From: Trypanosoma brucei | Taxonomy: Eukaryota | Direction of reading: 5' to 3' | NCBI GenBank assembly: GCA_000002445.1 | Contig: CP000066.1 | Location: 1,152,001-1,216,000 of the forward strand | Length of the DNA: 64,000 nt | In this document: positions 1 to 64,000 of the stretch, piece after piece | Layout: the number at the start of each line of letters is the position of its first letter | How positions within the stretch are numbered: the first letter of the stretch is position 1 | The notes under the pieces: model-generated | Databases searched by the model: none | Told to the model about the DNA's origin: nothing | What the model saw: the letters and a program-made list of their open reading frames with translations, nothing else | Made by a program: the position numbers and the translations under genes

Positions 1-313
1 CGCTGGGGTTCGCTATCTTTCCATCGAAGGTGAGGCCAAAAAGCAGGAAGCCCAAGAATCCAAGGAAACCAGCAATTGGCAGGACCACCATCGGACCAGC
101 GTAATCGAACAGGGCACCACCAATAAAACTGCAGTAACCGATGCAATTGCCAACGGTACTGATAGTTGTAATGTCACTCTGTGAAAGACGATATTTCTCC
201 CGCAGATGTGCCGCAAAAACAGAGAATCCGTAAGTCGATGATACAACAAGACCAGCATAAACTCCTGCCATCAGCATGCGTACTCGCGCAAGGTCATCGA
301 CAAGGTAAACCAT
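1..313 (-). CDS. MFS-like 12-TM transporter, array copy 0 (N-terminal portion only; the gene runs off the left edge of the window)
   Basis: ATG at 313..311 (reverse complement) reads MVYLVDDLARVRMLMAGVYAGLVVSSTYGFSVFAAHLREKYRLSQSDITTISTVGNCI, collinear with the N-termini of the full copies at 2649/4968/7289 but a distinct sequence variant. The spacing to the next copy (about 2.33 kb) matches the array period. Confidence 0.6.
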   Translation of the reverse strand, partial: MVYLVDDLARVRMLMAGVYAGLVVSSTYGFSVFAAHLREKYRLSQSDITTISTVGNCIGYCSFIGGALFDYAGPMVVLPIAGFLGFLGFLLFGLTFDGKIANPS

Positions 314-861
314 AACTGCAGGGACTGCGGGTCGGTTTGTTCTGAGTGGAAGTGCGCAAGTAGTAGCTCTATTTTACTCTTTGTGTGGAAACATTTGTCA
401 GGTAAAGAAGAAAAATGAGTAATAAGAGTGTTAGAAAAGGAATCCATAGAGAGGTAAAGGGAAGCACTGATATGTATCACTGCCGTGTTGCAACGGCTTC
501 GTGACGGAAAAAACAAAGGTTTCGCAGAGACTGGGAAACTGACCACGTAAAATCATTCAAACAGCGTTTCTAAACTGTCGTGCAGTAAAGAATAAAGTAA
601 AGGAAGAGCGAAACGTGGCTGCCTGCTCACACGAACAAAACACTCTAAGGTAAAACAAAATCCACCCATCAACCACTAAGAGTGATCAAACGGCACACCC
701 TCTTGTTTGCAAGAAGCAACACAATGTGGGAGTGAGGAGCAATTATTATATTGATTAGTAGTCACATCAAGGATAAATTCAACGTAACAAGATTTATGAG
801 ATAGAGGCAAATGCATATTTTCAATTTAGAGTTCAGGTACGGCAACAGCTGTAAAACAACC

Positions 862-2649
862 CTACTGCTGCGCTGCTCCGCCACTGTGTGAGCCCCCTTC
901 ATTTGGCTGCCCCGCATCCTCTGTAACAGGAGCAGCGACACCACTCATCTCATCAGCTGGCTCATTACACCTGTTCTGCTCAGCATTAATGAAACGCGAA
1001 AATCTGAAGTGGACAATCGCTGCAGCGACCGCTGCCACAACATTGACACCCATCAGTATGAGCATCTGGTTTTTGACACACGAAGGGTTTTTACACTCGG
1101 GTTTCGTACCAAGCTTCTCAGCCTCAGCATCGTACATACCACCGAACATGAAGAGGTTGAGCGCTATTGTCGCTGCGACACCGGAGGAAAAGCCGAAGTT
1201 ATAGTGCTTTCCCAAATCCTGTGAATACATTATACGAAACGCAAGCACACCACTTCCCCAACCTGCTCCGTTGCCCAAAGCCCCAAGGAAGAAAGGAAGG
1301 ATCAGCGCGTTAGCGGGAAGCAACGCGAAGAGCAGGAAGGCGATGCACAACATCAGAGGGCAAAATGGGAGCGCAATTGTTGTGGGAAACGTTTTAAGCC
1401 CCTCTCGCTGCCGCCGTGTCAGCACCATATCCAGATATCCCATAGACATGCGACCAACAGCACTGCCAACAGACATCATGGTGATATACAGTGTTAGAGT
1501 GGAGCTTTTCTTCCCACCGTAACTTTTGCTCTCATAAATTTGGGCAGCGTTCATCTGCATGACAGTTCCAGTACCCCACATACCAAAGCATGTAAGCCAC
1601 ATGCACCAAAGATCCACGGTAAGCAAGTGCTGCCAGAAGGACCCACTGTACTGCGGCAATGGCTTCACCTCGTTCTTCGTTGTAGCTACCGCTGATTCGG
1701 TCACAACATCCTCCAGTGCCTCTCCAATTGTGTCCATATCCGTAGGGCGCACTGGAGTATATCGTCCAAGCCATTGAAACGGCAACGCAACGACACAAAA
1801 TGATGCCATCATGAGCACTGCAATAATCGAAAAGGCCAAATAGGCAGCCGGAGGAAGCTTTACATATCCACCAATGAGTGATTGTGTGGTGAGAAACAAC
1901 AGCAGGCTGAGGACGAGTCCCACAGCTATCTTCATCCTTCTGGGAGGCGCAGGCTGGTTCATGTATAACTGAAGTGTCTGCTGTCGCTTCGTCCACTCCT
2001 CTTCACTTAGCCGTTGCTTCCGCCACGCACAAGGAAAGTACATGGGCATGCGAGTTACGCTGAGAGCAATGAGTGACACGACCACCAACTGTATGGCAAC
2101 AAAGTACGCGAAACCCGAGTAGTTGTTATTGCTCAAGTCATCGGATGTGGTATCCTTAAACCACCCGTTGAAGTAAGCCATTAGCACCCCGGTACCGAGA
2201 CCACTGATTGTCTTGGACACGAGCACAACATAACCCCTGTCAAGTGGAAACTGCAGCATCAGTGGCATAATCGTCGAAACATCCAACCACGGCGTCCCCA
2301 GATAAAGAATAGCGTTAAAAGTGGAGAAGAGACCGACGCTGGGGTTCGCTATCTTTCCATCGAAGGTGAGGCCAAAAAGCAGGAAGCCCAAGAATCCAAG
2401 GAAACCAGCAATTGGCAGGACCACCATCGGACCAGCGTAATCGAACAGGGCACCACCAATAAAACTGCAGTAACCGATGCAATTGCCAACGGTACTGATA
2501 GTTGTAATTTCACTCTGTGAAAGACGATATTGCTTGCGCATGTAGACGGAAAAAAGGGAGAATCCGTAAGTCGATGATACAACAAGACCAGCATAAACTC
2601 CTGCCATCAGCATGCGTACTCGCGCAAGGTCATCGACAAGGTAAACCAT
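862..2649 (-). CDS. MFS-like polytopic membrane transporter (595 aa, about 12 predicted TM helices in a 6+6 layout with a central charged loop), array copy 1
   Basis: Long ORF with a true ATG (atggtttaccttgtcgatgac = MVYLVDD). There are twelve hydrophobic segments and a hydrophilic central loop (RMPMYFPCAWRKQRLSEEEWTKRQQ), the classic MFS topology. It is more than 95% identical to copies 2 and 3 over the C-terminal roughly 440 aa. The exact family (nodulin-like, folate/biopterin-type or other) is not resolved from memory. Confidence 0.75.
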   Translation of the reverse strand: MVYLVDDLARVRMLMAGVYAGLVVSSTYGFSLFSVYMRKQYRLSQSEITTISTVGNCIGYCSFIGGALFDYAGPMVVLPIAGFLGFLGFLLFGLTFDGKIANPSVGLFSTFNAILYLGTPWLDVSTIMPLMLQFPLDRGYVVLVSKTISGLGTGVLMAYFNGWFKDTTSDDLSNNNYSGFAYFVAIQLVVVSLIALSVTRMPMYFPCAWRKQRLSEEEWTKRQQTLQLYMNQPAPPRRMKIAVGLVLSLLLFLTTQSLIGGYVKLPPAAYLAFSIIAVLMMASFCVVALPFQWLGRYTPVRPTDMDTIGEALEDVVTESAVATTKNEVKPLPQYSGSFWQHLLTVDLWCMWLTCFGMWGTGTVMQMNAAQIYESKSYGGKKSSTLTLYITMMSVGSAVGRMSMGYLDMVLTRRQREGLKTFPTTIALPFCPLMLCIAFLLFALLPANALILPFFLGALGNGAGWGSGVLAFRIMYSQDLGKHYNFGFSSGVAATIALNLFMFGGMYDAEAEKLGTKPECKNPSCVKNQMLILMGVNVVAAVAAAIVHFRFSRFINAEQNRCNEPADEMSGVAAPVTEDAGQPNEGGSHSGGAAQQ

Positions 2650-3210
2650 AACTGCAGGGACTGCGGGTCGGTTTGTTCTGAGTGGAAGTGCGCAAGTAGT
2701 AGCTCTATTTTACTCTTTGTGTGGAAACATTTGTCAGGTAAAGAAGAAAAATGAGTAATAAGAGTGTTAGAAAAGGAATCCATAGAGAGGTAAAGGGAAG
2801 CACTGATATGTATCACTGCCGTGTTGCAACGGCTTCGTGACGGAAAAAACAAAGGTTTCGCAGAGACTGGGAAACTGACCACGTAAAATCATTCAAATAG
2901 CGTTTTATTTTTACCACAAAGTGGAAGAGAGAAAAAGAAGAGTTAGGAAAAAAAAAACGTTCGAAGACAGAAAAAATAGTAACCCACTAATCACTGAGAG
3001 TGGATATACAACATACTTTTAATACTAAAAAAAAATTTAAAAACTTATTTCTTGAATCGGGCCGCACCCTCACGCAGAAACAACAACCACATCTAACAGA
3101 AAAGAAAACATACGATTTTTAACACAAAGAAGGATAACACACGGTAAGACAGAAAAATACTATGGAAATATGCAAAAAATACTATTTCGTTTTTCTTAAC
3201 CCCCCAAAAA

Positions 3211-4968
3211 TTATTGCTTCTTTCCTGAATGTCCACCGCTAGTAACAGGAGCAGCGACACCACTCATCTCATCAGCTGGCTCATTACACCTGTTCTGCTC
3301 AGCATTAATGAAACGCGAAAATCTGAAGTGGACAATCGCTGCACCGACCGCTGCCACAACATTGACACCCATCAGTATGAGCATCTGGTTTTTGACACAC
3401 GAAGGTTGCTTACACTCGGGTTTCGTACCAAGCTTCTCAGCCTCAGCATCGTACATACCACCGAACATGAAGCGGTTGAGCGCTATTGTCGCTGCGACAC
3501 CGGAGGAAAAGCCGAAGTGGTAGTGCTTTCCCAAATCCTGTGAATACATTATACGAAACGCAAGCACAACACTTCCCCAACCTGCTCCGTTACCCAAAGC
3601 CCCAAGGAAGAAAGGAAGGATCAGCGCGTTAGCGGGAAGCAACGCGAAGAGCAGGAAGGCGATGCACAACATCAGAGGGCAAAATGGGAGCGCAATTGTT
3701 GTGGGAAACGTTTTAAGCCCCTCTCGCTGCCGCCGTGTCAGCACCATATCCAGATATCCCATAGACATGCGACCAACAGCACTGCCAACAGATATCATGG
3801 TGATATACAGTGTTAGAGTGGAGCTTTTCTTCTCACCGTAACTTTTGCTCTCATAAATTTGGGCAGCGTTCATCTGCATGACGACCGCAGTACCCCACAC
3901 GCCAAAGCATGTAAGCCACATGCACCAAAGATCCACGGTAAGCAAGTGCTGCCAGAAGGACCCGCTGTACTGCGGCAATGGCTTCACCTCGTTCTTCGTT
4001 GTAGCTACCGCTGATTCGGTCACAACATCCTCCAGTGCCTCTCCAATTGTGTCCATATCCGTAGGGCGCACTGGAGTATATCGTCCAAGCCATTGAAACG
4101 GCAACGCAACGACACAAAATGATGCCATCATGAGCACTGCAATAATCGAAAAGGCCAAATAGGCAGCCGGAGGAAGCTTTACATATCCACCAATGAGTGA
4201 TTGTGTGGTGAGAAACAACAGCAGGCTGAGGACGAGTCCCACAGCTATCTTCATCCTTCTGGGAGGCGCAGGCTGGTTCATGTATAACTGAAGTGTCTGC
4301 TGTCGCTTCGTCCACTCCTCTTCACTTAGCCGTTGCTTCCGCCACGCACAAGGAAAATACATGGGCATGCGAGTTACGCTGAGAGCAATGAGTGACACGA
4401 CCACCAACTGTATGGCAACAAAGTACGCGAAACCCGAGTAGTTGTTTTTTTCCACATCATCGGATGTGGTATCCTTAAACCACCCGTTGAAGTAAGCCAT
4501 TAGCACCCCGGTACCGAGACCACTGATTGTCTTGGACACGAGCACAACATAACCCCTGTCAAGTGGAAACTGCAGCATCAGTGGCATAATCGTCGAAACA
4601 TCCAACCAAGAAAATGTGCAATTTACGAGAGCATTGTAAAAGCAAAAGAGACCGACGCTGGGGTTCGCTATCTTTCCATCGAAGGTGAGACCAAAAAGCA
4701 GGAAGCCCAAGAATCCAAGGAAACCAGCAATTGGCAGGACCACCATCGGACCAGCGTAATCGAACAGGGCACCACCAGGGAAACTGAAGTACAGCATGCA
4801 GGTTCCAACGGTACTGATAGTTGTAATGTCTCCCTGTGTCATATTAAATTTGCTCCTTAAGAATGGCGTGAAAATCGAAAAGCAGTATGCCTTTGAGACA
4901 CCCAATCCAGCATAAACTCCTGCCATCAGCATCCGCATACGGGCAAGGTCATCGACAAGGTAAACCAT
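3211..4968 (-). CDS. MFS-like polytopic membrane transporter, array copy 2 (585 aa; variant N-terminus and variant C-terminal tail ...VTSGGHSGKKQ)
   Basis: Paralogue of 862..2649. The N-terminal roughly 130 aa are diverged (MVYLVDDLARMRMLMAGVYAGLGVSKAYCFSIFTPFLRSKFNMTQGDITT), the core is near-identical, and the last roughly 12 codons and the 3' flank (2926-3210, A-rich) are unrelated to the other copies. Confidence 0.75.
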   Translation of the reverse strand: MVYLVDDLARMRMLMAGVYAGLGVSKAYCFSIFTPFLRSKFNMTQGDITTISTVGTCMLYFSFPGGALFDYAGPMVVLPIAGFLGFLGFLLFGLTFDGKIANPSVGLFCFYNALVNCTFSWLDVSTIMPLMLQFPLDRGYVVLVSKTISGLGTGVLMAYFNGWFKDTTSDDVEKNNYSGFAYFVAIQLVVVSLIALSVTRMPMYFPCAWRKQRLSEEEWTKRQQTLQLYMNQPAPPRRMKIAVGLVLSLLLFLTTQSLIGGYVKLPPAAYLAFSIIAVLMMASFCVVALPFQWLGRYTPVRPTDMDTIGEALEDVVTESAVATTKNEVKPLPQYSGSFWQHLLTVDLWCMWLTCFGVWGTAVVMQMNAAQIYESKSYGEKKSSTLTLYITMISVGSAVGRMSMGYLDMVLTRRQREGLKTFPTTIALPFCPLMLCIAFLLFALLPANALILPFFLGALGNGAGWGSVVLAFRIMYSQDLGKHYHFGFSSGVAATIALNRFMFGGMYDAEAEKLGTKPECKQPSCVKNQMLILMGVNVVAAVGAAIVHFRFSRFINAEQNRCNEPADEMSGVAAPVTSGGHSGKKQ

Positions 4969-5501
4969 AACTGCAGGGACTGCGGGTCGGTTTGTTCTGA
5001 GTGGAAGTGCGCAAGTAGTAGCTCTATTTTACTCTTTGTGTGGAAACATTTGTCAGGTAAAGAAGAAAAATGAGTGATAAGAGTGTTAGAAAAGGAATCC
5101 ATAGAGAGGTAAAGGGAAGCACTGATATGTATCACTGCCGTGTTGCAACGGCTTCGTGACGGAAAAAACAAAGGTTTCGCAGAGAATGGGAAACTGACCA
5201 CGTAAAATCATTCAAATAGCGTTTTATTTTTACCACAAAGTGGAAGAGCGAAACGTGGCTGCCTGCTCACACGAACAAAACACTCTAAGGTAAAACAAAA
5301 TCCGCCCATCAACCACTAAGAGTGATCAAATGGCACACCCTCTTGCTTGCAAGAAGCAACACAATGTGGGAGTGAGGAGCAATTATTATATTGATTAGTA
5401 GTCACATCAAGGATAAATTCAACGTAACAAGATTTATGAGATAGAGGCAAATGCATATTTTCAATTTAGAGTTCAGGTACGGCAACAGCTGTAAAACAAC
5501 C

Positions 5502-7289
5502 CTACTGCTGCGCTGCTCCGCCACTGTGTGAGCCCCCTTCATTTGGCTGCCCCGCATCCTCTGTAACAGGAGCAGCGACACCACTCATCTCATCAGCTGG
5601 CTCATTACACCTGTTCTGCTCAGCATTAATGAAACGCGAAAATCTGAAGTGGACAATCGCTGCAGCGACCGCTGCCACAATATTGACACCCATCAGTATG
5701 AGCATCTGGTTTTTGACACACGAAGGGTTTTTACACTCGGGTTTCGTACCAAGCTTCTCAGCCTCAGCATCGTACATACCACCGAACATGAAGAGGTTGA
5801 GCGCTATCGTTGACACAATTCCAGAACTGTAGCCGAAGTGGTAGTGCTTTCCCAAATCCTGTGAATACATCGTACGAATTACAAGCACACAACACCCCCA
5901 ACCTGCTCCGTTGCCCAAAGCCCCAAGGAAGAAAGGAAGGATCAGCGCGTTAGCGGGAAGCAACGCGAAGAGCAGGAAGGCGATGCACAACATCAGAGGA
6001 CCAAATGGGAGCGCAATTGTTGTGGGAAACGTTTTAAGCCCCTCTCGCTGCCGCCGTGTCAGCACCATATCCGTGAACCCCATAGACACGCGACCAACAG
6101 CACTGCCAACAGACATCATGGTGATATACAGTGTTAGAGTGGAGCTTTTCTTCCCGCCGTAACTTTTGCTCTCATAAATTTGTGCAGCGTTCATCTGCAT
6201 GACAGTTCCAGTACCCCACACGCCGAAGCATGTAAGCCACATGCACCAAAGATCCACGGTAAGCAAGTGCTGCCAGAAGGACCCACTGTACTGCGGCAAT
6301 GGCTTCACCTCGTTCTTCGTTGTAGCCACCGCTGATTCGGTCACAACATCCTCCAGTGCCTCTCCAATTGTGTCCATATCCGTAGGGCGCACTGGAGTAT
6401 ATCGTCCAAGCCATTGAAACGGCAACGCAACGACACAAAATGATGCCATCATGAGCACTGCAATAATCGAAAAGGCCAAATAGGCAGCCGGAGGAAGCTT
6501 TACATATCCGCCAATGAGTGATTGTGTGGTGAGAAACAACAGCAGGCTGAGGACGAGTCCCACAGCTATCTTCATCCTTCTGGGAGGCGCAGGCTGGTTC
6601 ATGTATAACTGAAGTGTCTGCTGTCGCTTCGTCCACTCCTCTTCACTTAGCCGTTGCTTCCGCCACGCACAAGGAAAGTACATGGGCATGCGAGTTACGC
6701 TGAGAGCAATGAGTGACACGATCAGCAATCTAGCGGCAATGAAGTACATGAAACCCGAGTAGTTGTTTTTTTCCACATCATCGGATGTGGTATCCTTAAA
6801 CCACCCGTTGAAGTAAGCCATTAGCACCCCGGTACCGAGACCACTGATTGTCTTCAACACGAGCACAACATAACCCCTGTCAAGTGGAAACTGCAATATC
6901 GCCGGCATGATCGTTGCAACATCTAATGTTGGGATCCCCGAATAAACTATTGCGTCGAAGACACAGAAAAGGGTTAAAGTCGGGTTCGCTATCTTTCCAT
7001 CGAAGGTGAGACCAAAAAGCAGGAAGCCCAAAGACCCTAGAAACCCACCAAGGGGGAGTAGCACCATCGGACCAGCGTAATCGAACAGAGCACCGATTGG
7101 AAAGCTGCAGTAACCGATGCAATTGCCGACGGTACTGATAGTTGCAATTTCACTTTGCGACAGACGATACTTTTTTCGCAGAAGAACGGCCATTAATGTG
7201 AAGCAATATGGGGCCGCTGTAGAAGCCATTGTATACACCCCGGAAGCTAACATGCGTACTCGCGCAAGGTCATCGATAATATACGTCAT
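5502..7289 (-). CDS. MFS-like polytopic membrane transporter, array copy 3 (595 aa; most diverged N-terminal third)
   Basis: MTYIIDDLARVRMLASGVYTMASTAAPYCFTLMAVLLRKKYRLSQSEIAT..., with the same C-terminal tail as copy 1 (GGSHSGGAAQQ). There are scattered substitutions in TM2-TM5 and TM10-11. Confidence 0.75.
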   Translation of the reverse strand: MTYIIDDLARVRMLASGVYTMASTAAPYCFTLMAVLLRKKYRLSQSEIATISTVGNCIGYCSFPIGALFDYAGPMVLLPLGGFLGSLGFLLFGLTFDGKIANPTLTLFCVFDAIVYSGIPTLDVATIMPAILQFPLDRGYVVLVLKTISGLGTGVLMAYFNGWFKDTTSDDVEKNNYSGFMYFIAARLLIVSLIALSVTRMPMYFPCAWRKQRLSEEEWTKRQQTLQLYMNQPAPPRRMKIAVGLVLSLLLFLTTQSLIGGYVKLPPAAYLAFSIIAVLMMASFCVVALPFQWLGRYTPVRPTDMDTIGEALEDVVTESAVATTKNEVKPLPQYSGSFWQHLLTVDLWCMWLTCFGVWGTGTVMQMNAAQIYESKSYGGKKSSTLTLYITMMSVGSAVGRVSMGFTDMVLTRRQREGLKTFPTTIALPFGPLMLCIAFLLFALLPANALILPFFLGALGNGAGWGCCVLVIRTMYSQDLGKHYHFGYSSGIVSTIALNLFMFGGMYDAEAEKLGTKPECKNPSCVKNQMLILMGVNIVAAVAAAIVHFRFSRFINAEQNRCNEPADEMSGVAAPVTEDAGQPNEGGSHSGGAAQQ

Positions 7290-8790
7290 TTTGTGACCTT
7301 TCTGTGTGTACAGGTTGCACTATACTGTTTCGAGTTTGTAAGGGGAATGGGTATCGTTGTTGCTGAGGAATACTGCTTCCTTTCTTGGCTGGTTTTTGTT
7401 TTACTTTCGCATTACCTATCTGTAAGTTTGTTTTTGAAGAGTAGTTGATTGCTAATGGGCTATGCCGACACAGTTTGCTGTTAATTATTGTCGCTTCTGC
7501 TTTTTTTTAAAAAAAGAAAAAAATGCTCATCTTAAAACTGTTTAATATTCTTGGGGGGAGGGGAGTGTCTTCATTTCTTGCAGAGTACCTATGGCGCAGT
7601 ATTTGCTATTGTGGCCACACTTCGTGGCAGCAAAGCCCCTCAAACATCTCTGCTGCGAAGCACGATTACCAGCATTGTTATTTGGATTCATTTATGCGAT
7701 GCTTTGCATTTCCTCCCCCGACACGGCAGTCTTTAAGTGTTCGGGAGCTCCCTCGTGATGGCACCTCCTGGCAGCGTACTAAAATGTTTAGCGCAATTTT
7801 CGTTTGTTGCACGTCTCGATCTCTGAGGGCAATGACACTGGGAAGAACATGGAAAGGTTCCGGTCCCCAGCTCTTAGACCCTCATTATACCACGGGTAGT
7901 TGGTGGATCTAGCGCTTTGCCTCGGAAGGGAAAACTGTGCTCCCGCTGTCGCGATTTGTCAACATCGCAGCGTTACAAAGAAAAAAAGCGAAGGCGTACA
8001 AGTTAATGGGCAAACGGTTGTGTAAAATGTATGCCATGTGGGTGGGTGTGGAGAGGGGGGGGATAAAGGTGAGCACGGAAACGCTGACGGTACGCCAAAT
8101 GCATCAGCTTCAAGTTGTACGGCCATCGGCAGCGTAACGTTGTAATAGAGTTCCGTTTTTTAAAGGAAAAGACAAAGGGCAACAGCAAAACAATAGGGTT
8201 GTAAGGCATGCAGAGAGAAGAGTGAGAATAATTGGCCAAAACCAAGCACAGACACCAATCCCTCAACAGCACTAACCAGAGAGACAGCAACCAACGGCGA
8301 AGAAGAGCAATGGAAGGGAAAGTGCTAACGTAGTTTCAAGGTGATGCGTCCCGCGGTGCCATTAAAAGGACCGAGACTTGCCAGACACCAGCGCCCCACC
8401 GTGTGCAGTAAACAGAGACAAGGTGACCCACGAGTCACGAAAAATAAAGGGCGTGAACATCTCGTCCATACAGCATGGGGTGACTCACGTCACAAAGCCC
8501 AAACTACTGATGTTATCCACATCCCGGCGTGGTGGTCACCCGCTTCTATCAAGTGACTAGCTACTCGGCAGCAAAAGAATGGGGGGAGGAAGTGCTAGCA
8601 TAAACACTCATAATGAAGATCTTAGAGTTACAACAAAGGAGGGAAAGTGTGGGGAAGCATGCATAACATGCGCTCCGTGGGATTGTGTTACATGCCGTTC
8701 GCGAACAGGCAACTTCTTTAGTGTGTATTGGACCGCTGACAGAGACCAATTAAAATCATCCTCGGAACTTCCTTAAACCAGACTATCAGA

Positions 8791-10863
8791 CTAGCGACGC
8801 AGTAAGAAGGCGAAGAGTACACCCATTAATGGCACGACGACGATGGCAGCTACCAAGTGAATAGTGATAAGTGGTTTACTCTTCAACCACATCAGCCACA
8901 TTCCTCCTTGTGGTGCGGGAAACAACAACAAACTCTTGTTCTTCGGCAGAGCCAACGTCTCTTCCGCGTTGCAACGCACCACACCACTCCCAAACCCGCT
9001 GCTCGTGGAAAGATCGCTTGCCCTCTCCACAGCGCGGCACGAGCGCCGACTATTTTCACCGTTACCATACGATACAACAGTTGATTGATCTCGGCATTCA
9101 TGGAATGGTAGAGCAGAAACCACGACGTTCTGCGCAATATCTGCGGTCAATACATCATTTAGTGACGAAACAGCGACGGAAGAGATGGGCTCACGGTGCA
9201 ACGCTGGTAGCCACTTGGCCCCTCGCCGCTCCTTTGGTGGACGGAGTGTTCGCGTTTGAAAGCTACCGTTATCACTATATGAAACGGCTGCAAGCGCCCC
9301 GTCGACTGTTCCAACGAGCCAGTTGTGGGGGATGGCGGTTCCAACTCCCTCCCCTCGCATAGCAGCCCCGTCTGAGCTCTCCCTACAATAATAGCAGGGG
9401 CTGATGGAAGTAACGCCATCATTCACCACAGGTGATGGTTCGGGTGAGAAGTACACGCGCAACGCGAGCCTCCTTCGCCTGGTTCTCCCCACGTCGTTCG
9501 CAGCACATGACTCATCAACGACACCACAAGGGAGTTCAGAAGCGTTTGTTGCAGCAACATCATCGCAAGGGGAAGATGTGCTAACCACCCGAGCCGACAG
9601 CATGTACGACTGGTTGCTCATGACATTGAAGACAACGAGAACAATCCTAGCCACTAGCATCTCCCCGCGCACACCCTCCTCGCAATGTAGGCGACGGGCC
9701 CGTCTCCACAATTCACTGGCTACACAGGGCTTGACGTTTTCAACCCCAAACAACTGCACTATTCGCATTGACGATTTCATCAACGAAAAAGGAATACGGC
9801 AATCCTTTCCAGTGAGCACACAAAAATCATCAAGCCTCGTACCAACACGTCTGCTCTCGCTCCGCCTGCTGCTCCAGTCAACCCCACCGCCGATGGAAGC
9901 GGCCAGCTCAGATGCCGTGGTCGAGACCAATCTTTCGTGTATTTGCAACTTCATGGCGGACAATCGAAGCGTTTTGTCCTGCACAAGAACTGCGATGATT
10001 AGATAATCGGAGTATCGCTGGTACCCTTTCGCCCCGTCCTTGGTTTTACTTTTTTTGGGCACAAAGAAACGGTTGGCGTGAAGATCATTGACACGAGCTG
10101 GAAGCGACCAGCTGGCGAGGGGTTCTACGCTCTCCACTAGTGAAGGCGATATTCCCGGCGATGATTGCTTATAATCAGGTGTGCTGCCCCCGCACGTACC
10201 TTCATTACCACTGAGTTCGCCACTGCCAGTTGATAGCGGCTTCCGTAGTAAAGAAGAAAGCTCATACACCAAAATCCCTTCCTCATCGTGGGCAACAACG
10301 ACAGCACCTTGGACGATTGCAATAGGCTTCTTGTCTGGGTTCTTGGGGTCAGCGGGAACACTAACACGGGCCTGTCGCCTTAAAGTGAGGCCCTTTGTTT
10401 CAGGGTCCCTCCACACATCAATCAGCGTAAAGCACGTAATGTGACTAATCGCCAGATAGCCCAATACACCCTCCGACAACTTGGTTTTGTCATTGCACAT
10501 CAAAAAGGACGATGCGCACCAAGGTATATCCCCTTCCAAGTCAATGGCTGTGACAAAACTCCACGGCCTCGAGGGCAATTGGTCCTCCCGCTTTGCCTTT
10601 ATTGAATCCTCATCGGGGCCCTGGAGGGTGCTAACGGAAACAATGGCGAGCAAATTGGCCATACCAAACCGCCTGCCTCCTCCTCCCGCTCCAACAACGG
10701 CATAGCGGTCGTCCAACCACCGCGTGAAGTACACAGGCGAAGGGAACTGCATACAATTGGCAGCCTTCCCAGACGCCGCCACAACATCCGCTGCTGAAAG
10801 TGAAGGGGGCCCCTCGCTACTCATTGTTTCCGAGGACGGAAATACCTTGGTGTCCGCGTTCAT
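8791..10863 (-). CDS. Hypothetical 690-aa protein with a C-terminal transmembrane anchor; candidate Sec12/PREB-like Sar1-GEF (beta-propeller type-II membrane protein)
   Basis: True ATG (atgaacgcggacacc). A near-N-terminal GAGGGGRRFGMAN motif resembles the Sec12-family GGGGxxxxG-phi-xN signature. A single hydrophobic segment sits at the extreme C-terminus (ITIHLVAAIVVVPLMGVLFAFLL) followed by RR. Length and topology fit Sec12. This is an inference, not a verified match. Confidence 0.4.
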   Translation of the reverse strand: MNADTKVFPSSETMSSEGPPSLSAADVVAASGKAANCMQFPSPVYFTRWLDDRYAVVGAGGGGRRFGMANLLAIVSVSTLQGPDEDSIKAKREDQLPSRPWSFVTAIDLEGDIPWCASSFLMCNDKTKLSEGVLGYLAISHITCFTLIDVWRDPETKGLTLRRQARVSVPADPKNPDKKPIAIVQGAVVVAHDEEGILVYELSSLLRKPLSTGSGELSGNEGTCGGSTPDYKQSSPGISPSLVESVEPLASWSLPARVNDLHANRFFVPKKSKTKDGAKGYQRYSDYLIIAVLVQDKTLRLSAMKLQIHERLVSTTASELAASIGGGVDWSSRRSESRRVGTRLDDFCVLTGKDCRIPFSLMKSSMRIVQLFGVENVKPCVASELWRRARRLHCEEGVRGEMLVARIVLVVFNVMSNQSYMLSARVVSTSSPCDDVAATNASELPCGVVDESCAANDVGRTRRRRLALRVYFSPEPSPVVNDGVTSISPCYYCRESSDGAAMRGEGVGTAIPHNWLVGTVDGALAAVSYSDNGSFQTRTLRPPKERRGAKWLPALHREPISSVAVSSLNDVLTADIAQNVVVSALPFHECRDQSTVVSYGNGENSRRSCRAVERASDLSTSSGFGSGVVRCNAEETLALPKNKSLLLFPAPQGGMWLMWLKSKPLITIHLVAAIVVVPLMGVLFAFLLRR

Positions 10864-11486
10864 TGTTGTGAATGATACGATAGGGAAGAAAGCAAAAAAA
10901 AAAAAGAGAGAGAGAAGTGCTGGAGGCAGCGGACAATCACAACCGAAGAAACCGGCACTGAATTCAAGAGGTTTTAAAAAGCCAGCGGCAGTTTCGGTGA
11001 ATGTCCAGGGGAAGCAGGAATTATTAAATCCGCGACGTCTCCACCAAAAGGGGCTGCGATGCCCCGCCTAAGTTTCATATATAATTTTTTTTTTGACTCC
11101 CCGCAAAATAGGAACACAGCTCAACGTGGCGCCACTCACATTACGTCCACGTGTTCCGGGGGCAAGCAACAGCCAGAACAGCCCCAGCTGGAAAGCGAAA
11201 GAGTTCTTCCTGACGTCGAAGCCCAAACAAGAACAAAGGAGGCGACAGCGCTCCGCACAAAAAAGGAGAGGCACGTACATATACTTATGTATCTGCATGC
11301 ATATGCACGGAAGTAGAAAGGGAAACACCTGCATGTCCAGACGTAACCAAATGCATAACTCCTTTTGTCATGCGCACTTCCGCCCAGTTGTAACCCCTAG
11401 TCACATTCTTCCCTTCTCCTCCACCGTTGCTGCCACTCAACTCCATCCGTGTCTTAGTCCCCACGAACATATCAAGCCCAGGCGAT

Positions 11487-12068
11487 TTAATTCACCCTCC
11501 ACCGATAGTTGAAACGATCGTTATGAATCTGCTTCATCGTCGCAACGTGCTTTGGTACGACATTAACCATTGGGAGTGCACGCACCTGCCGGCGGACCGC
11601 CGCAGACTTCCGCTCCCGGGCCACATTATCTGTTGCATTCCAAGGATCCCCAAGTGCCGCATTCACTGCTGCCTGCCCATACGTGTTCACCAGACGCGCT
11701 TGATCCTCCAGGACCTTCATTGTCTTGAACTGCATGAATGCAATAAACGACTTTTGCAATCTCCGGTGCCAGCGGCGCCGGAGCATCTCCCCCTCGCGTA
11801 GTTTGCACTCCGTTGAGTTCGATTTTTCCTGATATGAGCGGAACAACTGAAAGTGACGCAGCCGTGAGTGGTGCACGTAATGCATGATACGTCGATCCAC
11901 CAGCGTTATTGGCTCATTGGGCCGCACTTCCTCAACCATCGGCGTGCGCCCGTAGAAGTGACTGATACCACCGTGAGCACCCTTCCACTTACTGTACTTC
12001 ATAGTTCCCATCGCCTTGCGGTGGTACATCATGTAACCACCCAACCATAGGCGGGTTGTGTGGAGCAT
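11487..12068 (-). CDS. Hypothetical basic protein (about 193 aa from the first ATG; the track ORF begins at a GTG at 12119)
   Basis: The ORF is on the same strand as its neighbours and is rich in Arg/Lys/His. The ORF-track start is GTG (gtgtgttctgttgac), so I place the start at the first in-frame ATG (MLHTTRLW...). No recognisable domain. Confidence 0.35.
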   Translation of the reverse strand: MLHTTRLWLGGYMMYHRKAMGTMKYSKWKGAHGGISHFYGRTPMVEEVRPNEPITLVDRRIMHYVHHSRLRHFQLFRSYQEKSNSTECKLREGEMLRRRWHRRLQKSFIAFMQFKTMKVLEDQARLVNTYGQAAVNAALGDPWNATDNVARERKSAAVRRQVRALPMVNVVPKHVATMKQIHNDRFNYRWRVN

Positions 12069-12409
12069 GGTGCCGATAATTATCACTTTTAAAACTGCAC
12101 ACGGGTCAACAGAACACACAACGGCGCCCGTGAAGTGATTGACACCGAGGAACCCCCAGCTATCCTGGTGTGTTACTGAGTCGTGGTTTGAGTTTGAGCG
12201 GTGATTAATGAAAAGAACAGAAGGTAGAGTAAGTAAACCAAGTCGGGCAGTACCAATTTAAAAACGCGAGTGGGGTAAAAGCGAGGCCACGCAAACAGCA
12301 TCCCAGAGTGTGCTGCAGGGGGATACTGGTGTTTTTTTTCTTCGCAAATTGTTATCCTTACGCGGCCCACACCAATTCCATTGTAACGGCCACTCCATGA
12401 AACCTTGTG

Positions 12410-14095
12410 TTACTGTCTGGTGAGTTCACAAACCGCAGCCACATAATAAAACGTTGTTATATCCCTTTCCTCCGTGGCACCCTCCTTCTCCTCCACCTCA
12501 CAGCCATGTGGGAGGACGACCATAAGCACGATGGCGTAGTAACTCGTCAACTGGTTCCACCGGTTATTGCAGAGCCAGTGCACATACGCCTCCTTCCGAC
12601 CTCCGCTGTTGATATTCTTTTGCCAACCCTTTACAATCGCGGCTGCGTGAGACGCAAGGGGATCCACGCCTATGACTTCGCTATGAGCGGCTGCCCCATC
12701 ATCGACAGCGACATCTTCGATTTCTTCCACTTTTATTTCTGCATTCTTTTTATTTTTCATCTGTTGTCTAATTGAAGCACTGGTGCGAATCAGGGATATC
12801 ACCTGGTCCGCCTCCCCAGTTAGCACACCAAAGCAGCAATGCCGACCAGCAAGGTCCATTAACTCCTCTTGTACAACTTGCTCTTGACCACTTCCCGATA
12901 CGTCGTAGTGATGGGGGTCCAGATCGCTCGGGGAAAAATACAAAGAAGGCGGTAACCTTCCGATCGAGTGCGAGTCATCTTCCTTCGCCACCAGATGCGG
13001 TATAAACGGGCGTTGGCGTCCATCGGACACGCGAATGGAGCGCAGGAACGGCGGTAACCCAAAAAACTCGGCAACGTGCAGGAGACGCGCTAGCGCTTCC
13101 GCACGGTCATATTTTTGTAAAATGTAGGCTCCAGAGGAAATGCGTAGCGGCATAACGAATGGCGAGCCCCAAGACTCACCGCACGGTACACACTCATTCA
13201 CTTTCTCCAGTAAGTTCCTTACCACATCTTGTTCTCCCTGGCGCATGGCACTCACTTCAGGCATGGGCTCCACAAAGTCGATCTGGCCTGCTGATGGACC
13301 GAAGAGTAATTTTGCAACTTCACCTTTCGTACCTACACGGCGTAGCGCGGGAACCAAGCGAAGGTGGAACTCCCGCATTTGCTGTAAGCGTCTCAAGCAT
13401 TCTAGACGTCTGCGTAAAGCACACGGACTTGTTGGTAGCAATTCTGAAGCTGTACTATTGATGGTGCCAGTACGACCTCCATGAGTAAGCAATATGGAAA
13501 ACTTCATTGGAACCGCAGCCTCCGAAAGCTCCACTAGCTTACGCACCAACCTCCAGCGTTGATGGGGTGGGAGAGTTACCGGTACCCCGTTATTTTGAGT
13601 GAGGCTCCTGCCACCTTGAAGACCGTTTTCCACGTAAATGGTAGGCTGTAAAAGCCATGTGGCATCCACGAGAGCCTGTACAGCTACCAGTAGCCGATCC
13701 TCCGTGAGGGCTGAAAACGGGAAGCGCGGCTCTCCCGACATGAAGGGCAATAATTGATCCACCTCTACAAGTGTTCCAATGTTGGCTAAAGACTGCACCA
13801 AAATAGCTGGTCTGCACATACCGCGCCAGAGGTTCACTTCTGGTGCTGTCGGAAGAATGTGTAGGCGGTTTCCCCGCGGCTGTTGTTTCCCGACAGGGGA
13901 TGGTTGTACGCCCACGGCACCTGCAGCCCCCGACCTTTTCCCAGATTGCGGCATAACATCCGAATTTTGACGACCGGATGCCTTCCATGGAGCTGCAGCA
14001 GACGGTACCTTCTTGCTATGGCGCTGCACCGGTGGCTTCACATTGGATGACGCCACAGACTGCTTCTTTGATGCTGCAGGCCGCCGCCGTACCAT
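12410..14095 (-). CDS. Hypothetical conserved protein, 561 aa
   Basis: Long ORF on the transcribed strand with a true ATG (atggtacggcggcgg = MVRRR) and a basic N-terminus. I recognise no family. Confidence 0.55.
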   Translation of the reverse strand: MVRRRPAASKKQSVASSNVKPPVQRHSKKVPSAAAPWKASGRQNSDVMPQSGKRSGAAGAVGVQPSPVGKQQPRGNRLHILPTAPEVNLWRGMCRPAILVQSLANIGTLVEVDQLLPFMSGEPRFPFSALTEDRLLVAVQALVDATWLLQPTIYVENGLQGGRSLTQNNGVPVTLPPHQRWRLVRKLVELSEAAVPMKFSILLTHGGRTGTINSTASELLPTSPCALRRRLECLRRLQQMREFHLRLVPALRRVGTKGEVAKLLFGPSAGQIDFVEPMPEVSAMRQGEQDVVRNLLEKVNECVPCGESWGSPFVMPLRISSGAYILQKYDRAEALARLLHVAEFFGLPPFLRSIRVSDGRQRPFIPHLVAKEDDSHSIGRLPPSLYFSPSDLDPHHYDVSGSGQEQVVQEELMDLAGRHCCFGVLTGEADQVISLIRTSASIRQQMKNKKNAEIKVEEIEDVAVDDGAAAHSEVIGVDPLASHAAAIVKGWQKNINSGGRKEAYVHWLCNNRWNQLTSYYAIVLMVVLPHGCEVEEKEGATEERDITTFYYVAAVCELTRQ

Positions 14096-15016
14096 ATAAC
14101 TTCGTAGGGGTCTCTACGCATTAACAAGGGTGATTGCAGTTTTTTTTTTAAAAAATGTGAGGGGATAACATCGCGAAACGGAAAAGACCCATAAATGAGG
14201 ATTACGAGACGGAGCACCATGAACCAAATTGTCTTCGAATAGCTGAGGCAAACACAAAAAGTTGCGGTTTCGCTCGAAGAGGAGGGGATGGGGGGAACAG
14301 CCGAGGAAACAAAATGGCAACAGTTTCCACGAAGCGTAGTCAACAGAGCTCACAAGGATGTGAGGGGAAACCGTCAATGGGCAATACCCTCTCTGAGACG
14401 CACACGCACACGCAAAGGCACACATCTAAAGGCGTGTTTTTGCTCCCTCAAGTGTAGGCAAGCGTTATTAGTGATGTGGCTGCGACTATCGACACACAGG
14501 GAAGAGGAGGGAAAAAAAAACACGATGTAGACATTTGCCCTATTGGCCATTTTAGTTTTCCCCTCTCATTCTTCGGTTTCATTCACCACTCAAACTCGGC
14601 GGCAACTTAGCCGACATTTTCCAACTCTAGACTTTCCAAATGGCCGCAACGGTTAGGCACATTTACTGCACTCACTGACTGAAACGAGGTTAGAAAAGGG
14701 GGAAAAAAGAGAATAACATCAGTGACAACGACAACAACTAACCTTCCTCCCCCACCCCCAAAAAAAGAAAAAGAAAATGTTGAAAATTTATACATACATA
14801 CAAACACAAAGCCCAGTTACTCCTCCCCTCCTTCTGTGCTCTCCAATAAGTCCCGGTCATTTCTTCTTTTCTCTTTTAACCCTCTCAGAAGAGAGCAGAG
14901 CGTGACAGCAAGCAAACAATAATAAAAATGAATAAACAAATAAATAAACGGAGAAGTTTAGCACAACAGCAAAACAATGCCACTAATATTTATAAACAAA
15001 CCCAGGAGGGCTTTCC

Positions 15017-16369
15017 TCAGCCCAGCAAATAACGCTTCACCAATTCACACCCACGCGTACGGATTGCATAGAGCTGCAGCACCCAATACAAACCGTCTCG
15101 CACCCTCCTATCCTCCCGTGCAACGCCGCCACCACAACCCATTGAACCCTCAATATCATCCGGCAGCTCAACACCACTGCACCAACTTCCAAAAAACTGT
15201 GGAACCACAACCCATACAAATTGCCCATCCCCAGAGAAGAAACACGACTGCAAGCCGCAGTGTTTGATGCACCCACCAGTAGTGCTGAAGGAGTTAGAAG
15301 AATTTCCGCGCCCGCTGTTTTGTGTAACGGTGGCTTGCGCAAAGCTTCGCAGCTCCGCACCACCGTCTGCTGAGGCAGCGGGACAGGCTGGCTGCTCCGA
15401 CAACTCATCGCAATCAGCGCTACCACAACGAAATACGTGCAATGTCCCGCGGCTGCTCAGAGCGGCGAGCTGGCGGCCGTTTGAACGACCCGTTGAGTCA
15501 AACGCGAGAGAATGTATGCGCGCCTTCGTCACGCCGCGACGGAACACAAAAAGTAACCGTGCACTCGGTATTTCAAACACCTTCACCGTTGTGCCGCGGG
15601 AAGAAGCTGTTGCCAGCCGGCTTCCATCGCGCGTCATAGCGAGACACACAATTGGGCCCCGGTGCGCCTGCACGATTGCCACGCGCTCTACAGAAGGGCT
15701 GCGACCGCCATGAGGCTCAGTGTTTGGTTCCACCTTGCCGCCTAACCGCTTTCCACAAACCTGAGCAACCCACACATCCCCGAGTCCGTTGTCAGACTGC
15801 GGATACGCTAAATAAGTTACGGGCTCCCCGCGCGGGTCCATCGTGGGTTCGGAGAGTTGAACCAACCCACTGGGGTTGCGAGGCTTAGTGGTGCTTAATT
15901 TCGCCAGATGCCGCAGCGTGGCCAGGTCCATAACATGCACACAATCCTCTAGAATTACAACTAGCAGCTCGCTGTTCATACGCACACCCACAACAGCCGC
16001 CTCAAAGCTCGCGGTGGCGATAACTTCATCTGCGCAGACATCGTAAAGTTGGAGAGCGCGTGGTGTTGTCATTACTCTCCCCTCTTCTCCTCCTCTTCCT
16101 TCCCCCATATTGTCAGACCTCCAACTACCGGTCACCCCACCACAACTCAGAACAAATGCAATGAGAGGAGTTTCACCAAGTACTGCTACAACACCAGGAA
16201 TGCCGTCCACTTTACGACAGCTTTGAACCGTTGATGCTTCACCGGCGGCGGGGATCAATTTCCGTGGAGATTTTCCCACGTCAAGGTGATACCCACGGAG
16301 TCCATCACGACAACCAAGCAACAGAAAGGCTCCACCAGCACTCGAGGCCAACGCGCAGACGTCGCTCAT
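15017..16369 (-). CDS. WD40 beta-propeller protein of the PROPPIN family (Atg18/WIPI-like phosphoinositide effector)
   Basis: True ATG (atgagcgacgtctgc). It contains LLFVFRRGVTKARIHSLAFD...GTLHVFRC, matching the PROPPIN hallmark FRRG motif plus flanking WD-like strands. At 450 aa it is the right size. Confidence 0.6.
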   Translation of the reverse strand: MSDVCALASSAGGAFLLLGCRDGLRGYHLDVGKSPRKLIPAAGEASTVQSCRKVDGIPGVVAVLGETPLIAFVLSCGGVTGSWRSDNMGEGRGGEEGRVMTTPRALQLYDVCADEVIATASFEAAVVGVRMNSELLVVILEDCVHVMDLATLRHLAKLSTTKPRNPSGLVQLSEPTMDPRGEPVTYLAYPQSDNGLGDVWVAQVCGKRLGGKVEPNTEPHGGRSPSVERVAIVQAHRGPIVCLAMTRDGSRLATASSRGTTVKVFEIPSARLLFVFRRGVTKARIHSLAFDSTGRSNGRQLAALSSRGTLHVFRCGSADCDELSEQPACPAASADGGAELRSFAQATVTQNSGRGNSSNSFSTTGGCIKHCGLQSCFFSGDGQFVWVVVPQFFGSWCSGVELPDDIEGSMGCGGGVAREDRRVRDGLYWVLQLYAIRTRGCELVKRYLLG

Positions 16370-18159
16370 GCGTGAAAGTACCCCTCAGTTCCCGTTTGCC
16401 GAAGTCTGCACGCTACGTTGTGCTTCGGGAAGGGAAATGACATTTTCGGCATGCGGTAAAGCAACAGTAAAAAGAAAAGAAAAGAACACAACAAAAGAAT
16501 GATAATTACAAAGGCAATATAGAAAGATAGTAAAAGGGAAGCCTAAGCACGTGACACCCTCATTGCAGAGCGCAAAAAAAAAAAAAGGTGTATGCCACGA
16601 AAATGAGGTTCACAGAATTTCCTCACCCTCCCTCCTCCTTCGTTCAATTATACTTACCACCTCTTCTCTTATTTTGCCCATCTGGTCGATTAGATGGTAC
16701 TATATATATATATAATCGGTACTAACCTTATTTATTAGATATCGAGAGAGAGCTGACGACACAGCGACAGTAAAGTTGACTCAAACGACAGCAGACAATC
16801 TAAAACTGTTCCCGCCTTCGTTTTCCTTTCCTTCTGCTGTTTCCATTTTCTTTTCCTCTTTTCATTTCCGTATGATTAACAATTTTTTTTTAAAAATTAA
16901 AACTAGTGTTATTCGTTTCCCTAACAGTCACAAGCTCTTCTTTTCCTCTGTGAATCGTATCTGACCTCAGCTACCTCTTTTTTGTGTCCCCTTCCCCCAT
17001 TGACGCCTGCCCCCTCCCCACTCCAAATGCATTTTAGACAGTAAGTAGGAAAAGAACAATGACACCAACAAACATGACGGCTGCCGGCAGCAACAACAAA
17101 AACCAACAAAAACCAACAACAATAATAATAATGATAATAATAAAATTAAAACAGCGCTAACGATGAAGCAACAAAATAGGAAACTTCAGTGCTTCATCAC
17201 ATGCGCAAAACATCTCATCATTCCCACTCCCTCTCGCCCCCGTCAAGACATACTCCCCTAACCTTATTAGTGGTAATCCCGTCGTCTCCCTTCCCTTCCA
17301 CTTGGAACAAAATATAAAATTGACACGTGACAACACTTCCGGGATGTAAGTGAAACAAACCAATAAAAACAATGCAAAAATGAAAATAAAAATAAAAATG
17401 AGATGAGATGAAAGAACTAAACAAAAAAGGGGGGTAAACAAATGAAAAGAACTGCGGGTACCACCTTTCAACCGCTAGGAAATTGTTGGTAAAGACGAGC
17501 AAAGCCGAAAAACAGAAAAGAAAAAGAAAGAAAACGCCAGCACTGACCAAAGGTGAGAACGAATCATCATCAAAACAGGACGGGATATGGGCAGACACAT
17601 TTTCTGAGTGCAGCCGGTGGAGTGCTCACCCACGAACAAAAAGAAAAGAAAAAAAAAAGAAACATCGCAAAAAACAATAACAACGTGCGATCATACATTC
17701 CTTGCACGGCACAACCTGTTATCCTTTCCCCCCTTTTCCTTTTTTTTTTACTCTGCTTCAAGCGTGATCAAAAAGTCTACGTGCGCACCAACATAAATTC
17801 TCCCCCTTTCAGCGTTTACTGTTTTTTTTCCTTCTCCTGCGCGGAAGATGGGGATACGGCACGAGAAATGTGCTTTGTGTAACATTCACTACCTACATAT
17901 TTTTAAATAAATATATAAATATACCTGTTTATGTTCATCTTTAATAGGTTCTCGGCCCTTTATGTCGTTTCCTCTTTTTTCCCCCCCTTCTGCGACCGCC
18001 ACAGAGACGGAGGAGAGTACCGTACTCAAGTGGGAAGGGTAATGTAACGTGCAGCAGCAGAAGCAAAGCGAAGGAACAAGTGCTTACTGGTACCTGACGA
18101 AACTTCCACTGTCTCGCACCCGCAATGTATTTTCACACCGCCTCGGTTCCAGACAACTC

Positions 18160-19125
18160 TTATAACTGCGGCGGGTTCTCGAACAACAAATTTGCTGCTC
18201 GTTCAATGCTTCGCTTTGCCTTGAAGAAGGCTACTTTACACTGCTCTCGTGTGAAACCTAGCTGCATCAATTGTTCAATCTTTTCCTCTTCCACCTCCGT
18301 AGGAACACGGTCCAAATAGCGTTGCGTCTCACTACCATCTTCATCCTGCTGCTCAACAACAGCTTCATCATCCAAGTCACTTGCTGCTGCCAAAAACTGT
18401 GACATTACTTCCTCTAACATTTCTTCGTCAAATTCTTCATCCTCTTCCGTTGTCATCACGCCCTCTTCTCTGTCCCGCTGCAGCTCCTCAAAAAAGTTGT
18501 CATTACAGACAAGGTCGAGAAAGGCCTGGCGGTTTTTGGCTATGAGTTCCAAAAGCACCGGATCGTCCGCACTAATTTGCCGTAACACCCCTTCCGGGTC
18601 GGCGAGAAAACGCTGCCGCATCTCAATGAGGTTTGGAACCTCGAAGAGGCGTGCGAGCATTGCCTCCTGACCATCGTCATCATCATCATCATCATCACTT
18701 CCATCACTTCCATCATTCTCATCAAACTCACTTTCCTCGTCCCCATCGGCTTCTTCCGTCCCGCTCTTCTCAACGCCAGTGACGGCTTCAGAATTCCCTT
18801 CCATAGTTCCTGCTGTGGTTGGTGGGGGCGGTACTGCAGATCCATTTTCCTTTGATTTCCCGCTCCCGCTCCCACTCTCCTCTCGCTCATGCTTCGCTAC
18901 CACCGTAATGGTGTCACCATCCTGAATACCAATATTGCGCAGTAAACGTTTATCGTCATTGAGGTCGAAAGTGGCATGCTGCAAGCGAAAACTACCTAAT
19001 GGAAGGCGGAAGTTTATTGCGATGACGGTGCGCAAGTTGTTGAGTGTTGCTTCGGGGTTGGAAATTGTGAGTTCCTTCGTGTTATTACCCGACCCCCCAC
19101 CACCGAGTTTCGCTATCAGCTTCAT
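18160..19125 (-). CDS. UBL-UBA ubiquitin receptor/shuttle factor (Rad23/Dsk2-like): N-terminal ubiquitin-like domain, central XPC-binding/STI1-like helix bundle, C-terminal UBA
   Basis: I start at ATG 19125 (MKLIAKLGGG...), because the upstream part of the track ORF is an F/L/S-rich translation of a polypyrimidine tract. The UBL is ...ISNPEATLNNLRTVIAINFRLPLGSFRLQHATFDLNDDKRLLRNIGIQDGDTITVV. The central segment is LFEVPNLIEMRQRFLADPEGVLRQISADDPVLLELIAKNRQAFLDLV, like the Rad23 XPCB domain. The C-terminal UBA is EEKIEQLMQLGFTREQCKVAFFKAKRSIERAANLLF. There is a poly-Asp tract. Confidence 0.65.
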   Translation of the reverse strand: MKLIAKLGGGGSGNNTKELTISNPEATLNNLRTVIAINFRLPLGSFRLQHATFDLNDDKRLLRNIGIQDGDTITVVAKHEREESGSGSGKSKENGSAVPPPPTTAGTMEGNSEAVTGVEKSGTEEADGDEESEFDENDGSDGSDDDDDDDDGQEAMLARLFEVPNLIEMRQRFLADPEGVLRQISADDPVLLELIAKNRQAFLDLVCNDNFFEELQRDREEGVMTTEEDEEFDEEMLEEVMSQFLAAASDLDDEAVVEQQDEDGSETQRYLDRVPTEVEEEKIEQLMQLGFTREQCKVAFFKAKRSIERAANLLFENPPQL

Positions 19126-19549
19126 TGGTTTATTGGTTGCGCGCACACGGGCACGCTTTACCGCTCCTCTACTAAACGGAATTATATTCAAACACAAAAA
19201 GGAAAGGAAGAGAAAGGAAAGAAAAGGAAAGGGAGGCAAAAACAAAGAAAAATTGTATGGTAAGCCTTGGCATACACCCACAGTAGTGACACACCGCCTG
19301 AAGACGATAGAAAGAATTGCGCGGGGAGGTGGTAGAGAATTGACAGACTGACAAACGGGTGAAAAATGGAAAAAATGAACAAACAGGGTCTACAGCGAGA
19401 GGAACGTATAATACCAGCGTGTGATGAGGAGGGAAAAGAGGGAAAATAAAGCAGCACAAGGTAAACGCGTGCACACAAACCTCTCTAAAAGAGGAGGGAT
19501 GAATCTGTTAATGGAGTGAGTTTGATTCCGTGCCATTTCAACGTACAAG

Positions 19550-19550
<1 letters not shown>

Positions 19551-19587
<37 letters not shown>

Positions 19588-19588
19588 T
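19551..19588. repeat. (CA)7(TA)12 compound microsatellite
   Basis: cacacacacacacatatatatatatatatatatatat is read directly. Similar (TA)n/(CA)n tracts occur at about 21090-21110, 23545-23570, 37738-37774, 44385-44400, 46610-46630, 49355-49375, 49825-49845, 50463-50496 and 50637-50660. Confidence 0.9.
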
Positions 19589-19659
19589 AAACGTGCTTGC
19601 CTTCTGAAGCTGGGACCATGTGCTTCACTCCGCCAAGAGGCGACATCAAACTCGTCAGC

Positions 19660-20073
19660 CTAACGAATGCGTGCAAAATCCGCGTCTGTAGAGCCGAAGG
19701 GACAGTGGCCACTGCCCGGTAAGGCCCATACGCTGTTTGGCAGCGCACTTCCAGTCCACACGGCTACATGAGAATTAATGCGAAGCAACTCCTCCATTGC
19801 CCACGAGGGATCCGTCAGCGGTGGGCAACTGCGCACAAATTGCGCCGCCAACGGCACGTCGTCATCGTCATAAACCGCACACACGTCAAATTCACTGCAT
19901 GTGCCGGTGGTGCTGCCGCTCCGCGTGCCCCTTTCCTTTTTGTCATTTTCATCAGAATGTGAAGCCTCCGACTGCCTGATATTCTTCATTCCTTCCTGTT
20001 GGGCGTGCAGTAATTGCATTTCTTGCAGCAACTCCGTCCGAATGCGGATATCGGAGGGATTATTGCTGGACAT
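19660..20073 (-). CDS. Hypothetical protein, 137 aa
   Basis: True ATG (atgtccagcaataat). Same-strand ORF in the cluster with no recognisable domain. Confidence 0.35.
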   Translation of the reverse strand: MSSNNPSDIRIRTELLQEMQLLHAQQEGMKNIRQSEASHSDENDKKERGTRSGSTTGTCSEFDVCAVYDDDDVPLAAQFVRSCPPLTDPSWAMEELLRINSHVAVWTGSALPNSVWALPGSGHCPFGSTDADFARIR

Positions 20074-21209
20074 GGCAACACCAAACTATATCGCGAACGC
20101 ACGACTGTTTCCTGAACTTTTGAAACTTGTAAGCAGCAAGGCAAAGGCGCGTGTTTTCAAAGCGTTACATTTTTAACACACCAAATAGAAGAGGGGAGAA
20201 ATCAACAGAGGAAGGAACAAACGGCCATGCACAAAAGATAGAAAAGAGCAAAAGGTCGCAATCCAATTAAAAACCGATCTCTCGTGAAGTGGCACCGGAA
20301 TTAAACTCGATTCACCACTGCGACGAAAATACGATAATCCTTCGCAAAAGTTAGGTCAAATTTCACATCTCCCATAACCGTTAATACGTAAAAGTCACTT
20401 CATTCCTCTTTCAATTGCACGACCCGCACAACCGCGCCGATCACATTATGTGACGGCAATGCCGCCGACAGCGAGGCAAAATCCGTAACCGAATCACTAT
20501 TCATTCATTTCGCTCACACAAGCATATATACAGCAGAGCGAAAAAAGAAAAAAGGAATTAACAAAAAAAAACGGAAGCAGAGAAAAGCAACAAAACGTAG
20601 AGGGAAGTGCAAAAGCAGAAGCAAAAAAAAACCTCAGCTGTACGGGACGGCCGGCGGACCATCTTTCATTTTCCATACGTCAAATAAAGAGGCAATGATC
20701 AAACAAATAAAGTGTAGCAAAAATGCAAACACGCACATTCACAAGTTGAAAAAAAAAACACTGAAACCACAATCCGGAATTGTGGCAGGCCGTTCCCGGA
20801 CGGCTCACTTCACATGGGGGAAAAAAAGAGAAACGAATTAAAGTTAATTAGAATAAATTGAAGGATAGACATATACATGCATATGTTTAAAGATATTTGC
20901 TCATGACTAGGCATGGAACCCGAATTATTACCACATCTACAACACACACCGACAGCGTTCCTGCGTATATTTATTGTTTTTTTTTATTACGCCACTCGGA
21001 GGTAATCAACTTATTTGGTGTATCCACATCTTTTCCCCCTTGCTGTTTAGGCTCGTGTCTGTGCGCACTAAGGCAATTGTTTTTCCTCAGACATATATAT
21101 ATATATATATTCTTTTGGCGATGGCAGCCCTCTCTGCCCGCTTCACTCGCACCATACATCTCAAAAAAAAAAGGGGGGGGGCAGGGGTGCACCCCGGTTC
21201 GTTACATGT

Positions 21210-22436
21210 TTAAAGGCTTGCATTTCCATTGCGGTCTTTTGTTAGTGACGGTACCGCTTTGCGCGGTTCCGGTAATGCTCGGGGCAACGGGGAGGACGCG
21301 AAAGTTCCAACGTTTGTGGTCCGCTCGCCCAGCAGTACCGCATTGGTATCATTCCCCCATAAACCGTTCCCCCGCAGCTGGCAATTCCCCAAACCAGTGC
21401 CGACACAAGGAATACTGATGGGAGCCGCTTGAGTGGGCAACAGTACAGAAGTGTTTGGACCTTTCTTTTCCATTGAAGCCTTGGGGGATGAGGCCCATGA
21501 GCCCTTGAAGGGAGGTACTTTGCTTACGGGTGTGTGAACTTTCTCATTTGTAGGGCTGGCGGTGGAGCGGATCATAATGCATTTTCGTGGCGATCCGTGT
21601 TCAGACACATCTATTGGTGGCAGCGGGCTGCTGACACGGATGTTACTTTTGCCGCACATCGACTCAAGCGACTCCCTCGTTAAAACCAAACGAGGAACGT
21701 CCTCATTAACATCGTCCCCATGGCACTCCCTCTCATTATCCACCCCGAATCGTACGTTGGAGTCCTCCCTGATCATAACAACTTCCCTCCTCGATGGGCT
21801 CCGCGGCTCACACCCCTTAAGGGGCCTTCGCGTTTGAGAGGCCATCGCCGACGGGCTGCCGTTATCGGCTATACTGCTCGCCGCGGATGCTTTCTGATTA
21901 TGTGTAATACTCGCCTTAAAAGTTCTCGATGTCATGGAGCCTGGACTCGATGCTCTAGGACTCTTGCATGAGCAACCGCCCTTCCCATCCCGGCGGTAGA
22001 GTGGCGACCCAACCGACATTACCTTTTTGTGTGTGGTACCCAACCTGCTCCGTAGGACATTAATGGCAGCAGCCATGTCGATGCTACCAATAATAGAGTT
22101 ACAAGGGGAGGCTCCCATTTGATGTTCAGCATCCGTTGGTGAGTCGTCAACAGCCTCGCTGAAACTCGCACACGATGGCGATAGCGATTCCTCTGGATAT
22201 GATAGCGCTGTGCTGGATTTATAACTAACGTCACTTGACACAACGTGCGAATATGACGGGTCTGCAACGCCTCTGGCGAGCACCCCCACGCTCGTGTAAT
22301 GGATATCATTATTAGGTGTCATCACTTCACGTTCCTGCTTGGCACTACCACCCTGATCTGTGCCAAGATTTTCTTCTTCCTGACTTACACTCGCATCTGA
22401 TGTAACCTCTCGTGGATTTGGACCCTCTGCCGGCAT
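21210..22436 (-). CDS. Hypothetical Ser/Pro-rich low-complexity protein (about 408 aa from the first ATG; the track ORF starts at a GTG at 22487)
   Basis: The track start is GTG (gtgcgccgcggc), and the first ATG gives MPAEGPNPREV.... The protein is Ser-rich throughout and likely disordered. No domain recognised. Confidence 0.4.
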   Translation of the reverse strand: MPAEGPNPREVTSDASVSQEEENLGTDQGGSAKQEREVMTPNNDIHYTSVGVLARGVADPSYSHVVSSDVSYKSSTALSYPEESLSPSCASFSEAVDDSPTDAEHQMGASPCNSIIGSIDMAAAINVLRSRLGTTHKKVMSVGSPLYRRDGKGGCSCKSPRASSPGSMTSRTFKASITHNQKASAASSIADNGSPSAMASQTRRPLKGCEPRSPSRREVVMIREDSNVRFGVDNERECHGDDVNEDVPRLVLTRESLESMCGKSNIRVSSPLPPIDVSEHGSPRKCIMIRSTASPTNEKVHTPVSKVPPFKGSWASSPKASMEKKGPNTSVLLPTQAAPISIPCVGTGLGNCQLRGNGLWGNDTNAVLLGERTTNVGTFASSPLPRALPEPRKAVPSLTKDRNGNASL

Positions 22437-24214
22437 TTCGAGAGTTTTTAGCCTTTGCCAAATATTGATGAACCCGCCGCGGCGCACTCGAAAGAGTTTT
22501 CAACCGGATGCAAGTAGGTGGTAACGTACCGTAAAGGCAAGACACCTGCTGTCAAGCGACAATTAATGTTAAAAAAAAAAAGGGCGGCACCCCACTGGTT
22601 GTTCGAACAAGTACTGAGCTGTCTTCCAGTTCTCCTGCTTAAGGGTCCGCTTCACCTTATTTTCCCCAGCGCCTTCCCTTCGTTTATGCTCTCTTCCTTT
22701 TCTTCTTCAATCGCTTTTTCTGTCTTTTTTCAAGGACTGGAATCCACTGAACCGTCCCTATTTCTCTTCGCCTTTTCCGTTCGCGAAGGATCGCGCAGGC
22801 ACGCACACGGCGCAAAAAAAAATGTGAGGAAAAAGGTAAAGAGGACAAAAGAATCAGAAAGCACGAATCATTTGAGGGAGAAAAAAAAAACAACGAATGC
22901 ACACATGAAGAGGACTAAGCGTTAAAGTATATGCACGCATCACCGCCACAAGTCATATCACAAAGACAAACGGTACGAGGATTTAACGACGCGTGGAGAG
23001 CAGACGCCGTAATTGAAGCACACGCAAAAACGGCAGGACGCTGCGAAAAGGAGGAAGAAAAAAACGTGCACATGGCCTAACACCAATTGCAGAAGAAAAG
23101 GGGGAGGAATGAAAAGGCGTTGAATAGGCCGAATGAGGAACGCGTACGGAACACCAGAGGAGTGGGAAAATAAAAATAAAAACCTGCAGCAACGAAGACA
23201 GTAACAACCAATCAACTAGCCCAGGAAAAACAAAGAAAAAGGGAAATTATATCTTCAACACCCACGCGATAACTACTGAGTAAAAATAGATGAAGTACCC
23301 GCCCTCAGTGGCAAAACGAGGGGGAAAAATAATTCCCGGCACGAACAAAAGAACACACAGTGACATCGTCAGCAGTGGGTCGCTTACAGTTTCTGCTTCA
23401 CGCAATGGCGACAGTCCTCCTCCTTTACCCTTCTCTCTTTTGTAATGTCTCATTAGCGTATTTTATCTTTCTCTTCCGTTCACTTTCTTGTTTGCAACCC
23501 CCTTTTGTTGCCCCCCCCCCCGTTCCCTCCCCATCACTTTGAATATATATATATATATATATACATAAACATACATGTATATACAATTTAGCCGTTTACT
23601 TAGAAGAACCCGCTGCAAACGCTGCGCGCGAGCAGGGTAAAAGAACAACAATCTGAAAAGGAGAGGGGAAAATGAAAGGGGAAAAAAGAGAAATCAAAAA
23701 TAATGATCATAAAAGTTGACTAACCGCTAACCACTTGACAAAAATCCGGAGCCAGAGTTCGCCCATAACCAACTTTCCTCCCTTTTCTTCCCCTCCCTTC
23801 ACTCTAGGTTCACAACTACTCTTTACTTACCCTTTTGTTATTTAATACCAACCTCCCGTCCGGTGCAGAGTGTTGTCTCCACCAGTATGTGTGCGCCTGT
23901 GACACCTTATCCCTCATCTTTTTCTCATCCTGCTAGGACCTGTTCCAACCTTTCGAAAAAGTAGTGTGGAAACAGCCGAAGTTATTCTTCCTGCCTTCCT
24001 CTTTGTTTTAGTTTTCTTATGGTTTTTTCCTTTCGTCCTTCCTTCCTTCTTTCTTCCTTTTTTTCTTTTCCCCCTTGCCTTCCTCCCCATCCTCCTTTAG
24101 AAACAATACTAAAAGGATGGAAGGTGCATGTAGTCAAATCTAGCACTCGCCACACTTTGCACTCTCACTAACACACGTGCGAAGTCACCTTACCTCTACG
24201 CCAGTCTGCCCTTT

Positions 24215-26152
24215 TCAGTCCACCTTGATGCTTCCATATATTTTGCGAACAAACATAATTCCCGATGTGAGCCCCACTGCTCCCGCTGCCAGCCCATAGG
24301 CATACGATATCAATCCCATGTACAAGAAATACAGTAAAGAGGAAGCAAAAGTGTGAATTGCCAATTGCGTCATGTAGAAGAAAATCGAGTAAACGAAGAG
24401 CGGCACACCGAACCCACCAGGGATGAAGAATGCGGGCCACCACCACTGGTGATTCTCACGGCACAGAACGTAATATAGATGGAACACTGTGACAAGAGCT
24501 GTTATGATGACCCAAATAAAGCTCACCAACGCCAGAAACCCAAACACATAATACACCTGCCCAGACCACAGCGCCTGCAGGACAAAGTTGAGCTCTAATA
24601 TGATTGTACATAGCGGAAAGATGGGAGGAACCACCAGTAAAAACAGAGTCCGATTCATATACGTCTGTGGTGGAATCTCGCGCGCTAAACGGCCAACAGC
24701 GACAGGATTAGCGAGGGACTCCTGGCGGAATGAGAACGAGGCGCCGAGGACGGTAAGTGGAACACTGATAAGAATCCACAGCGACAGTAGAATAAACAAG
24801 AGCGAAAATGGAATCGTTCCCGAAGAGCCATGGGAATAATTGATGATATTGGCGAAGGTGTAGACGCCAACGATGGCGCCAGGGAAGGCGCAGCCGCAGA
24901 AAAAGATGTGCTTCCACTCACATCGTCCAAAGTACTTGAGCAAGAAGCCGCACACGTACCCAGACACAACTGACATAAACACGAACAGAAATATAACAGC
25001 ACTCAAAAGAGCACCGCGGCGGGCGGGAGAAAGGAAACCAAGCAAAGCAAATAACATTGTTCCGGCGCTCATGCCCAACACCTGGTACCCATTTCCAGTT
25101 AGGGCGGCAAGCAGTGGGGCGCGGTCTGGCGGCCGAAACACATCAGCATGAACAAGCTTCCAACCGCTTTCCTCCTCACCATCTTCCAGAACGGGGGAGT
25201 TGTAGCGGCTGAAGTCCTTGTGGAGAGTACGCATGAGAATGGTTGCGACAGAGGCGGCACACATGAGCACGACAACTAAACTGCTGCAGACATAAAGCCA
25301 GTGAAATGCAGGACTGGAATCTGCAACCGAGCTGTGGAGGTATTCATCCCACCGGGTGGCCCAAATAACATCAGATTTCTCCCATTTGACGCCATACGAC
25401 CAGTGCACAACGGCTCCCCCACGCACATCATCGGTGGTAAGATAGTCTAACGCGCTCCCAGTGGCGGACATATCCGCATTACAACTCAGCCCGTCATCAC
25501 TGTGTTTGATGCTATAAGGCGTGGCCTTAAGTCCAACTACCATGAATTTGTTAGGGTCATGAGGGGCATGATTGTACTTGATCACAAATTCAAGGTGATT
25601 GTTAATGAGTGTTTTACCGGTGCAGGCACTGGGCGTGCCAATCCAATAGCCGCGGTAGAAAGTGTGACGCATGTCCTTTGGGACGGAGGCACAATGAGCA
25701 AGCAAGTCCGGTGGCACCTCTCCGAAAACGGGAAGGTTGTCGATGTTCATGAAACCGCGATACCCCTTTTCAATGGAGCCCTCCAAGTCATCTATATTAC
25801 TCAAAATGGTCTTAGTGTTGGCAACTGCGTCACAGTTTGGAAGCACGGTACAGTTCGTGTTTTTCTTCATGTTTGTGACGTACAAGGAATTCTGTATACG
25901 ATCTCCCCATATGATTTCACCGATGGACTCGTCCTTTGTAATGATTTCACTCGGCCTACAGAAGGGAAGCGTGTAGTACTCCTTTGGGAACAACACCTGA
26001 AGTGAGCGAAGTGAGTTCACCCAAAAATGAACCTCGTCACCTTCAGCATAGTACCTGGGTTGAACACCTGGAATGTAAAAGGCGTCAGTCACAGCCAATG
26101 CAGAGATGAGGAAGGCAAAGACGCCAAGCGCAACACACGAGAAGCGAGTCAT
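24215..26152 (-). CDS. Transmembrane 9 superfamily protein (nonaspanin / EMP70, TM9SF)
   Basis: I moved the start to ATG 26152 (MTRFSCVALGVFAFLISALAVTDA, a signal peptide), because the track ORF starts at a TTG and translates a polypyrimidine tract. The lumenal N-domain begins FYIPGVQPRYYAEGDEVHFWVNSL, there is a nine-TM C-terminal half, and the protein ends ...GLISYAYGLAAGAVGLTSGIMFVRKIYGSIKVD, typical of TM9SF. Confidence 0.8.
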   Translation of the reverse strand: MTRFSCVALGVFAFLISALAVTDAFYIPGVQPRYYAEGDEVHFWVNSLRSLQVLFPKEYYTLPFCRPSEIITKDESIGEIIWGDRIQNSLYVTNMKKNTNCTVLPNCDAVANTKTILSNIDDLEGSIEKGYRGFMNIDNLPVFGEVPPDLLAHCASVPKDMRHTFYRGYWIGTPSACTGKTLINNHLEFVIKYNHAPHDPNKFMVVGLKATPYSIKHSDDGLSCNADMSATGSALDYLTTDDVRGGAVVHWSYGVKWEKSDVIWATRWDEYLHSSVADSSPAFHWLYVCSSLVVVLMCAASVATILMRTLHKDFSRYNSPVLEDGEEESGWKLVHADVFRPPDRAPLLAALTGNGYQVLGMSAGTMLFALLGFLSPARRGALLSAVIFLFVFMSVVSGYVCGFLLKYFGRCEWKHIFFCGCAFPGAIVGVYTFANIINYSHGSSGTIPFSLLFILLSLWILISVPLTVLGASFSFRQESLANPVAVGRLAREIPPQTYMNRTLFLLVVPPIFPLCTIILELNFVLQALWSGQVYYVFGFLALVSFIWVIITALVTVFHLYYVLCRENHQWWWPAFFIPGGFGVPLFVYSIFFYMTQLAIHTFASSLLYFLYMGLISYAYGLAAGAVGLTSGIMFVRKIYGSIKVD

Positions 26153-26788
26153 TCCGACCGCCTCCGCGTGCGCACGTGGGTAAATATGTAAAAAAAAAAA
26201 TGGCGATACGCTCAAAATAAGTGAAGAGAAGGTTTCTTTAATGTTGTTGTTTTGGGTGTAAGTGAGGGAAACAAAGATGTGGGTCAACAGAGAAGGTGAG
26301 AGGTGAAAGCGGTTAGTAAAAGAGCTCAAGAACGAAAAACTGGATTCAATGGAAGTCAGAGAAAAAATAGAATGCACCAAATAGAGCCACGCACCGCGAA
26401 GCATGCCCGCGTGCAAGTGGTGCTCATTCTTTCAACAGGATGCCGTCCAAGGGACTGCAACACACTTTTCAAATGGGGTGAAAGGGAGGGGGAACAACGT
26501 AAAAACATGTCCGTAACTATAAATTTTTCGTTACACACGTGCCAACGAAAAAAAAAAGGAGGTCAGTAAGAACGTGGTACCGGTGACATAGAAAGGATGG
26601 AAGACAATGACTCCCCAATTCACATCAGCAAAAACTCTCTTCACCACGCCAATGTCAAAAAGCCGAAGGCTGGACAGCAGCCACACCCCCGCTCTCCGCA
26701 CGAACCACTCGCTGGGGCCTAATTGCGCAACAGCCTTCACCCAAACCTGCACGAGTAAACCCATTTGTATCGTACCCTCGCATTTCCA

Positions 26789-27454
26789 TCACACCAAATC
26801 ATTGCGCCATGCCGCACGAGTGGGGACGCTGTCGGTTTGACCAGAATTTAGCAAGGCAGACCTCTCAACAGACGTTTTCGCAGGGTTTCCAACATTTTCC
26901 CTTGCTCTGTATGCCCCATTTCCCCCAACAGCGCGGGACGTCACGGGTGATGATGCGAGGATGATGTCCTGCAATTCGCGACGCCTACAAATGACAGCTG
27001 TCATGCCGCATGTTATGCCAAACCCCGACACCACTGACAACCACCACGCAAAGCCACCGCCCGTTACTCGCCATCCCACCAAGCAGCAGAAGAAAAAATA
27101 GATGACATAGGTTGTGAAAGCAAAGTCTAGTGCGAATTTACGGCGTTGTATAGTGTGTGCGAGTGGGTAGGACACCACAAGTGCAGTCATCACGTGCATG
27201 AAAAAGAACCGCGAGGCGGACCCATCAGCCATGTCCTCAACATGAACCATAAACAATGAACGCAGTGGTATGTGGAAGCAACGACTAAGCAACTTCAAGT
27301 ATGAAATGTTTTCGCTATGAGAGAAAAGGAGCAGCAACACGCCTAACGCAACGCGGACCATGGCCATGATCAAAAAGAAGGCACTCACTACATGAAGTAT
27401 TTGAACGGACACAAAACGTGGATCACTAAGCGATGCCCCCAAAGGGATCGCCAT
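26789..27454 (-). CDS. Hypothetical small polytopic membrane protein (221 aa, about 4 TM)
   Basis: True ATG (atggcgatccctttg). There are four hydrophobic helices. No family recognised. Confidence 0.4.
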   Translation of the reverse strand: MAIPLGASLSDPRFVSVQILHVVSAFFLIMAMVRVALGVLLLLFSHSENISYLKLLSRCFHIPLRSLFMVHVEDMADGSASRFFFMHVMTALVVSYPLAHTIQRRKFALDFAFTTYVIYFFFCCLVGWRVTGGGFAWWLSVVSGFGITCGMTAVICRRRELQDIILASSPVTSRAVGGNGAYRARENVGNPAKTSVERSALLNSGQTDSVPTRAAWRNDLV

Positions 27455-27907
27455 ACGTTTCGCTTCACGTTGATACTTTAATCGCGACTGTACCGTCTCG
27501 TAACTTGTTTCTCCGCCTCAGCTGCCCACTCGGAGCCCGGCGCCCCTTTTTGGGTCCACCCAACTTGCTTTTTTTTTCTTCTTGTCTGTTGTCGCCGAAG
27601 TCTCTTCAGCCTCCCCCTCCCTTCCTTCACTGCTTTTCAGCTCTACCACCAGAGTAATGAAGCAAAGGCATAGGGGAAAAGTGAAAAAAAAAAACGAGTC
27701 CGGGAAGAGCATCAGGGAAGCCTGGAACGATACACAAGTACACTGATAATTTCCATAAAAAATGAGAGAGGGTGACGTAGCGGTAGACGCTCCCGTAACA
27801 AACTATTTGTCCCCACCAAGAGAAACCCTGACAATAGTCGCGTCCCAGCGAGTTCGCTGCAAGTCGCACACCAACCACCTCTTCTCCGCACAGCACATAC
27901 ACTGGCA

Positions 27908-30900
27908 TCACTCAAGAAGCCCAGACTGCACGATATGTGCCAGGTTGTGCTCCGCGCTTAGCAGAGTGTCCACCGCGCGCTGTAGCTCTGCCGGTAGTGG
28001 CCTCAATCCACTCCAATGTGATTTTGCCGCGGCCCTAAGCTCTAGAAGTGTACTAAGGGATTCAGACCCACGCGTAACAACGGGAACGAAGCCATCCACC
28101 ACCGCTAAACCCGGCACATCATCCATGACGGCCAAAGTGCGAGGGTCATTGCAACATGCACTGGCCAACAAAAGCGCAAACGGGGTGGTAAATACTCCAA
28201 ACACCGGTTGGATCATACAGTGAGTGTCCCCACTAGTTGGAATCTTGTCAAACGCGGCAAAACAAGGAAGCGAACTGTAGACGCGGCTGGATGCAGTGGC
28301 GCCAGCGCCGGCAGATCCATCTCCGCTTTTTGCCACCACCCCGCCCCGCGGCTGACTAACACCACAAGAAACAAGCAGAGGGGGCGGCACACGCACGTTC
28401 AGAACCCTCTTCAGATCCTTAGACTCCACTGTGACCTGCGACGTCGCATTATGAGCTACTGCCCTCTTCTGTACGAAAGCGCGCGGGAATGAGGCAAACG
28501 TAACAGCGAGGCGCAGTCGACCCTCCCGTGACGGCGCAAGTCCGTCTGTTAACGGTTGGCATAACGCTTCCGCTGTGGGAATAGGCGAAGAGGTAAGAAG
28601 TACCCTGAGAGGGTCGAAGGCGGGCACACTTGCCTCAACGTGCTCAACTAATCGCCGCAGCCTTGGGACTATAATGTTAAGGAAGCGCTGCGCATCCTCA
28701 CTGAGAGCCGGCAACATAAGCTCAAGTACGTCATAACCACCAACCTCACCTCCACGACACGAGGAGCGGTGGCCATCAACAATTGACCCGCGGCCTGTTA
28801 GTGAAGATAACACTAGTGCTAGCACTCGAAGGCAGAGGTGTTGACAGTCCATCAAGAATCCAGCAAGGAGCAACTTGGCAAATTGCAGCGGCAGCGCGCC
28901 ATTCACTGACACCTGCTCACCACCATGTTGGGGAAGCGGCGGTGGCACGCAAGCTGCTAGAAGCGATAACGCCACTGTTATTAGATTAACTCCCTCAGCA
29001 TCGCCTTGCGATCTGCGCTCCAAATCCTCAGGGGAAGTGAGACCCATGGAAATGAAAAGATTGCGTGCGGCAGAAGGGAGTGTAAGAGGTTTGGGCGAGG
29101 TAAGTAATCCGAGTTCGCATTGAACCGCTGAAAGAAGCAACTGCAGTTCCTGTGAATCAAAAAATCCTTCCCCCCTTCGCAGAGATTGAACAAGTTGGGC
29201 ATATTGCTCCGTTCGTGGTTTCGAAGGAAAGGGGATTTTATGCTCCGAGAGGAGTGCGTGAAGAGGTCCAATAAGCTTCCCTTCATCAGCGACGTGAGAA
29301 GCGCCTTCAACTCTCAACTGCGGGTGGGACCGGAACATCTGTGCAGTCGCCTGAAACGCCGACTTCAACTGAAGCTGTTTAAATAGCTCGGCGATGGCCC
29401 TGTTCCTTGATTCTTCCTCGTTGTCGCAATACTCGCCTTTACCTGTCATGCGCAGACCGCTCTCATCTTCCATTTCCAACAGCGTGATAAGCGTCACCTG
29501 AGAAGATGGGCCAGTTGTAGCACGCTCCTTTACCATCAAGCGCAATGGTTTAAACGGCGCATGCAACACCGTGTAAAGTGCCATGACGGACAGCTTACCG
29601 CGAGGTGTAAAGTCACGGAGGGAGGAATCGTATATATCCTTGCTCTGATTCCGCAGTATCACACGCTTACTGTCGGTTACGCCGTCCGGCAGACGGCTAT
29701 TTTTTATAACACCAACTATGTATTCATAATGCATAGCGGCACGCGCCACAGATTCGTACCCTTCATCTCCCGCACCACGTGCCACAAAGTGGGTACCTAA
29801 AATTGGTTGCTCCACGAGGTACCGTCGGTTCGGTACCCTTCCGTACACTTCAAAGCGAAATGAGTACGGAGGTGGTGAAGGAAGTCCAGAGGCAGCACAC
29901 TTCTGGGGCAGTTGAGACCTGGCATTTGTGAAGAGCGGAAGGGCTTCGACGATATCAAGACCGGTGTCCTCTAGCTCCACACCACTCCTGGGAGCTCTCT
30001 TCTGTTCAAAAAGCGCATCGAAAATTAGGTGTTCTTTGCACCTCTTTATGTATGCGCGGCAGGCGGTGAGGTAACTTCCCCACACGAATGGCTTCCGACA
30101 CTCGGACCGCGGTGGTACCGTAGGCACCACTGGCTTCTCCTTATGCATATCGGGAAGACTCTTCAGTCCTGGCGGGGATTCTGTGTTGGCGGGCATCAGC
30201 GGGTCACCAGGCATGGGGGCCGGCCGACCCCTCCGACGTGCATTTCCAGCAAACTCCGCTTGCCTTGAACCACTGTAAACGGGCACGCCGAGAGCACCAA
30301 GCGTAAAGATAGCGTGCATGCAACATAAAGTATAGGCCTCCTTCTTCGTAGAGGCGCAGCCAACTGCATGTCGGCGGCCGAACTGTGTTGGTAGAGGAAT
30401 TTCAGCAATGGCACGGTGCACAAACCCATGGAGAGGGCTGCTGACATTGTACTGTCTTGTTACGCGGGAGACATCGACACCCATTCGTCGGCAATAAAAG
30501 TCGAAGAGACGCGGCGCGGTCTGAAGGATATCCGACGAATGCACTGACACTAACTTCGACAAATCGCACAATGTGTCGTCTTTTAGGTCAACGGAAGTAG
30601 GTGCACTCGGGGCCATCGTACTTCCCATGCTTGGAGTGCTTGACGTGACGTCGGGGAGACGTTGTGAGGGCGGAGGCGACTCCATCGCCGGCATTTCTTC
30701 CTTCGGTACAGATTCCCGCATCTTCGTTGTCGCCTCTTTTGAAAGTCGCGCCCACAGGCACGACTTTTCGTGCTCTTTACGCACGGGTGGGGGAATACAA
30801 ACAATTTGTCGTCTCTGTCCAGGTCCGAGCGGTGCCCAGCGCCCAAGGAGAGCTGCCGCACCGCTGTGTTTCTTCTGCAAGGCTGGAAGATCGTACATCG

Positions 30901-33220
30901 CAACCCCAATCTCGTCCAGAACGAGTTCAGCATGTACGGCGCACATCACCATCGCCTCGTCCTCCCTGTACGCCTCTCCGTGAGCCACTACACATTCAAA
31001 TGTTTCAGGCACTGGCAACACAGCCTTGCATATCCAACGCTTCAGTCCCTCATCAGCGTCGCTACTGACAGTAGTTTTCAACACACTCTCAAGCCGCTTG
31101 CCGTGCCGCTCCAGGTAGTCCCTCAAGCGCACTATGGCAAAGCGATCCGATTGCCTTACCGAAGGGAGCGTGTGCACGTAGTTACGTCCTTCTTCCACGT
31201 TTGTGTTTGGGTTGACAATAATATAACCATCGGCATCAGGCTTTAACGACCAGTCACTCTTCGGTAGCTCCGCACGTGCCCGCTGCAGTCGCGACTCTTC
31301 CGTGCCCATGAAGTTAGCTTGCTTCCCTGTGCCCCCTGATCCCTTGGTGAGGCACCGGGCTGGTGAAAGTCCAGGAACCATGATGCGACCAACGTGACTC
31401 ACCACATAGCGATACGGCGGCGGCAGCTTCGTGCTACGTGTGAGGTTCTGAGGAGCCTTTCCTTCATGAGACTGATTTTCTGGCTCACTGCCCAAAGGTC
31501 TGTTCAGGACCTCGAGGACGTGGAGAGCATGCATTGAGGCAGCAGTCTCCGCCTCTAGCTCCGATGTCCCTATTCCTATGGCCACGAAGGATGGTAGCAG
31601 TTCATCCGCATCACCGGCCATTACTTTTTGGTCTTTGTTTTCCTCCTCACTCCCCCTCACGGGGGTCACTGGCACCGTCACCGTGGCGCGATAGACGTGG
31701 TGATCTTTTATTCCAAGGGCTTCCACAAAAAATGGTGAGGCCGCGCTGCCGTGGCAGGTCCCGTGCTGGGTTATATAATCCATAAACTTGCGACGAGCGG
31801 ATAGAACAAGTGCGTCTAACTCCGTTACGTGAGTATAATTTTCAATTGCCTTGGCATGGCTCATGAGGAGCGACTCCAGCGAGGCTGCCACATCACCCGA
31901 GGCCACCTCGTCTGCCTCTTTGGCTAACTGTAATGGTGGAGGTGAAGGTCTGTCATAATGATACTCGCAGTCGTCCGGTCCACAGCACCACCGATTTACT
32001 TTCCGACATTCGGCTGCATGCGCCTCTTGCTTTCCTCGACAAGACGGGTACAAGGCAAGCCCTAGTGCATCGATAATGAGCTCGGCATGCATGCACGCCA
32101 GTGCGTAGGCTTCCTTCTTTGTTGGGGCCTTACCACAAGCAATGCGCTCGCCAAAGCGGCCATCGATAGGTAACCTAATTTGTGCAACGAACAGTTTGCC
32201 ATTATCTTCATCATCAGAGGTAGCCAAGCCACTGCATGATGGGGGAGCGGCATCGCCACTGCCAGACCCCACCCTATTATCATGCTTGTGCAATGCCGTT
32301 ATGCGGCAATAACGTCTAAGGAGGCAGTTGTACGATACAAAAAACTGCTTCACACGATAGACGCTACCGTGGTCCAACAGAAGCGGTGAAGCAAGCGTGA
32401 GCTTCATGGGTGTGAAGGTTCCAGCAGTAACCGTGGAAAACTCGAGCTTGTCAATCTGAAGCCGCCTCTCCGCTTCTCTCATAGCACCCTCACGCACCAG
32501 TTGCAGTCGTGGCGGTGACGGAGTGCTTGGAGGTAGCGGGTCATCACCGGGCATTGGGGCCCACCTTCCAGAACTACGGGCGGCCTCTGCATGCCGCTGC
32601 TGCTTAGATGTTAGTTGGAACATCGGTATGCCCAGTGTATCGATAATTCGCTCTGCGTGCATGGCGGCAACAAGCTCCGCCTCCTTCGACGACGGGGCGA
32701 GTCCCTCCGCCCAACGACCGCCGTAAGCACCGGGCAGAGGCACAAATAACCGCGCATGGAACAATGTATCGCCATCGCTCTCCGATGTTTGCACCTCCCG
32801 CACCTCCACAGTGAGCTGTCGTGAGCTTAGCGCCCCCTGAGGGCCCGGTGCGTCCGCCGCGGATTGCACACGTTTGATGAAATTTGCCACCTTCGCCCGT
32901 GCAAAGGTATCGAGAACAGTTATGGTCTCCGCGGCACCATCCTTTGGAGCGCCCTGCTCACCAGCCTCTGGGAGATTTTCGATATCTTCCTCCTCACCAT
33001 CCATGACATCAATTCCTTCAGGCGAAAGTAATTCAACCTCTAGGAGTTCAGGGCTTCCGTCGTCCATGTGGGGTGGCGGCTGCGCTTTAACATTTGTGTT
33101 ACCTCCCGCAAGATGGGGAGTAGTACCGAATATTCGGGTCCCAACTGTCGTCAAGCGGGCCCTACGCCACACCGGGCACAACAACCGGTCAGACACTCGT
33201 GACACCCACGGCCGTATCAT
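27908..33220 (-). CDS. Very large protein (about 1770 aa) carrying several (4 clear, possibly 7) degenerate double-stranded-RNA-binding-motif (dsRBM)-like modules; possible mitochondrial RNA-binding protein
   Basis: Four modules recur with the pattern GRFGERIACGKAPTKKEAYALACMHAELIIDALG / GRWAEGLAPSSKEAELVAAMHAERIIDTLG / GRRHAVGCASTKKEAYTLCCMHAIFTLGALG / HGEAYREDEAMVMCAVHAELVLDEIG. This resembles the C-terminal GxGxSKKEAKxxAAxxAL helix of dsRBMs. Each module is followed by a Pro-rich RWAPMPGD(D)PLPP...SPP.LQL motif. Further weaker dsRBM-like segments occur (…IGIGTSELEAETAASMHALHVLEVL; …ARGAGDEGYESVARAAMHYEYIVGVI). The likely start is MIRPWVSRVSDRLLCPVWRRARLTTVG, an Arg-rich and acid-free sequence that looks like a presequence. 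The track ORF begins at an upstream GTG and reads through a polypyrimidine tract, and I could not reconcile the exact start coordinate to within 1 nt. Confidence 0.55.
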   Translation of the reverse strand: MIRPWVSRVSDRLLCPVWRRARLTTVGTRIFGTTPHLAGGNTNVKAQPPPHMDDGSPELLEVELLSPEGIDVMDGEEEDIENLPEAGEQGAPKDGAAETITVLDTFARAKVANFIKRVQSAADAPGPQGALSSRQLTVEVREVQTSESDGDTLFHARLFVPLPGAYGGRWAEGLAPSSKEAELVAAMHAERIIDTLGIPMFQLTSKQQRHAEAARSSGRWAPMPGDDPLPPSTPSPPRLQLVREGAMREAERRLQIDKLEFSTVTAGTFTPMKLTLASPLLLDHGSVYRVKQFFVSYNCLLRRYCRITALHKHDNRVGSGSGDAAPPSCSGLATSDDEDNGKLFVAQIRLPIDGRFGERIACGKAPTKKEAYALACMHAELIIDALGLALYPSCRGKQEAHAAECRKVNRWCCGPDDCEYHYDRPSPPPLQLAKEADEVASGDVAASLESLLMSHAKAIENYTHVTELDALVLSARRKFMDYITQHGTCHGSAASPFFVEALGIKDHHVYRATVTVPVTPVRGSEEENKDQKVMAGDADELLPSFVAIGIGTSELEAETAASMHALHVLEVLNRPLGSEPENQSHEGKAPQNLTRSTKLPPPYRYVVSHVGRIMVPGLSPARCLTKGSGGTGKQANFMGTEESRLQRARAELPKSDWSLKPDADGYIIVNPNTNVEEGRNYVHTLPSVRQSDRFAIVRLRDYLERHGKRLESVLKTTVSSDADEGLKRWICKAVLPVPETFECVVAHGEAYREDEAMVMCAVHAELVLDEIGVAMYDLPALQKKHSGAAALLGRWAPLGPGQRRQIVCIPPPVRKEHEKSCLWARLSKEATTKMRESVPKEEMPAMESPPPSQRLPDVTSSTPSMGSTMAPSAPTSVDLKDDTLCDLSKLVSVHSSDILQTAPRLFDFYCRRMGVDVSRVTRQYNVSSPLHGFVHRAIAEIPLPTQFGRRHAVGCASTKKEAYTLCCMHAIFTLGALGVPVYSGSRQAEFAGNARRRGRPAPMPGDPLMPANTESPPGLKSLPDMHKEKPVVPTVPPRSECRKPFVWGSYLTACRAYIKRCKEHLIFDALFEQKRAPRSGVELEDTGLDIVEALPLFTNARSQLPQKCAASGLPSPPPYSFRFEVYGRVPNRRYLVEQPILGTHFVARGAGDEGYESVARAAMHYEYIVGVIKNSRLPDGVTDSKRVILRNQSKDIYDSSLRDFTPRGKLSVMALYTVLHAPFKPLRLMVKERATTGPSSQVTLITLLEMEDESGLRMTGKGEYCDNEEESRNRAIAELFKQLQLKSAFQATAQMFRSHPQLRVEGASHVADEGKLIGPLHALLSEHKIPFPSKPRTEQYAQLVQSLRRGEGFFDSQELQLLLSAVQCELGLLTSPKPLTLPSAARNLFISMGLTSPEDLERRSQGDAEGVNLITVALSLLAACVPPPLPQHGGEQVSVNGALPLQFAKLLLAGFLMDCQHLCLRVLALVLSSLTGRGSIVDGHRSSCRGGEVGGYDVLELMLPALSEDAQRFLNIIVPRLRRLVEHVEASVPAFDPLRVLLTSSPIPTAEALCQPLTDGLAPSREGRLRLAVTFASFPRAFVQKRAVAHNATSQVTVESKDLKRVLNVRVPPPLLVSCGVSQPRGGVVAKSGDGSAGAGATASSRVYSSLPCFAAFDKIPTSGDTHCMIQPVFGVFTTPFALLLASACCNDPRTLAVMDDVPGLAVVDGFVPVVTRGSESLSTLLELRAAAKSHWSGLRPLPAELQRAVDTLLSAEHNLAHIVQSGLLE

Positions 33221-34242
33221 TTTTCTCCGGTATACGAAAAAAAAATAAGGAGGAGGAGGAAGAAAAAGAAGGTTGCGTACGTGCTCTGCGAAATAGGTCC
33301 GACAGACACATACCGGGGGAAGAGTGACCCAACTCATGAAGTCACGCAGAAAACAAGTTCGTGTAGAGAGAAATACGCCAGTGAGCGTGTACACGTATAC
33401 TGAAAAGGGCAGAAGAAAAAAAAGTGGCCGAAGAAAACGCTCGCTGATGGAAATAAAATTTGGGGAGAGAGTGCATGAGGGAGGGACGAAAACAAGTCTG
33501 CCGTCCGGACACTACCGAACAGACGCCTTCCACGTAGGGGTGACGTGTTGACGGCGACACATGGAAAAAAGAAACGGGGAGATATAGACAAAGAGATGGG
33601 ATAGACCGCCCGTATTCGTGTGAGCTTGTCTTTCACTTCAAAAAAAAAAAACAAAAAAAAACAAAAAATAACAATAATAACGATCCGGCACAACACAGCA
33701 CATGGGGCAGTGGCCGACTGTTTTCTTCAGAACACTTATGACGCGTGAACTGCCATCTTTTTTTTTCCCCCTTCCCCTCGAAGCAGTATACCAAGTCACG
33801 GTCATCCCATTTCCCTCTTCATTTTTGTTTTATCCTTCCATTCCCCTCTCTGCTGCGAGCACTCGTCACTTGTTGCACTTGAATACTTCTATATAACCAA
33901 CCCACATATTCCTCTACGCTGTCTTGACACCTCTCTTTCATCCAATTGCGCCCGACCTCTGCCTATCTACACATTTTTAGTTTCCCCTCTCCCCCCTTGC
34001 CTTTTCCACCCCAACCATACGCATCAACTTGAGCCGAAGAACAAGCAAGCACCCGAATTCACATCCATAAGCGCCTCCTTTTTAAAAAAAAAATATATCG
34101 CACTTGCACATGTTTCATCAACTGCTTATCCGCAACGAGGATACACACACAAAAATGGAACTTTTCTTCCAGCCCCACGTTCACGCACCTCTTCCGCCCT
34201 CCCGATCGCACGAGCCGTGTAGACCACTTCTGCAACAGTAAT

Positions 34243-36843
34243 CTACTCAAAATCCTCATCGTCGTCGTCGTTCACTGCAATAATATCATCACTAGAATTG
34301 CTATCAACTTCCCCAAGCTCGGCTTTTACATCCTCTTGCTGCTCATCTCTCGGCTCACCGCAGTATTTCCCAATGGTACGGTTGATATTAAGGCAATACT
34401 CAAACGTCTCCTTCACCAACCTCTTACGAGGATAGCCAAAATTCACAGCCAGGCGCAGTGCATGCAACAATTGTAGGGGGAGCCCAACGAGCAAAACAGC
34501 GGAGATAAAAACAAATTCGCCCACCGCCTTTAGGTAGAGCTTGTAGTCCAGAAGAAGGAATGAGGCGTTGAATGCGCAGCACAGGAGCGCGGCGTTACAT
34601 GGCATCACCAGCAAAAGTAGCGCCGCCAAAAGAACGGGCAGTGCCCAAAAGACTCCCGTTGAAGCAATGAAAAACATAGCGGAAAAGATGATGAGACGGA
34701 CCTTGAGCCATGCGGGTCGCTTCTGTTCAGGAGGCAACACTCGCTCACGACGAAGAAACACAAATGCTAAGGGGACCCTCTGCGTTGGCACATCGCCTTC
34801 GCCACCTGCTTGAAGCCAGTTATCCAACGTCTGTAGCCGTTCCTTGTCAAACAGAAAGTCCTCCATGTACACCACATGCGCCGCAAGCCACACAGCTATG
34901 GCCCGCATAACTCGCAGCTGCGTCCGCTTAATGGGGAAAACCTTCAGGCACGACACGATGACTCCCGTCCCTGCTCCGAGTAGTATATTAATAGAGGAGG
35001 TCGACGAGAGAAAGTGAATGAGGGATTTGACGAAAGGAAGCGTATTGGCCAAAAGACCAGAAACCACCAACGAGGGCACTTCCAGTGGCTCCGTCAACAA
35101 CTCCTGCAACGACCCCCATCCACTCTCAAATGAACCATCAAAAGGCGGAATCACTCCGTTCGCAGGCGAATTCCCCATCAAATATTCGCCACTGTTGTGA
35201 AGAACCCACGCCAGTTTGATACCCGCAGACCCAAACACCTTCGTCGCAAGAAGGTCATTCAAGAAGAACATGGCCTGAAGCGGGAGTGCCAGAAATGCAA
35301 ACAGTGTCACAACCTCAATTAACGCCAAGCGGGGGAAGTCAAATAAAACCTGAAGGGGGTCCGAATCAAATATTTGTGCCAGTATAAAGCTCCAATAGGC
35401 GGAGTCACTGTCGACGTTTAGATCCACGCTGCGAACAAAAAACAGGTCCACACCAGGAGCAAATATGTTCACAATCACCGTTGTTTCGATGCACATCAGT
35501 AAGATGGAGGACAAAGTGCCTGACGCCCAGTACAGCAAAAGTCGAAGAAACGTGATACTCTCATTCAAAGCCGGAATGGAAGTTGGGAACGTCAATATAT
35601 GAGGGGAAAGCGCGTAGTGAATGACAAGACCTCCAATTATGGTCAGAGCAAACGAAAAGAGCGCCATTTCGGTGATGTATGTAATGAACCACTTCACTAG
35701 ATCGGAGTACGTTGCATTATGCCTCCGCTCCTGCGCCTCGTCAAATCGGCGCATGTTGTCGTTGATTTTCTTCCGCTGAAAAAGCAACCGCATAAGAACT
35801 GCACCCAGAAAAATGAGAGTGAACACCAGTACTCTCCCATACGTAAAACTAATGATGTATGCGATCGCAGTGAGTGCGCACAGCTCCATGGAGCGAAGCC
35901 ACAACATCTGACGCGTGCATCCCGTCATACTGACGACAATATCAAAATAATAATGAAGGCATTCGACCAGGGTGTATGGTGGGGGCTTCGGAGCATCATC
36001 TACCGCATCGTTAATGAATTCAGCGCGCCACTGTCCCCAACTGACCCACAAACTGCGCCACAGAGCTGTGCTGCACCAACCGAACAGCATAACACCGACC
36101 CACAACCAAACACCACTAGAGCCCCCCACCCCACCATTTGGTGCATTTGCGCGGGTGGTCGCAGTGCTGCCACCCAAATCCGCAGCAGCGCCAACATTAC
36201 CGAATGATTTGGGCGCTTGATCACCAGCATCGGCAAACACCTCCCCATGATAGAAGGCACATCCAACGGCAAACGCAATAGCGAAACCGTTAATCACCAG
36301 CCCCAGAAGAATACTTGCACATTTACAAAATAAAGGCAGATAGAGGTGCCGAACTAGTAAAACTGCTTCATGTAGAAACCCTTTGGGGAAATCTTCACTA
36401 CTAACAGAAATAACGTTGTATGTTGCATTGCAGCTCGGACATCGGACGCGGCGCTGCGAGAACACCCAATAATTGAGGCACCCGGTGTGAACTAAACCAA
36501 TCGACCCACGACAGCGGCATAAACCACTCGTTAAGCGATTTTCTGGCGTATCGGACGCCTCACGGCAGATCCAACACTCCCTGGCATCAGCAACCACCGA
36601 CGTTGTGGAATCATTTTGGCTCCCCGAAGGACCCACCGGCTCAATTCCCCTTGTGATTTGTGTTGAATTCCTTTCTTTACTGTCAACCATCTCCACACTG
36701 TCACGATGCGGAGAGGCTCCACATGCGTCCTCATGTGCAACTTCAACATAAGCACCGTCGCTGATTCCTCTTGCCTCCACTGCACCTTGAGGTGATGATG
36801 CACCATTTGGCCCCAATGTCCTTAGCTGCAGCGGTGCGTCCAT
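34243..36843 (-). CDS. Polytopic membrane protein with an N-terminal RING-CH (C4HC3, MARCH/Doa10-type) zinc finger; putative membrane-bound E3 ubiquitin ligase
   Basis: The track ORF starts at a TTG; the first ATG is 36843 (MDAPLQL...). The RING-variant is CWICREASDTPENRLTSGLCRCRGSIGLVHTGCLNYWVFSQRRVRCPSCN (C-x2-C ... C-x-C ... H-x2-C ... C-x2-C). It is followed by at least 12 hydrophobic helices and an acidic C-terminal tail. Confidence 0.6.
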   Translation of the reverse strand: MDAPLQLRTLGPNGASSPQGAVEARGISDGAYVEVAHEDACGASPHRDSVEMVDSKERNSTQITRGIEPVGPSGSQNDSTTSVVADARECWICREASDTPENRLTSGLCRCRGSIGLVHTGCLNYWVFSQRRVRCPSCNATYNVISVSSEDFPKGFLHEAVLLVRHLYLPLFCKCASILLGLVINGFAIAFAVGCAFYHGEVFADAGDQAPKSFGNVGAAADLGGSTATTRANAPNGGVGGSSGVWLWVGVMLFGWCSTALWRSLWVSWGQWRAEFINDAVDDAPKPPPYTLVECLHYYFDIVVSMTGCTRQMLWLRSMELCALTAIAYIISFTYGRVLVFTLIFLGAVLMRLLFQRKKINDNMRRFDEAQERRHNATYSDLVKWFITYITEMALFSFALTIIGGLVIHYALSPHILTFPTSIPALNESITFLRLLLYWASGTLSSILLMCIETTVIVNIFAPGVDLFFVRSVDLNVDSDSAYWSFILAQIFDSDPLQVLFDFPRLALIEVVTLFAFLALPLQAMFFLNDLLATKVFGSAGIKLAWVLHNSGEYLMGNSPANGVIPPFDGSFESGWGSLQELLTEPLEVPSLVVSGLLANTLPFVKSLIHFLSSTSSINILLGAGTGVIVSCLKVFPIKRTQLRVMRAIAVWLAAHVVYMEDFLFDKERLQTLDNWLQAGGEGDVPTQRVPLAFVFLRRERVLPPEQKRPAWLKVRLIIFSAMFFIASTGVFWALPVLLAALLLLVMPCNAALLCCAFNASFLLLDYKLYLKAVGEFVFISAVLLVGLPLQLLHALRLAVNFGYPRKRLVKETFEYCLNINRTIGKYCGEPRDEQQEDVKAELGEVDSNSSDDIIAVNDDDDEDFE

Positions 36844-38316
36844 ACCACTCAACTAAATAATGCACCCCTGCTTCCGTAACCGCTTGCCTTTCACAAAAAT
36901 AGTAATAATAATAATAATAGCAGCAATAAATCCCTCGCTCACTCGAGGCTTTAAGATATAAAAAACCCTTTGCCACAGTGAACTTCCGTATGTTTCACAC
37001 GAAAAGCTGGGTAAGAGGATAGACCTGCCCTCTCCTCTACTCAACTTCGCTGGCGGTTTGTGAACACGCTTCAAATCATTCCGGTGAGATGTGTGAGATT
37101 TTAAAAGAAGAAAGAAACAAAAAAAATAGGCGGATGATTAGGAATAAAAGCAAACAACCAAACAAATGAGTCTCCCCCGCGCGCAAGCCGAAACCCATCA
37201 GAGACGTACAGAGACACACAGTCAGAGAGAGAGAGTGAATGATCCAAGAGCAGTAGCGCATGAAAAATAAACATAAGAAGGGTGATTTCATTAACGTTGC
37301 TCGTGTTTCTTTCCTTTTGTTTTTTACTTATCTCGTGAAAGCATAGAAACAAGACACGGAGCAAACCCTTTCGGACCGAAAACTCACAGCAACGAAACGG
37401 CGTAAAAAGGAAAAAGAAGAAAAGAAAAGAAATCATCAATGGGTCAAAGAACCCCTTGCAAACACAAGGCCACAACTAGAGAAACAAGAACGTCATTTAT
37501 GCCAATCAAAAAGAAACAAGCACAGGCCAAACCGTTTAGCAAAACAACCAAGTAGCCGTGAAGAGAATAGGAAAAGAAAAAAAAGTTACCCCTCACAACA
37601 GAAAACCAAGATGAAAAAGAAAAAGATAGGAATGACGAAAAGTTTTGGAAGGATCACTCACGTTCGTTACGAGGACAGCAAAAAAAAAACATACATGGGC
37701 ATACAACCACCTGAACATACTTATTGATCACGGACGTATATATGTATGTATATATATATATATATATATATATGCACATACGCAAACAAAAAAAACAAAA
37801 AACGAATTCCCTCCCTTTTTCTCTCCCCCCGTCTGCTTGTCTATCTGTTTGTTGCTGTTGTTGTCGTTTTCACATATTTGGAGTTTGCCTCGCATGTTGG
37901 AGGTTCAAATTTTACGAAAGAGAGGAATAGGAAGGGGAAACACACCTGCACGACGACAATGGCGGGAATAATACTAGTAGGGACGACAGCGATGATGATA
38001 ATGACAACAATAATAATAATATTATTATTATTATTTAAAGCAGTGAGAGATACACATGACGGGCAGCTGCTTCCATCAAAAGTATGTGGTAAACATACAT
38101 GCTGATGCCTTGAGGAAGATACGAATTTTGTCAACCACTTCGTTGCTGATGTTCCTTTTAATTTTACTTTTTTTCCCCTCTTCTTTATGCATATGAACAC
38201 ATGTCTCATTGTAGCCTATCCTTTTCCGCTTCCTTTCGGCACATGAACCGAACGCTATTCGAATGCTAGTCATCTTTGACTTTCTTTTTCTTTCTTTTGT
38301 TTCGCGCTCACTTTCT

Positions 38317-41300
38317 TCATGGTAGTCTTTCCATCTCAATATATTCTTCCCTTCCGATATAAGTGTTTTCACTACTCCCTTCCCTATTCTCCGACCTCAT
38401 GACCCCTTCACAACCCCGCTGGTGCGTTTGCGCCCCTTTTCCCTTTTCCACAATCACTTCGGTATCACCGGCGGCGGAATAACCCGTGCCACTCATTAAT
38501 GCTTGCCCGGAGGCTGACGTTTCTAAGGAACTATCGGGAGTATTACGGCGTAACTTATACATCACCAAGCCAGCAGCAACTACCAACAGAGAAATCAGAA
38601 GTATGGAAACAACGAAAAGAATTCCGATCGTGCGGGCGACGTCTTGGAACCCAATACCAGTTTCGTTCACGTCGCCTTCAAATCCTAATGGCGGGATCCC
38701 CGACGCCATAAACTTTCTGCAATAGAGGAAGAATTGCTGACGGTGGCTGGACTCAACCATCGACAACTCATCAGCAAATTCGCTAAAAAGAACTTGGGCG
38801 CCGGGCCTGCCCTGCTCGGGATAAACGGCCAGACGAAAAGAGGGGACATCCTGCACTTTATTCTGCGATGAGGCATTGTGAACGAGAGTCATGAATACTT
38901 GTGCTGTGGATTCCCCTATAAGTAGTGAGCGGCCTATGGTCATCCGCAAGTACCTGCATGTGGGCCCCATTTCGACCTTCTCTTCACTAAGGACAGACAC
39001 GATTGAATCGCCCCTAATGGTACCGTTACGGTAGTTACCAGTATCCACACTAGTTTTGTGCAAAAGTCTGACCACTAACCCCAACCCATTGCTCGGTACA
39101 CGGTGCAACCCATCCTCAAAGTGCATGTGTACATTAAGGTGGGGTGCTGATCCGTTGACGTTGGTGAAAAGTATGGAGCTCTCAGCATTAACTGAGACAT
39201 TGAAGCGGGTGACATTGTTAAGGTTATTCAAATCAACTGTGATGGACTCCGCTTTGGTTTCTTCCGTTGGCGCATTTTCGCACATCCAACCCGTGTTGTT
39301 AACGTGGCACATGCAGAACCCACCACCCAAGTCGCTGCAACTGGCACCCTCAACGCAGTTGAACGTGCAGCTGGGATCGTTAGGCTCAACAAAGCTGTAG
39401 CGTATTTTAAATCCCTCCCGCCTCCGGGACCAACCTGAGGTGAAATGGAGGAGGACAACGTTCGAATGAGATAGAAACACGGCTCCCTGGGCAGTGTCAC
39501 CTGTGTCTGTACGGACAGGTGCAGATTCATCATGCCCCAAATCGGTCACATGGAGCGCGTCCGACGGCTTGTCCACGTTGAACTTCTCATACACAAGCTT
39601 TATGCGGTAACCACGCGGCGCCTCAACAATCCACCGACAAAACGTCACAGGTGCGTACTTGCCAAACCCATTAATCTCAATATACCCCTCGCTGGGAGCA
39701 GTTACTAAAGTGGGGAACCCGTCCTCGGCACACCAATGACTGCGTTCGTTGCATAATTCACCGTGGAAGTTGGGACAGCAATACTCACAGTTGGGCCCGG
39801 TGAAACAACCCTCCCCGCCAACCCGCGTATCCGCTCGACATTTGCACTCCCCCGAATTTTCATCACATTCCCCTCTTCCACTGCATTTGCAGTCCGATAA
39901 GCATGATGGGCCGTACCACCCCTTTTTGCAACTGGAGCAACTGGCATCGGCAAAATTCTCGCTAATGCATTCACATCCGCTTTCCGGCGAGGTACATGTA
40001 CCCTGCCCGTGGCACACAGACTCTGCATCGCACACAGAGCAATCAATGAAGCGATATCCTTCATTACACCTGCATGTGCCGCTGTTGCAGGTCCCGTGGC
40101 CACTACAACCGTTCGGGCAGGTGTGGCTAACTTCTTCACAGTTCCTAACATGTTCAAAGCCCTCGGCAGACACAACGACAGCGTACGGTTGTGTCTTATT
40201 ATCGGGAATGGAAGCCCCAAAGACGACAACACGGAACCCATTGTCCATGTCGCTCGTAGACATCAACTGTATTCGCTCTACCACATTAGAAGAATCACGT
40301 CTCTTTTCCCCTCCGGCGTGGTAAATAGTCCCTTTAGAGTCAGTGACAAAAAGATCCAAATCGTTCACGAGCGATTTGCGAGCGCCTTCGAGAGCAACGC
40401 CTCGGTCAGTCCACGCAAGTGATACCCGCACGGAGCGCTGAGAGTCAGTTTGATCTGCCTTCTTCTTAAAGCAGTACACATTTGTTCCGTGGTGGCTGAT
40501 ATCTTCTCTGTCGCGGAACCATCCCCTTGTGCCCGTTGGGGAAAAGAAGAGAGATAAATCAAGACGGCCAAAGCCACTCACGGTGGAGTTACTCAACGGC
40601 ACCGTAGAGTGGACCATCAGAGCTTTCAGCAAAGCAGCAGAAGGTGAAGCAGTTCGATTTAGCCTCCGTACATACTGACGCAACAGTGTAGCGGCGCCCG
40701 CGACGGCCGCAGTTGCCATCGATGAACCCCGCTTGGCCACCACTTTACATTGTTTTGCTGATGCTTTGCCAGAGGAAAGAGCAGACACCACCTCTTCCCC
40801 GGGACCGACAAGATCGGGTTTCATCCTACCGTCGTATGTTGGACCATGCGAAGAAAACGAAGAAACAATGTCTTTCGAAGCGTCAAACACGTTTTTGTGT
40901 GACCCCACGCACATCACGTTCTTACCACGACACGGAGTCATTAGGCCATCTTGGATACTGTTGCCAGTGGAGAAGATAAGTAGCGCATCGTCATAACTAC
41001 TCGCAAACTCATCCATATCCTTTTCCACAGCAGAATACTCGGAGGGAGCAACAAAACCCCACGAGTTTGAGAACACACGGGCTCCAGCGCCATATCCGGG
41101 ACGAATAATTTGAGTAACGTCGTGGGGGAGGACAAGCTCTGACTGGGATGGGCAGCCCAACCCCCTGAAGAAAATCTTCGCCCCCTTGGCGACACCATTA
41201 TACTTGGCATTACCGTCGTTACTAATAACACTCCCCGCTGCGGTACCTGCCACGTGCGTGCCATGACCTATTTCCTCATCCCCAGCAAAGTAATCCCCCC

Positions 41301-42483
41301 GGATGAAGTCACACGGGGCAAATGACACGATTTTGCGGTGGTTATAGTTAACCTTCGGGTAAAGCGCCACCTCTTGATTTGGATCGTGGAAGAAACAGCT
41401 GTTAAAGTCGATACCCGTATCGGCTACCCCTATTATCTCACCACTACCGTCAATACCAGCATCCCACAAGGGCCTTGAAGGATGATCCTCACTCTGTCTA
41501 CTTTGCTGTAAAAGGGCAGTGGCATGATAGTTGTGCATTTGCGCCTGCTCTACTGCAATTTCCATCCAGCGCACCGCCTGATGGCCAACCACCGCGTCAA
41601 GGAGTGGTGCACAAGCGCACATAAGCGTGATCTTCTGCCCAGTGACCGGCCCATCCCCCGAATCAGTTGAGGCGCGGGTAAGCGACCACCGTACAATCCC
41701 TTTACCAGAAACTAATGATGTCACCTCCCACTTGCAACCCGAAACTTCGTCTAACGACACTCCCCGCAGCGCCTCCTCCACAACGTGCTCTCGATTAGGA
41801 GCAGTGCGGGTATTAAGCGAGACTCGCATCTGGTTCTTTTCTGAGGTAACCTGGTTCTTATTTCCGCACTCAACCAATGCACCGCGGATCACGCGTGACA
41901 GTTTCATGCGGGCCACACCTGGAGAAGAGAAAATATCCAATACTGACATGGAGGTTAGTGACGCCGCGGCGCCACTAGCTTCAAAGGCGGAAAGGATCCG
42001 TGCGGAACGCTCGGAATCCATATAAACTAGCATATGCATGTCGTCAATGTGATGTGCGTCACCTAAACTGTGTTCCGCCAGCGCCTGTCGGGCTATCCGG
42101 CGCTCATGGTGACGCAGCTTATCAAACCGAGCCACAACGTATCGACCGTCATGTGGTACCAAGGAAGACCGATGATCCGCCGTCTGTCCTATCATTCCTT
42201 CAATAGGCAAATGCATACTGGCGCGCGTTCCGACATAAGATTTTACCGTGCGACTCGTTGTGTTGCCAGTTGGTCGACGCTGCCTTACGAACCAGTGAAG
42301 CGGAACTTCGTGTTTTCTTGTCCACTCTGAGTGGAGCCACTTCTGCAGTGGTGAACGTTTTTTATGATTCCTCCCCTCCGCTGCTGTTTTTACCGAGGCG
42401 CACAAGGCGGGACGACAGAGAGTCACATAGAGTACAACGGTGATGAGTGAGAGCAGTCGCAGATGGTTTTGACTGGACGACAT
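38317..42483 (-). CDS. Subtilisin-like serine peptidase (S8 family), type-I membrane protein with a C-terminal extension of EGF-like repeats, a CUB-like domain and a TM anchor
   Basis: The track start is GTG; the first ATG at 42483 gives the signal peptide MSSSQNHLRLLSLITVVLYVTLCRPALCA. The S8 catalytic triad motifs are present: VADTGID (Asp), HGTHVAGTAAG (His), GSSMATAAVAGAATL (Ser). Downstream there are Cys-rich EGF-like repeats (CPNGCSGHGTCNSGTCRCNEGY..., CKKGWYGPSC..CKCSGRGECDENSGECKC), a CUB-like beta-sandwich segment (FCRWIVEAPRGYRIKLVYEKFNV...GFKIRYSF), one TM (IGILFVVSILLISLLVVAAGLVMYKL) and a cytosolic tail. Confidence 0.8.
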   Translation of the reverse strand: MSSSQNHLRLLSLITVVLYVTLCRPALCASVKTAAEGRNHKKRSPLQKWLHSEWTRKHEVPLHWFVRQRRPTGNTTSRTVKSYVGTRASMHLPIEGMIGQTADHRSSLVPHDGRYVVARFDKLRHHERRIARQALAEHSLGDAHHIDDMHMLVYMDSERSARILSAFEASGAAASLTSMSVLDIFSSPGVARMKLSRVIRGALVECGNKNQVTSEKNQMRVSLNTRTAPNREHVVEEALRGVSLDEVSGCKWEVTSLVSGKGIVRWSLTRASTDSGDGPVTGQKITLMCACAPLLDAVVGHQAVRWMEIAVEQAQMHNYHATALLQQSRQSEDHPSRPLWDAGIDGSGEIIGVADTGIDFNSCFFHDPNQEVALYPKVNYNHRKIVSFAPCDFIRGDYFAGDEEIGHGTHVAGTAAGSVISNDGNAKYNGVAKGAKIFFRGLGCPSQSELVLPHDVTQIIRPGYGAGARVFSNSWGFVAPSEYSAVEKDMDEFASSYDDALLIFSTGNSIQDGLMTPCRGKNVMCVGSHKNVFDASKDIVSSFSSHGPTYDGRMKPDLVGPGEEVVSALSSGKASAKQCKVVAKRGSSMATAAVAGAATLLRQYVRRLNRTASPSAALLKALMVHSTVPLSNSTVSGFGRLDLSLFFSPTGTRGWFRDREDISHHGTNVYCFKKKADQTDSQRSVRVSLAWTDRGVALEGARKSLVNDLDLFVTDSKGTIYHAGGEKRRDSSNVVERIQLMSTSDMDNGFRVVVFGASIPDNKTQPYAVVVSAEGFEHVRNCEEVSHTCPNGCSGHGTCNSGTCRCNEGYRFIDCSVCDAESVCHGQGTCTSPESGCECISENFADASCSSCKKGWYGPSCLSDCKCSGRGECDENSGECKCRADTRVGGEGCFTGPNCEYCCPNFHGELCNERSHWCAEDGFPTLVTAPSEGYIEINGFGKYAPVTFCRWIVEAPRGYRIKLVYEKFNVDKPSDALHVTDLGHDESAPVRTDTGDTAQGAVFLSHSNVVLLHFTSGWSRRREGFKIRYSFVEPNDPSCTFNCVEGASCSDLGGGFCMCHVNNTGWMCENAPTEETKAESITVDLNNLNNVTRFNVSVNAESSILFTNVNGSAPHLNVHMHFEDGLHRVPSNGLGLVVRLLHKTSVDTGNYRNGTIRGDSIVSVLSEEKVEMGPTCRYLRMTIGRSLLIGESTAQVFMTLVHNASSQNKVQDVPSFRLAVYPEQGRPGAQVLFSEFADELSMVESSHRQQFFLYCRKFMASGIPPLGFEGDVNETGIGFQDVARTIGILFVVSILLISLLVVAAGLVMYKLRRNTPDSSLETSASGQALMSGTGYSAAGDTEVIVEKGKGAQTHQRGCEGVMRSENREGSSENTYIGREEYIEMERLP

Positions 42484-43174
42484 GAACACGGACCGTGCGA
42501 AATGAACTTCTTTTCCTTTTCGGCTTTATCGAATTTGTTTTCTTTTTTTTTTTTGCTCCCCTTTTCCTCCCCCTTTAACTTTGTCTCTTTAATCCTTTTC
42601 ACTCTGATCACTGAATCAAGGCTACACAGAGTATAGGGTACTTCCGACTACGAGAAAAAAACGACACTAATACTGATTTATTGGAGAATGCCTCTTTCTT
42701 TTTTCTTTTGAGATGTCCTAATGAGCAACAACGACAACAACAAAATATTTCGCTTTCGCCTTTGTTGTTATCCCTGAAAAGGAGGGAACCTCTTTCTTTT
42801 TTCTTGTATTTACGTGTGGTCTTCCCTTTCCCTCTCCTTCACTCAGCTCAAACCTATACTAGGTGAGCCAACGCCACCCAACACTACCGTAATATACCAC
42901 TAAGCACTCAGCGATTGGTGAGAACTACTACACACACACACACATACATACATACATAACAGAGGTTGAACAAAGAAAAAAGGAAGAAGGGAAGAAGTTA
43001 AAAAGCCCCCATCGAAGGAAATCAGCGATATGCGACAGTAAAAAAGATTAAAAAAAAACAACGTGCACACACGTGGTTCCCTCTGAGTGTCATCCGTAAA
43101 TCGACCAAGTTTTTGACTGCGTGACATATTTGCATCAGCGTGTCCTCTCATCATCACGCGTCTGCCTGCGATAA

Positions 43175-43777
43175 TCAATTTGTCGCCCCACCCTCTTCTA
43201 CTAACAACTTACTTACGAGTTCCTGCAGCTTCTGCTCGCTCGCCCCTTCCAAGTGACCAATAATGCGACCACAGCGATATGCCACAAATGTGGGAACGCT
43301 GCGTATATCGTGTAACGCACTAATTACCGGATTCTCATCCGTGTCTACTGAAATAATGCGTACGCCACGAGTGACGCCCTCCCGCAGCACACCGAGTGCC
43401 TCAGGAGAAACCGCGACATCCGCAAATGTAATCCCCAACAATCTCAGCAACCTTTGCGTTAGTCCTAACGTATCCTCTTGTGAACAAGCGTGTGATGAGC
43501 TACATTGGGGAATGGAAGAGGAAACGACGCCCTGTTCCTTCTCCGTTTCCATTTCTTCTAACGCCCGCGTGATGGATATGCACGGCTTACACCGATTGGT
43601 GTGGAAGTACACTAAAACAGCTGCATCAGCGTTTACATGATCGGTGAATATCCTCAGCTGCCCGCTCAAGCAGGCACCGCTCCGCCGTAGCGCATAACCT
43701 CGTATAGCTTCTTGCCGTAACCGACTAACATTTAAAATAGACGTGACGTAACGGCGGAGGCCCACGGTAGCAGACAT
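43175..43777 (-). CDS. Thioredoxin-fold protein with a non-canonical CKPC active site and a roughly 50-aa insertion; probable N-terminal organellar presequence
   Basis: True ATG (atgtctgctaccgtg). The N-terminus is MSATVGLRRYVTSILNVSRLRQEAIRGYALRRSG, basic and free of acidic residues. VLVYFHTNRCKPCISITRALEEM corresponds to the thioredoxin ...WCGPC... strand-helix. SVDTDENPVISALHDIRSVPTFVAYRCGRIIGHLEGASEQKLQELV corresponds to the C-terminal half of the fold. Confidence 0.55.
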   Translation of the reverse strand: MSATVGLRRYVTSILNVSRLRQEAIRGYALRRSGACLSGQLRIFTDHVNADAAVLVYFHTNRCKPCISITRALEEMETEKEQGVVSSSIPQCSSSHACSQEDTLGLTQRLLRLLGITFADVAVSPEALGVLREGVTRGVRIISVDTDENPVISALHDIRSVPTFVAYRCGRIIGHLEGASEQKLQELVSKLLVEEGGATN

Positions 43778-44060
43778 GTATTAAAACTCCTCACGGGAGG
43801 CACAAGCGGTAGACTTCTGAGGTTATGGGTGCGCTTCCATGCAGCAGTGGAGGGGGCGAATAAAAAGAGGCAAAAACAAGTGCTCAAAGGAAACAACAGG
43901 AGAAAAAACAAACACGTGACGGGGGGAATACGACCGACAACCAAGTGAAGACAGCGATGTTAAGGCACTAGGCCGGAATAAGGGAAGTTCCGCCGTCACA
44001 ATTACAATTCGGAGAAAAGTTCACACCGCGAATGGGTAAACAATTGTTTATGCGAGGCGC

Positions 44061-44083
44061 GGGGGGGGGAAAGGGGGGGGGGG
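44061..44083 (+). repeat. G9-AAA-G11 homopolymer pair (G-quadruplex-capable)
   Basis: ggggggggg aaa ggggggggggg sits in the spacer between the thioredoxin-like gene and the 252-aa ORF. Shorter G/C runs occur at 21172-21181 and 23511-23521. Confidence 0.8.
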
Positions 44084-44903
44084 CATTTATCCTAAAAAAA
44101 AATGAACATCAGAGAAAAAACGAAGGACTGACACAGGAGGGCTGGCAAACGAAGAAAAAAAACAGAAAAGTTAAAGGGATTGTCTCCCCCATCCGTTTTT
44201 TTCCTACTGCACTCGTGCTCCCTTTCCTAAACAAATCATGCGCATTGGGCAAAAGGAACAAACAAGCACGCCCAAAGACAAACACAGATGCATACATACA
44301 ATTGAAAGAAAAGAAAACATATAAAAGGGTCCCCTTTGGACGCTCCTTAAATCACCCTGAGAGGCAAATGCACACTACTCGCTGTAAATATATATATATA
44401 TATATTAATGTATTTATGTATTAATTTACCCATCTACACCAACCCACCCACACACACACATATACACACAGGGAGAAACCCGTTGTCTCACGGACCCAAA
44501 TAAAAATATCACAGACATATATATTTATATACCAATTACATAGTAAATGTGTGACAACAAGATACGGCTCAGCCCTGTTGCATCACCTGTCGCACTCAAA
44601 TAGTAGGCGCATACAAACTGCAGCTGTTGCGCATTGCCCACCTAATCATTAACGGTAACATTCACAGTGGCAAAACGCCGATAAAAAACTGGGAAAGGTA
44701 GGCAAAGGAAAATAATAAAGAAAAAAAGTAATAAGTTTAAATGTCTGAATATGAATATGGGAGGGTAACGATCCTCATACCACACAAGCGGTACCTATTA
44801 TGTGAAAAAAGAAAAGAAAAAAAAAAAACACAAGCGATGCAGCATCTCCAGTTTGTCCGTGCCATTTTCCGAGTGCACCACCACGAGGAACAAAACTCGT
44901 GGA

Positions 44904-45662
44904 TCACGTTGATGTATCATACGGAGGACCCAAAAAAGATGAAACAATATCTTTCCATTCCGACTTCTCGGCCTCCACCAAGCCTGAATCCGTGTGTAAT
45001 AATGTTTGCCATAAACTTGCGATATTGTCCTGTTGCTCCTCCATAAGTGAGGCAGCATCCTCTGTGGGAGTGTCTGTTATGCGTGCTGCATTTATCGTTA
45101 AAACTAATAACATGAGAAGTGCACGGCGGCGCTGATGTCGTCGATCTCCATCATCCTCCGGAGATGCACAATTTTCACCTACCAATCTCCGAATCGCAAG
45201 CAAGAACTCATCAACTTTCGTCTCTACTGAAGTTAGGTCTGCATAGTCATCTGTATCGCAGAAGCTAATGCCTTCTCTACTCTCATCGTAGTCATCTGGT
45301 GGTTGCATTGTTTTATAAAAATCAGCCAACGCCTCTTGCATCATTACTGTGATGTTTGCGATATCCTCGTCATTCTCCACTTCTGCCATTAGACGACGCC
45401 ATTGAACCGCTTTGGATGTGCTACGATATTTCTTCCGCGCGTCGTCCAACTCCTTCTGCAAAAGACCCATCGCCTCCTCCAGCTGGTTAACTTTTTCAGC
45501 TTGTGCCTTACACTGCACCTCCAACGCAGCAATTGCCTCAGGCGTTAAGTCCTCAACCGTTAGTTGCAACATGAAGTAAATTATCAGTAGCGCCCAGGTA
45601 GAAGATAAAATAACGGCAAATACAAGCGGTAGGTTAATTAAAACAGACACGTACGCGCGCAC
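44904..45662 (-). CDS. Hypothetical coiled-coil protein (252 aa if the GTG at 45662 is used; 222 aa from the first ATG at 45572)
   Basis: The track ORF starts at a GTG. The N-terminal 30 aa are hydrophobic and could be a TM segment or signal if translated. The rest is acidic and coiled-coil-like. Start uncertain. Confidence 0.35.
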   Translation of the reverse strand: MRAYVSVLINLPLVFAVILSSTWALLIIYFMLQLTVEDLTPEAIAALEVQCKAQAEKVNQLEEAMGLLQKELDDARKKYRSTSKAVQWRRLMAEVENDEDIANITVMMQEALADFYKTMQPPDDYDESREGISFCDTDDYADLTSVETKVDEFLLAIRRLVGENCASPEDDGDRRHQRRRALLMLLVLTINAARITDTPTEDAASLMEEQQDNIASLWQTLLHTDSGLVEAEKSEWKDIVSSFLGPPYDTST

Positions 45663-46787
45663 ACACAGACCGATTAGCTAAATTCTTTCTTCCTTCAATT
45701 TATACTACGTTATGGCTTGGAAGTTCGACAAACTACTCATTCAGTTGGATAGCAAAAGAAAAAAAAGAAGACCAACAGGAGGGCAACGAAATGCATGTAA
45801 CGATACAAAAGAAAATAAAGAACCAAGCAAAAAAAAAAAACTCGAGCGAAAAAGAAAAACAACTTACTAAAAGTGGCGCCGTCACCTCTCAGAGGCGGGA
45901 GAGAAACGGAGGCACACGTAGACGCGGGCGCACATAAGTGGATATTCGTTTCTAAACATTTAAATATTTGTTAATTTATTTACAATTGAGAGGTGGGTAA
46001 AAAAAAAAAAGAAAGAAAGGAACGATAGACCTTCACGCAGAATGAAGAAATTTTGATGACGAAGACGAATCCTCCCCGTTTGCTCTCGCCCCGCACACAC
46101 ATCAAAAACAAAACAGAAGATCGATCACCTCAATGGCATATGCAACCAAGCGCACGAATTAAGGAGCAGAAAAGAAAAGGGATACGAAAAAGAACGGACG
46201 CGCACGGGTTTAATGCCGCGCAAAGATATAAGCAAACCAAAAAGAAAAAAAAAACAAACGAAAGGACAAACATATTCCTACAAGAAATTTAACTCAATCG
46301 CTTCGCAGGACGGTAAATCATGACGGAGAGGCAAAGAAGTAGAGTAAATGGGAGGCGAAAAGGAAAAGGAAACACTTATTTTCTCTTATCAATAACTTTT
46401 CCCTTTTCCCTCCTCATTAGGTTCGTTTCTCCCGATAGCAAATAGCGGGCAGACGCATATGAGCCTTTGAATAACAAAAGATGATGAGGAAACATGGGAG
46501 ATAAGAAAAAAAAATGAATAAACACACACATACGCATGTACATCTATACATGCATGTACGTGTTTTCACTTTCCTTTTATTTTTACATAAATCCGTGTAT
46601 CTGTTTATTTGCGTATATATATATATATTTGTGTGTGTGTGAGTGGCATTGGCAGAGGGGGAGGGGAGATGATCATTCGTTGCGCAGTAAAATACAAAAA
46701 AAAAAAACAGAGGCAAACCCAAGAAAAAAATAAAAAGCATTCGTGTAAGAAAAAGGGTAAAGCGGAAACAGATGACCACACGGGGAA

Positions 46788-47894
46788 CTACCGCCTGCTA
46801 TTGCGCGACCTCCGATACCGCTCCTTTGCCTCAGCGAAACGTAGCAGTTCCTCCTCCGTCGCTGCACTCAAATCTAATCCTTTCGGAATAATCGTCTTTT
46901 GCCCGATCTCGTTTAGATTAATCAACACAAAAGAGGCACGGTTTGTGGTAACGACATGGCCATCGCGTTCCACCACAAGTTTGACGTCAACCTCCATTGT
47001 TGTGTTGTGAACATAAATAATATCCGCCTCCAACGTTACCCAATCAGTACCAAACACGGGATGATGGAACTCCACATTATGCATGGCAACCGTTGAGATG
47101 TGACGATTGCCCGTGAACATGCGACCGCAATGAACGGCATGTCGCTCCATCCAACGCATCAATTCACCACCAAAGATGGTTCGGTTATTATTCAGGTGGT
47201 AAAGCAAAAAAATGCGATGGGCAGAGGTGCGCGTGGAGGCGATCGGTACGCGAATGGGTTTGGCCGCGTTAACAGTGCATTCCACATCGCTACAAGTTAT
47301 GGATTTCTTCTGCAAATCAGATGATATCTTTTTTGCCTCAGCGGCAATATTGCGTGCAGCCAAGTAGCCATTGTGGTAACTCACATCATTTTCATCGGTA
47401 AGCTCAACCGCGGGAACGGTTTTAACGGCGCGCAAATTTTCATCAATTGCCACCATCGTGAAATAGCTTTCACCCGTGAGAGATTCGGTTATGGTAGATG
47501 GTGATCGTCTGTAGAAGCGGATGTGAATTCCCATGGAACTGCTTCCGCAGTAAATTAAGCGTCCATGCATGCGAACCACATCACCGTGCAGAACAGGGGA
47601 GTAAAATGTTGTGGTACTTACACCCACTGTGCTGCAGCTTACACGCGGCTTCATGGAGCTGAGATAAACTTCCGAAACGCGTTTGGCGCATAAATCCATC
47701 ATTGCCAGTAACTCACCCGCTGCCAGTCGGTTTTCTGACCACAGTTCCTTTCCCACAAGGTCTGTCCAGTCCACACTAGCAACAGGCTTCGTGCCGTTTT
47801 TACTATTGCCTACGACAAGTTGCCGCCGGCTGCTCAAACACCCGCCACATAAAAACGGGATTAAATGCGATGGGGTAAAACAGCGACGCAACAT
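46788..47894 (-). CDS. Acyl-CoA thioesterase with two tandem hotdog (4HBT) domains (BFIT/ACOT-like), probably organellar
   Basis: True ATG (atgttgcgtcgctgt). There are two repeated halves, each with a ...GG.LM..MD..A...A......V.T...D.I.F..P...G... hotdog-core pattern (…GELLAMMDLCAKRVSEVY… and …GGELMRWMERHAVHCGRMFTGNRHISTVAMHNVEFHHPV…). The N-terminus is basic and presequence-like. Confidence 0.55.
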   Translation of the reverse strand: MLRRCFTPSHLIPFLCGGCLSSRRQLVVGNSKNGTKPVASVDWTDLVGKELWSENRLAAGELLAMMDLCAKRVSEVYLSSMKPRVSCSTVGVSTTTFYSPVLHGDVVRMHGRLIYCGSSSMGIHIRFYRRSPSTITESLTGESYFTMVAIDENLRAVKTVPAVELTDENDVSYHNGYLAARNIAAEAKKISSDLQKKSITCSDVECTVNAAKPIRVPIASTRTSAHRIFLLYHLNNNRTIFGGELMRWMERHAVHCGRMFTGNRHISTVAMHNVEFHHPVFGTDWVTLEADIIYVHNTTMEVDVKLVVERDGHVVTTNRASFVLINLNEIGQKTIIPKGLDLSAATEEELLRFAEAKERYRRSRNSRR

Positions 47895-50461
47895 TTAACC
47901 CTTTCCTCCACTTTGGCTTGCTTTCTTTTCCTTTCCTCTTTAAACTCAATTCCTTTCGCCTTACCTGCCCTATTGTTATGACAACTCTGCGGGTACGGAC
48001 GCAACCCTATAGCAGCAATGCACACTACCCGATTGCAAAATATCCAAATTGTTCCCTCTCTGTTTTGTTTCCTTCTATCACTTTCGCTATTCTTAAATAA
48101 CGTTAAGTTCCAAAGCTTATCTCCTTGCCTTTTTTTTTTCCACCTTCCTCTCTCTCTTTCTTTCTCTTTTTCTCTTTGTTGCTTTATTGTCAGCTTCTCT
48201 CCAGTCCTTCTGCTTTGCTTGTGACGCAATACACGATCCGAAATCACAGTCAATTAATTAACAAGAGATGTGGGAAAAAGAAAGAGTAACTTAAGGTACT
48301 GAAGAGTTGAGGTTTGGATCCTGCAGCTCCACAGATTTATACACAAGTGAGGCGACAATGCATTTTTTTTCTTTTTTTTTTTTACGGACGCACGTTCAAC
48401 ACGTGCGCTGCACCCATGAAGCAGACCGTTAAAAGGGAGGGGAGAGGGAGAAACATTTGAAAAAAAAAAGGAAACGAAACACAAAATAAATGTGCATAAA
48501 ATATAAATCTAAACACAAATGGATCATATGTGTTGTACAAATCGTGGTAGTGAATGCACATGTTGACCACTTAATATACTTTATATTCCTTCATTCGATC
48601 CCTTCATATTTCCTTTTTTTTATATTCCTAACCCTTTACCTTCATTTGCCATTTTCATGTTATTCCCAATACTTAACTCTTTGTTGTTTTATTACTTTTT
48701 TTTTTCCTTTTTACTCACCCCCTTTTTTGTTCCTCCCTCTCTAACCTCCTTCATTCGATGCATTTACATTTATTACTTCATACCGCTTTCATCAGTACAT
48801 ACGTTTATTGAACAAATACACATCTGCCACAAGTCTAGATATTACGCAAACACACATCTCTTTTTTTTTCTTTTTATTTTTCTTTTTTTTTCCCCCTCCC
48901 CCCGCTGCACGGCTCAACCATTTCATTTAATAAAAAGAAATTACCTCCACTGGTGAGTGATCAGAAAAGGGGGAAAGATCAAGATAGAGATAAGGAAATA
49001 GAGATAAGGAAATAGGGAAAAAGGAAAAAAAAAGCAAAAGAAAGATTAGAAGGCGGAGAACACAGCTGAAGTGGTGGGGTGCCACCACAAGCGCGGATTT
49101 CTTATTGAGTTTTTTTTTTTAATTTCATCTTTTAAAAGGAACTCGACACTGGAAGAATCACAGCCGCGAGACAGGCACTACACAAAACAAATTAAAACAA
49201 AAACAGCTTGATATATCATTTCACACTGAGCAGAAAATGGCGAGCAGAAATTTTATAAAACAAAAAAAAAAGAGGAAAAGATAAAAAACAACAACAACAA
49301 CAATATAAGGAGACACAAACATGCACTCGCACATACAGAGATTTAAATATATAAATAAATATATATATATATATACGAAAGTGCACATCATTTGTTATAA
49401 TTGTAATTATAATTGTTACTGTAGCGATTGTTACCATCACGATTAAGTGAAAAGAGGGAGCGCCATATCTTCCCTGATATCTTGCTTGACTGCGCTCTCT
49501 GTTATTCTCCTCTTTTTGCTTATGTGTGTGGTTAGGGGTCTTAACTCCTTTATTTTATTTTTCATTCGACTTAAGGTTTGATTTCTTTAGAAGTCCGCTT
49601 CCACCAGGTCACAATCATTTTTTTTTCCTTCGTTATACTTCATATATTTTCCTCATCACTCTGCTTTCCTCGTTTCATCAAATACAGCTCAATAAAAACA
49701 ACAATAATTTTAATATTTATTAACAATACAAGCGTTAAGAATATGATAAATAAAAATGATGGTGATAACAGAACGTGCCGAAATACATACATATATATTA
49801 AAAGGTAAAGGTAAAGATAAATGATATATATATATATATATATTATTTATTGATTTAAAAAAAAAAAACCGACACACACAACCAGTTAGGCGTTACAATT
49901 TCTCTCCTTGCAGGAGTTGGAAACAAAGAAAAAAAAAAAGGGAGCCTGTAGAGAAACAAACAAAACACTGCGCGTGAGGGGAAATAATGACGCTGAACCA
50001 ACTTTTAAAAAAAACGGGTGGAAGAACAACTTCGATGACGGTAATGACATACGGAAGAAAGGGAAAGAGGAGGAGAAAATATTAGCAAAATACGCACGCA
50101 AGAAAAATAATAATAATAATAAAAGGAGAACAACAAGCGAAAAAAAAAAAGACAGCTGATTATTCCATATTGGGAAGCCTGCGGCGAACACCACCCAAAC
50201 TGATACATTTTATCTGTTCTGCAATCCGTTTGGTATTGGAGATGATCGCAAAAGTGGGTTAAGGGGCAAAAACGCAAAAAAAAAAAGAGGAGGGAGGGAA
50301 GGGATGGGCAATAAGCAAATATCACATTTTTGAGAAAGAAAAAAAAACAGGAGCAAACATCAGGGGACGCTTGCACTTGCTTGCCTCTGCTCCGGATGTA
50401 CCCCACCTTCCGTCACACGTCATGTGTGCTCCCCCGCCACACATACACAAAAAAAAGTCAT

Positions 50462-50493
<32 letters not shown>

Positions 50494-50788
50494 GTATATG
50501 TATAGATGAACCCAAGCCCGTGTCAACAAAGTTAATTCCTACCATAAACATCAGTTACGGGTGATGATATATCAATGTCATCATTGCTTTTGCCAGACGA
50601 CACTCTCCCCGCTACCATCGTTAAATGTGTCACTTCATATATATATATATATATATATAAACACGCATACGCATGTGTATACCGCTTTCTACCGCACTGT
50701 TTGCCTCAGCAATGGTTTGTGGACTTCCGGGGAGGGGGTGGTGGTACGAACTCCATCTACAGGGTTTTTTTTAAAAAAAGAAGGAGTC

Positions 50789-53539
50789 CTACATGAGGCT
50801 GGCAAGATCCTGCAGGGCGGTACGTCGCTCTTGCTGGAGAGTCTGCAGGGAATCTGGGTCGGGTTTCTTCTCAGGTGTCACGGGATCTGCTGAGCTCCAT
50901 GTGGCGGATCTTGCCGTTTTTGCCGTCCAAATCCGATCGTTGACGTTCTGAAGCGATTCAGTTAATCTTCGTATCTCGTGTTCCCTGTGGTCGGGTGTGC
51001 CGCTGTTTCTCACCACAGAACCACTCAGTGCAGGAAAGCGCTGGCCATTTGAACTGGCTACCCGAGGCTCCAAACACAATGGGGGGCTAAGAGGCCGAAG
51101 GCTGTCATTTCTCATCGTTGAGGCGCTCGTTCTCACCAACGCGTCCCGTTCCAGTGAGAAGTTGGTCCCGCTCATTCTTGGACCGGGAAATAAAAAAGGA
51201 GCGCTGGGAGACTTTGGTGAAAACGAGGGGGAGCCTTGGCCTGCGTTTCTCACCCTGACTTGCCCAATTGGGTAGGGATCTGCCAAAGAGGCTTCCCCGT
51301 CACGTCGTGGAGTTTGAATTTGAATTTGGGGAAGTGGCACAAACTGCTTTTCTACACATGCGGGTGGTACCGGTTTTACTCCCCCAAACGGCGGCGAGCC
51401 CGTGTTAGGGGATCCACACACTGCTAATGAAACATTGCCATGACAAGCCTTCCTTGAGGGCAACGAACGGCAAATTTTTATCCCAACAGCGGAGATGTCG
51501 GCACTTTCGGAGGTGTTTGTATCGGTCGACATATGTTTTGATACGGCGTCGGACAGATCGCCGCTGGTTGCGGGATCCACCTTATCGATGAGCTCATCAA
51601 AATCCAATATGCCCTCTGTATAACTGCGCCTTGAGCGGATTCCGTTGCTTGAGGTGTACAACCCCTCTCCAACCAGAACATTGCGCTTCCAAGTACACTC
51701 CAACTTGCCCCCCTCAAAAAACATATAAACGCCGGGACCGTCACGGTGCGGAATCAAGTCGCCGCTGGACACGATACCTCCCTCGTACACATCACCGTGT
51801 GCGTAAAGAATGCGGCCAGTACCAAAGGCAGCGCCATTTCTGTACTTGCCCTGAAATACCGTTCCGTTTTTGTGAATGGCCTCTCCATCCCCACTCATTT
51901 TCCCGTTAATAAATTCACCCTTGAGAATGTGGCCCTCCCTCGTGGTCATCTTGCCGGCTCCAGTCATCTCTCCCGAGATGAAGTTACCCTCATACACTTC
52001 ACCGCTGCGAATCAGACAGAGTTTTCCCTCTCCGTGTTTATTGCCTTGGCTAAACTTTCCCGTGTAAGTACGCTCATATGGAACGATCTCGGTGCCGAGC
52101 CCATCCACGAGTCCCTTGGACCATTGGCCCTTGTAGCTGTATCCCCCGTGCAACTTCAGCAAGCCTTCCCCGTCGAAATAACCCTCCTTCCATCCGCCCT
52201 CGTACGTGTTCTCAACGCTGGCACCGACCGTCCATGACGCTTTTCCAGTTCCATTTGGTAATCCCTTAACGAACGAACCGGTGTAACTAACCGATGAGCA
52301 GGTTAGTGTCCCCTCTCCATGGGGGAAGCCACGCAGTACATCCCCGCAGTACGTGCGATCAATTTGGTCCCATATCCACTGACCTTTGCCATTGGGTAAT
52401 CCATCGGTCCACGAGCCCTTGTAACGACCAGAAAAGTTGTATTTTGGAAGGAAACCACGGGGTTCCAGGGGGCTCTCCTCACTGAGAGTGTCGGTGTCCG
52501 GATTCGCAGCAAGAAACACACCCTCACCGCTACCTTTGGGGAGGCCCGCTACGAACTCACCGTCGTACTGAAGTATAAAATCCCCGATCTCGGGAAGGGT
52601 GACTGGTTTCTTGAGCAGCACGCCCTTCCCATGTGGCTTGCTCATGCGCACTGATCCTCTGTAGCTGTACCCTTCCCTGTACTCGATTACTGCATTGTCA
52701 CCTGTCAACTCCCCGCGTACGGCAGGCCCACAATAATATACCAGGGACGGATCAGCCCTCGGTATCTTATCTCCTGTAATTGTCACTACGCCCTCGAGGG
52801 AACCATAGTGCCACTCACCGCGATACTCGGCACCCGATATAATCATAACGCCGGGACCGTGCCGCCTGTCGCATTCGAAAGATCCTTTGAACACACACCC
52901 AGTGCTTGAACGGTGCACGCCCTTACCGTGTCGGTGTAATCCCTCAATTTCACCCTCGTAGGTGGAGCCATCTGAATATTTCAGCGTTCCAGCACCTTTC
53001 GGGACATCATCAACAAACGTACCAACGTAGCTTGAAACGTGAGACTCTCCAGGTATGGGCTTATATCCGGGGATAGAGGCGTTTTTACCCACTTCCAACT
53101 CCCCACGCCCGTGGCGCTTGTCATCAAGCCACTCTCCCTTGTACACGCTTCCGTTTTTGTAACGGCAGGTGCCATCTTGGCCCCTTCGCTTGCCGTTGGC
53201 AAAAGGACCTGTGTAATCCACAAAGTCATCCGATTCTTCGTTCCCAAAAAGAATGCCCATGCCGTGCATATTGTCTTTAAGCCACCCCCCCTCATACCTC
53301 CTTCCATCTGAGAAGACACAAATACCGCTGCCATTGCGGTCCCCTTCAAAGAAGTTGCCTTCATACGTAAACCCGTTTTCCCCCGGTAGTACGTACGTAC
53401 CTTTCCCGTGAGGCCTATCATCGCGCCACATGCCTGTGTAGGTGGCTCGATTTGCCTTCCAGAAAACTTCAGCGTGATCAGCACCACATGACTTCTGACG
53501 TGTTTCCCCCCTATAGCGGCTGTCGCTCGGATGCCCCAT
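50789..53539 (-). CDS. MORN-repeat protein (at least 25 MORN motifs) with a roughly 250-aa Ser/Pro-rich C-terminal extension
   Basis: The track ORF starts at a GTG; the first ATG at 53539 gives MGHPSDSRYRGE.... The 23-aa unit Y.G....G..HG.G......G..Y.G.W is reiterated through about 650 aa (e.g. YKGEWLDDKRHGRGELEV, YEGGWLKDNMHGMGILF). Confidence 0.8.
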   Translation of the reverse strand: MGHPSDSRYRGETRQKSCGADHAEVFWKANRATYTGMWRDDRPHGKGTYVLPGENGFTYEGNFFEGDRNGSGICVFSDGRRYEGGWLKDNMHGMGILFGNEESDDFVDYTGPFANGKRRGQDGTCRYKNGSVYKGEWLDDKRHGRGELEVGKNASIPGYKPIPGESHVSSYVGTFVDDVPKGAGTLKYSDGSTYEGEIEGLHRHGKGVHRSSTGCVFKGSFECDRRHGPGVMIISGAEYRGEWHYGSLEGVVTITGDKIPRADPSLVYYCGPAVRGELTGDNAVIEYREGYSYRGSVRMSKPHGKGVLLKKPVTLPEIGDFILQYDGEFVAGLPKGSGEGVFLAANPDTDTLSEESPLEPRGFLPKYNFSGRYKGSWTDGLPNGKGQWIWDQIDRTYCGDVLRGFPHGEGTLTCSSVSYTGSFVKGLPNGTGKASWTVGASVENTYEGGWKEGYFDGEGLLKLHGGYSYKGQWSKGLVDGLGTEIVPYERTYTGKFSQGNKHGEGKLCLIRSGEVYEGNFISGEMTGAGKMTTREGHILKGEFINGKMSGDGEAIHKNGTVFQGKYRNGAAFGTGRILYAHGDVYEGGIVSSGDLIPHRDGPGVYMFFEGGKLECTWKRNVLVGEGLYTSSNGIRSRRSYTEGILDFDELIDKVDPATSGDLSDAVSKHMSTDTNTSESADISAVGIKICRSLPSRKACHGNVSLAVCGSPNTGSPPFGGVKPVPPACVEKQFVPLPQIQIQTPRRDGEASLADPYPIGQVRVRNAGQGSPSFSPKSPSAPFLFPGPRMSGTNFSLERDALVRTSASTMRNDSLRPLSPPLCLEPRVASSNGQRFPALSGSVVRNSGTPDHREHEIRRLTESLQNVNDRIWTAKTARSATWSSADPVTPEKKPDPDSLQTLQQERRTALQDLASLM

Positions 53540-54169
53540 CACCTCGTGAGATCCTTTCTCCACTCGCGTCCCCTACAGAATCCTCACCGCTACTTTCTCC
53601 TGCAGTCTTTTTTTTTTTAATTACTAATGGAAGCTGATTTTGGCAGTCAATACTTGCAACGGGCACTACTGGCGGGTTTTTTAAAATAGCAGTCAATAGA
53701 CAAAGGATAAGCAGAAAAAAAAAAGAAAACGGTAATGACAATAACAATAAATGGGATAGACGGATCAAATAGTCCGGGATGTCGTTATGCATCACCCAGA
53801 GTTGAAATACCTTCTAACAACACCACCTTTTAAAACAATTACCCGGGATAACAAGTTCTTTCTAAACCAAGAGAGAGATGTTACCGGTGGCACAAACCCA
53901 TTACTAAGTATCATTGAGAAAAATTACGAACAAAGTAACTAAACAAATAACGAAACCAGCATCTGTCGATAACGGAAGTAAGGAAGTGAAACAAGTTGAA
54001 GCAAAGAAAAGAAGTGCATGTAAAGGTGTCAACACCAACACACCTCAACAACAACAAAATAGTACTTAAAACGTAAAAAGAAAGAACGGTTTAAGCGAAC
54101 GACATGAATCGGTCAGCGTAGGAGTACTGAAAGGATGCAGACGTGAGGACACAGGAGGAACCACGGTAT

Positions 54170-56542
54170 TCAAACACACTCACTGGTCATCACGCTCCAG
54201 GCTCTTCGAAGAAGCACTTCAGGCACAGAGTGCTGAAAAGCGAAGTGCAGTGCCCGAGAGGAAACTTCATCATCCGGTAGCTTTCCGTCCTCACCAACAT
54301 TTCGCACTGGAACCGCATTGTAAGAGGGCACAAGTTCATAGCTGCCACCAACGAAATCTGTACTATCCGCTCCCAAGTGCGCCCTTACCCCGTCACGAGG
54401 TCTTTTACGGCTACTCTCCAGGAGTGTCGTCAACATTTCGATCAGAATAATTTCCCCCCTGGGCACAATGTTTGGTTGAACAGCTTCCATATAATGTGTC
54501 GCTAATAGCACTAACGGGCGCTGGTTTCCCATCGAAATAAATGTTCGCAGAGAAGCCGCCAGCAATGCGGCTCCATCCACCGAAAGCGTTCCTTTTCCAA
54601 ATTCATCAATCACTAGAAGCATCCGGGCCGCCCCTTCATCGCTCTCTCTGCAGCGGCTGCCACAGCGTTGTAGCATGCGGCTCATAGATGCAAGCTCGTT
54701 ACCAAAACTGGAATGCAGCTCCTTTACCGCAAAGGTTAAATCTTCGTTACCCCTACAGGCGGAAGGAGTATGTAGCGCAACGAATGTATCTATTAAACCG
54801 ATGGCGGCATGCGCACACGGTACGTACGAGCCAATATGAGCGAGAAAGACAGTGTGGGCTATCGTTGTTATGAACACCGATTTTCCACTCCCATTTGCCC
54901 CAGTGACCACACACACACGGTCTGCACTGCGTCGGATTGTCAAGGAGCACGGAACCACCGGTTGTGACATTCGAGCCAATATAGGGTGCACCGCTCGAGA
55001 AATTTCAAGTACGCCCGCATCAGGTACAATTTCAGGACGACTCCACTGCCCCTCCAATGCGCACAGTGCAAAACCTATTAGGCAGTCCAATTCCGCACAG
55101 AGATGCAAGGGAATAAGCGCTGGCGACAATTCAAGCAATCGGTGATCTACCCGACGTTGCACTTCACCTTCCCGATCCAGTATGGCTGAGCGCAAATCAC
55201 CCACCTCCTCATCCAGCCTCCGTGTTAGAGACGTCTTAAAGAAAGGCCCATCATCCGTCTGCAGCACTAACTCCCAGTCCCGTGGTAACTCAGTTTCCAG
55301 CAGCGTTGGTGGACAATGAGGAAGCACAATTACATGACCCCATTGCGGAGCAAACGCACAAAGTAGTGTACCCGGTCGCCAGTGCGGTGGAAGACCCTGT
55401 TTTTCCTCCTCAGCCACGCGCGTCAGCAGTTCATCAAGGTGGGCAAAATGCTCTCGAAGTTCATCCAGTTCCGGGTCACAGCCGGGGCGAATTCGGACGT
55501 ATGTCTTGCCAAGCGTGTCGCGAGGCTCTCGGGTTAAAGATATTGATCTGGTGATTATATCGCTCATCTCCTCCAACTGCGCGGCTTGGCAACTCGCGAC
55601 GATGCGCATGAATAAAGGAAACCTGTGGGCCTCCGTAGAGAGGAGCGAGGCAATTTGCAAGAGTCCAAGGGTGGAACGCAATAGGGAATCGTAATCACCA
55701 GTTGTGTGCTTGGAAGCACGCATCTTTGTGAAGATACTGCCCGGTTGCCTCAGCCGTTTCAGGGAGCGTCGAAGATTAGTCATTATGCTGTGGTTATCCC
55801 TATTTGTGAAAAAGTCAACAACGCTGTACCGCTGCTGTAATTCCCTCTCGTTCTGCAAGGGGAGCGCGAACCATTGCCGCAACAAAGCCCCTCCAAGGGG
55901 GCCGCTGGTCCTGTCCACCACACTCAAAAGGGAGAGGCCCTCCTTTGACTGTCCAATGCCTTGATAGTCCATAGGGTGCGCCTCCGTGCGGATTATTTGT
56001 AAACTAGACAGTGTGTCCGCATCAACATACAAAACACCGGCCGGAGGCACCTCGGCAACGTCAGCAACGGGGTGGCGCGAGTGCTGTAAATGCAACAAAA
56101 GCGCTGCGAGTGTCATAAGCATTACATGTTTATGAACACATATACGTGCGCACCATTCGGCTCTCTTCACATTAGCCCAGAGTTGGGCGAGGATATCCCA
56201 CAACCTGGCGCTATCGAAGTCACTGGGTGGAGCAAATACTACGTTGAGGCTGCACAACCGAGCAATATCCAATATCACCTGCGACCCAGCGGCTGGCACC
56301 AAAACAGATGATGGTTTACATATTGTCAAGTATTGTAACAACCAGAGAAGCTCACCAGGCACATCCATTGTTGAGTTAATTGGAACATCGCCATCAAACC
56401 TTGACGCAAACGACTCTGAACAGTGCACAACACAAAGACCGCTGCTATAAGAAGCAAGACCAACGCGCCCTTGATGCGCAATCAAACTCACAACGTCAAC
56501 CACTACATCATTTTCAGCAATATCATCCAAACCTTCGTCCAT
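54170..56542 (-). CDS. MSH5: MutS homologue 5 (MSH5), meiosis-specific MutS-gamma subunit
   Basis: True ATG (atggacgaaggtttggat). The Walker A region is [50 protein letters not shown], compared with human MSH5 [48 protein letters not shown]. The Walker B region is [27 protein letters not shown], compared with [27 protein letters not shown]. The N-terminus ([18 protein letters not shown]) aligns with MSH5 LSILWSGGKLGIAYYD and lacks a MutS-I mismatch-binding domain. 790 aa. Confidence 0.85.
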   Translation of the reverse strand: [790 protein letters not shown]

Positions 56543-56863
56543 AAAGCCCCTTTACAAACCACACAAAAAAAAGAATGAAATAAAGGAATACAGTCAGGTA
56601 AAAAAGAAAAAAACATAAAAAGCATAACCCAAACCATTAACAGAAAAAAGTGGAGATTATCACCTAAAAATACATCAGAAAGAAGTGAACAAGAAGCATT
56701 TTCTACACTTCCATCAAACAGCACGACCACCCACAAGTAACAATCTCGCAAAGATCACTAACTCAAAAAGTAAAAACTATGACAAAACTTCTAGAAGAAT
56801 GGGTTGGTTCATAAGAAAAAAACATCTACAAACAAAAAAATCTACATAATAATTGCGGCCACA

Positions 56864-58633
56864 CTATTCGAGGCGTGCCGGTGCAGTGTTGTTTCCGATG
56901 CGGACCTGCTCGCCACCGGCACCAGAGCTGCGCAGTAAGCGCGCCCTCTTGATTTCCTCGCGTTCGGCGGCAATCTTCACCTCCTCCTGCTTCGTCAGGT
57001 GCGAGCGGTACTCCACCATCTTGCTGCGGCGTGTAAGCACCTCCTCGTTGTTCTCGTCCACAGGGTGGTTGAACTCGATGCCAGCAGCGTCCAGAGCCTC
57101 CTCTGACTCCTTGAACTCCTCCAACGCCTTCGCCTGCTTCTCTTTCAGCATCGCCAGCTCCTCCTCTACGCCCTGGCGCAGCCTGTATAGCTCTTTCTTC
57201 ATGTCGGCGTGCTTCTTCGCATTCGGGTCGAATGTTTCCACACAGAACTCCAACTGGATGTGCGTTGTACGGATGTTCCGGTCAATCTCCTCCATCCGCT
57301 TCTCTTTCTTGTAGATAAGAGAACCCAACGTGAGGTACAGCATGCGGAAGTACTCCAAGTGCTCTTTATGAACATCCAAACGAAGGGCTGCAAGATCCTG
57401 GCTCGTTTTGTCGTGGCGGGCCTTCACCGCGGCACAGCCCTCCGACACCAGCTCCTCCACCAGCCCGGTACAGCGGATCGCGAGGTCGCAGTTGTACACT
57501 GTCAGCTCGAGCAGTTTCTTGTGCTGCGAGGCAACCTCCAGGAATTGAGAGTACTCCACACGTCGCTTCTCCTCGCGGTCAATCTCCTCAATCCGCCGCT
57601 TGACCTCATCGAATCGCTCCGTGCCAAGCTTCTGCAACTGCCGCTCAAGGTCCTGGATCTTGTTCCACGTCTCCTCCTGCCTATCCTCGTTCTCTCGGAT
57701 GTAGCGGTCGCTTTTCTCTTTGTTCGCAGCGTGGCGCTTCGTCGCCTCGGCATCCTCAAGGTCAGCCTTCTGGATCGCGTCGTGGATGTGCTTCAGATCT
57801 GTCTCACACCGCTGCTTCAGGCGACGCTTCGCATCCTTCATCTGACTCGTTTCCTGATTCGCCTGTTTCTGCACCTCATGGATTTTGCTGAAGGCCTGGT
57901 TCTCCTCCTCACATTTGCTGATCAAGCGGAATTTGTCCTGAATCAGATCGATTAAGCGCTCCTGAAGCTGTACCTTCGTCCACATTTGCTCCTCGGCGAC
58001 CTGCATCTCACCATCATGCATCGCAACGTTCTGGATCTCGTTCGTTTTTTCAAGCTGCGCCAACTGCGTCTTGATCTGGTCGTCAGTTGAGGCAAGCGCA
58101 TTCTGGATTTGCGTTACGTTCATGATATCCTCCACTTGCTTCAATGTCTGTGTGGGGACCTGCGCCAACTGCGTTGCATCCAGCTGCGAGCGGCGAAGCT
58201 CCTCCTCAACCTTTTCAACCTTCGCGATGGCGTTGTCGATCATCTGCGTGAAGCTCACAACACGCGTCTTGTTGCGGTTCTGACGCAGGTCCTGAAGCAC
58301 CTTTTTCATGGCAATAATGTCCATGAATTGTGCCTTGTCCTCAGGGCGGTAAAGCTCGCGTTGGCTCATCTCGAGTCCACACACGCGCATCAGCTTTGCG
58401 AGGTCGTATACCTCCGTTAGGTTCCATTTCGTACCGACGTCCACAGCGGCAACCAGCTCCTCAGCCTTCAGGTGGGCGCCGCGCAGCTTCTGCCTCTGTG
58501 TCTCGCTCCAGTCAGATACATGCAATTCCTGTACAAGTTCCTCATTCTCCAAACAGGCTGTCTTCAGCTTCAGGTTGTGGATCTTCTGCTTGCGCGCAGC
58601 CTCCAAACCAGTGGCATCGTCAACTGCGGCCAT
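56864..58633 (-). CDS. PFR1: Paraflagellar rod protein (major PFR component), array copy 1
   Basis: True ATG (atggccgcagttgacgat). The 589-aa alpha-helical protein MAAVDDATGLEAARKQKIHNLKLKTACLENEELVQELHVSDWSETQRQKL... matches from memory the T. brucei PFR-C/PFR1-type N-terminus; I cannot exclude the paralogous PFR2/PFR-A type without a database. The tandem multicopy arrangement is typical of PFR loci. Confidence 0.85.
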   Translation of the reverse strand: MAAVDDATGLEAARKQKIHNLKLKTACLENEELVQELHVSDWSETQRQKLRGAHLKAEELVAAVDVGTKWNLTEVYDLAKLMRVCGLEMSQRELYRPEDKAQFMDIIAMKKVLQDLRQNRNKTRVVSFTQMIDNAIAKVEKVEEELRRSQLDATQLAQVPTQTLKQVEDIMNVTQIQNALASTDDQIKTQLAQLEKTNEIQNVAMHDGEMQVAEEQMWTKVQLQERLIDLIQDKFRLISKCEEENQAFSKIHEVQKQANQETSQMKDAKRRLKQRCETDLKHIHDAIQKADLEDAEATKRHAANKEKSDRYIRENEDRQEETWNKIQDLERQLQKLGTERFDEVKRRIEEIDREEKRRVEYSQFLEVASQHKKLLELTVYNCDLAIRCTGLVEELVSEGCAAVKARHDKTSQDLAALRLDVHKEHLEYFRMLYLTLGSLIYKKEKRMEEIDRNIRTTHIQLEFCVETFDPNAKKHADMKKELYRLRQGVEEELAMLKEKQAKALEEFKESEEALDAAGIEFNHPVDENNEEVLTRRSKMVEYRSHLTKQEEVKIAAEREEIKRARLLRSSGAGGEQVRIGNNTAPARLE

Positions 58634-58939
58634 GGTAGCACTCTTTTATTAAGGATAATCGATTTCTTGTGTTGAAAGTTGTGTGATTTCTGTCTGGTGC
58701 TTGAAGTTCTTACGTGATGTTTCTAGATCTTATTCCTTGCTTTCCTACAAGCTATTGCGAAAAACTGTTTGCCGGACGCGTACAAGATGATGAAGAAAAG
58801 TGTGAGCATCAGTGCAATGTTAAAGCTACACAGGCAAGTGGTGGTGCCGGAAGCCGTCGGTTTGGCACAATAACAGAGCGGATGCTCGAAAACGCATCAT
58901 GGTGACCTACATATACCGACCCAGTTGGGCCTTTATTAC

Positions 58940-58966
58940 ATCTAGTACAAGAATAAGAAAAGACTG
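58940..58966 (-). promoter_or_regulatory. Candidate polypyrimidine tract plus AG trans-splice acceptor for the downstream PFR copy; recurs every 2163 bp (61103-61129, 63266-63292)
   Basis: The minus strand reads gcagtcttttcttattcttgtactag about 300 nt upstream of each PFR ATG. Kinetoplastid SL trans-splicing uses a polyY tract followed by AG. The position is not verified experimentally. Confidence 0.3.
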
Positions 58967-59026
58967 CACAAGACATTGGCATCAAATAACTAGTTGCACT
59001 CAATTTACATAATAATTGCGGCCACA

Positions 59027-60796
59027 CTATTCGAGGCGTGCCGGTGCAGTGTTGTTTCCGATGCGGACCTGCTCGCCACCGGCACCAGAGCTGCGCAGTA
59101 AGCGCGCCCTCTTGATTTCCTCGCGTTCGGCGGCAATCTTCACCTCCTCCTGCTTCGTCAGGTGCGAGCGGTACTCCACCATCTTGCTGCGGCGTGTAAG
59201 CACCTCCTCGTTGTTCTCGTCCACAGGGTGGTTGAACTCGATGCCAGCAGCGTCCAGAGCCTCCTCTGACTCCTTGAACTCCTCCAACGCCTTCGCCTGC
59301 TTCTCTTTCAGCATCGCCAGCTCCTCCTCTACGCCCTGGCGCAGCCTGTATAGCTCTTTCTTCATGTCGGCGTGCTTCTTCGCATTCGGGTCGAATGTTT
59401 CCACACAGAACTCCAACTGGATGTGCGTTGTACGGATGTTCCGGTCAATCTCCTCCATCCGCTTCTCTTTCTTGTAGATAAGAGAACCCAACGTGAGGTA
59501 CAGCATGCGGAAGTACTCCAAGTGCTCTTTATGAACATCCAAACGAAGGGCTGCAAGATCCTGGCTCGTTTTGTCGTGGCGGGCCTTCACCGCGGCACAG
59601 CCCTCCGACACCAGCTCCTCCACCAGCCCGGTACAGCGGATCGCGAGGTCGCAGTTGTACACTGTCAGCTCGAGCAGTTTCTTGTGCTGCGAGGCAACCT
59701 CCAGGAATTGAGAGTACTCCACACGTCGCTTCTCCTCGCGGTCAATCTCCTCAATCCGCCGCTTGACCTCATCGAATCGCTCCGTGCCAAGCTTCTGCAA
59801 CTGCCGCTCAAGGTCCTGGATCTTGTTCCACGTCTCCTCCTGCCTATCCTCGTTCTCTCGGATGTAGCGGTCGCTTTTCTCTTTGTTCGCAGCGTGGCGC
59901 TTCGTCGCCTCGGCATCCTCAAGGTCAGCCTTCTGGATCGCGTCGTGGATGTGCTTCAGATCTGTCTCACACCGCTGCTTCAGGCGACGCTTCGCATCCT
60001 TCATCTGACTCGTTTCCTGATTCGCCTGTTTCTGCACCTCATGGATTTTGCTGAAGGCCTGGTTCTCCTCCTCACATTTGCTGATCAAGCGGAATTTGTC
60101 CTGAATCAGATCGATTAAGCGCTCCTGAAGCTGTACCTTCGTCCACATTTGCTCCTCGGCGACCTGCATCTCACCATCATGCATCGCAACGTTCTGGATC
60201 TCGTTCGTTTTTTCAAGCTGCGCCAACTGCGTCTTGATCTGGTCGTCAGTTGAGGCAAGCGCATTCTGGATTTGCGTTACGTTCATGATATCCTCCACTT
60301 GCTTCAATGTCTGTGTGGGGACCTGCGCCAACTGCGTTGCATCCAGCTGCGAGCGGCGAAGCTCCTCCTCAACCTTTTCAACCTTCGCGATGGCGTTGTC
60401 GATCATCTGCGTGAAGCTCACAACACGCGTCTTGTTGCGGTTCTGACGCAGGTCCTGAAGCACCTTTTTCATGGCAATAATGTCCATGAATTGTGCCTTG
60501 TCCTCAGGGCGGTAAAGCTCGCGTTGGCTCATCTCGAGTCCACACACGCGCATCAGCTTTGCGAGGTCGTATACCTCCGTTAGGTTCCATTTCGTACCGA
60601 CGTCCACAGCGGCAACCAGCTCCTCAGCCTTCAGGTGGGCGCCGCGCAGCTTCTGCCTCTGTGTCTCGCTCCAGTCAGATACATGCAATTCCTGTACAAG
60701 TTCCTCATTCTCCAAACAGGCTGTCTTCAGCTTCAGGTTGTGGATCTTCTGCTTGCGCGCAGCCTCCAAACCAGTGGCATCGTCAACTGCGGCCAT
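59027..60796 (-). CDS. PFR1: Paraflagellar rod protein, array copy 2 (identical to copy 1)
   Basis: Identical protein; part of the repeated 2163-bp unit. Confidence 0.85.
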   Translation of the reverse strand: MAAVDDATGLEAARKQKIHNLKLKTACLENEELVQELHVSDWSETQRQKLRGAHLKAEELVAAVDVGTKWNLTEVYDLAKLMRVCGLEMSQRELYRPEDKAQFMDIIAMKKVLQDLRQNRNKTRVVSFTQMIDNAIAKVEKVEEELRRSQLDATQLAQVPTQTLKQVEDIMNVTQIQNALASTDDQIKTQLAQLEKTNEIQNVAMHDGEMQVAEEQMWTKVQLQERLIDLIQDKFRLISKCEEENQAFSKIHEVQKQANQETSQMKDAKRRLKQRCETDLKHIHDAIQKADLEDAEATKRHAANKEKSDRYIRENEDRQEETWNKIQDLERQLQKLGTERFDEVKRRIEEIDREEKRRVEYSQFLEVASQHKKLLELTVYNCDLAIRCTGLVEELVSEGCAAVKARHDKTSQDLAALRLDVHKEHLEYFRMLYLTLGSLIYKKEKRMEEIDRNIRTTHIQLEFCVETFDPNAKKHADMKKELYRLRQGVEEELAMLKEKQAKALEEFKESEEALDAAGIEFNHPVDENNEEVLTRRSKMVEYRSHLTKQEEVKIAAEREEIKRARLLRSSGAGGEQVRIGNNTAPARLE

Positions 60797-61189
60797 GGTA
60801 GCACTCTTTTATTAAGGATAATCGATTTCTTGTGTTGAAAGTTGTGTGATTTCTGTCTGGTGCTTGAAGTTCTTACGTGATGTTTCTAGATCTTATTCCT
60901 TGCTTTCCTACAAGCTATTGCGAAAAACTGTTTGCCGGACGCGTACAAGATGATGAAGAAAAGTGTGAGCATCAGTGCAATGTTAAAGCTACACAGGCAA
61001 GTGGTGGTGCCGGAAGCCGTCGGTTTGGCACAATAACAGAGCGGATGCTCGAAAACGCATCATGGTGACCTACATATACCGACCCAGTTGGGCCTTTATT
61101 ACATCTAGTACAAGAATAAGAAAAGACTGCACAAGACATTGGCATCAAATAACTAGTTGCACTCAATTTACATAATAATTGCGGCCACA

Positions 61190-62959
61190 CTATTCGAGGC
61201 GTGCCGGTGCAGTGTTGTTTCCGATGCGGACCTGCTCGCCACCGGCACCAGAGCTGCGCAGTAAGCGCGCCCTCTTGATTTCCTCGCGTTCGGCGGCAAT
61301 CTTCACCTCCTCCTGCTTCGTCAGGTGCGAGCGGTACTCCACCATCTTGCTGCGGCGTGTAAGCACCTCCTCGTTGTTCTCGTCCACAGGGTGGTTGAAC
61401 TCGATGCCAGCAGCGTCCAGAGCCTCCTCTGACTCCTTGAACTCCTCCAACGCCTTCGCCTGCTTCTCTTTCAGCATCGCCAGCTCCTCCTCTACGCCCT
61501 GGCGCAGCCTGTATAGCTCTTTCTTCATGTCGGCGTGCTTCTTCGCATTCGGGTCGAATGTTTCCACACAGAACTCCAACTGGATGTGCGTTGTACGGAT
61601 GTTCCGGTCAATCTCCTCCATCCGCTTCTCTTTCTTGTAGATAAGAGAACCCAACGTGAGGTACAGCATGCGGAAGTACTCCAAGTGCTCTTTATGAACA
61701 TCCAAACGAAGGGCTGCAAGATCCTGGCTCGTTTTGTCGTGGCGGGCCTTCACCGCGGCACAGCCCTCCGACACCAGCTCCTCCACCAGCCCGGTACAGC
61801 GGATCGCGAGGTCGCAGTTGTACACTGTCAGCTCGAGCAGTTTCTTGTGCTGCGAGGCAACCTCCAGGAATTGAGAGTACTCCACACGTCGCTTCTCCTC
61901 GCGGTCAATCTCCTCAATCCGCCGCTTGACCTCATCGAATCGCTCCGTGCCAAGCTTCTGCAACTGCCGCTCAAGGTCCTGGATCTTGTTCCACGTCTCC
62001 TCCTGCCTATCCTCGTTCTCTCGGATGTAGCGGTCGCTTTTCTCTTTGTTCGCAGCGTGGCGCTTCGTCGCCTCGGCATCCTCAAGGTCAGCCTTCTGGA
62101 TCGCGTCGTGGATGTGCTTCAGATCTGTCTCACACCGCTGCTTCAGGCGACGCTTCGCATCCTTCATCTGACTCGTTTCCTGATTCGCCTGTTTCTGCAC
62201 CTCATGGATTTTGCTGAAGGCCTGGTTCTCCTCCTCACATTTGCTGATCAAGCGGAATTTGTCCTGAATCAGATCGATTAAGCGCTCCTGAAGCTGTACC
62301 TTCGTCCACATTTGCTCCTCGGCGACCTGCATCTCACCATCATGCATCGCAACGTTCTGGATCTCGTTCGTTTTTTCAAGCTGCGCCAACTGCGTCTTGA
62401 TCTGGTCGTCAGTTGAGGCAAGCGCATTCTGGATTTGCGTTACGTTCATGATATCCTCCACTTGCTTCAATGTCTGTGTGGGGACCTGCGCCAACTGCGT
62501 TGCATCCAGCTGCGAGCGGCGAAGCTCCTCCTCAACCTTTTCAACCTTCGCGATGGCGTTGTCGATCATCTGCGTGAAGCTCACAACACGCGTCTTGTTG
62601 CGGTTCTGACGCAGGTCCTGAAGCACCTTTTTCATGGCAATAATGTCCATGAATTGTGCCTTGTCCTCAGGGCGGTAAAGCTCGCGTTGGCTCATCTCGA
62701 GTCCACACACGCGCATCAGCTTTGCGAGGTCGTATACCTCCGTTAGGTTCCATTTCGTACCGACGTCCACAGCGGCAACCAGCTCCTCAGCCTTCAGGTG
62801 GGCGCCGCGCAGCTTCTGCCTCTGTGTCTCGCTCCAGTCAGATACATGCAATTCCTGTACAAGTTCCTCATTCTCCAAACAGGCTGTCTTCAGCTTCAGG
62901 TTGTGGATCTTCTGCTTGCGCGCAGCCTCCAAACCAGTGGCATCGTCAACTGCGGCCAT
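61190..62959 (-). CDS. PFR1: Paraflagellar rod protein, array copy 3 (identical)
   Basis: Identical protein; part of the repeated 2163-bp unit. Confidence 0.85.
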   Translation of the reverse strand: MAAVDDATGLEAARKQKIHNLKLKTACLENEELVQELHVSDWSETQRQKLRGAHLKAEELVAAVDVGTKWNLTEVYDLAKLMRVCGLEMSQRELYRPEDKAQFMDIIAMKKVLQDLRQNRNKTRVVSFTQMIDNAIAKVEKVEEELRRSQLDATQLAQVPTQTLKQVEDIMNVTQIQNALASTDDQIKTQLAQLEKTNEIQNVAMHDGEMQVAEEQMWTKVQLQERLIDLIQDKFRLISKCEEENQAFSKIHEVQKQANQETSQMKDAKRRLKQRCETDLKHIHDAIQKADLEDAEATKRHAANKEKSDRYIRENEDRQEETWNKIQDLERQLQKLGTERFDEVKRRIEEIDREEKRRVEYSQFLEVASQHKKLLELTVYNCDLAIRCTGLVEELVSEGCAAVKARHDKTSQDLAALRLDVHKEHLEYFRMLYLTLGSLIYKKEKRMEEIDRNIRTTHIQLEFCVETFDPNAKKHADMKKELYRLRQGVEEELAMLKEKQAKALEEFKESEEALDAAGIEFNHPVDENNEEVLTRRSKMVEYRSHLTKQEEVKIAAEREEIKRARLLRSSGAGGEQVRIGNNTAPARLE

Positions 62960-63352
62960 GGTAGCACTCTTTTATTAAGGATAATCGATTTCTTGTGTTG
63001 AAAGTTGTGTGATTTCTGTCTGGTGCTTGAAGTTCTTACGTGATGTTTCTAGATCTTATTCCTTGCTTTCCTACAAGCTATTGCGAAAAACTGTTTGCCG
63101 GACGCGTACAAGATGATGAAGAAAAGTGTGAGCATCAGTGCAATGTTAAAGCTACACAGGCAAGTGGTGGTGCCGGAAGCCGTCGGTTTGGCACAATAAC
63201 AGAGCGGATGCTCGAAAACGCATCATGGTGACCTACATATACCGACCCAGTTGGGCCTTTATTACATCTAGTACAAGAATAAGAAAAGACTGCACAAGAC
63301 ATTGGCATCAAATAACTAGTTGCACTCAATTTACATAATAATTGCGGCCACA

Positions 63353-64000
63353 CTATTCGAGGCGTGCCGGTGCAGTGTTGTTTCCGATGCGGACCTGCTC
63401 GCCACCGGCACCAGAGCTGCGCAGTAAGCGCGCCCTCTTGATTTCCTCGCGTTCGGCGGCAATCTTCACCTCCTCCTGCTTCGTCAGGTGCGAGCGGTAC
63501 TCCACCATCTTGCTGCGGCGTGTAAGCACCTCCTCGTTGTTCTCGTCCACAGGGTGGTTGAACTCGATGCCAGCAGCGTCCAGAGCCTCCTCTGACTCCT
63601 TGAACTCCTCCAACGCCTTCGCCTGCTTCTCTTTCAGCATCGCCAGCTCCTCCTCTACGCCCTGGCGCAGCCTGTATAGCTCTTTCTTCATGTCGGCGTG
63701 CTTCTTCGCATTCGGGTCGAATGTTTCCACACAGAACTCCAACTGGATGTGCGTTGTACGGATGTTCCGGTCAATCTCCTCCATCCGCTTCTCTTTCTTG
63801 TAGATAAGAGAACCCAACGTGAGGTACAGCATGCGGAAGTACTCCAAGTGCTCTTTATGAACATCCAAACGAAGGGCTGCAAGATCCTGGCTCGTTTTGT
63901 CGTGGCGGGCCTTCACCGCGGCACAGCCCTCCGACACCAGCTCCTCCACCAGCCCGGTACAGCGGATCGCGAGGTCGCAGTTGTACACTGTCAGCTCGAG
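63353..64000 (-). CDS. PFR1: Paraflagellar rod protein, array copy 4 (C-terminal 216 codons only; the gene continues beyond the right window edge)
   Basis: The sequence from 63342 onward repeats the unit. The stop codon is at 63353-63355, and the expected start (about 65122) lies outside the window. Confidence 0.8.
   Translation of the reverse strand, partial: LELTVYNCDLAIRCTGLVEELVSEGCAAVKARHDKTSQDLAALRLDVHKEHLEYFRMLYLTLGSLIYKKEKRMEEIDRNIRTTHIQLEFCVETFDPNAKKHADMKKELYRLRQGVEEELAMLKEKQAKALEEFKESEEALDAAGIEFNHPVDENNEEVLTRRSKMVEYRSHLTKQEEVKIAAEREEIKRARLLRSSGAGGEQVRIGNNTAPARLE

Follow-up and report, generated by a model that had tools for sequence, protein, structure and literature searches.

The TbPT array of Trypanosoma brucei is likely to be a mosaic, in which old and selectively maintained N-terminal isoform modules, together with isoform-specific 3′UTRs, sit within a backbone homogenised by gene conversion. 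According to this model, each repeat unit begins with about 270 nt of upstream sequence common to the units, followed by the first ~19 codons. It continues with isoform-specific patches in TM1, TM2, TM4 and TM6 and a core of about 385 codons, kept near-identical within the species by gene conversion between copies, and ends with an isoform-specific C-terminal tail and 3′UTR. The patches occupy fixed array positions common to T. b. brucei and T. b. gambiense, and part of the variation defines two classes (A and B) that also occur in T. congolense. Selection presumably purges conversion tracts that would erase a patch, and strong local divergence is expected to keep such tracts rare as well.

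Homology search and exact protein look-up identified the genes at the start of the window (the 64,000-nt stretch of DNA analysed here) as the T. brucei TREU927 chromosome 3 array Tb927.3.4070-4110, the TbPT pyruvate-transporter family. Judged by sequence, this region is the 5′ part of a five-gene TbPT (pyruvate/monocarboxylate transporter) array. Among database records its members carry the source name 'pyruvate transporter 0', and in published work Tb927.3.4070-110 appears as an MFS array and as PT1. The suramin-linked MFST array Tb927.9.6360-80, an initial candidate, was rejected because both searches led to chromosome 3 and to a family named pyruvate transporter.

The window contains three complete copies and one clipped copy, arranged head-to-tail on the minus strand with a repeat period of 2319-2336 bp; all copies would be transcribed from this strand within one polycistron. 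Tb1, the first gene of the array (5502-7289, 595 aa; copy 3 of the first-pass annotation), is an exact match to XP_844003.1 of TREU927. Tb2 (3211-4968, 585 aa; copy 2) and Tb3 (862-2649, 595 aa; copy 1) correspond, annotated start aside, to XP_844002.1 and XP_844001.1, Tb3 carrying 12 additional N-terminal residues. Tb4 (1-313; copy 0) is represented by its first 104 codons, whose residues are identical to the N-terminus of the full-length protein XP_844000.1. The window thus does hold four copies, as first annotated, but the one described as truncated is simply cut by the window edge. A fifth copy is placed beyond the window start. Indeed, five TREU927 array proteins were recovered, as were array proteins of T. 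b. gambiense DAL972, whose locus likewise has five genes. For the fifth TREU927 copy and every T. congolense copy, comparisons were made at the protein level only.

A block of 256-281 nt, 99-100% identical between units, lies upstream of each downstream ATG on the minus strand: before Tb2 (4969-5248, 99.3% identical to 2650-2930), before Tb3 (2650-2930) and before Tb4 (314-569, 99.6% identical over 256 nt). We presume that it represents the splice-acceptor/5′UTR region. The sequence upstream of Tb1 (7290-8790) is unrelated to this block, with 26 mismatches in the first 30 nt, and extends to the next ORF upstream at 8791-10863. Since the shared block is absent before Tb1, we take this region to be the edge of the array.

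Two types of 3′ flank were distinguished in the window. Type A 3′UTRs follow Tb1 (5249-5501) and Tb3 (570-861), both on the minus strand; these flanks are 94% identical to each other, in agreement with the first-pass observation that copies 1 and 3 share flank blocks. The C-terminal tail and A-rich 3′ flank described as peculiar to copy 2 were likewise borne out. The block concerned (2926-3240, minus strand) comprises the last 10 codons of Tb2, ending ...VTSGGHSGKKQ, and about 285 nt of type B 3′UTR. The plus strand of this block is 48% A, the sense strand being T-rich. By blastn the block is unique in the window; its identity to the other repeat units is about random (20-25/60), against 87% for the flank of the orthologue in T. 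b. gambiense. The intergenic regions with type A blocks are 98% and 99% identical to the T. b. gambiense intergenics at the same positions, so that 3′UTR types are kept by array position between the two subspecies. For Tb927.3.4070 and Tb927.3.4090, levels in bloodstream forms have been reported as about 5-fold those in procyclic forms, and distinct 3′UTRs would give the isoforms different developmental expression.

Differences between the copies are very unevenly distributed along the protein. The 102 variable columns comprise 66 in residues 2-190, 26 in residues 357-576 and 10 in the copy-2 tail, with none in residues 191-356 among the window copies. Maximum chi-square analysis placed the breakpoints for three copy pairs at codons 131, 131 and 120, with chi-square values of 178-242. 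Since 200 permutations gave values of 17 or less, the N-terminal boundary is sharp and well past chance. The main variable module (codons 20-131, minus strand) spans TM1, TM2, TM3 and TM4 and lies at 6897-7232 in Tb1, where sliding identity falls to 21-26/60 nt, at 4576-4911 in Tb2 and at 2257-2592 in Tb3; it rests on sliding identity, breakpoints and the helix limits of the AlphaFold model and, for Tb2 and Tb3, also on pN/pS. However, the variation is patchy, being clustered at about aa 20-47, 56-65, 104-131 and 172-190. The first-pass description of 130-150 initial residues that differ in every copy therefore holds as to a sharp boundary but overstates the extent of the difference: of the 104 Tb4 residues in the window, just 8, all within aa 32-47, differ from Tb3.

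The fully homogenised core, codons 191-356, maps on the minus strand to 6222-6719 in Tb1, 3901-4398 in Tb2 and 1582-2079 in Tb3, and encodes a cytoplasmic loop, two extra helices and a long loop. Among the window copies it has dN = 0 and dS = 0.03-0.04. The idea that the C-terminal part as a whole has been rendered near-identical by conversion is accurate for this core, which is identical in protein, but less so for the C-terminal 220 residues. These are incompletely homogenised, since Tb1, the most divergent N-terminal variant, also holds private patches at aa 401-406 and 466-493.

Comparison with T. congolense gave two opposite patterns. In aa 191-576, identity is 0.93-1.00 within T. brucei and 0.67-0.70 to T. 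congolense, as found for sequences evolving in concert; Tb3, for example, has an identity of 1.00 to its neighbours over aa 191-356 and of 0.69 to T. congolense. In contrast, identity over aa 13-131 is 0.69-0.73 within T. brucei and up to 0.76 between species, so that the pattern does not hold for this segment. Fixed differences to T. congolense follow the same division (44 per 166 columns in the core versus 11 per 190 in the N segment). Strain comparisons pointed to recent exchange. At nt 1293-1728, T. b. gambiense copy 1 agrees with T. b. gambiense copy 3 at every polymorphic site, whereas in TREU927 Tb1 is unlike Tb3. The deposited TbPT0 (AFV15805), from another strain, is a mosaic of Tb2 with short tracts of other paralogues, almost all of its differences from Tb2 being at residues present in those paralogues. 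Together with the breakpoints, these alignments indicate, as the first-pass annotation had proposed, that conversion tracts end inside the coding sequence and that conversion is ongoing, with tracts specific to subspecies and strains.

The array had initially been described as one of MFS-like transporters with 12 TM segments. Pfam search assigned the family as Nodulin-like (PF06813; residues 13-203), with scores of 34.0, 35.6 and 38.8 bits (the last for Tb1), all above the gathering threshold of 24.7 bits. The AlphaFold model (pLDDT 86.8, pTM 0.86) has the two six-helix bundles of the MFS fold and resembles solved transporters, but contains 14 long helices (6+2+6) rather than 12. A structure search returned 331 PDB matches with E ≤ 0.001, and the best 50 of these 331 were all MFS transporters. 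Among the best structural neighbours in the matches listed was the oxalate:formate antiporter OxlT (PDB 8HPK/8HPJ; TM-score 0.80); the L-lactate transporter SfMCT (PDB 6G9X, 6HCL, 6ZGS) gave target-normalised TM-scores of 0.77-0.81. These two MFS carboxylate transporters were also the sole PDB sequence matches of TbPT, although at just 12-14% identity, and both lack the two extra helices and long loops that TbPT has between its six-helix bundles.

The position of the variable residues in this fold is informative. About 90% fall inside predicted transmembrane helices rather than loops (22/35 residues in TM1 and 17/29 in TM4), and none lies in the long loops or the two extra helices. The surface-exposure idea put forward in the first-pass annotation is therefore weak, and immune-driven loop variation was rejected, as the loops hold few variable residues. 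In an HMM alignment with OxlT, which is weak (E = 0.008) and covers TM1-TM3 only, variable TbPT T27, S31, residue 35, T49 and N56 lie opposite OxlT Gln34, Thr38, Asn42, Gln56 and Gln63. The conserved TbPT Tyr28 lies opposite OxlT Tyr35, and Asp70, Gly73 and Pro74 align with Asp78, Gly81 and Pro82. The roles of the aligned OxlT residues in the binding site and gate have been described (PMC10070484). Since several variable residues align with such positions, the patches would tune substrate handling, and the isoform modules are probably near the substrate site. An effect of the N-terminal module on substrate handling is plausible, though through long-conserved differences between isoforms and not through continuing diversification. 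In the other half of the protein, Arg400 of the GSAVGR motif shows at least 90% conservation across the family and may be equivalent to OxlT Arg272, a basic residue in TM8; phmmer found only chance matches between the C-terminal half and the PDB, and TM8-TM11 has no usable OxlT alignment.

Part of the N-terminal variation is shared across trypanosome species. The same residues segregate in T. brucei and T. congolense at 14 columns in aa 1-190 and at 3 in TM7. When a two-class split is compared between the two species at the protein level, 8 columns (23, 26, 27, 59, 114, 357, 361 and 362) are congruent and none is anti-congruent; these class-defining residues lie in TM1, TM2, TM4 and TM7. In the aa 13-131 segment, Tb3 shares more residues with Tco_2750 (identity 0.76) than with its own neighbours Tb2 (0.73) and Tb1 (0.69). 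It is the variant nearest to other trypanosomes, its variable-site identity peaking against Tco_2750/2770 and copies of the T. cruzi clade. The contrast between a variable N-terminus and a uniform C-terminus recurs among the T. vivax copies, among those of T. congolense and in the comparison of T. cruzi with T. rangeli. However, when the full N segment (aa 13-190) was used for a neighbour-joining tree, no trans-species clades formed among the African species: copies grouped by species, with bootstrap values of 83% for T. brucei and 100% for both T. congolense and T. vivax. The trans-species signal is therefore limited to a few residues and to pairwise identities, and the residues common to the two species could in principle reflect parallel evolution. 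No T. congolense counterpart of Tb1 was found (identity 0.31-0.36 at variable sites), and so the Tb1 module may be lineage-specific.

What maintains these patches? The first-pass annotation favoured diversifying selection, acting on substrate specificity or surface exposure, on the N-terminal module while the remainder evolved in concert. This would account for the heavy concentration of amino-acid differences in aa 2-190, and Jackson 2007 (PMC1855330), in the part dealing with array Tb17, speculates that divergence there may outstrip conversion in a surface-expressed protein. Nonetheless, the proposal is largely refuted and we regard it as very improbable. Over codons 1-190 the paralogues show dS of 0.27-0.95, dN of 0.13-0.23 and omega of 0.24-0.49, a low ratio of the kind that the first-pass annotation itself had named as counting against its proposal, although the differences are substitutions, not indels; in the variable patches of the window copies, pS is 0.43-0.84 and omega 0.5 or lower, although Nei-Gojobori averages of this kind may mask a few positively selected sites. 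Synonymous sites in the patches are saturated in comparisons with Tb1 (patch dS 1.6 or higher versus the other copies); the patch pS between T. b. gambiense copies 3 and 4 is 0.10. No 20-codon window across the N-terminal module has pN > pS; a few, such as codons 61-80, 161-180 and 181-200, have pN near pS, with tiny counts. Furthermore, each variant recurs at the corresponding array position in T. b. gambiense, where positional orthologues differ in the patches by 0-1 non-synonymous changes, class residues are common to T. congolense, and the variable residues sit mainly in helices. At the sequence level, then, the N-terminal patches appear old and under purifying selection, not fast-evolving.

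A neutral, mechanical origin of the mosaic fares somewhat better, but is still unlikely in our view. Here the patches would persist because divergence blocks recombination (a mismatch-repair barrier) and because copies at the array end lack shared flanks, the isoforms being equivalent and the array serving dosage. Indeed, Tb1, the first gene, is flanked upstream by unique sequence and diverges the most of all copies, nucleotide identity in the patches drops to 35-55%, which is too low for starting recombination, and Jackson 2007 (PMC1855330) argues that arrays serve mainly dosage. Such a mechanism would not, however, hold omega at or below 0.5, nor limit amino-acid changes between the subspecies to 0-1 while synonymous changes accumulate. 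It also fits poorly with the same residue pairs forming congruent classes in T. congolense, with recurrence at the same helices in T. vivax, T. congolense and the T. cruzi/T. rangeli group, and with variable sites that avoid loops, normally the least constrained parts. Finally, 2.3-kb tandem repeats whose blocks reach 99-100% identity assemble poorly, and collapsed or chimeric reads could give an unreal mosaic. We consider this scarcely credible, since in the independent T. b. gambiense DAL972 genome the five genes repeat this order of N-terminal types, tails and 3′UTR types, and since the copy-2 module also occurs in AFV15805, a cDNA or gene cloned independently, and in a T. equiperdum protein. 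Moreover, most conversion events have single reads across their breakpoints, according to the account of those events in Jackson 2007 (PMC1855330).

Selectively maintained modules within a converted backbone thus remain our preferred explanation. A more specific version, which we put forward tentatively as a possible but doubtful extension, is that Salivarian trypanosomes retain at least two functional PT classes that predate the T. brucei/T. congolense split. Against continuous conversion of the surrounding sequence, selection would hold a few co-varying residues of TM1, TM2, TM4 and TM7 that lie at or beside OxlT-like binding-site and gate positions. Each class would have its own substrate range or affinity (e.g. 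pyruvate versus other keto- or hydroxy-acids) and, together with isoform-specific 3′UTRs, would serve different life-cycle stages. Class A corresponds to VVSSTY / NCIGY / M357-G361-T362, carried by Tb3 together with W121, and class B to GVSKAY / TCMLY / V357-A361-V362, carried by Tb2.

The TbPT0-TbPT4 pyruvate transporter family of T. brucei was reportedly described by Sanchez in 2013. That family and this locus do not differ in kind, both being a five-gene array of Nodulin-like MFS proteins on chromosome 3; the matching of single window copies to PT0-PT4 names and locus tags is inferred from accession order. The copy closest to the functionally cloned TbPT0 (AFV15805) is Tb2, which is 97.3% identical overall and identical over aa 1-171. 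TbPT0 is described as a plasma-membrane pyruvate transporter and is, in the published work found, the only member with reported pyruvate transport activity; no functional data on isoform differences were found in the literature. As pyruvate export is reported there to be essential for bloodstream T. brucei, the TbPT family is a drug-target candidate.

The mosaic array itself was already published, and the finding as a whole is a rediscovery. Array Tb17 of Jackson is the same array: the text and Fig. 3 of the 2007 study (PMC1855330) show whole genes clustering by species, conversion tracts and recombination mosaics, and Table 2 of Jackson et al. 2010 (PMC2854126) gives, for array 17, 5+5 copies with 5 isoforms common to both subspecies, the entry on recombination reporting PHI p<0.001 and 9 GARD breakpoints. 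Those passages treat whole copies and suggest that divergence outruns conversion, whereas our analysis proceeds by segment. The point that we did not find in them is that the first ~130 residues appear to escape homogenisation and to be old and constrained, with class residues shared with T. congolense. Whole-gene trees that report concerted evolution here may accordingly hide old paralogue classes, and the locus offers a clean example of selection keeping a few functional residues in an otherwise conversion-homogenised gene. Only one isoform is characterised in the literature found. Should the conserved N-terminal modules encode distinct substrate sites, approaches that assume a single pyruvate transporter, from inhibitors and knock-downs to kinetic models, would be incomplete.

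The window genes are not members of the PAD (proteins associated with differentiation) family of T. brucei. The PAD array likewise consists of tandem Nodulin-like/MFS_1 carboxylate transporters, which appeared as distant matches, but an identity of only about 30% and a different locus mark them as a separate family. The 154-aa ORFs in another frame of every copy (e.g. 1532-1996) are not genes but mechanical by-products of the repeat.

The transporter copies lie in the first 7.3 kb of the window, on the minus strand, and repeat with a period of 2319-2336 bp. Numbered in the order of transcription, they comprise three complete ORFs, Tb1 (5502-7289, 595 aa), Tb2 (3211-4968, 585 aa) and Tb3 (862-2649, 595 aa), and the first 104 codons of Tb4 (1-313), which the window edge cuts. 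A fifth gene (Tb5; XP_843999.1) sits past the window start. In the first-pass annotation Tb1, Tb2 and Tb3 are copies 3, 2 and 1. Its head-to-tail array is thus confirmed, but the fourth copy only looks truncated because the window ends within it, and five genes make up the complete array. XP_844003.1 (T. brucei brucei TREU927) is an exact match to Tb1, and XP_844002.1, XP_844001.1 and XP_844000.1 correspond to the remaining window copies except for shorter annotated starts. The T. b. gambiense DAL972 locus agrees with this in both gene number (five) and gene order. Every long ORF of the 64-kb window lies on the minus strand, compatible with a single polycistronic unit.

The family had been left to a Pfam search, which returned Nodulin-like (PF06813) for all copies over residues 13-203, at 34-39 bits against a cut-off of 24.7. 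In a homology search the top matches came from T. brucei (89-96% identity) and were followed by proteins of other trypanosomes (52-69%); several of the matches carry the source name 'pyruvate transporter 0'. The array is named Tb927.3.4070-110 in the literature, with Tb927.3.4070 as pyruvate transporter PT1, and later literature credits Sanchez 2013 with TbPT0, a high-affinity plasma-membrane pyruvate transporter. Tb2 is 97.3% identical to the deposited TbPT0 (AFV15805) overall, and 100% identical over residues 1-171.

The protein alignment of the copies has 102 variable columns, of which residues 2-190 hold 66, residues 357-576 hold 26 and the copy-2 tail holds 10, while residues 191-356 are invariant. 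Nucleotide identity falls to 21-32 of 60 nt at codons 21-40 and 30-37 of 60 at codons 101-120, and is 58-60 of 60 across most of nt 600-1700. Maximum chi-square analysis of three pairs placed breakpoints at codons 131, 131 and 120 (chi-square 178-242, compared with at most 17 in 200 permutations). The boundary between variable and homogenised segments is therefore real and sharp, and lies within the coding sequence, as had been proposed. The variation is indeed concentrated in the N-terminal third, but it is patchy (approximately aa 20-47, 56-65, 104-131 and 172-190) rather than a different sequence throughout in each copy. In particular, Tb4 does not have a wholly different N-terminus: over its 104 visible residues it departs from Tb3 at only eight, all within aa 32-47. 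Likewise, the claim that the C-terminal 440 or so residues are almost identical holds fully for 191-356 but less so for 357-576, where Tb1 has two private patches (aa 401-406 and aa 466-493) among the variable columns. The homogenised core of every copy also contains a 154-aa ORF in a different frame (1532-1996, 3851-4315 and 6172-6636, minus strand); this is a mechanical by-product of the repeat, with no evidence of gene status.

The flanks are also shared unevenly. Blocks of 256-281 nt upstream of the Tb2 (4969-5248), Tb3 (2650-2930) and Tb4 (314-569) start codons, all on the minus strand, are 99-100% identical to one another, and the region upstream of Tb1 is unrelated to them. As first described, Tb2 has its own tail and A-rich 3' flank (2926-3240, minus strand; 48% A on the plus strand), found once in the window, and copies 1 and 3 have flanks in common, with 94% identity between the intergenic sequence that follows Tb1 and the one that follows Tb3.

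The first-pass annotation attributed the N-terminal differences to diversifying selection, a reading that it held a dN/dS well below 1 would contradict. Nei-Gojobori estimates between paralogues gave, for codons 1-190, dS of 0.27-0.95, dN of 0.13-0.23 and omega of 0.24-0.49; for codons 191-356, dS of 0.03-0.04 and dN of 0, with no omega given; and for codons 357-576, dS of 0.04-0.15, dN of 0.02-0.06 and omega of 0.34-0.60. Within the variable patches of the window copies, the proportion of synonymous differences was 0.43-0.84 (corrected dS 0.63 to unbounded) and omega at most 0.5, and pN exceeded pS in no 20-codon window of the N-terminal module. Diversifying selection on this module is thus not supported. 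Moreover, between T. brucei and T. b. gambiense the patches of positional orthologues show 0-1 non-synonymous and 2 synonymous differences. Hence these N-terminal variants are ancient and evolve under purifying selection.

The proposal of ongoing gene conversion fared better. Over nt 1293-1728, copies 1 and 3 of T. b. gambiense agree at all polymorphic sites, whereas Tb1 and Tb3 of TREU927 differ there. The residues at which TbPT0 is unlike Tb2 are nearly all present in some other paralogue, with foreign tracts at LSN 172-174 (from Tb3/Tb4), at FVLI-L 196-201 (from Tb5) and in the long tail (from Tb1/Tb3/Tb5). Conversion in the array is still active. A T. equiperdum protein has a TbPT0-like mosaic at residues 172-201 but the C-terminal tail of copy 2. 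TbPT0, the functionally cloned protein, has the Tb2 N-terminus (aa 1-171) and is identical to no TREU927 copy. Since it combines that N-terminus with tracts from other copies, the published kinetics are those of a strain-specific mosaic.

We aligned the T. brucei copies with proteins of T. congolense (five) and of the T. cruzi clade and further species (eleven), and with four full-length genes of T. vivax. In neighbour-joining trees of both aa 13-190 and aa 191-576, copies from T. brucei, T. congolense and T. vivax each cluster with their own species. Within the T. cruzi clade, Tcruzi_a pairs with Trang_a in the N-segment tree (75%), and all T. cruzi copies unite in the C-segment tree (100%); Tcruzi_a is 0.88 identical to Trang_a in N and 0.76 in C, and 0.74 and 0.92 identical to Tcruzi_b. 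Over aa 13-131, Tb3 is closer to T. congolense Tco_2750 (0.76) than to Tb2 (0.73) or Tb1 (0.69), whereas over aa 191-356 its identity is 1.00 to its array neighbours and 0.69 to T. congolense. Paralogues within T. vivax and within T. congolense likewise are less alike in N (0.81-0.85) than elsewhere (0.96-1.00). Between T. brucei and T. congolense, fixed differences occupy 11 of 190 columns in the N segment, then 44 of 166 and 48 of 220 further on. At seventeen columns (14 in aa 1-190, 3 in TM7), and additionally at aa 195, the two species share two or more alternative residues. The split of Tb3 and Tb4 (class A) from Tb2 and Tb5 (class B) is congruent with that of T. congolense 2750 and 2770 from 2730, 2740 and 2760 at eight columns (23, 26, 27, 59, 114, 357, 361 and 362), and anti-congruent at none, a protein-level pattern that convergence could also produce. 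Since K26, A27, A361 and V362 were not found in the aligned T. vivax or T. cruzi-clade copies, class B looks like a derived type that predates the brucei/congolense split. No counterpart of Tb1 was found among the T. congolense proteins. The T. vivax array has about seven units, including truncated or frame-disrupted copies at positions 8372-9442, 12180-13928 and 16891-18285 of the T. vivax locus (their products have 356, 464 and 582 aa, the last without similarity beyond about residue 80), which suggests pseudogenes or assembly errors.

A confident AlphaFold model (pLDDT 86.8, pTM 0.86) has 14 long helices, arranged as six, two extra (236-262 and 267-288) and six, rather than the 12 first predicted; a proteomics paper also gives 12 for the array proteins. 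Among the window copies, the share of variable residues is 22/35 in TM1, 17/29 in TM4, 9/28 in TM2 and 6/22 in TM6, whereas the cytoplasmic loop, the 56-residue loop and both extra helices do not vary at all. Nowhere in the gene is homogenisation more complete than in these hydrophobic extra helices and the loops beside them. Canonical MFS proteins have a central cavity lined by TM1, TM4, TM7 and TM10. Among solved structures, the model most resembles OxlT, an oxalate transporter (TM-score 0.80 on the target), and SfMCT, a lactate transporter (0.77-0.81); both were also the sole matches in a PDB sequence search. A weak HMM alignment (E = 0.008) places OxlT Tyr35 at the conserved TbPT Tyr28, and Gln34, Thr38, Asn42, Gln56 and Gln63 at variable positions 27, 31, 35, 49 and 56; the C-terminal half gave no usable alignment. 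In OxlT, Tyr35 is reported to bond the carboxylate, Thr38 to make a periplasmic gate bond, Asn42 and Gln56 to line the cavity, and Gln34 and Gln63 to form a hydrogen-bond network with the substrate-binding Lys355 (PMC10070484). The variable patches may bear on substrate handling, a link inferred from this weak and partial mapping.

The repeat unit is thus a mosaic of a common upstream block, isoform-specific N-terminal patches, a converted core, and an isoform-specific tail and 3'UTR. Patches and 3'UTR types are fixed by array position across both subspecies, and core conversion occurs within each species. Conversion tracts that overwrite a patch would be removed by selection, and local identity of 35-55% would keep such tracts rare. 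Tb1, without the common upstream block, would be the most divergent copy, as expected at an array edge. The patches may change substrate binding or gating, and the 3'UTR types may confer differing stage regulation. Control through the 3'UTR is the rule in trypanosomes. Tb927.3.4070 and Tb927.3.4090 are reported to be about five-fold higher in bloodstream forms.

The gene-conversion reading is correct, but previously published. Jackson 2007 (PMC1855330) uses this array ('Tb17') as the worked example of allelic gene conversion (Fig. 3), reporting that copies cluster by species in a whole-gene tree, that a tree constrained to positional orthology can be rejected (delta lnL -3002, p < 0.0001) and that copy 3 was converted by copy 5. 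Jackson et al. 2010 (PMC2854126) report, for 'array 17', five copies per subspecies with five isoforms in common, a PHI p < 0.001 and six (LRT) or nine (GARD) breakpoints. The central observation of a partly homogenised recombinant mosaic was therefore already known, and the sole element that may be new is the evidence, at the protein level, that isoform classes are conserved and partly trans-species at residues near the presumed substrate site.

Immediately upstream of the array lies a 690-aa ORF (8791-10863, minus strand) without a Pfam match, and a PROPPIN/WD40 gene is found at 15017-16369 (minus strand; PF21032, E = 7e-18). The T. b. gambiense array is preceded by 690-aa and 561-aa ORFs, matching the window in length and order. 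A second tandem array comprises three 589-aa ORFs (56864-58633, 59027-60796 and 61190-62959, minus strand; period 2163 bp). Pfam assigns them to Flagellar_rod, the paraflagellar rod protein (E = 5.6e-107), and the array is probably the 73-kDa PFR array given as array 18, beside Tb17, in Jackson 2007 (PMC1855330). Finally, G+C content drops sharply at 48001-50000, to 0.34 compared with 0.42-0.55 elsewhere in the window.

Follow-up and report, generated by a model that had tools for sequence, protein, structure and literature searches.

Tb927.3.4210, encoded on the reverse strand of the 64,000-nucleotide stretch of Trypanosoma brucei DNA that was analysed (contig CP000066.1; hereafter the window), is a homologue of the helicase KREH2 that is conserved across trypanosomatids, carries six dsRBD-type modules and a set of C-terminal helicase accessory domains, and contains no helicase motifs. 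We consider it probable that this protein is a mitochondrially imported, helicase-less KREH2 paralogue that serves RESC-bound editing RNPs as a non-catalytic scaffold or adaptor. The apparent loss of the helicase core, together with the retention of the six modules and the C-terminal domains, makes Tb927.3.4210 a plausible accessory factor of mitochondrial RNA editing, for which a scaffold function on RESC-bound editing RNPs appears to be the most likely role.

The Tb927.3.4210 gene and its product

The ORF at 27908..33394 (-) was confirmed in the window, and its product was a 100% match to the T. brucei TREU927 protein Tb927.3.4210, which is named 'REH2 DRSM domain-containing protein' in UniProt. 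The gene order Tb927.3.4190–.4230 and the TriTryp-derived CDS length of 5313 nt agreed with the ORFs of the window. The orthologues begin at the Met equivalent to the ATG at 33220, the sequence MIRPW/MR... being the start in the orthologues and in the T. equiperdum model, and a polypyrimidine tract of 45 nt (about 33233–33277) lies directly upstream of this ATG. The orthologue starts, the CDS length and the polypyrimidine tract indicate that the protein has 1770 aa and a mass of 192.8 kDa; this computed mass agrees with the published '193 kDa'. The part of the ORF upstream of ATG 33220 is read-through only.

Table 1. Features of the Tb927.3.4210 locus, with positions in the window and in the 1770-aa protein
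Feature	Position	Strand	aa	Remarks
CDS of Tb927.3.4210	27908..33220	(-)	1770 aa + stop	Identical to XP_844013.1 / UniProt Q580M1 once the 39-aa extension at the N-terminus is removed
Non-coding read-through of the mechanical ORF	33221..33394	(-)		Contains the polypyrimidine tract and the upstream ATG at which the 1809-aa NCBI model starts
Probable mitochondrial targeting presequence	33131..33220	(-)	1–30	Arg-rich, amphipathic
Module 1	32498..32902	(-)	107–241	dsRBD fold 107–195, α3, ordered RWAPMPGDDPLPPSTPSPPRLQL segment, short strand; dsrm 15 bits
Module 2	31925..32368	(-)	285–432	dsRBD fold 285–385 with disordered insertion, α3, RWCCGPDD...SPPPLQL; pI 8.7; TKKEA kept; dsrm 20.1 bits
Module 3	31508..31801	(-)	474–571	Divergent dsRBD fold without RWAP tail; acidic, pI 5.4; dsrm 12.8 bits
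Module 4	30776..31141	(-)	694–815	dsRBD fold 694–771, α3, RWAPLGPGQRRQIVCIPPPV; core acidic, pI 5.1
Module 5	30158..30517	(-)	902–1021	dsRBD fold 902–976, α3, RPAPMPGDPLMPANTESPPGLKS; basic, pI 9.7; TKKEA kept; dsrm 16.5 bits
Module 6	29696..29923	(-)	1100–1175	dsRBD fold by model only; counterpart of the KREH2 dsRBD mutated in K1078A/A1086D
Segment homologous to KREH2 aa ~1148–1243	29333..29635	(-)	1196–1296	Precedes the helicase core in KREH2
DEAH/RHA-type winged-helix / ratchet / OB-fold module and KREH2-like C-terminal tail	27911..29284	(-)	1313–1770	No RecA domains before it

Repeated dsRBD modules and the missing helicase core

The original prediction described a protein built from dsRBM-like modules of about 100 aa, each followed by a Pro-rich linker. 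The four Pro-rich motifs that it quoted were all present (aa 219, 410, 794 and 999), and the four modules with RWAP...SPPxLQL tails could be anchored on a (M/V)HA helix at aa 187, 377, 762 and 968. BLASTP self-comparison gave the identity match only, probably because off-diagonal matches were hidden inside the full-length self-match, and it was replaced by Smith-Waterman alignment, controlled with 200 shuffles per module pair, and by hhalign profile-profile comparison. The four modules were clearly homologous, with Smith-Waterman scores of 85–188 against 44–55 for the best shuffle (z = 14–38) and hhalign probabilities of 99.5–99.8% (E 1e-23 to 1e-28). Thus, the repetition was real, but the proposed dimensions were not: the unit measures about 125–130 aa, recurs with a period of about 186–206 aa, and starts with helix α1 and strand β1, ahead of the hydrophobic β-like stretch that had been taken as its beginning. 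The module at aa 563 (module 3) was weaker yet real, with probabilities of 91–98% to modules 1, 2, 4 and 5. The module at aa 1163 (module 6), with sequence probabilities of 14–78%, was not significant, and adopted a dsRBD fold in the AF2 model.

The dsRBM-like nature of the repeats was upheld by sequence and by structure. Pfam dsrm (PF00035) matched the whole protein in three stretches (E 2.5e-12, 47.6 bits; cut-off 23), whereas modules taken singly scored 12.8–20.1 bits, each below this cut-off, and modules 4 and 6 taken singly gave no match. The AF2 model of aa 95–1200 (pLDDT 83) contained six α-β-β-β-α units, and the modelled dsRBDs superposed at 2.0–2.8 Å on solved dsRBD folds, including those of the Staufen/TRBP/ADAR type. 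The Pro-rich segment was ordered in module 1 (block-mean pLDDT 85–95), and in the model it is part of an extended dsRBD and not a linker. The original prediction could assign this architecture to no named family; it belongs to Pfam PF26536 (DSRM_REH2), for which precomputed matches were found on Tb927.3.4210 and all of its orthologues. Our local copy of Pfam gave no PF26536 match, and the assignment follows the precomputed annotation. The family signature was lPlP..G.r.a.G.a.t.k.A..lc.mHAe..lDalG.ply.....Q..ha..a...gRwap.p...tpsPPpl. A seventh dsRBD at aa 1196–1296 was unsupported, as the hhalign probability of this segment to the other modules was <3%; a profile search of the PDB returned insignificant matches only for it, including the dsRBD-like uS5 N-domain (E 0.3–1.3). 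The segment falls between the two AF2 models.

The modules differed in their putative RNA-contact residues and in charge, with pI values from 5.1 to 9.7. Modules 2 and 5 have TKKEA at the N-terminus of α2, where module 1 has SSKEA, and one Lys at this site is at least 80% conserved in these three modules among 22 orthologues; the canonical KKxAK-type RNA-contact residues were lost in half of the six modules (3, 4 and 6). Module 6 is without the Lys that is critical in its KREH2 counterpart, a dsRBD known as 'dsRBD2' (named 'dsRBD6' in a 2026 review) in which the K1078A/A1086D mutation abolished RNA and RESC association (PMC4987287, PMC12936278).

BLASTP showed that Tb927.3.4210 is collinear with KREH2 aa 30–1255 in two segments (E 2e-46 and 2e-49), and a KREH2-family HMM aligned with its aa 96–591 and 640–1311 (E 1e-88 to 1e-102). 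This HMM stopped before the helicase core in 22 of 22 orthologues, the hhalign alignment to KREH2 resumed only at KREH2 aa ~1663, and the junction at aa ~1311–1313 stands in place of the ~390–440-aa core of KREH2. Helicase motifs I (GxGKT), Ia, II (DExH), III (SAT) and VI (QRxGRxGR) were all absent from Tb927.3.4210, which likewise gave no match to Pfam DEAD, Helicase_C or HA2. The protein has the C-terminal winged-helix/ratchet/OB accessory module of DEAH/RHA helicases, and no RecA1 or RecA2 domain. The accessory module makes up the C-terminal 460 aa, which the original prediction had overlooked. A degenerate RecA core was also considered in an early-branching orthologue (P0029), in which the alignment was collinear over 427 columns and not significant (E 0.19).

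Mitochondrial location, RESC proximity and possible function

The presumed mitochondrial presequence found support in the N-terminus, which has six Arg and one acidic residue in its first 25 aa and whose hydrophobic moment is 0.62 (background 0.23). Published proteomics agree, since Tb927.3.4210 was rated 'Medium' in a mitochondrial proteome list, was enriched 4-fold in TbTim17 BioID and was labelled by TurboID in the matrix. In a TurboID study, its spectral counts were 0 in the parent line, 31/18/16 with RESC6-TurboID and 33/26/17 with RESC8-TurboID, the last falling to 13/7/5 upon RESC14 RNAi, and KREH2 counts with RESC8 fell from 13/6/2 to 1/1/1 under the same treatment; Tb927.3.4210 ranked among the most heavily biotinylated proteins with both baits, and the authors found it to be enriched with RESC6/RESC8 above any known editing factor (PMC11381364). 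The homology to KREH2 and this proximity labelling support the earlier suggestion that the protein is a candidate for the editing machinery. Matrix TurboID also labels abundant unrelated proteins, and a protein of 193 kDa gives many peptides, so that the RESC proximity is possibly less specific than it appears. A sequence search of the PDB with Tb927.3.4210 found nothing, so that none of the solved trypanosome structures (mitoribosome, assemblosome, RESC or RECC) contains the protein. Neither the 2026 review, in its component tables, nor the KRBP72 paper, in its supplements, lists it. The searchable KREH2 literature (PMC4987287 and PMC6488192 included) gives KREH2, KH2F1 and KH2F2 as the members of REH2C and leaves Tb927.3.4210 unmentioned.

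In the scaffold reading, Tb927.3.4210 would have lost the RecA1/RecA2 ATPase core, would have kept the six-module DSRM_REH2 array and the winged-helix/ratchet/OB module with its KREH2-type tail, and would be unable to unwind RNA. The basic, Lys-keeping modules 1, 2, 5 and perhaps 6 are predicted to contact A-form duplexes such as gRNA-mRNA hybrids, and putative protein-docking surfaces are offered by modules 3 and 4, which are acidic and degenerate, and by the winged-helix/ratchet/OB module. KREH2 needs both its N-terminal region and its OB fold/C-terminal region to associate with KH2F1, a zinc-finger cofactor, and with GAP1 (PMC6488192); Tb927.3.4210 has the equivalents of these two regions, on which KREH2 depends for GRBC association as well. 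Given the predicted duplex contact and docking surfaces, the role of Tb927.3.4210 could be to hold duplexes, to present them, or to vie with KREH2 for partners, and not to remodel RNA. Against this reading count the loss of contact residues in three modules, the missing Lys of module 6 and the silence of the searchable KREH2 literature. A bolder reading, which we regard as unlikely, is that it is dedicated to KREH2 as a non-catalytic antagonist or partner, that it clamps or shields gRNA-mRNA duplexes, competes with the helicase and sets the balance of productive against non-canonical editing, perhaps with stage specificity, and that it forms, with two other RecA-less DSRM_REH2 families, a kinetoplastid-specific class of duplex-reading regulators. 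It would keep the KREH2 surfaces for KH2F1-type zinc-finger cofactors and RESC-bound duplexes, with the motor gone.

Tb927.3.4210 might instead serve a different mitochondrial RNA pathway, such as guide-RNA biogenesis from sense/antisense duplex precursors, rRNA/mitoribosome assembly, or mRNA stabilisation/translation, with its RESC proximity being incidental or secondary. A multi-dsRBD array fits long duplex precursors, mitoribosomal and other matrix proteins (Rsm22, KRIPP21 and HSP60; PMC11381364) also appear in these RESC TurboID lists, and no description of Tb927.3.4210 as a stable REH2C subunit was found in the searchable REH2C literature. However, its closest relative is an editing helicase, its labelling by RESC6/RESC8 exceeds that of any known editing factor and is RESC14-dependent for RESC8, and it matched none of the solved chains, which include the T. 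brucei mitoribosome and assemblosome; we therefore regard this alternative as possible but doubtful. A pure protein-protein scaffold whose modules have lost RNA binding, being 'type B' dsRBDs of the kind known from Staufen (dsRBD5) and from the C-terminal part of TRBP, Loqs and R2D2, seems rather improbable, because modules 2 and 5 are basic and keep TKKEA, and modules 1, 2 and 5 retain the conserved α2 Lys and score 15–20 bits with dsrm.

The repeats could, in principle, reflect chance or low complexity, or the ORF could be a decaying pseudogene left by KREH2 duplication, as might be suggested by the T. equiperdum OVI orthologue, in which a frameshifting deletion near aa 1091 leaves two separate ORFs. 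Yet the similarity among modules lies far above that of shuffles, full-length orthologues are present across Trypanosoma, Leishmania, Phytomonas and Leptomonas, T. b. gambiense and T. evansi carry an intact gene, both halves of the protein yield confident AF2 models, and peptides were detected in several proteomes. Orthologue conservation and proteomic detection already refute this explanation, leaving it a negligible probability.

KREH2 is the main candidate regulator of substrate choice, fidelity and stage specificity in U-insertion/deletion editing. Tb927.3.4210 resembles a natural separation-of-function variant, having both of the KREH2 partner-association regions (one N-terminal, of >1000 aa, the other formed by the OB fold/C-terminus) and no ATPase. 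This combination, with the strong RESC6/RESC8 labelling, allows a direct comparison with KREH2 as to whether the two share RNAs and cofactors and whether loss of one phenocopies or opposes loss of the other. Among named sequences, the module has close counterparts in kinetoplastids only, a point of interest for the selection of drug targets.

Comparison with KREH2 and other dsRBD proteins

A phmmer search with module 2 retrieved only 113 proteins among 1.84 billion representatives; all source-named matches came from kinetoplastids, and no canonical dsRBD protein was recognised among the matches. Literature searches for a helicase-less KREH2-like paralogue, or for the Pfam name, returned nothing relevant. 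The closest known system is KREH2 (REH2, Tb927.4.1500), the DEAH/RHA helicase of the RNA editing helicase 2 complex. Its N-terminal ~1250 aa are collinear with Tb927.3.4210 and contain the same series of extended dsRBDs with GRWAP...SPPPL tails, its winged-helix/ratchet/OB module and C-terminal tail are homologous, and both proteins are mitochondrial and RESC-proximal, with proximity dropping upon RESC14 depletion. However, the identity is only about 28%, and Tb927.3.4210 is without RecA1/RecA2. The sole paralogue discussed in print is Tb927.4.3020, 'the REH2 paralog', a shorter protein with a DEAH/RHA helicase domain and a single adjoining dsRBD (PMC4987287), of which Tb927.3.4210, with many dsRBDs and no helicase core, is the converse.

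Two other DSRM_REH2 families are likewise RecA-less: family 3, with Q57UJ4 (1048 aa) in T. brucei, and family 4, with a T. brucei protein of 933 aa. Both share the same extended dsRBD module in 2–6 copies, have MTS-like N-termini and comprise only kinetoplastids among their named members. They are shorter, end after the dsRBD array with no detectable winged-helix/ratchet/OB module, and formed clades separate from Tb927.3.4210 in an NJ tree. The RESC-proximal protein Tb927.10.9280 (108 kDa) was considered as the T. brucei family-4 member, but the mass mismatch with the latter (104.9 kDa) leaves this identification unsupported. Among helicases outside this group, MLE/DHX9 (RNA helicase A) has two dsRBDs and DHX36 none, whereas Tb927.3.4210 has six; unlike these proteins, it is mitochondrial, is found only in kinetoplastids among named sequences, lacks the motor core, and has dsRBDs extended by α3 and an ordered Pro-rich segment. 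In multi-dsRBD scaffolds, such as Staufen, TRBP/Loqs/R2D2 and the N-termini of ADARs, dsRBDs of mixed RNA- and protein-binding types are likewise arranged in tandem. These comparisons show that the 'unique' N-terminus of KREH2 is an extended dsRBD array common to at least four kinetoplastid protein families.

Identity and start codon of Tb927.3.4210

The window derives from chromosome 3 of T. brucei brucei TREU927, and the mechanical ORF containing the repeats was a 100% match to XP_844013.1 (UniProt Q580M1). The series of ORFs in the window (EMP70, a 666-bp ORF, the ORF under study, RING-variant and subtilase) follows the order listed from Tb927.3.4190 to Tb927.3.4230 in a supplementary table of PMC4288722: endosomal membrane protein (Tb927.3.4190), a 666-bp gene (Tb927.3.4200), a 5313-bp hypothetical gene (Tb927.3.4210), Zn-finger (Tb927.3.4220) and subtilisin-like peptidase (Tb927.3.4230). 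The gene is Tb927.3.4210. The ATG at 33220 (MIRPWVSRV...) is consistent with a 5313-nt CDS encoding 1770 aa (192.8 kDa computed vs a listed '193 kDa'), agrees with the TriTryp-derived CDS length, and supplies the Met at which the T. equiperdum model and the orthologues also begin. In the 1809-aa NCBI model, translation starts from an upstream ATG. A 45-nt polypyrimidine tract lies in the ORF part upstream of ATG 33220, and the 39-aa NCBI extension, mostly this tract in translation (LFLPPPPYFFFVY), looks like a trans-splicing signal mistakenly translated. All ORFs of 250 aa or more in the window, 19 in total, are on the minus strand, so that the GC-poor segment (see table) falls within one polycistronic unit.

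Features of Tb927.3.4210 (aa numbered from ATG 33220) and of the surrounding window
Feature	aa	Window position	Remark
Mechanical ORF		27908..33394 (-)	
CDS	1-1770	27908-33220 (-)	
ORF part upstream of ATG 33220		33221-33394 (-)	includes the 39-aa NCBI extension
Module 1	107-195		alpha-beta-beta-beta-alpha, AF2 model
Module 2	285-385		as module 1
Module 3	474-571		as module 1
Module 4	694-771		as module 1
Module 5	902-976		as module 1
Module 6	1100-1175		as module 1
Pro-rich motifs	219, 410, 794, 999		
Segment conserved with KREH2	1196-1296	29333-29635	just upstream of the helicase-core start position
Three tandem 589-aa paraflagellar rod genes		56864-62959 (-)	Flagellar_rod in Pfam (E 6e-107); presumably the chromosome 3 PFR1 array
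Three tandem genes (595, 585, 595 aa)		862-7289 (-)	Nodulin-like/MFS match in the one tested
GC-poor segment		48001-50000	GC 0.344 vs about 0.42-0.55 across other window parts

Repeated dsRBD-type modules

The original prediction of a reiterated module was borne out by two comparisons. Smith-Waterman scores among four 150-aa windows around the (M/V)HA helix (aa 187, 377, 762 and 968) were 85–188, far above the best obtained with 200 shuffles per pair (44–55; z 14–38). When per-module profiles from 22 orthologues were compared pairwise, modules 1, 2, 4 and 5 matched one another at 99.5–99.8% probability (E 1e-23 to 1e-28), module 3 matched these four at 91–98%, module 6 matched the others weakly (14–78%), and a putative seventh unit matched no other module of the protein. 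The conserved unit spans ~125–130 aa with a repeat period of 186–206 aa, and the consensus of 88 modules was lPlP..G.r.a.G.a.t.k.A..lc.mHAe..lDalG.ply.....Q..ha..a...gRwap.p...tpsPPpl. The segment at aa 1196–1296 appeared alpha-beta-beta-beta-alpha-like by eye; it showed no sequence-profile link to the dsRBD modules, and the sole hint came from insignificant matches to the ribosomal protein uS5, in its dsRBD-like N-domain.

The predicted dsRBM-like character also held. Pfam dsrm matched the whole protein (E 2.5e-12; 47.6 bits vs a cut-off of 23) and single modules at 12.8–20.1 bits, and an AF2 model of aa 95–1200 (37 sequences; mean pLDDT 83.1; pTM 0.66) contained the six units tabulated. As modelled, the modules are dsRBD folds, an assignment with which Foldseek mostly concurred. 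In modules 1, 2, 4 and 5 a third helix, a Pro-rich segment and a short strand come after the modelled fold. The Pro-rich segment had been taken for a linker; its block-mean pLDDT of 85–95 in module 1 indicates instead an ordered segment, and therefore a domain extension.

A KREH2 relative without the helicase core

A homologue search returned two groups: full-length orthologues without helicase domains, with Trypanosoma, Leishmania, Phytomonas, Leptomonas and Porcisia among the sources, and the KREH2/REH2 helicases (E about 1e-60 to 1e-102). KREH2 aa 30–1255 is collinear with Tb927.3.4210 in two BLASTP segments (each ~28% identity; E 2e-46 and 2e-49). The KREH2-family HMM covered aa 96–591 and 640–1311, its alignment ending just before the helicase core in 22 of 22 orthologues. 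Precomputed Pfam annotation lists PF00035 and PF26536 (DSRM_REH2), and the UniProt name is 'REH2 DRSM domain-containing protein'. Pfam found no match in the C-terminal 460 aa. The profile of aa 1300–1770 aligned with KREH2-family aa ~1663 to ~2124 (probability 85%; E 6e-6), which comprise the RecA2 end, winged helix (WH), ratchet, OB fold and tail, and the AF2 model of this part was confident (pLDDT 82; pTM 0.89); the non-Pfam tests agree that it is a winged-helix/ratchet/OB module of the DEAH/RHA type with a KREH2-like tail. Motifs I, Ia, II, III and VI were found nowhere in the protein. With KREH2-like flanks and no helicase motifs, Tb927.3.4210 is thus KREH2 with the ~400-aa RecA1/RecA2 core excised. 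In P0029, an early-branching member of the Tb927.3.4210 family (Logan SRR34068980, L001:1561-6783), the C-terminal region is longer, at 600 aa, and aligns collinearly with KREH2 RecA1-RecA2-WH at 23% identity, though not significantly (E 0.19); P0029 may represent an intermediate whose core has degenerated.

A phmmer search of 1.84 billion representatives with module 2 matched only 113 proteins, nearly all with 2–6 module copies, and all those named were kinetoplastid. At least four lineages carry the module, set apart in an NJ tree without bootstrap support: KREH2, the family of Tb927.3.4210, a third family (about 1000–1250 aa, Bodo saltans included) and a fourth (about 930–1050 aa). T. brucei has two more RecA-less DSRM_REH2 families, represented by Q57UJ4 (P0109, 1048 aa) and P0113 (933 aa). 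By mass (114.1 kDa) and chromosome (a 2.48-Mb contig, chromosome 8), and on this basis only, P0109 fits Tb927.8.7260, the '114 kDa kinetoplast-associated protein'. RESC6/RESC8 TurboID labels Tb927.8.7260 too, and a frameshift in its akinetoplastic T. evansi copy has been reported (PMC4288722).

Both T. b. gambiense and T. evansi carry an intact copy of Tb927.3.4210. For T. equiperdum OVI, whose lineage is of the dyskinetoplastic type, the annotation splits the orthologue into two ORFs (P0057 and P0059), the first running to aa ~1091 (equivalent to window ~29950) and then out of frame (…LDIVDAPEVCCLWTSFTTSVLISL), the second resuming at MHYEYIV (aa 1163). The sequences fit a deletion that removed the 'EALPLFTNARSQLP' region and shifted the frame; relaxed selection or an error in the assembly could account for the break.

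Mitochondrial location and possible role

The N-terminus is amphipathic and Arg-rich, Q580M1 was enriched 4-fold in published TbTim17 BioID data, and a mitochondrial proteome list rates Tb927.3.4210 at 'Medium' confidence. It was already known as an annotated gene with an automatic domain name, and was flagged as an interesting unknown in one paper (PMC11381364), in which no known editing factor reached the enrichment that this uncharacterised mitochondrial protein showed in RESC6- and RESC8-TurboID. Spectral counts in the supplement were 0 in the parent line and 31/18/16 with RESC6; with RESC8, RESC14 depletion lowered them from 33/26/17 to 13/7/5, and those of KREH2 from 13/6/2 to 1/1/1. We found no publication describing the protein as a helicase-core-less KREH2 paralogue or analysing its domains.

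The evidence shows the architecture, the missing motor, the conservation and a mitochondrial location close to RESC. From these we infer that Tb927.3.4210 would act as a non-catalytic scaffold binding duplex and protein on editing RNPs. As rival readings, it may serve another mitochondrial RNA pathway or be a scaffold that binds protein only. Modules 2, 5 and 6 are basic (pI 8.7–9.7) and modules 1, 2 and 5 keep the conserved Lys at the alpha2 N-terminus; this Lys is lost from modules 3 and 4, both acidic. Taken together, charge and Lys suggest a division into putative RNA-contacting and protein-contacting modules. Because the RecA domains are absent, the winged-helix/ratchet/OB module could form no RNA tunnel, and would more likely offer a docking surface.

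Older papers describe two dsRBDs in KREH2 (PMC4987287), and a 2026 review calls its classically mutated domain 'dsRBD6'. This name fits six modules, with module 6 as the counterpart; the Lys essential in the KREH2 domain is absent from module 6. Association of KREH2 with KH2F1, its zinc-finger cofactor, and with GAP1 requires both the N-terminal region (>1000 aa) and the OB fold/C-terminal region (PMC6488192), exactly the parts kept by Tb927.3.4210.
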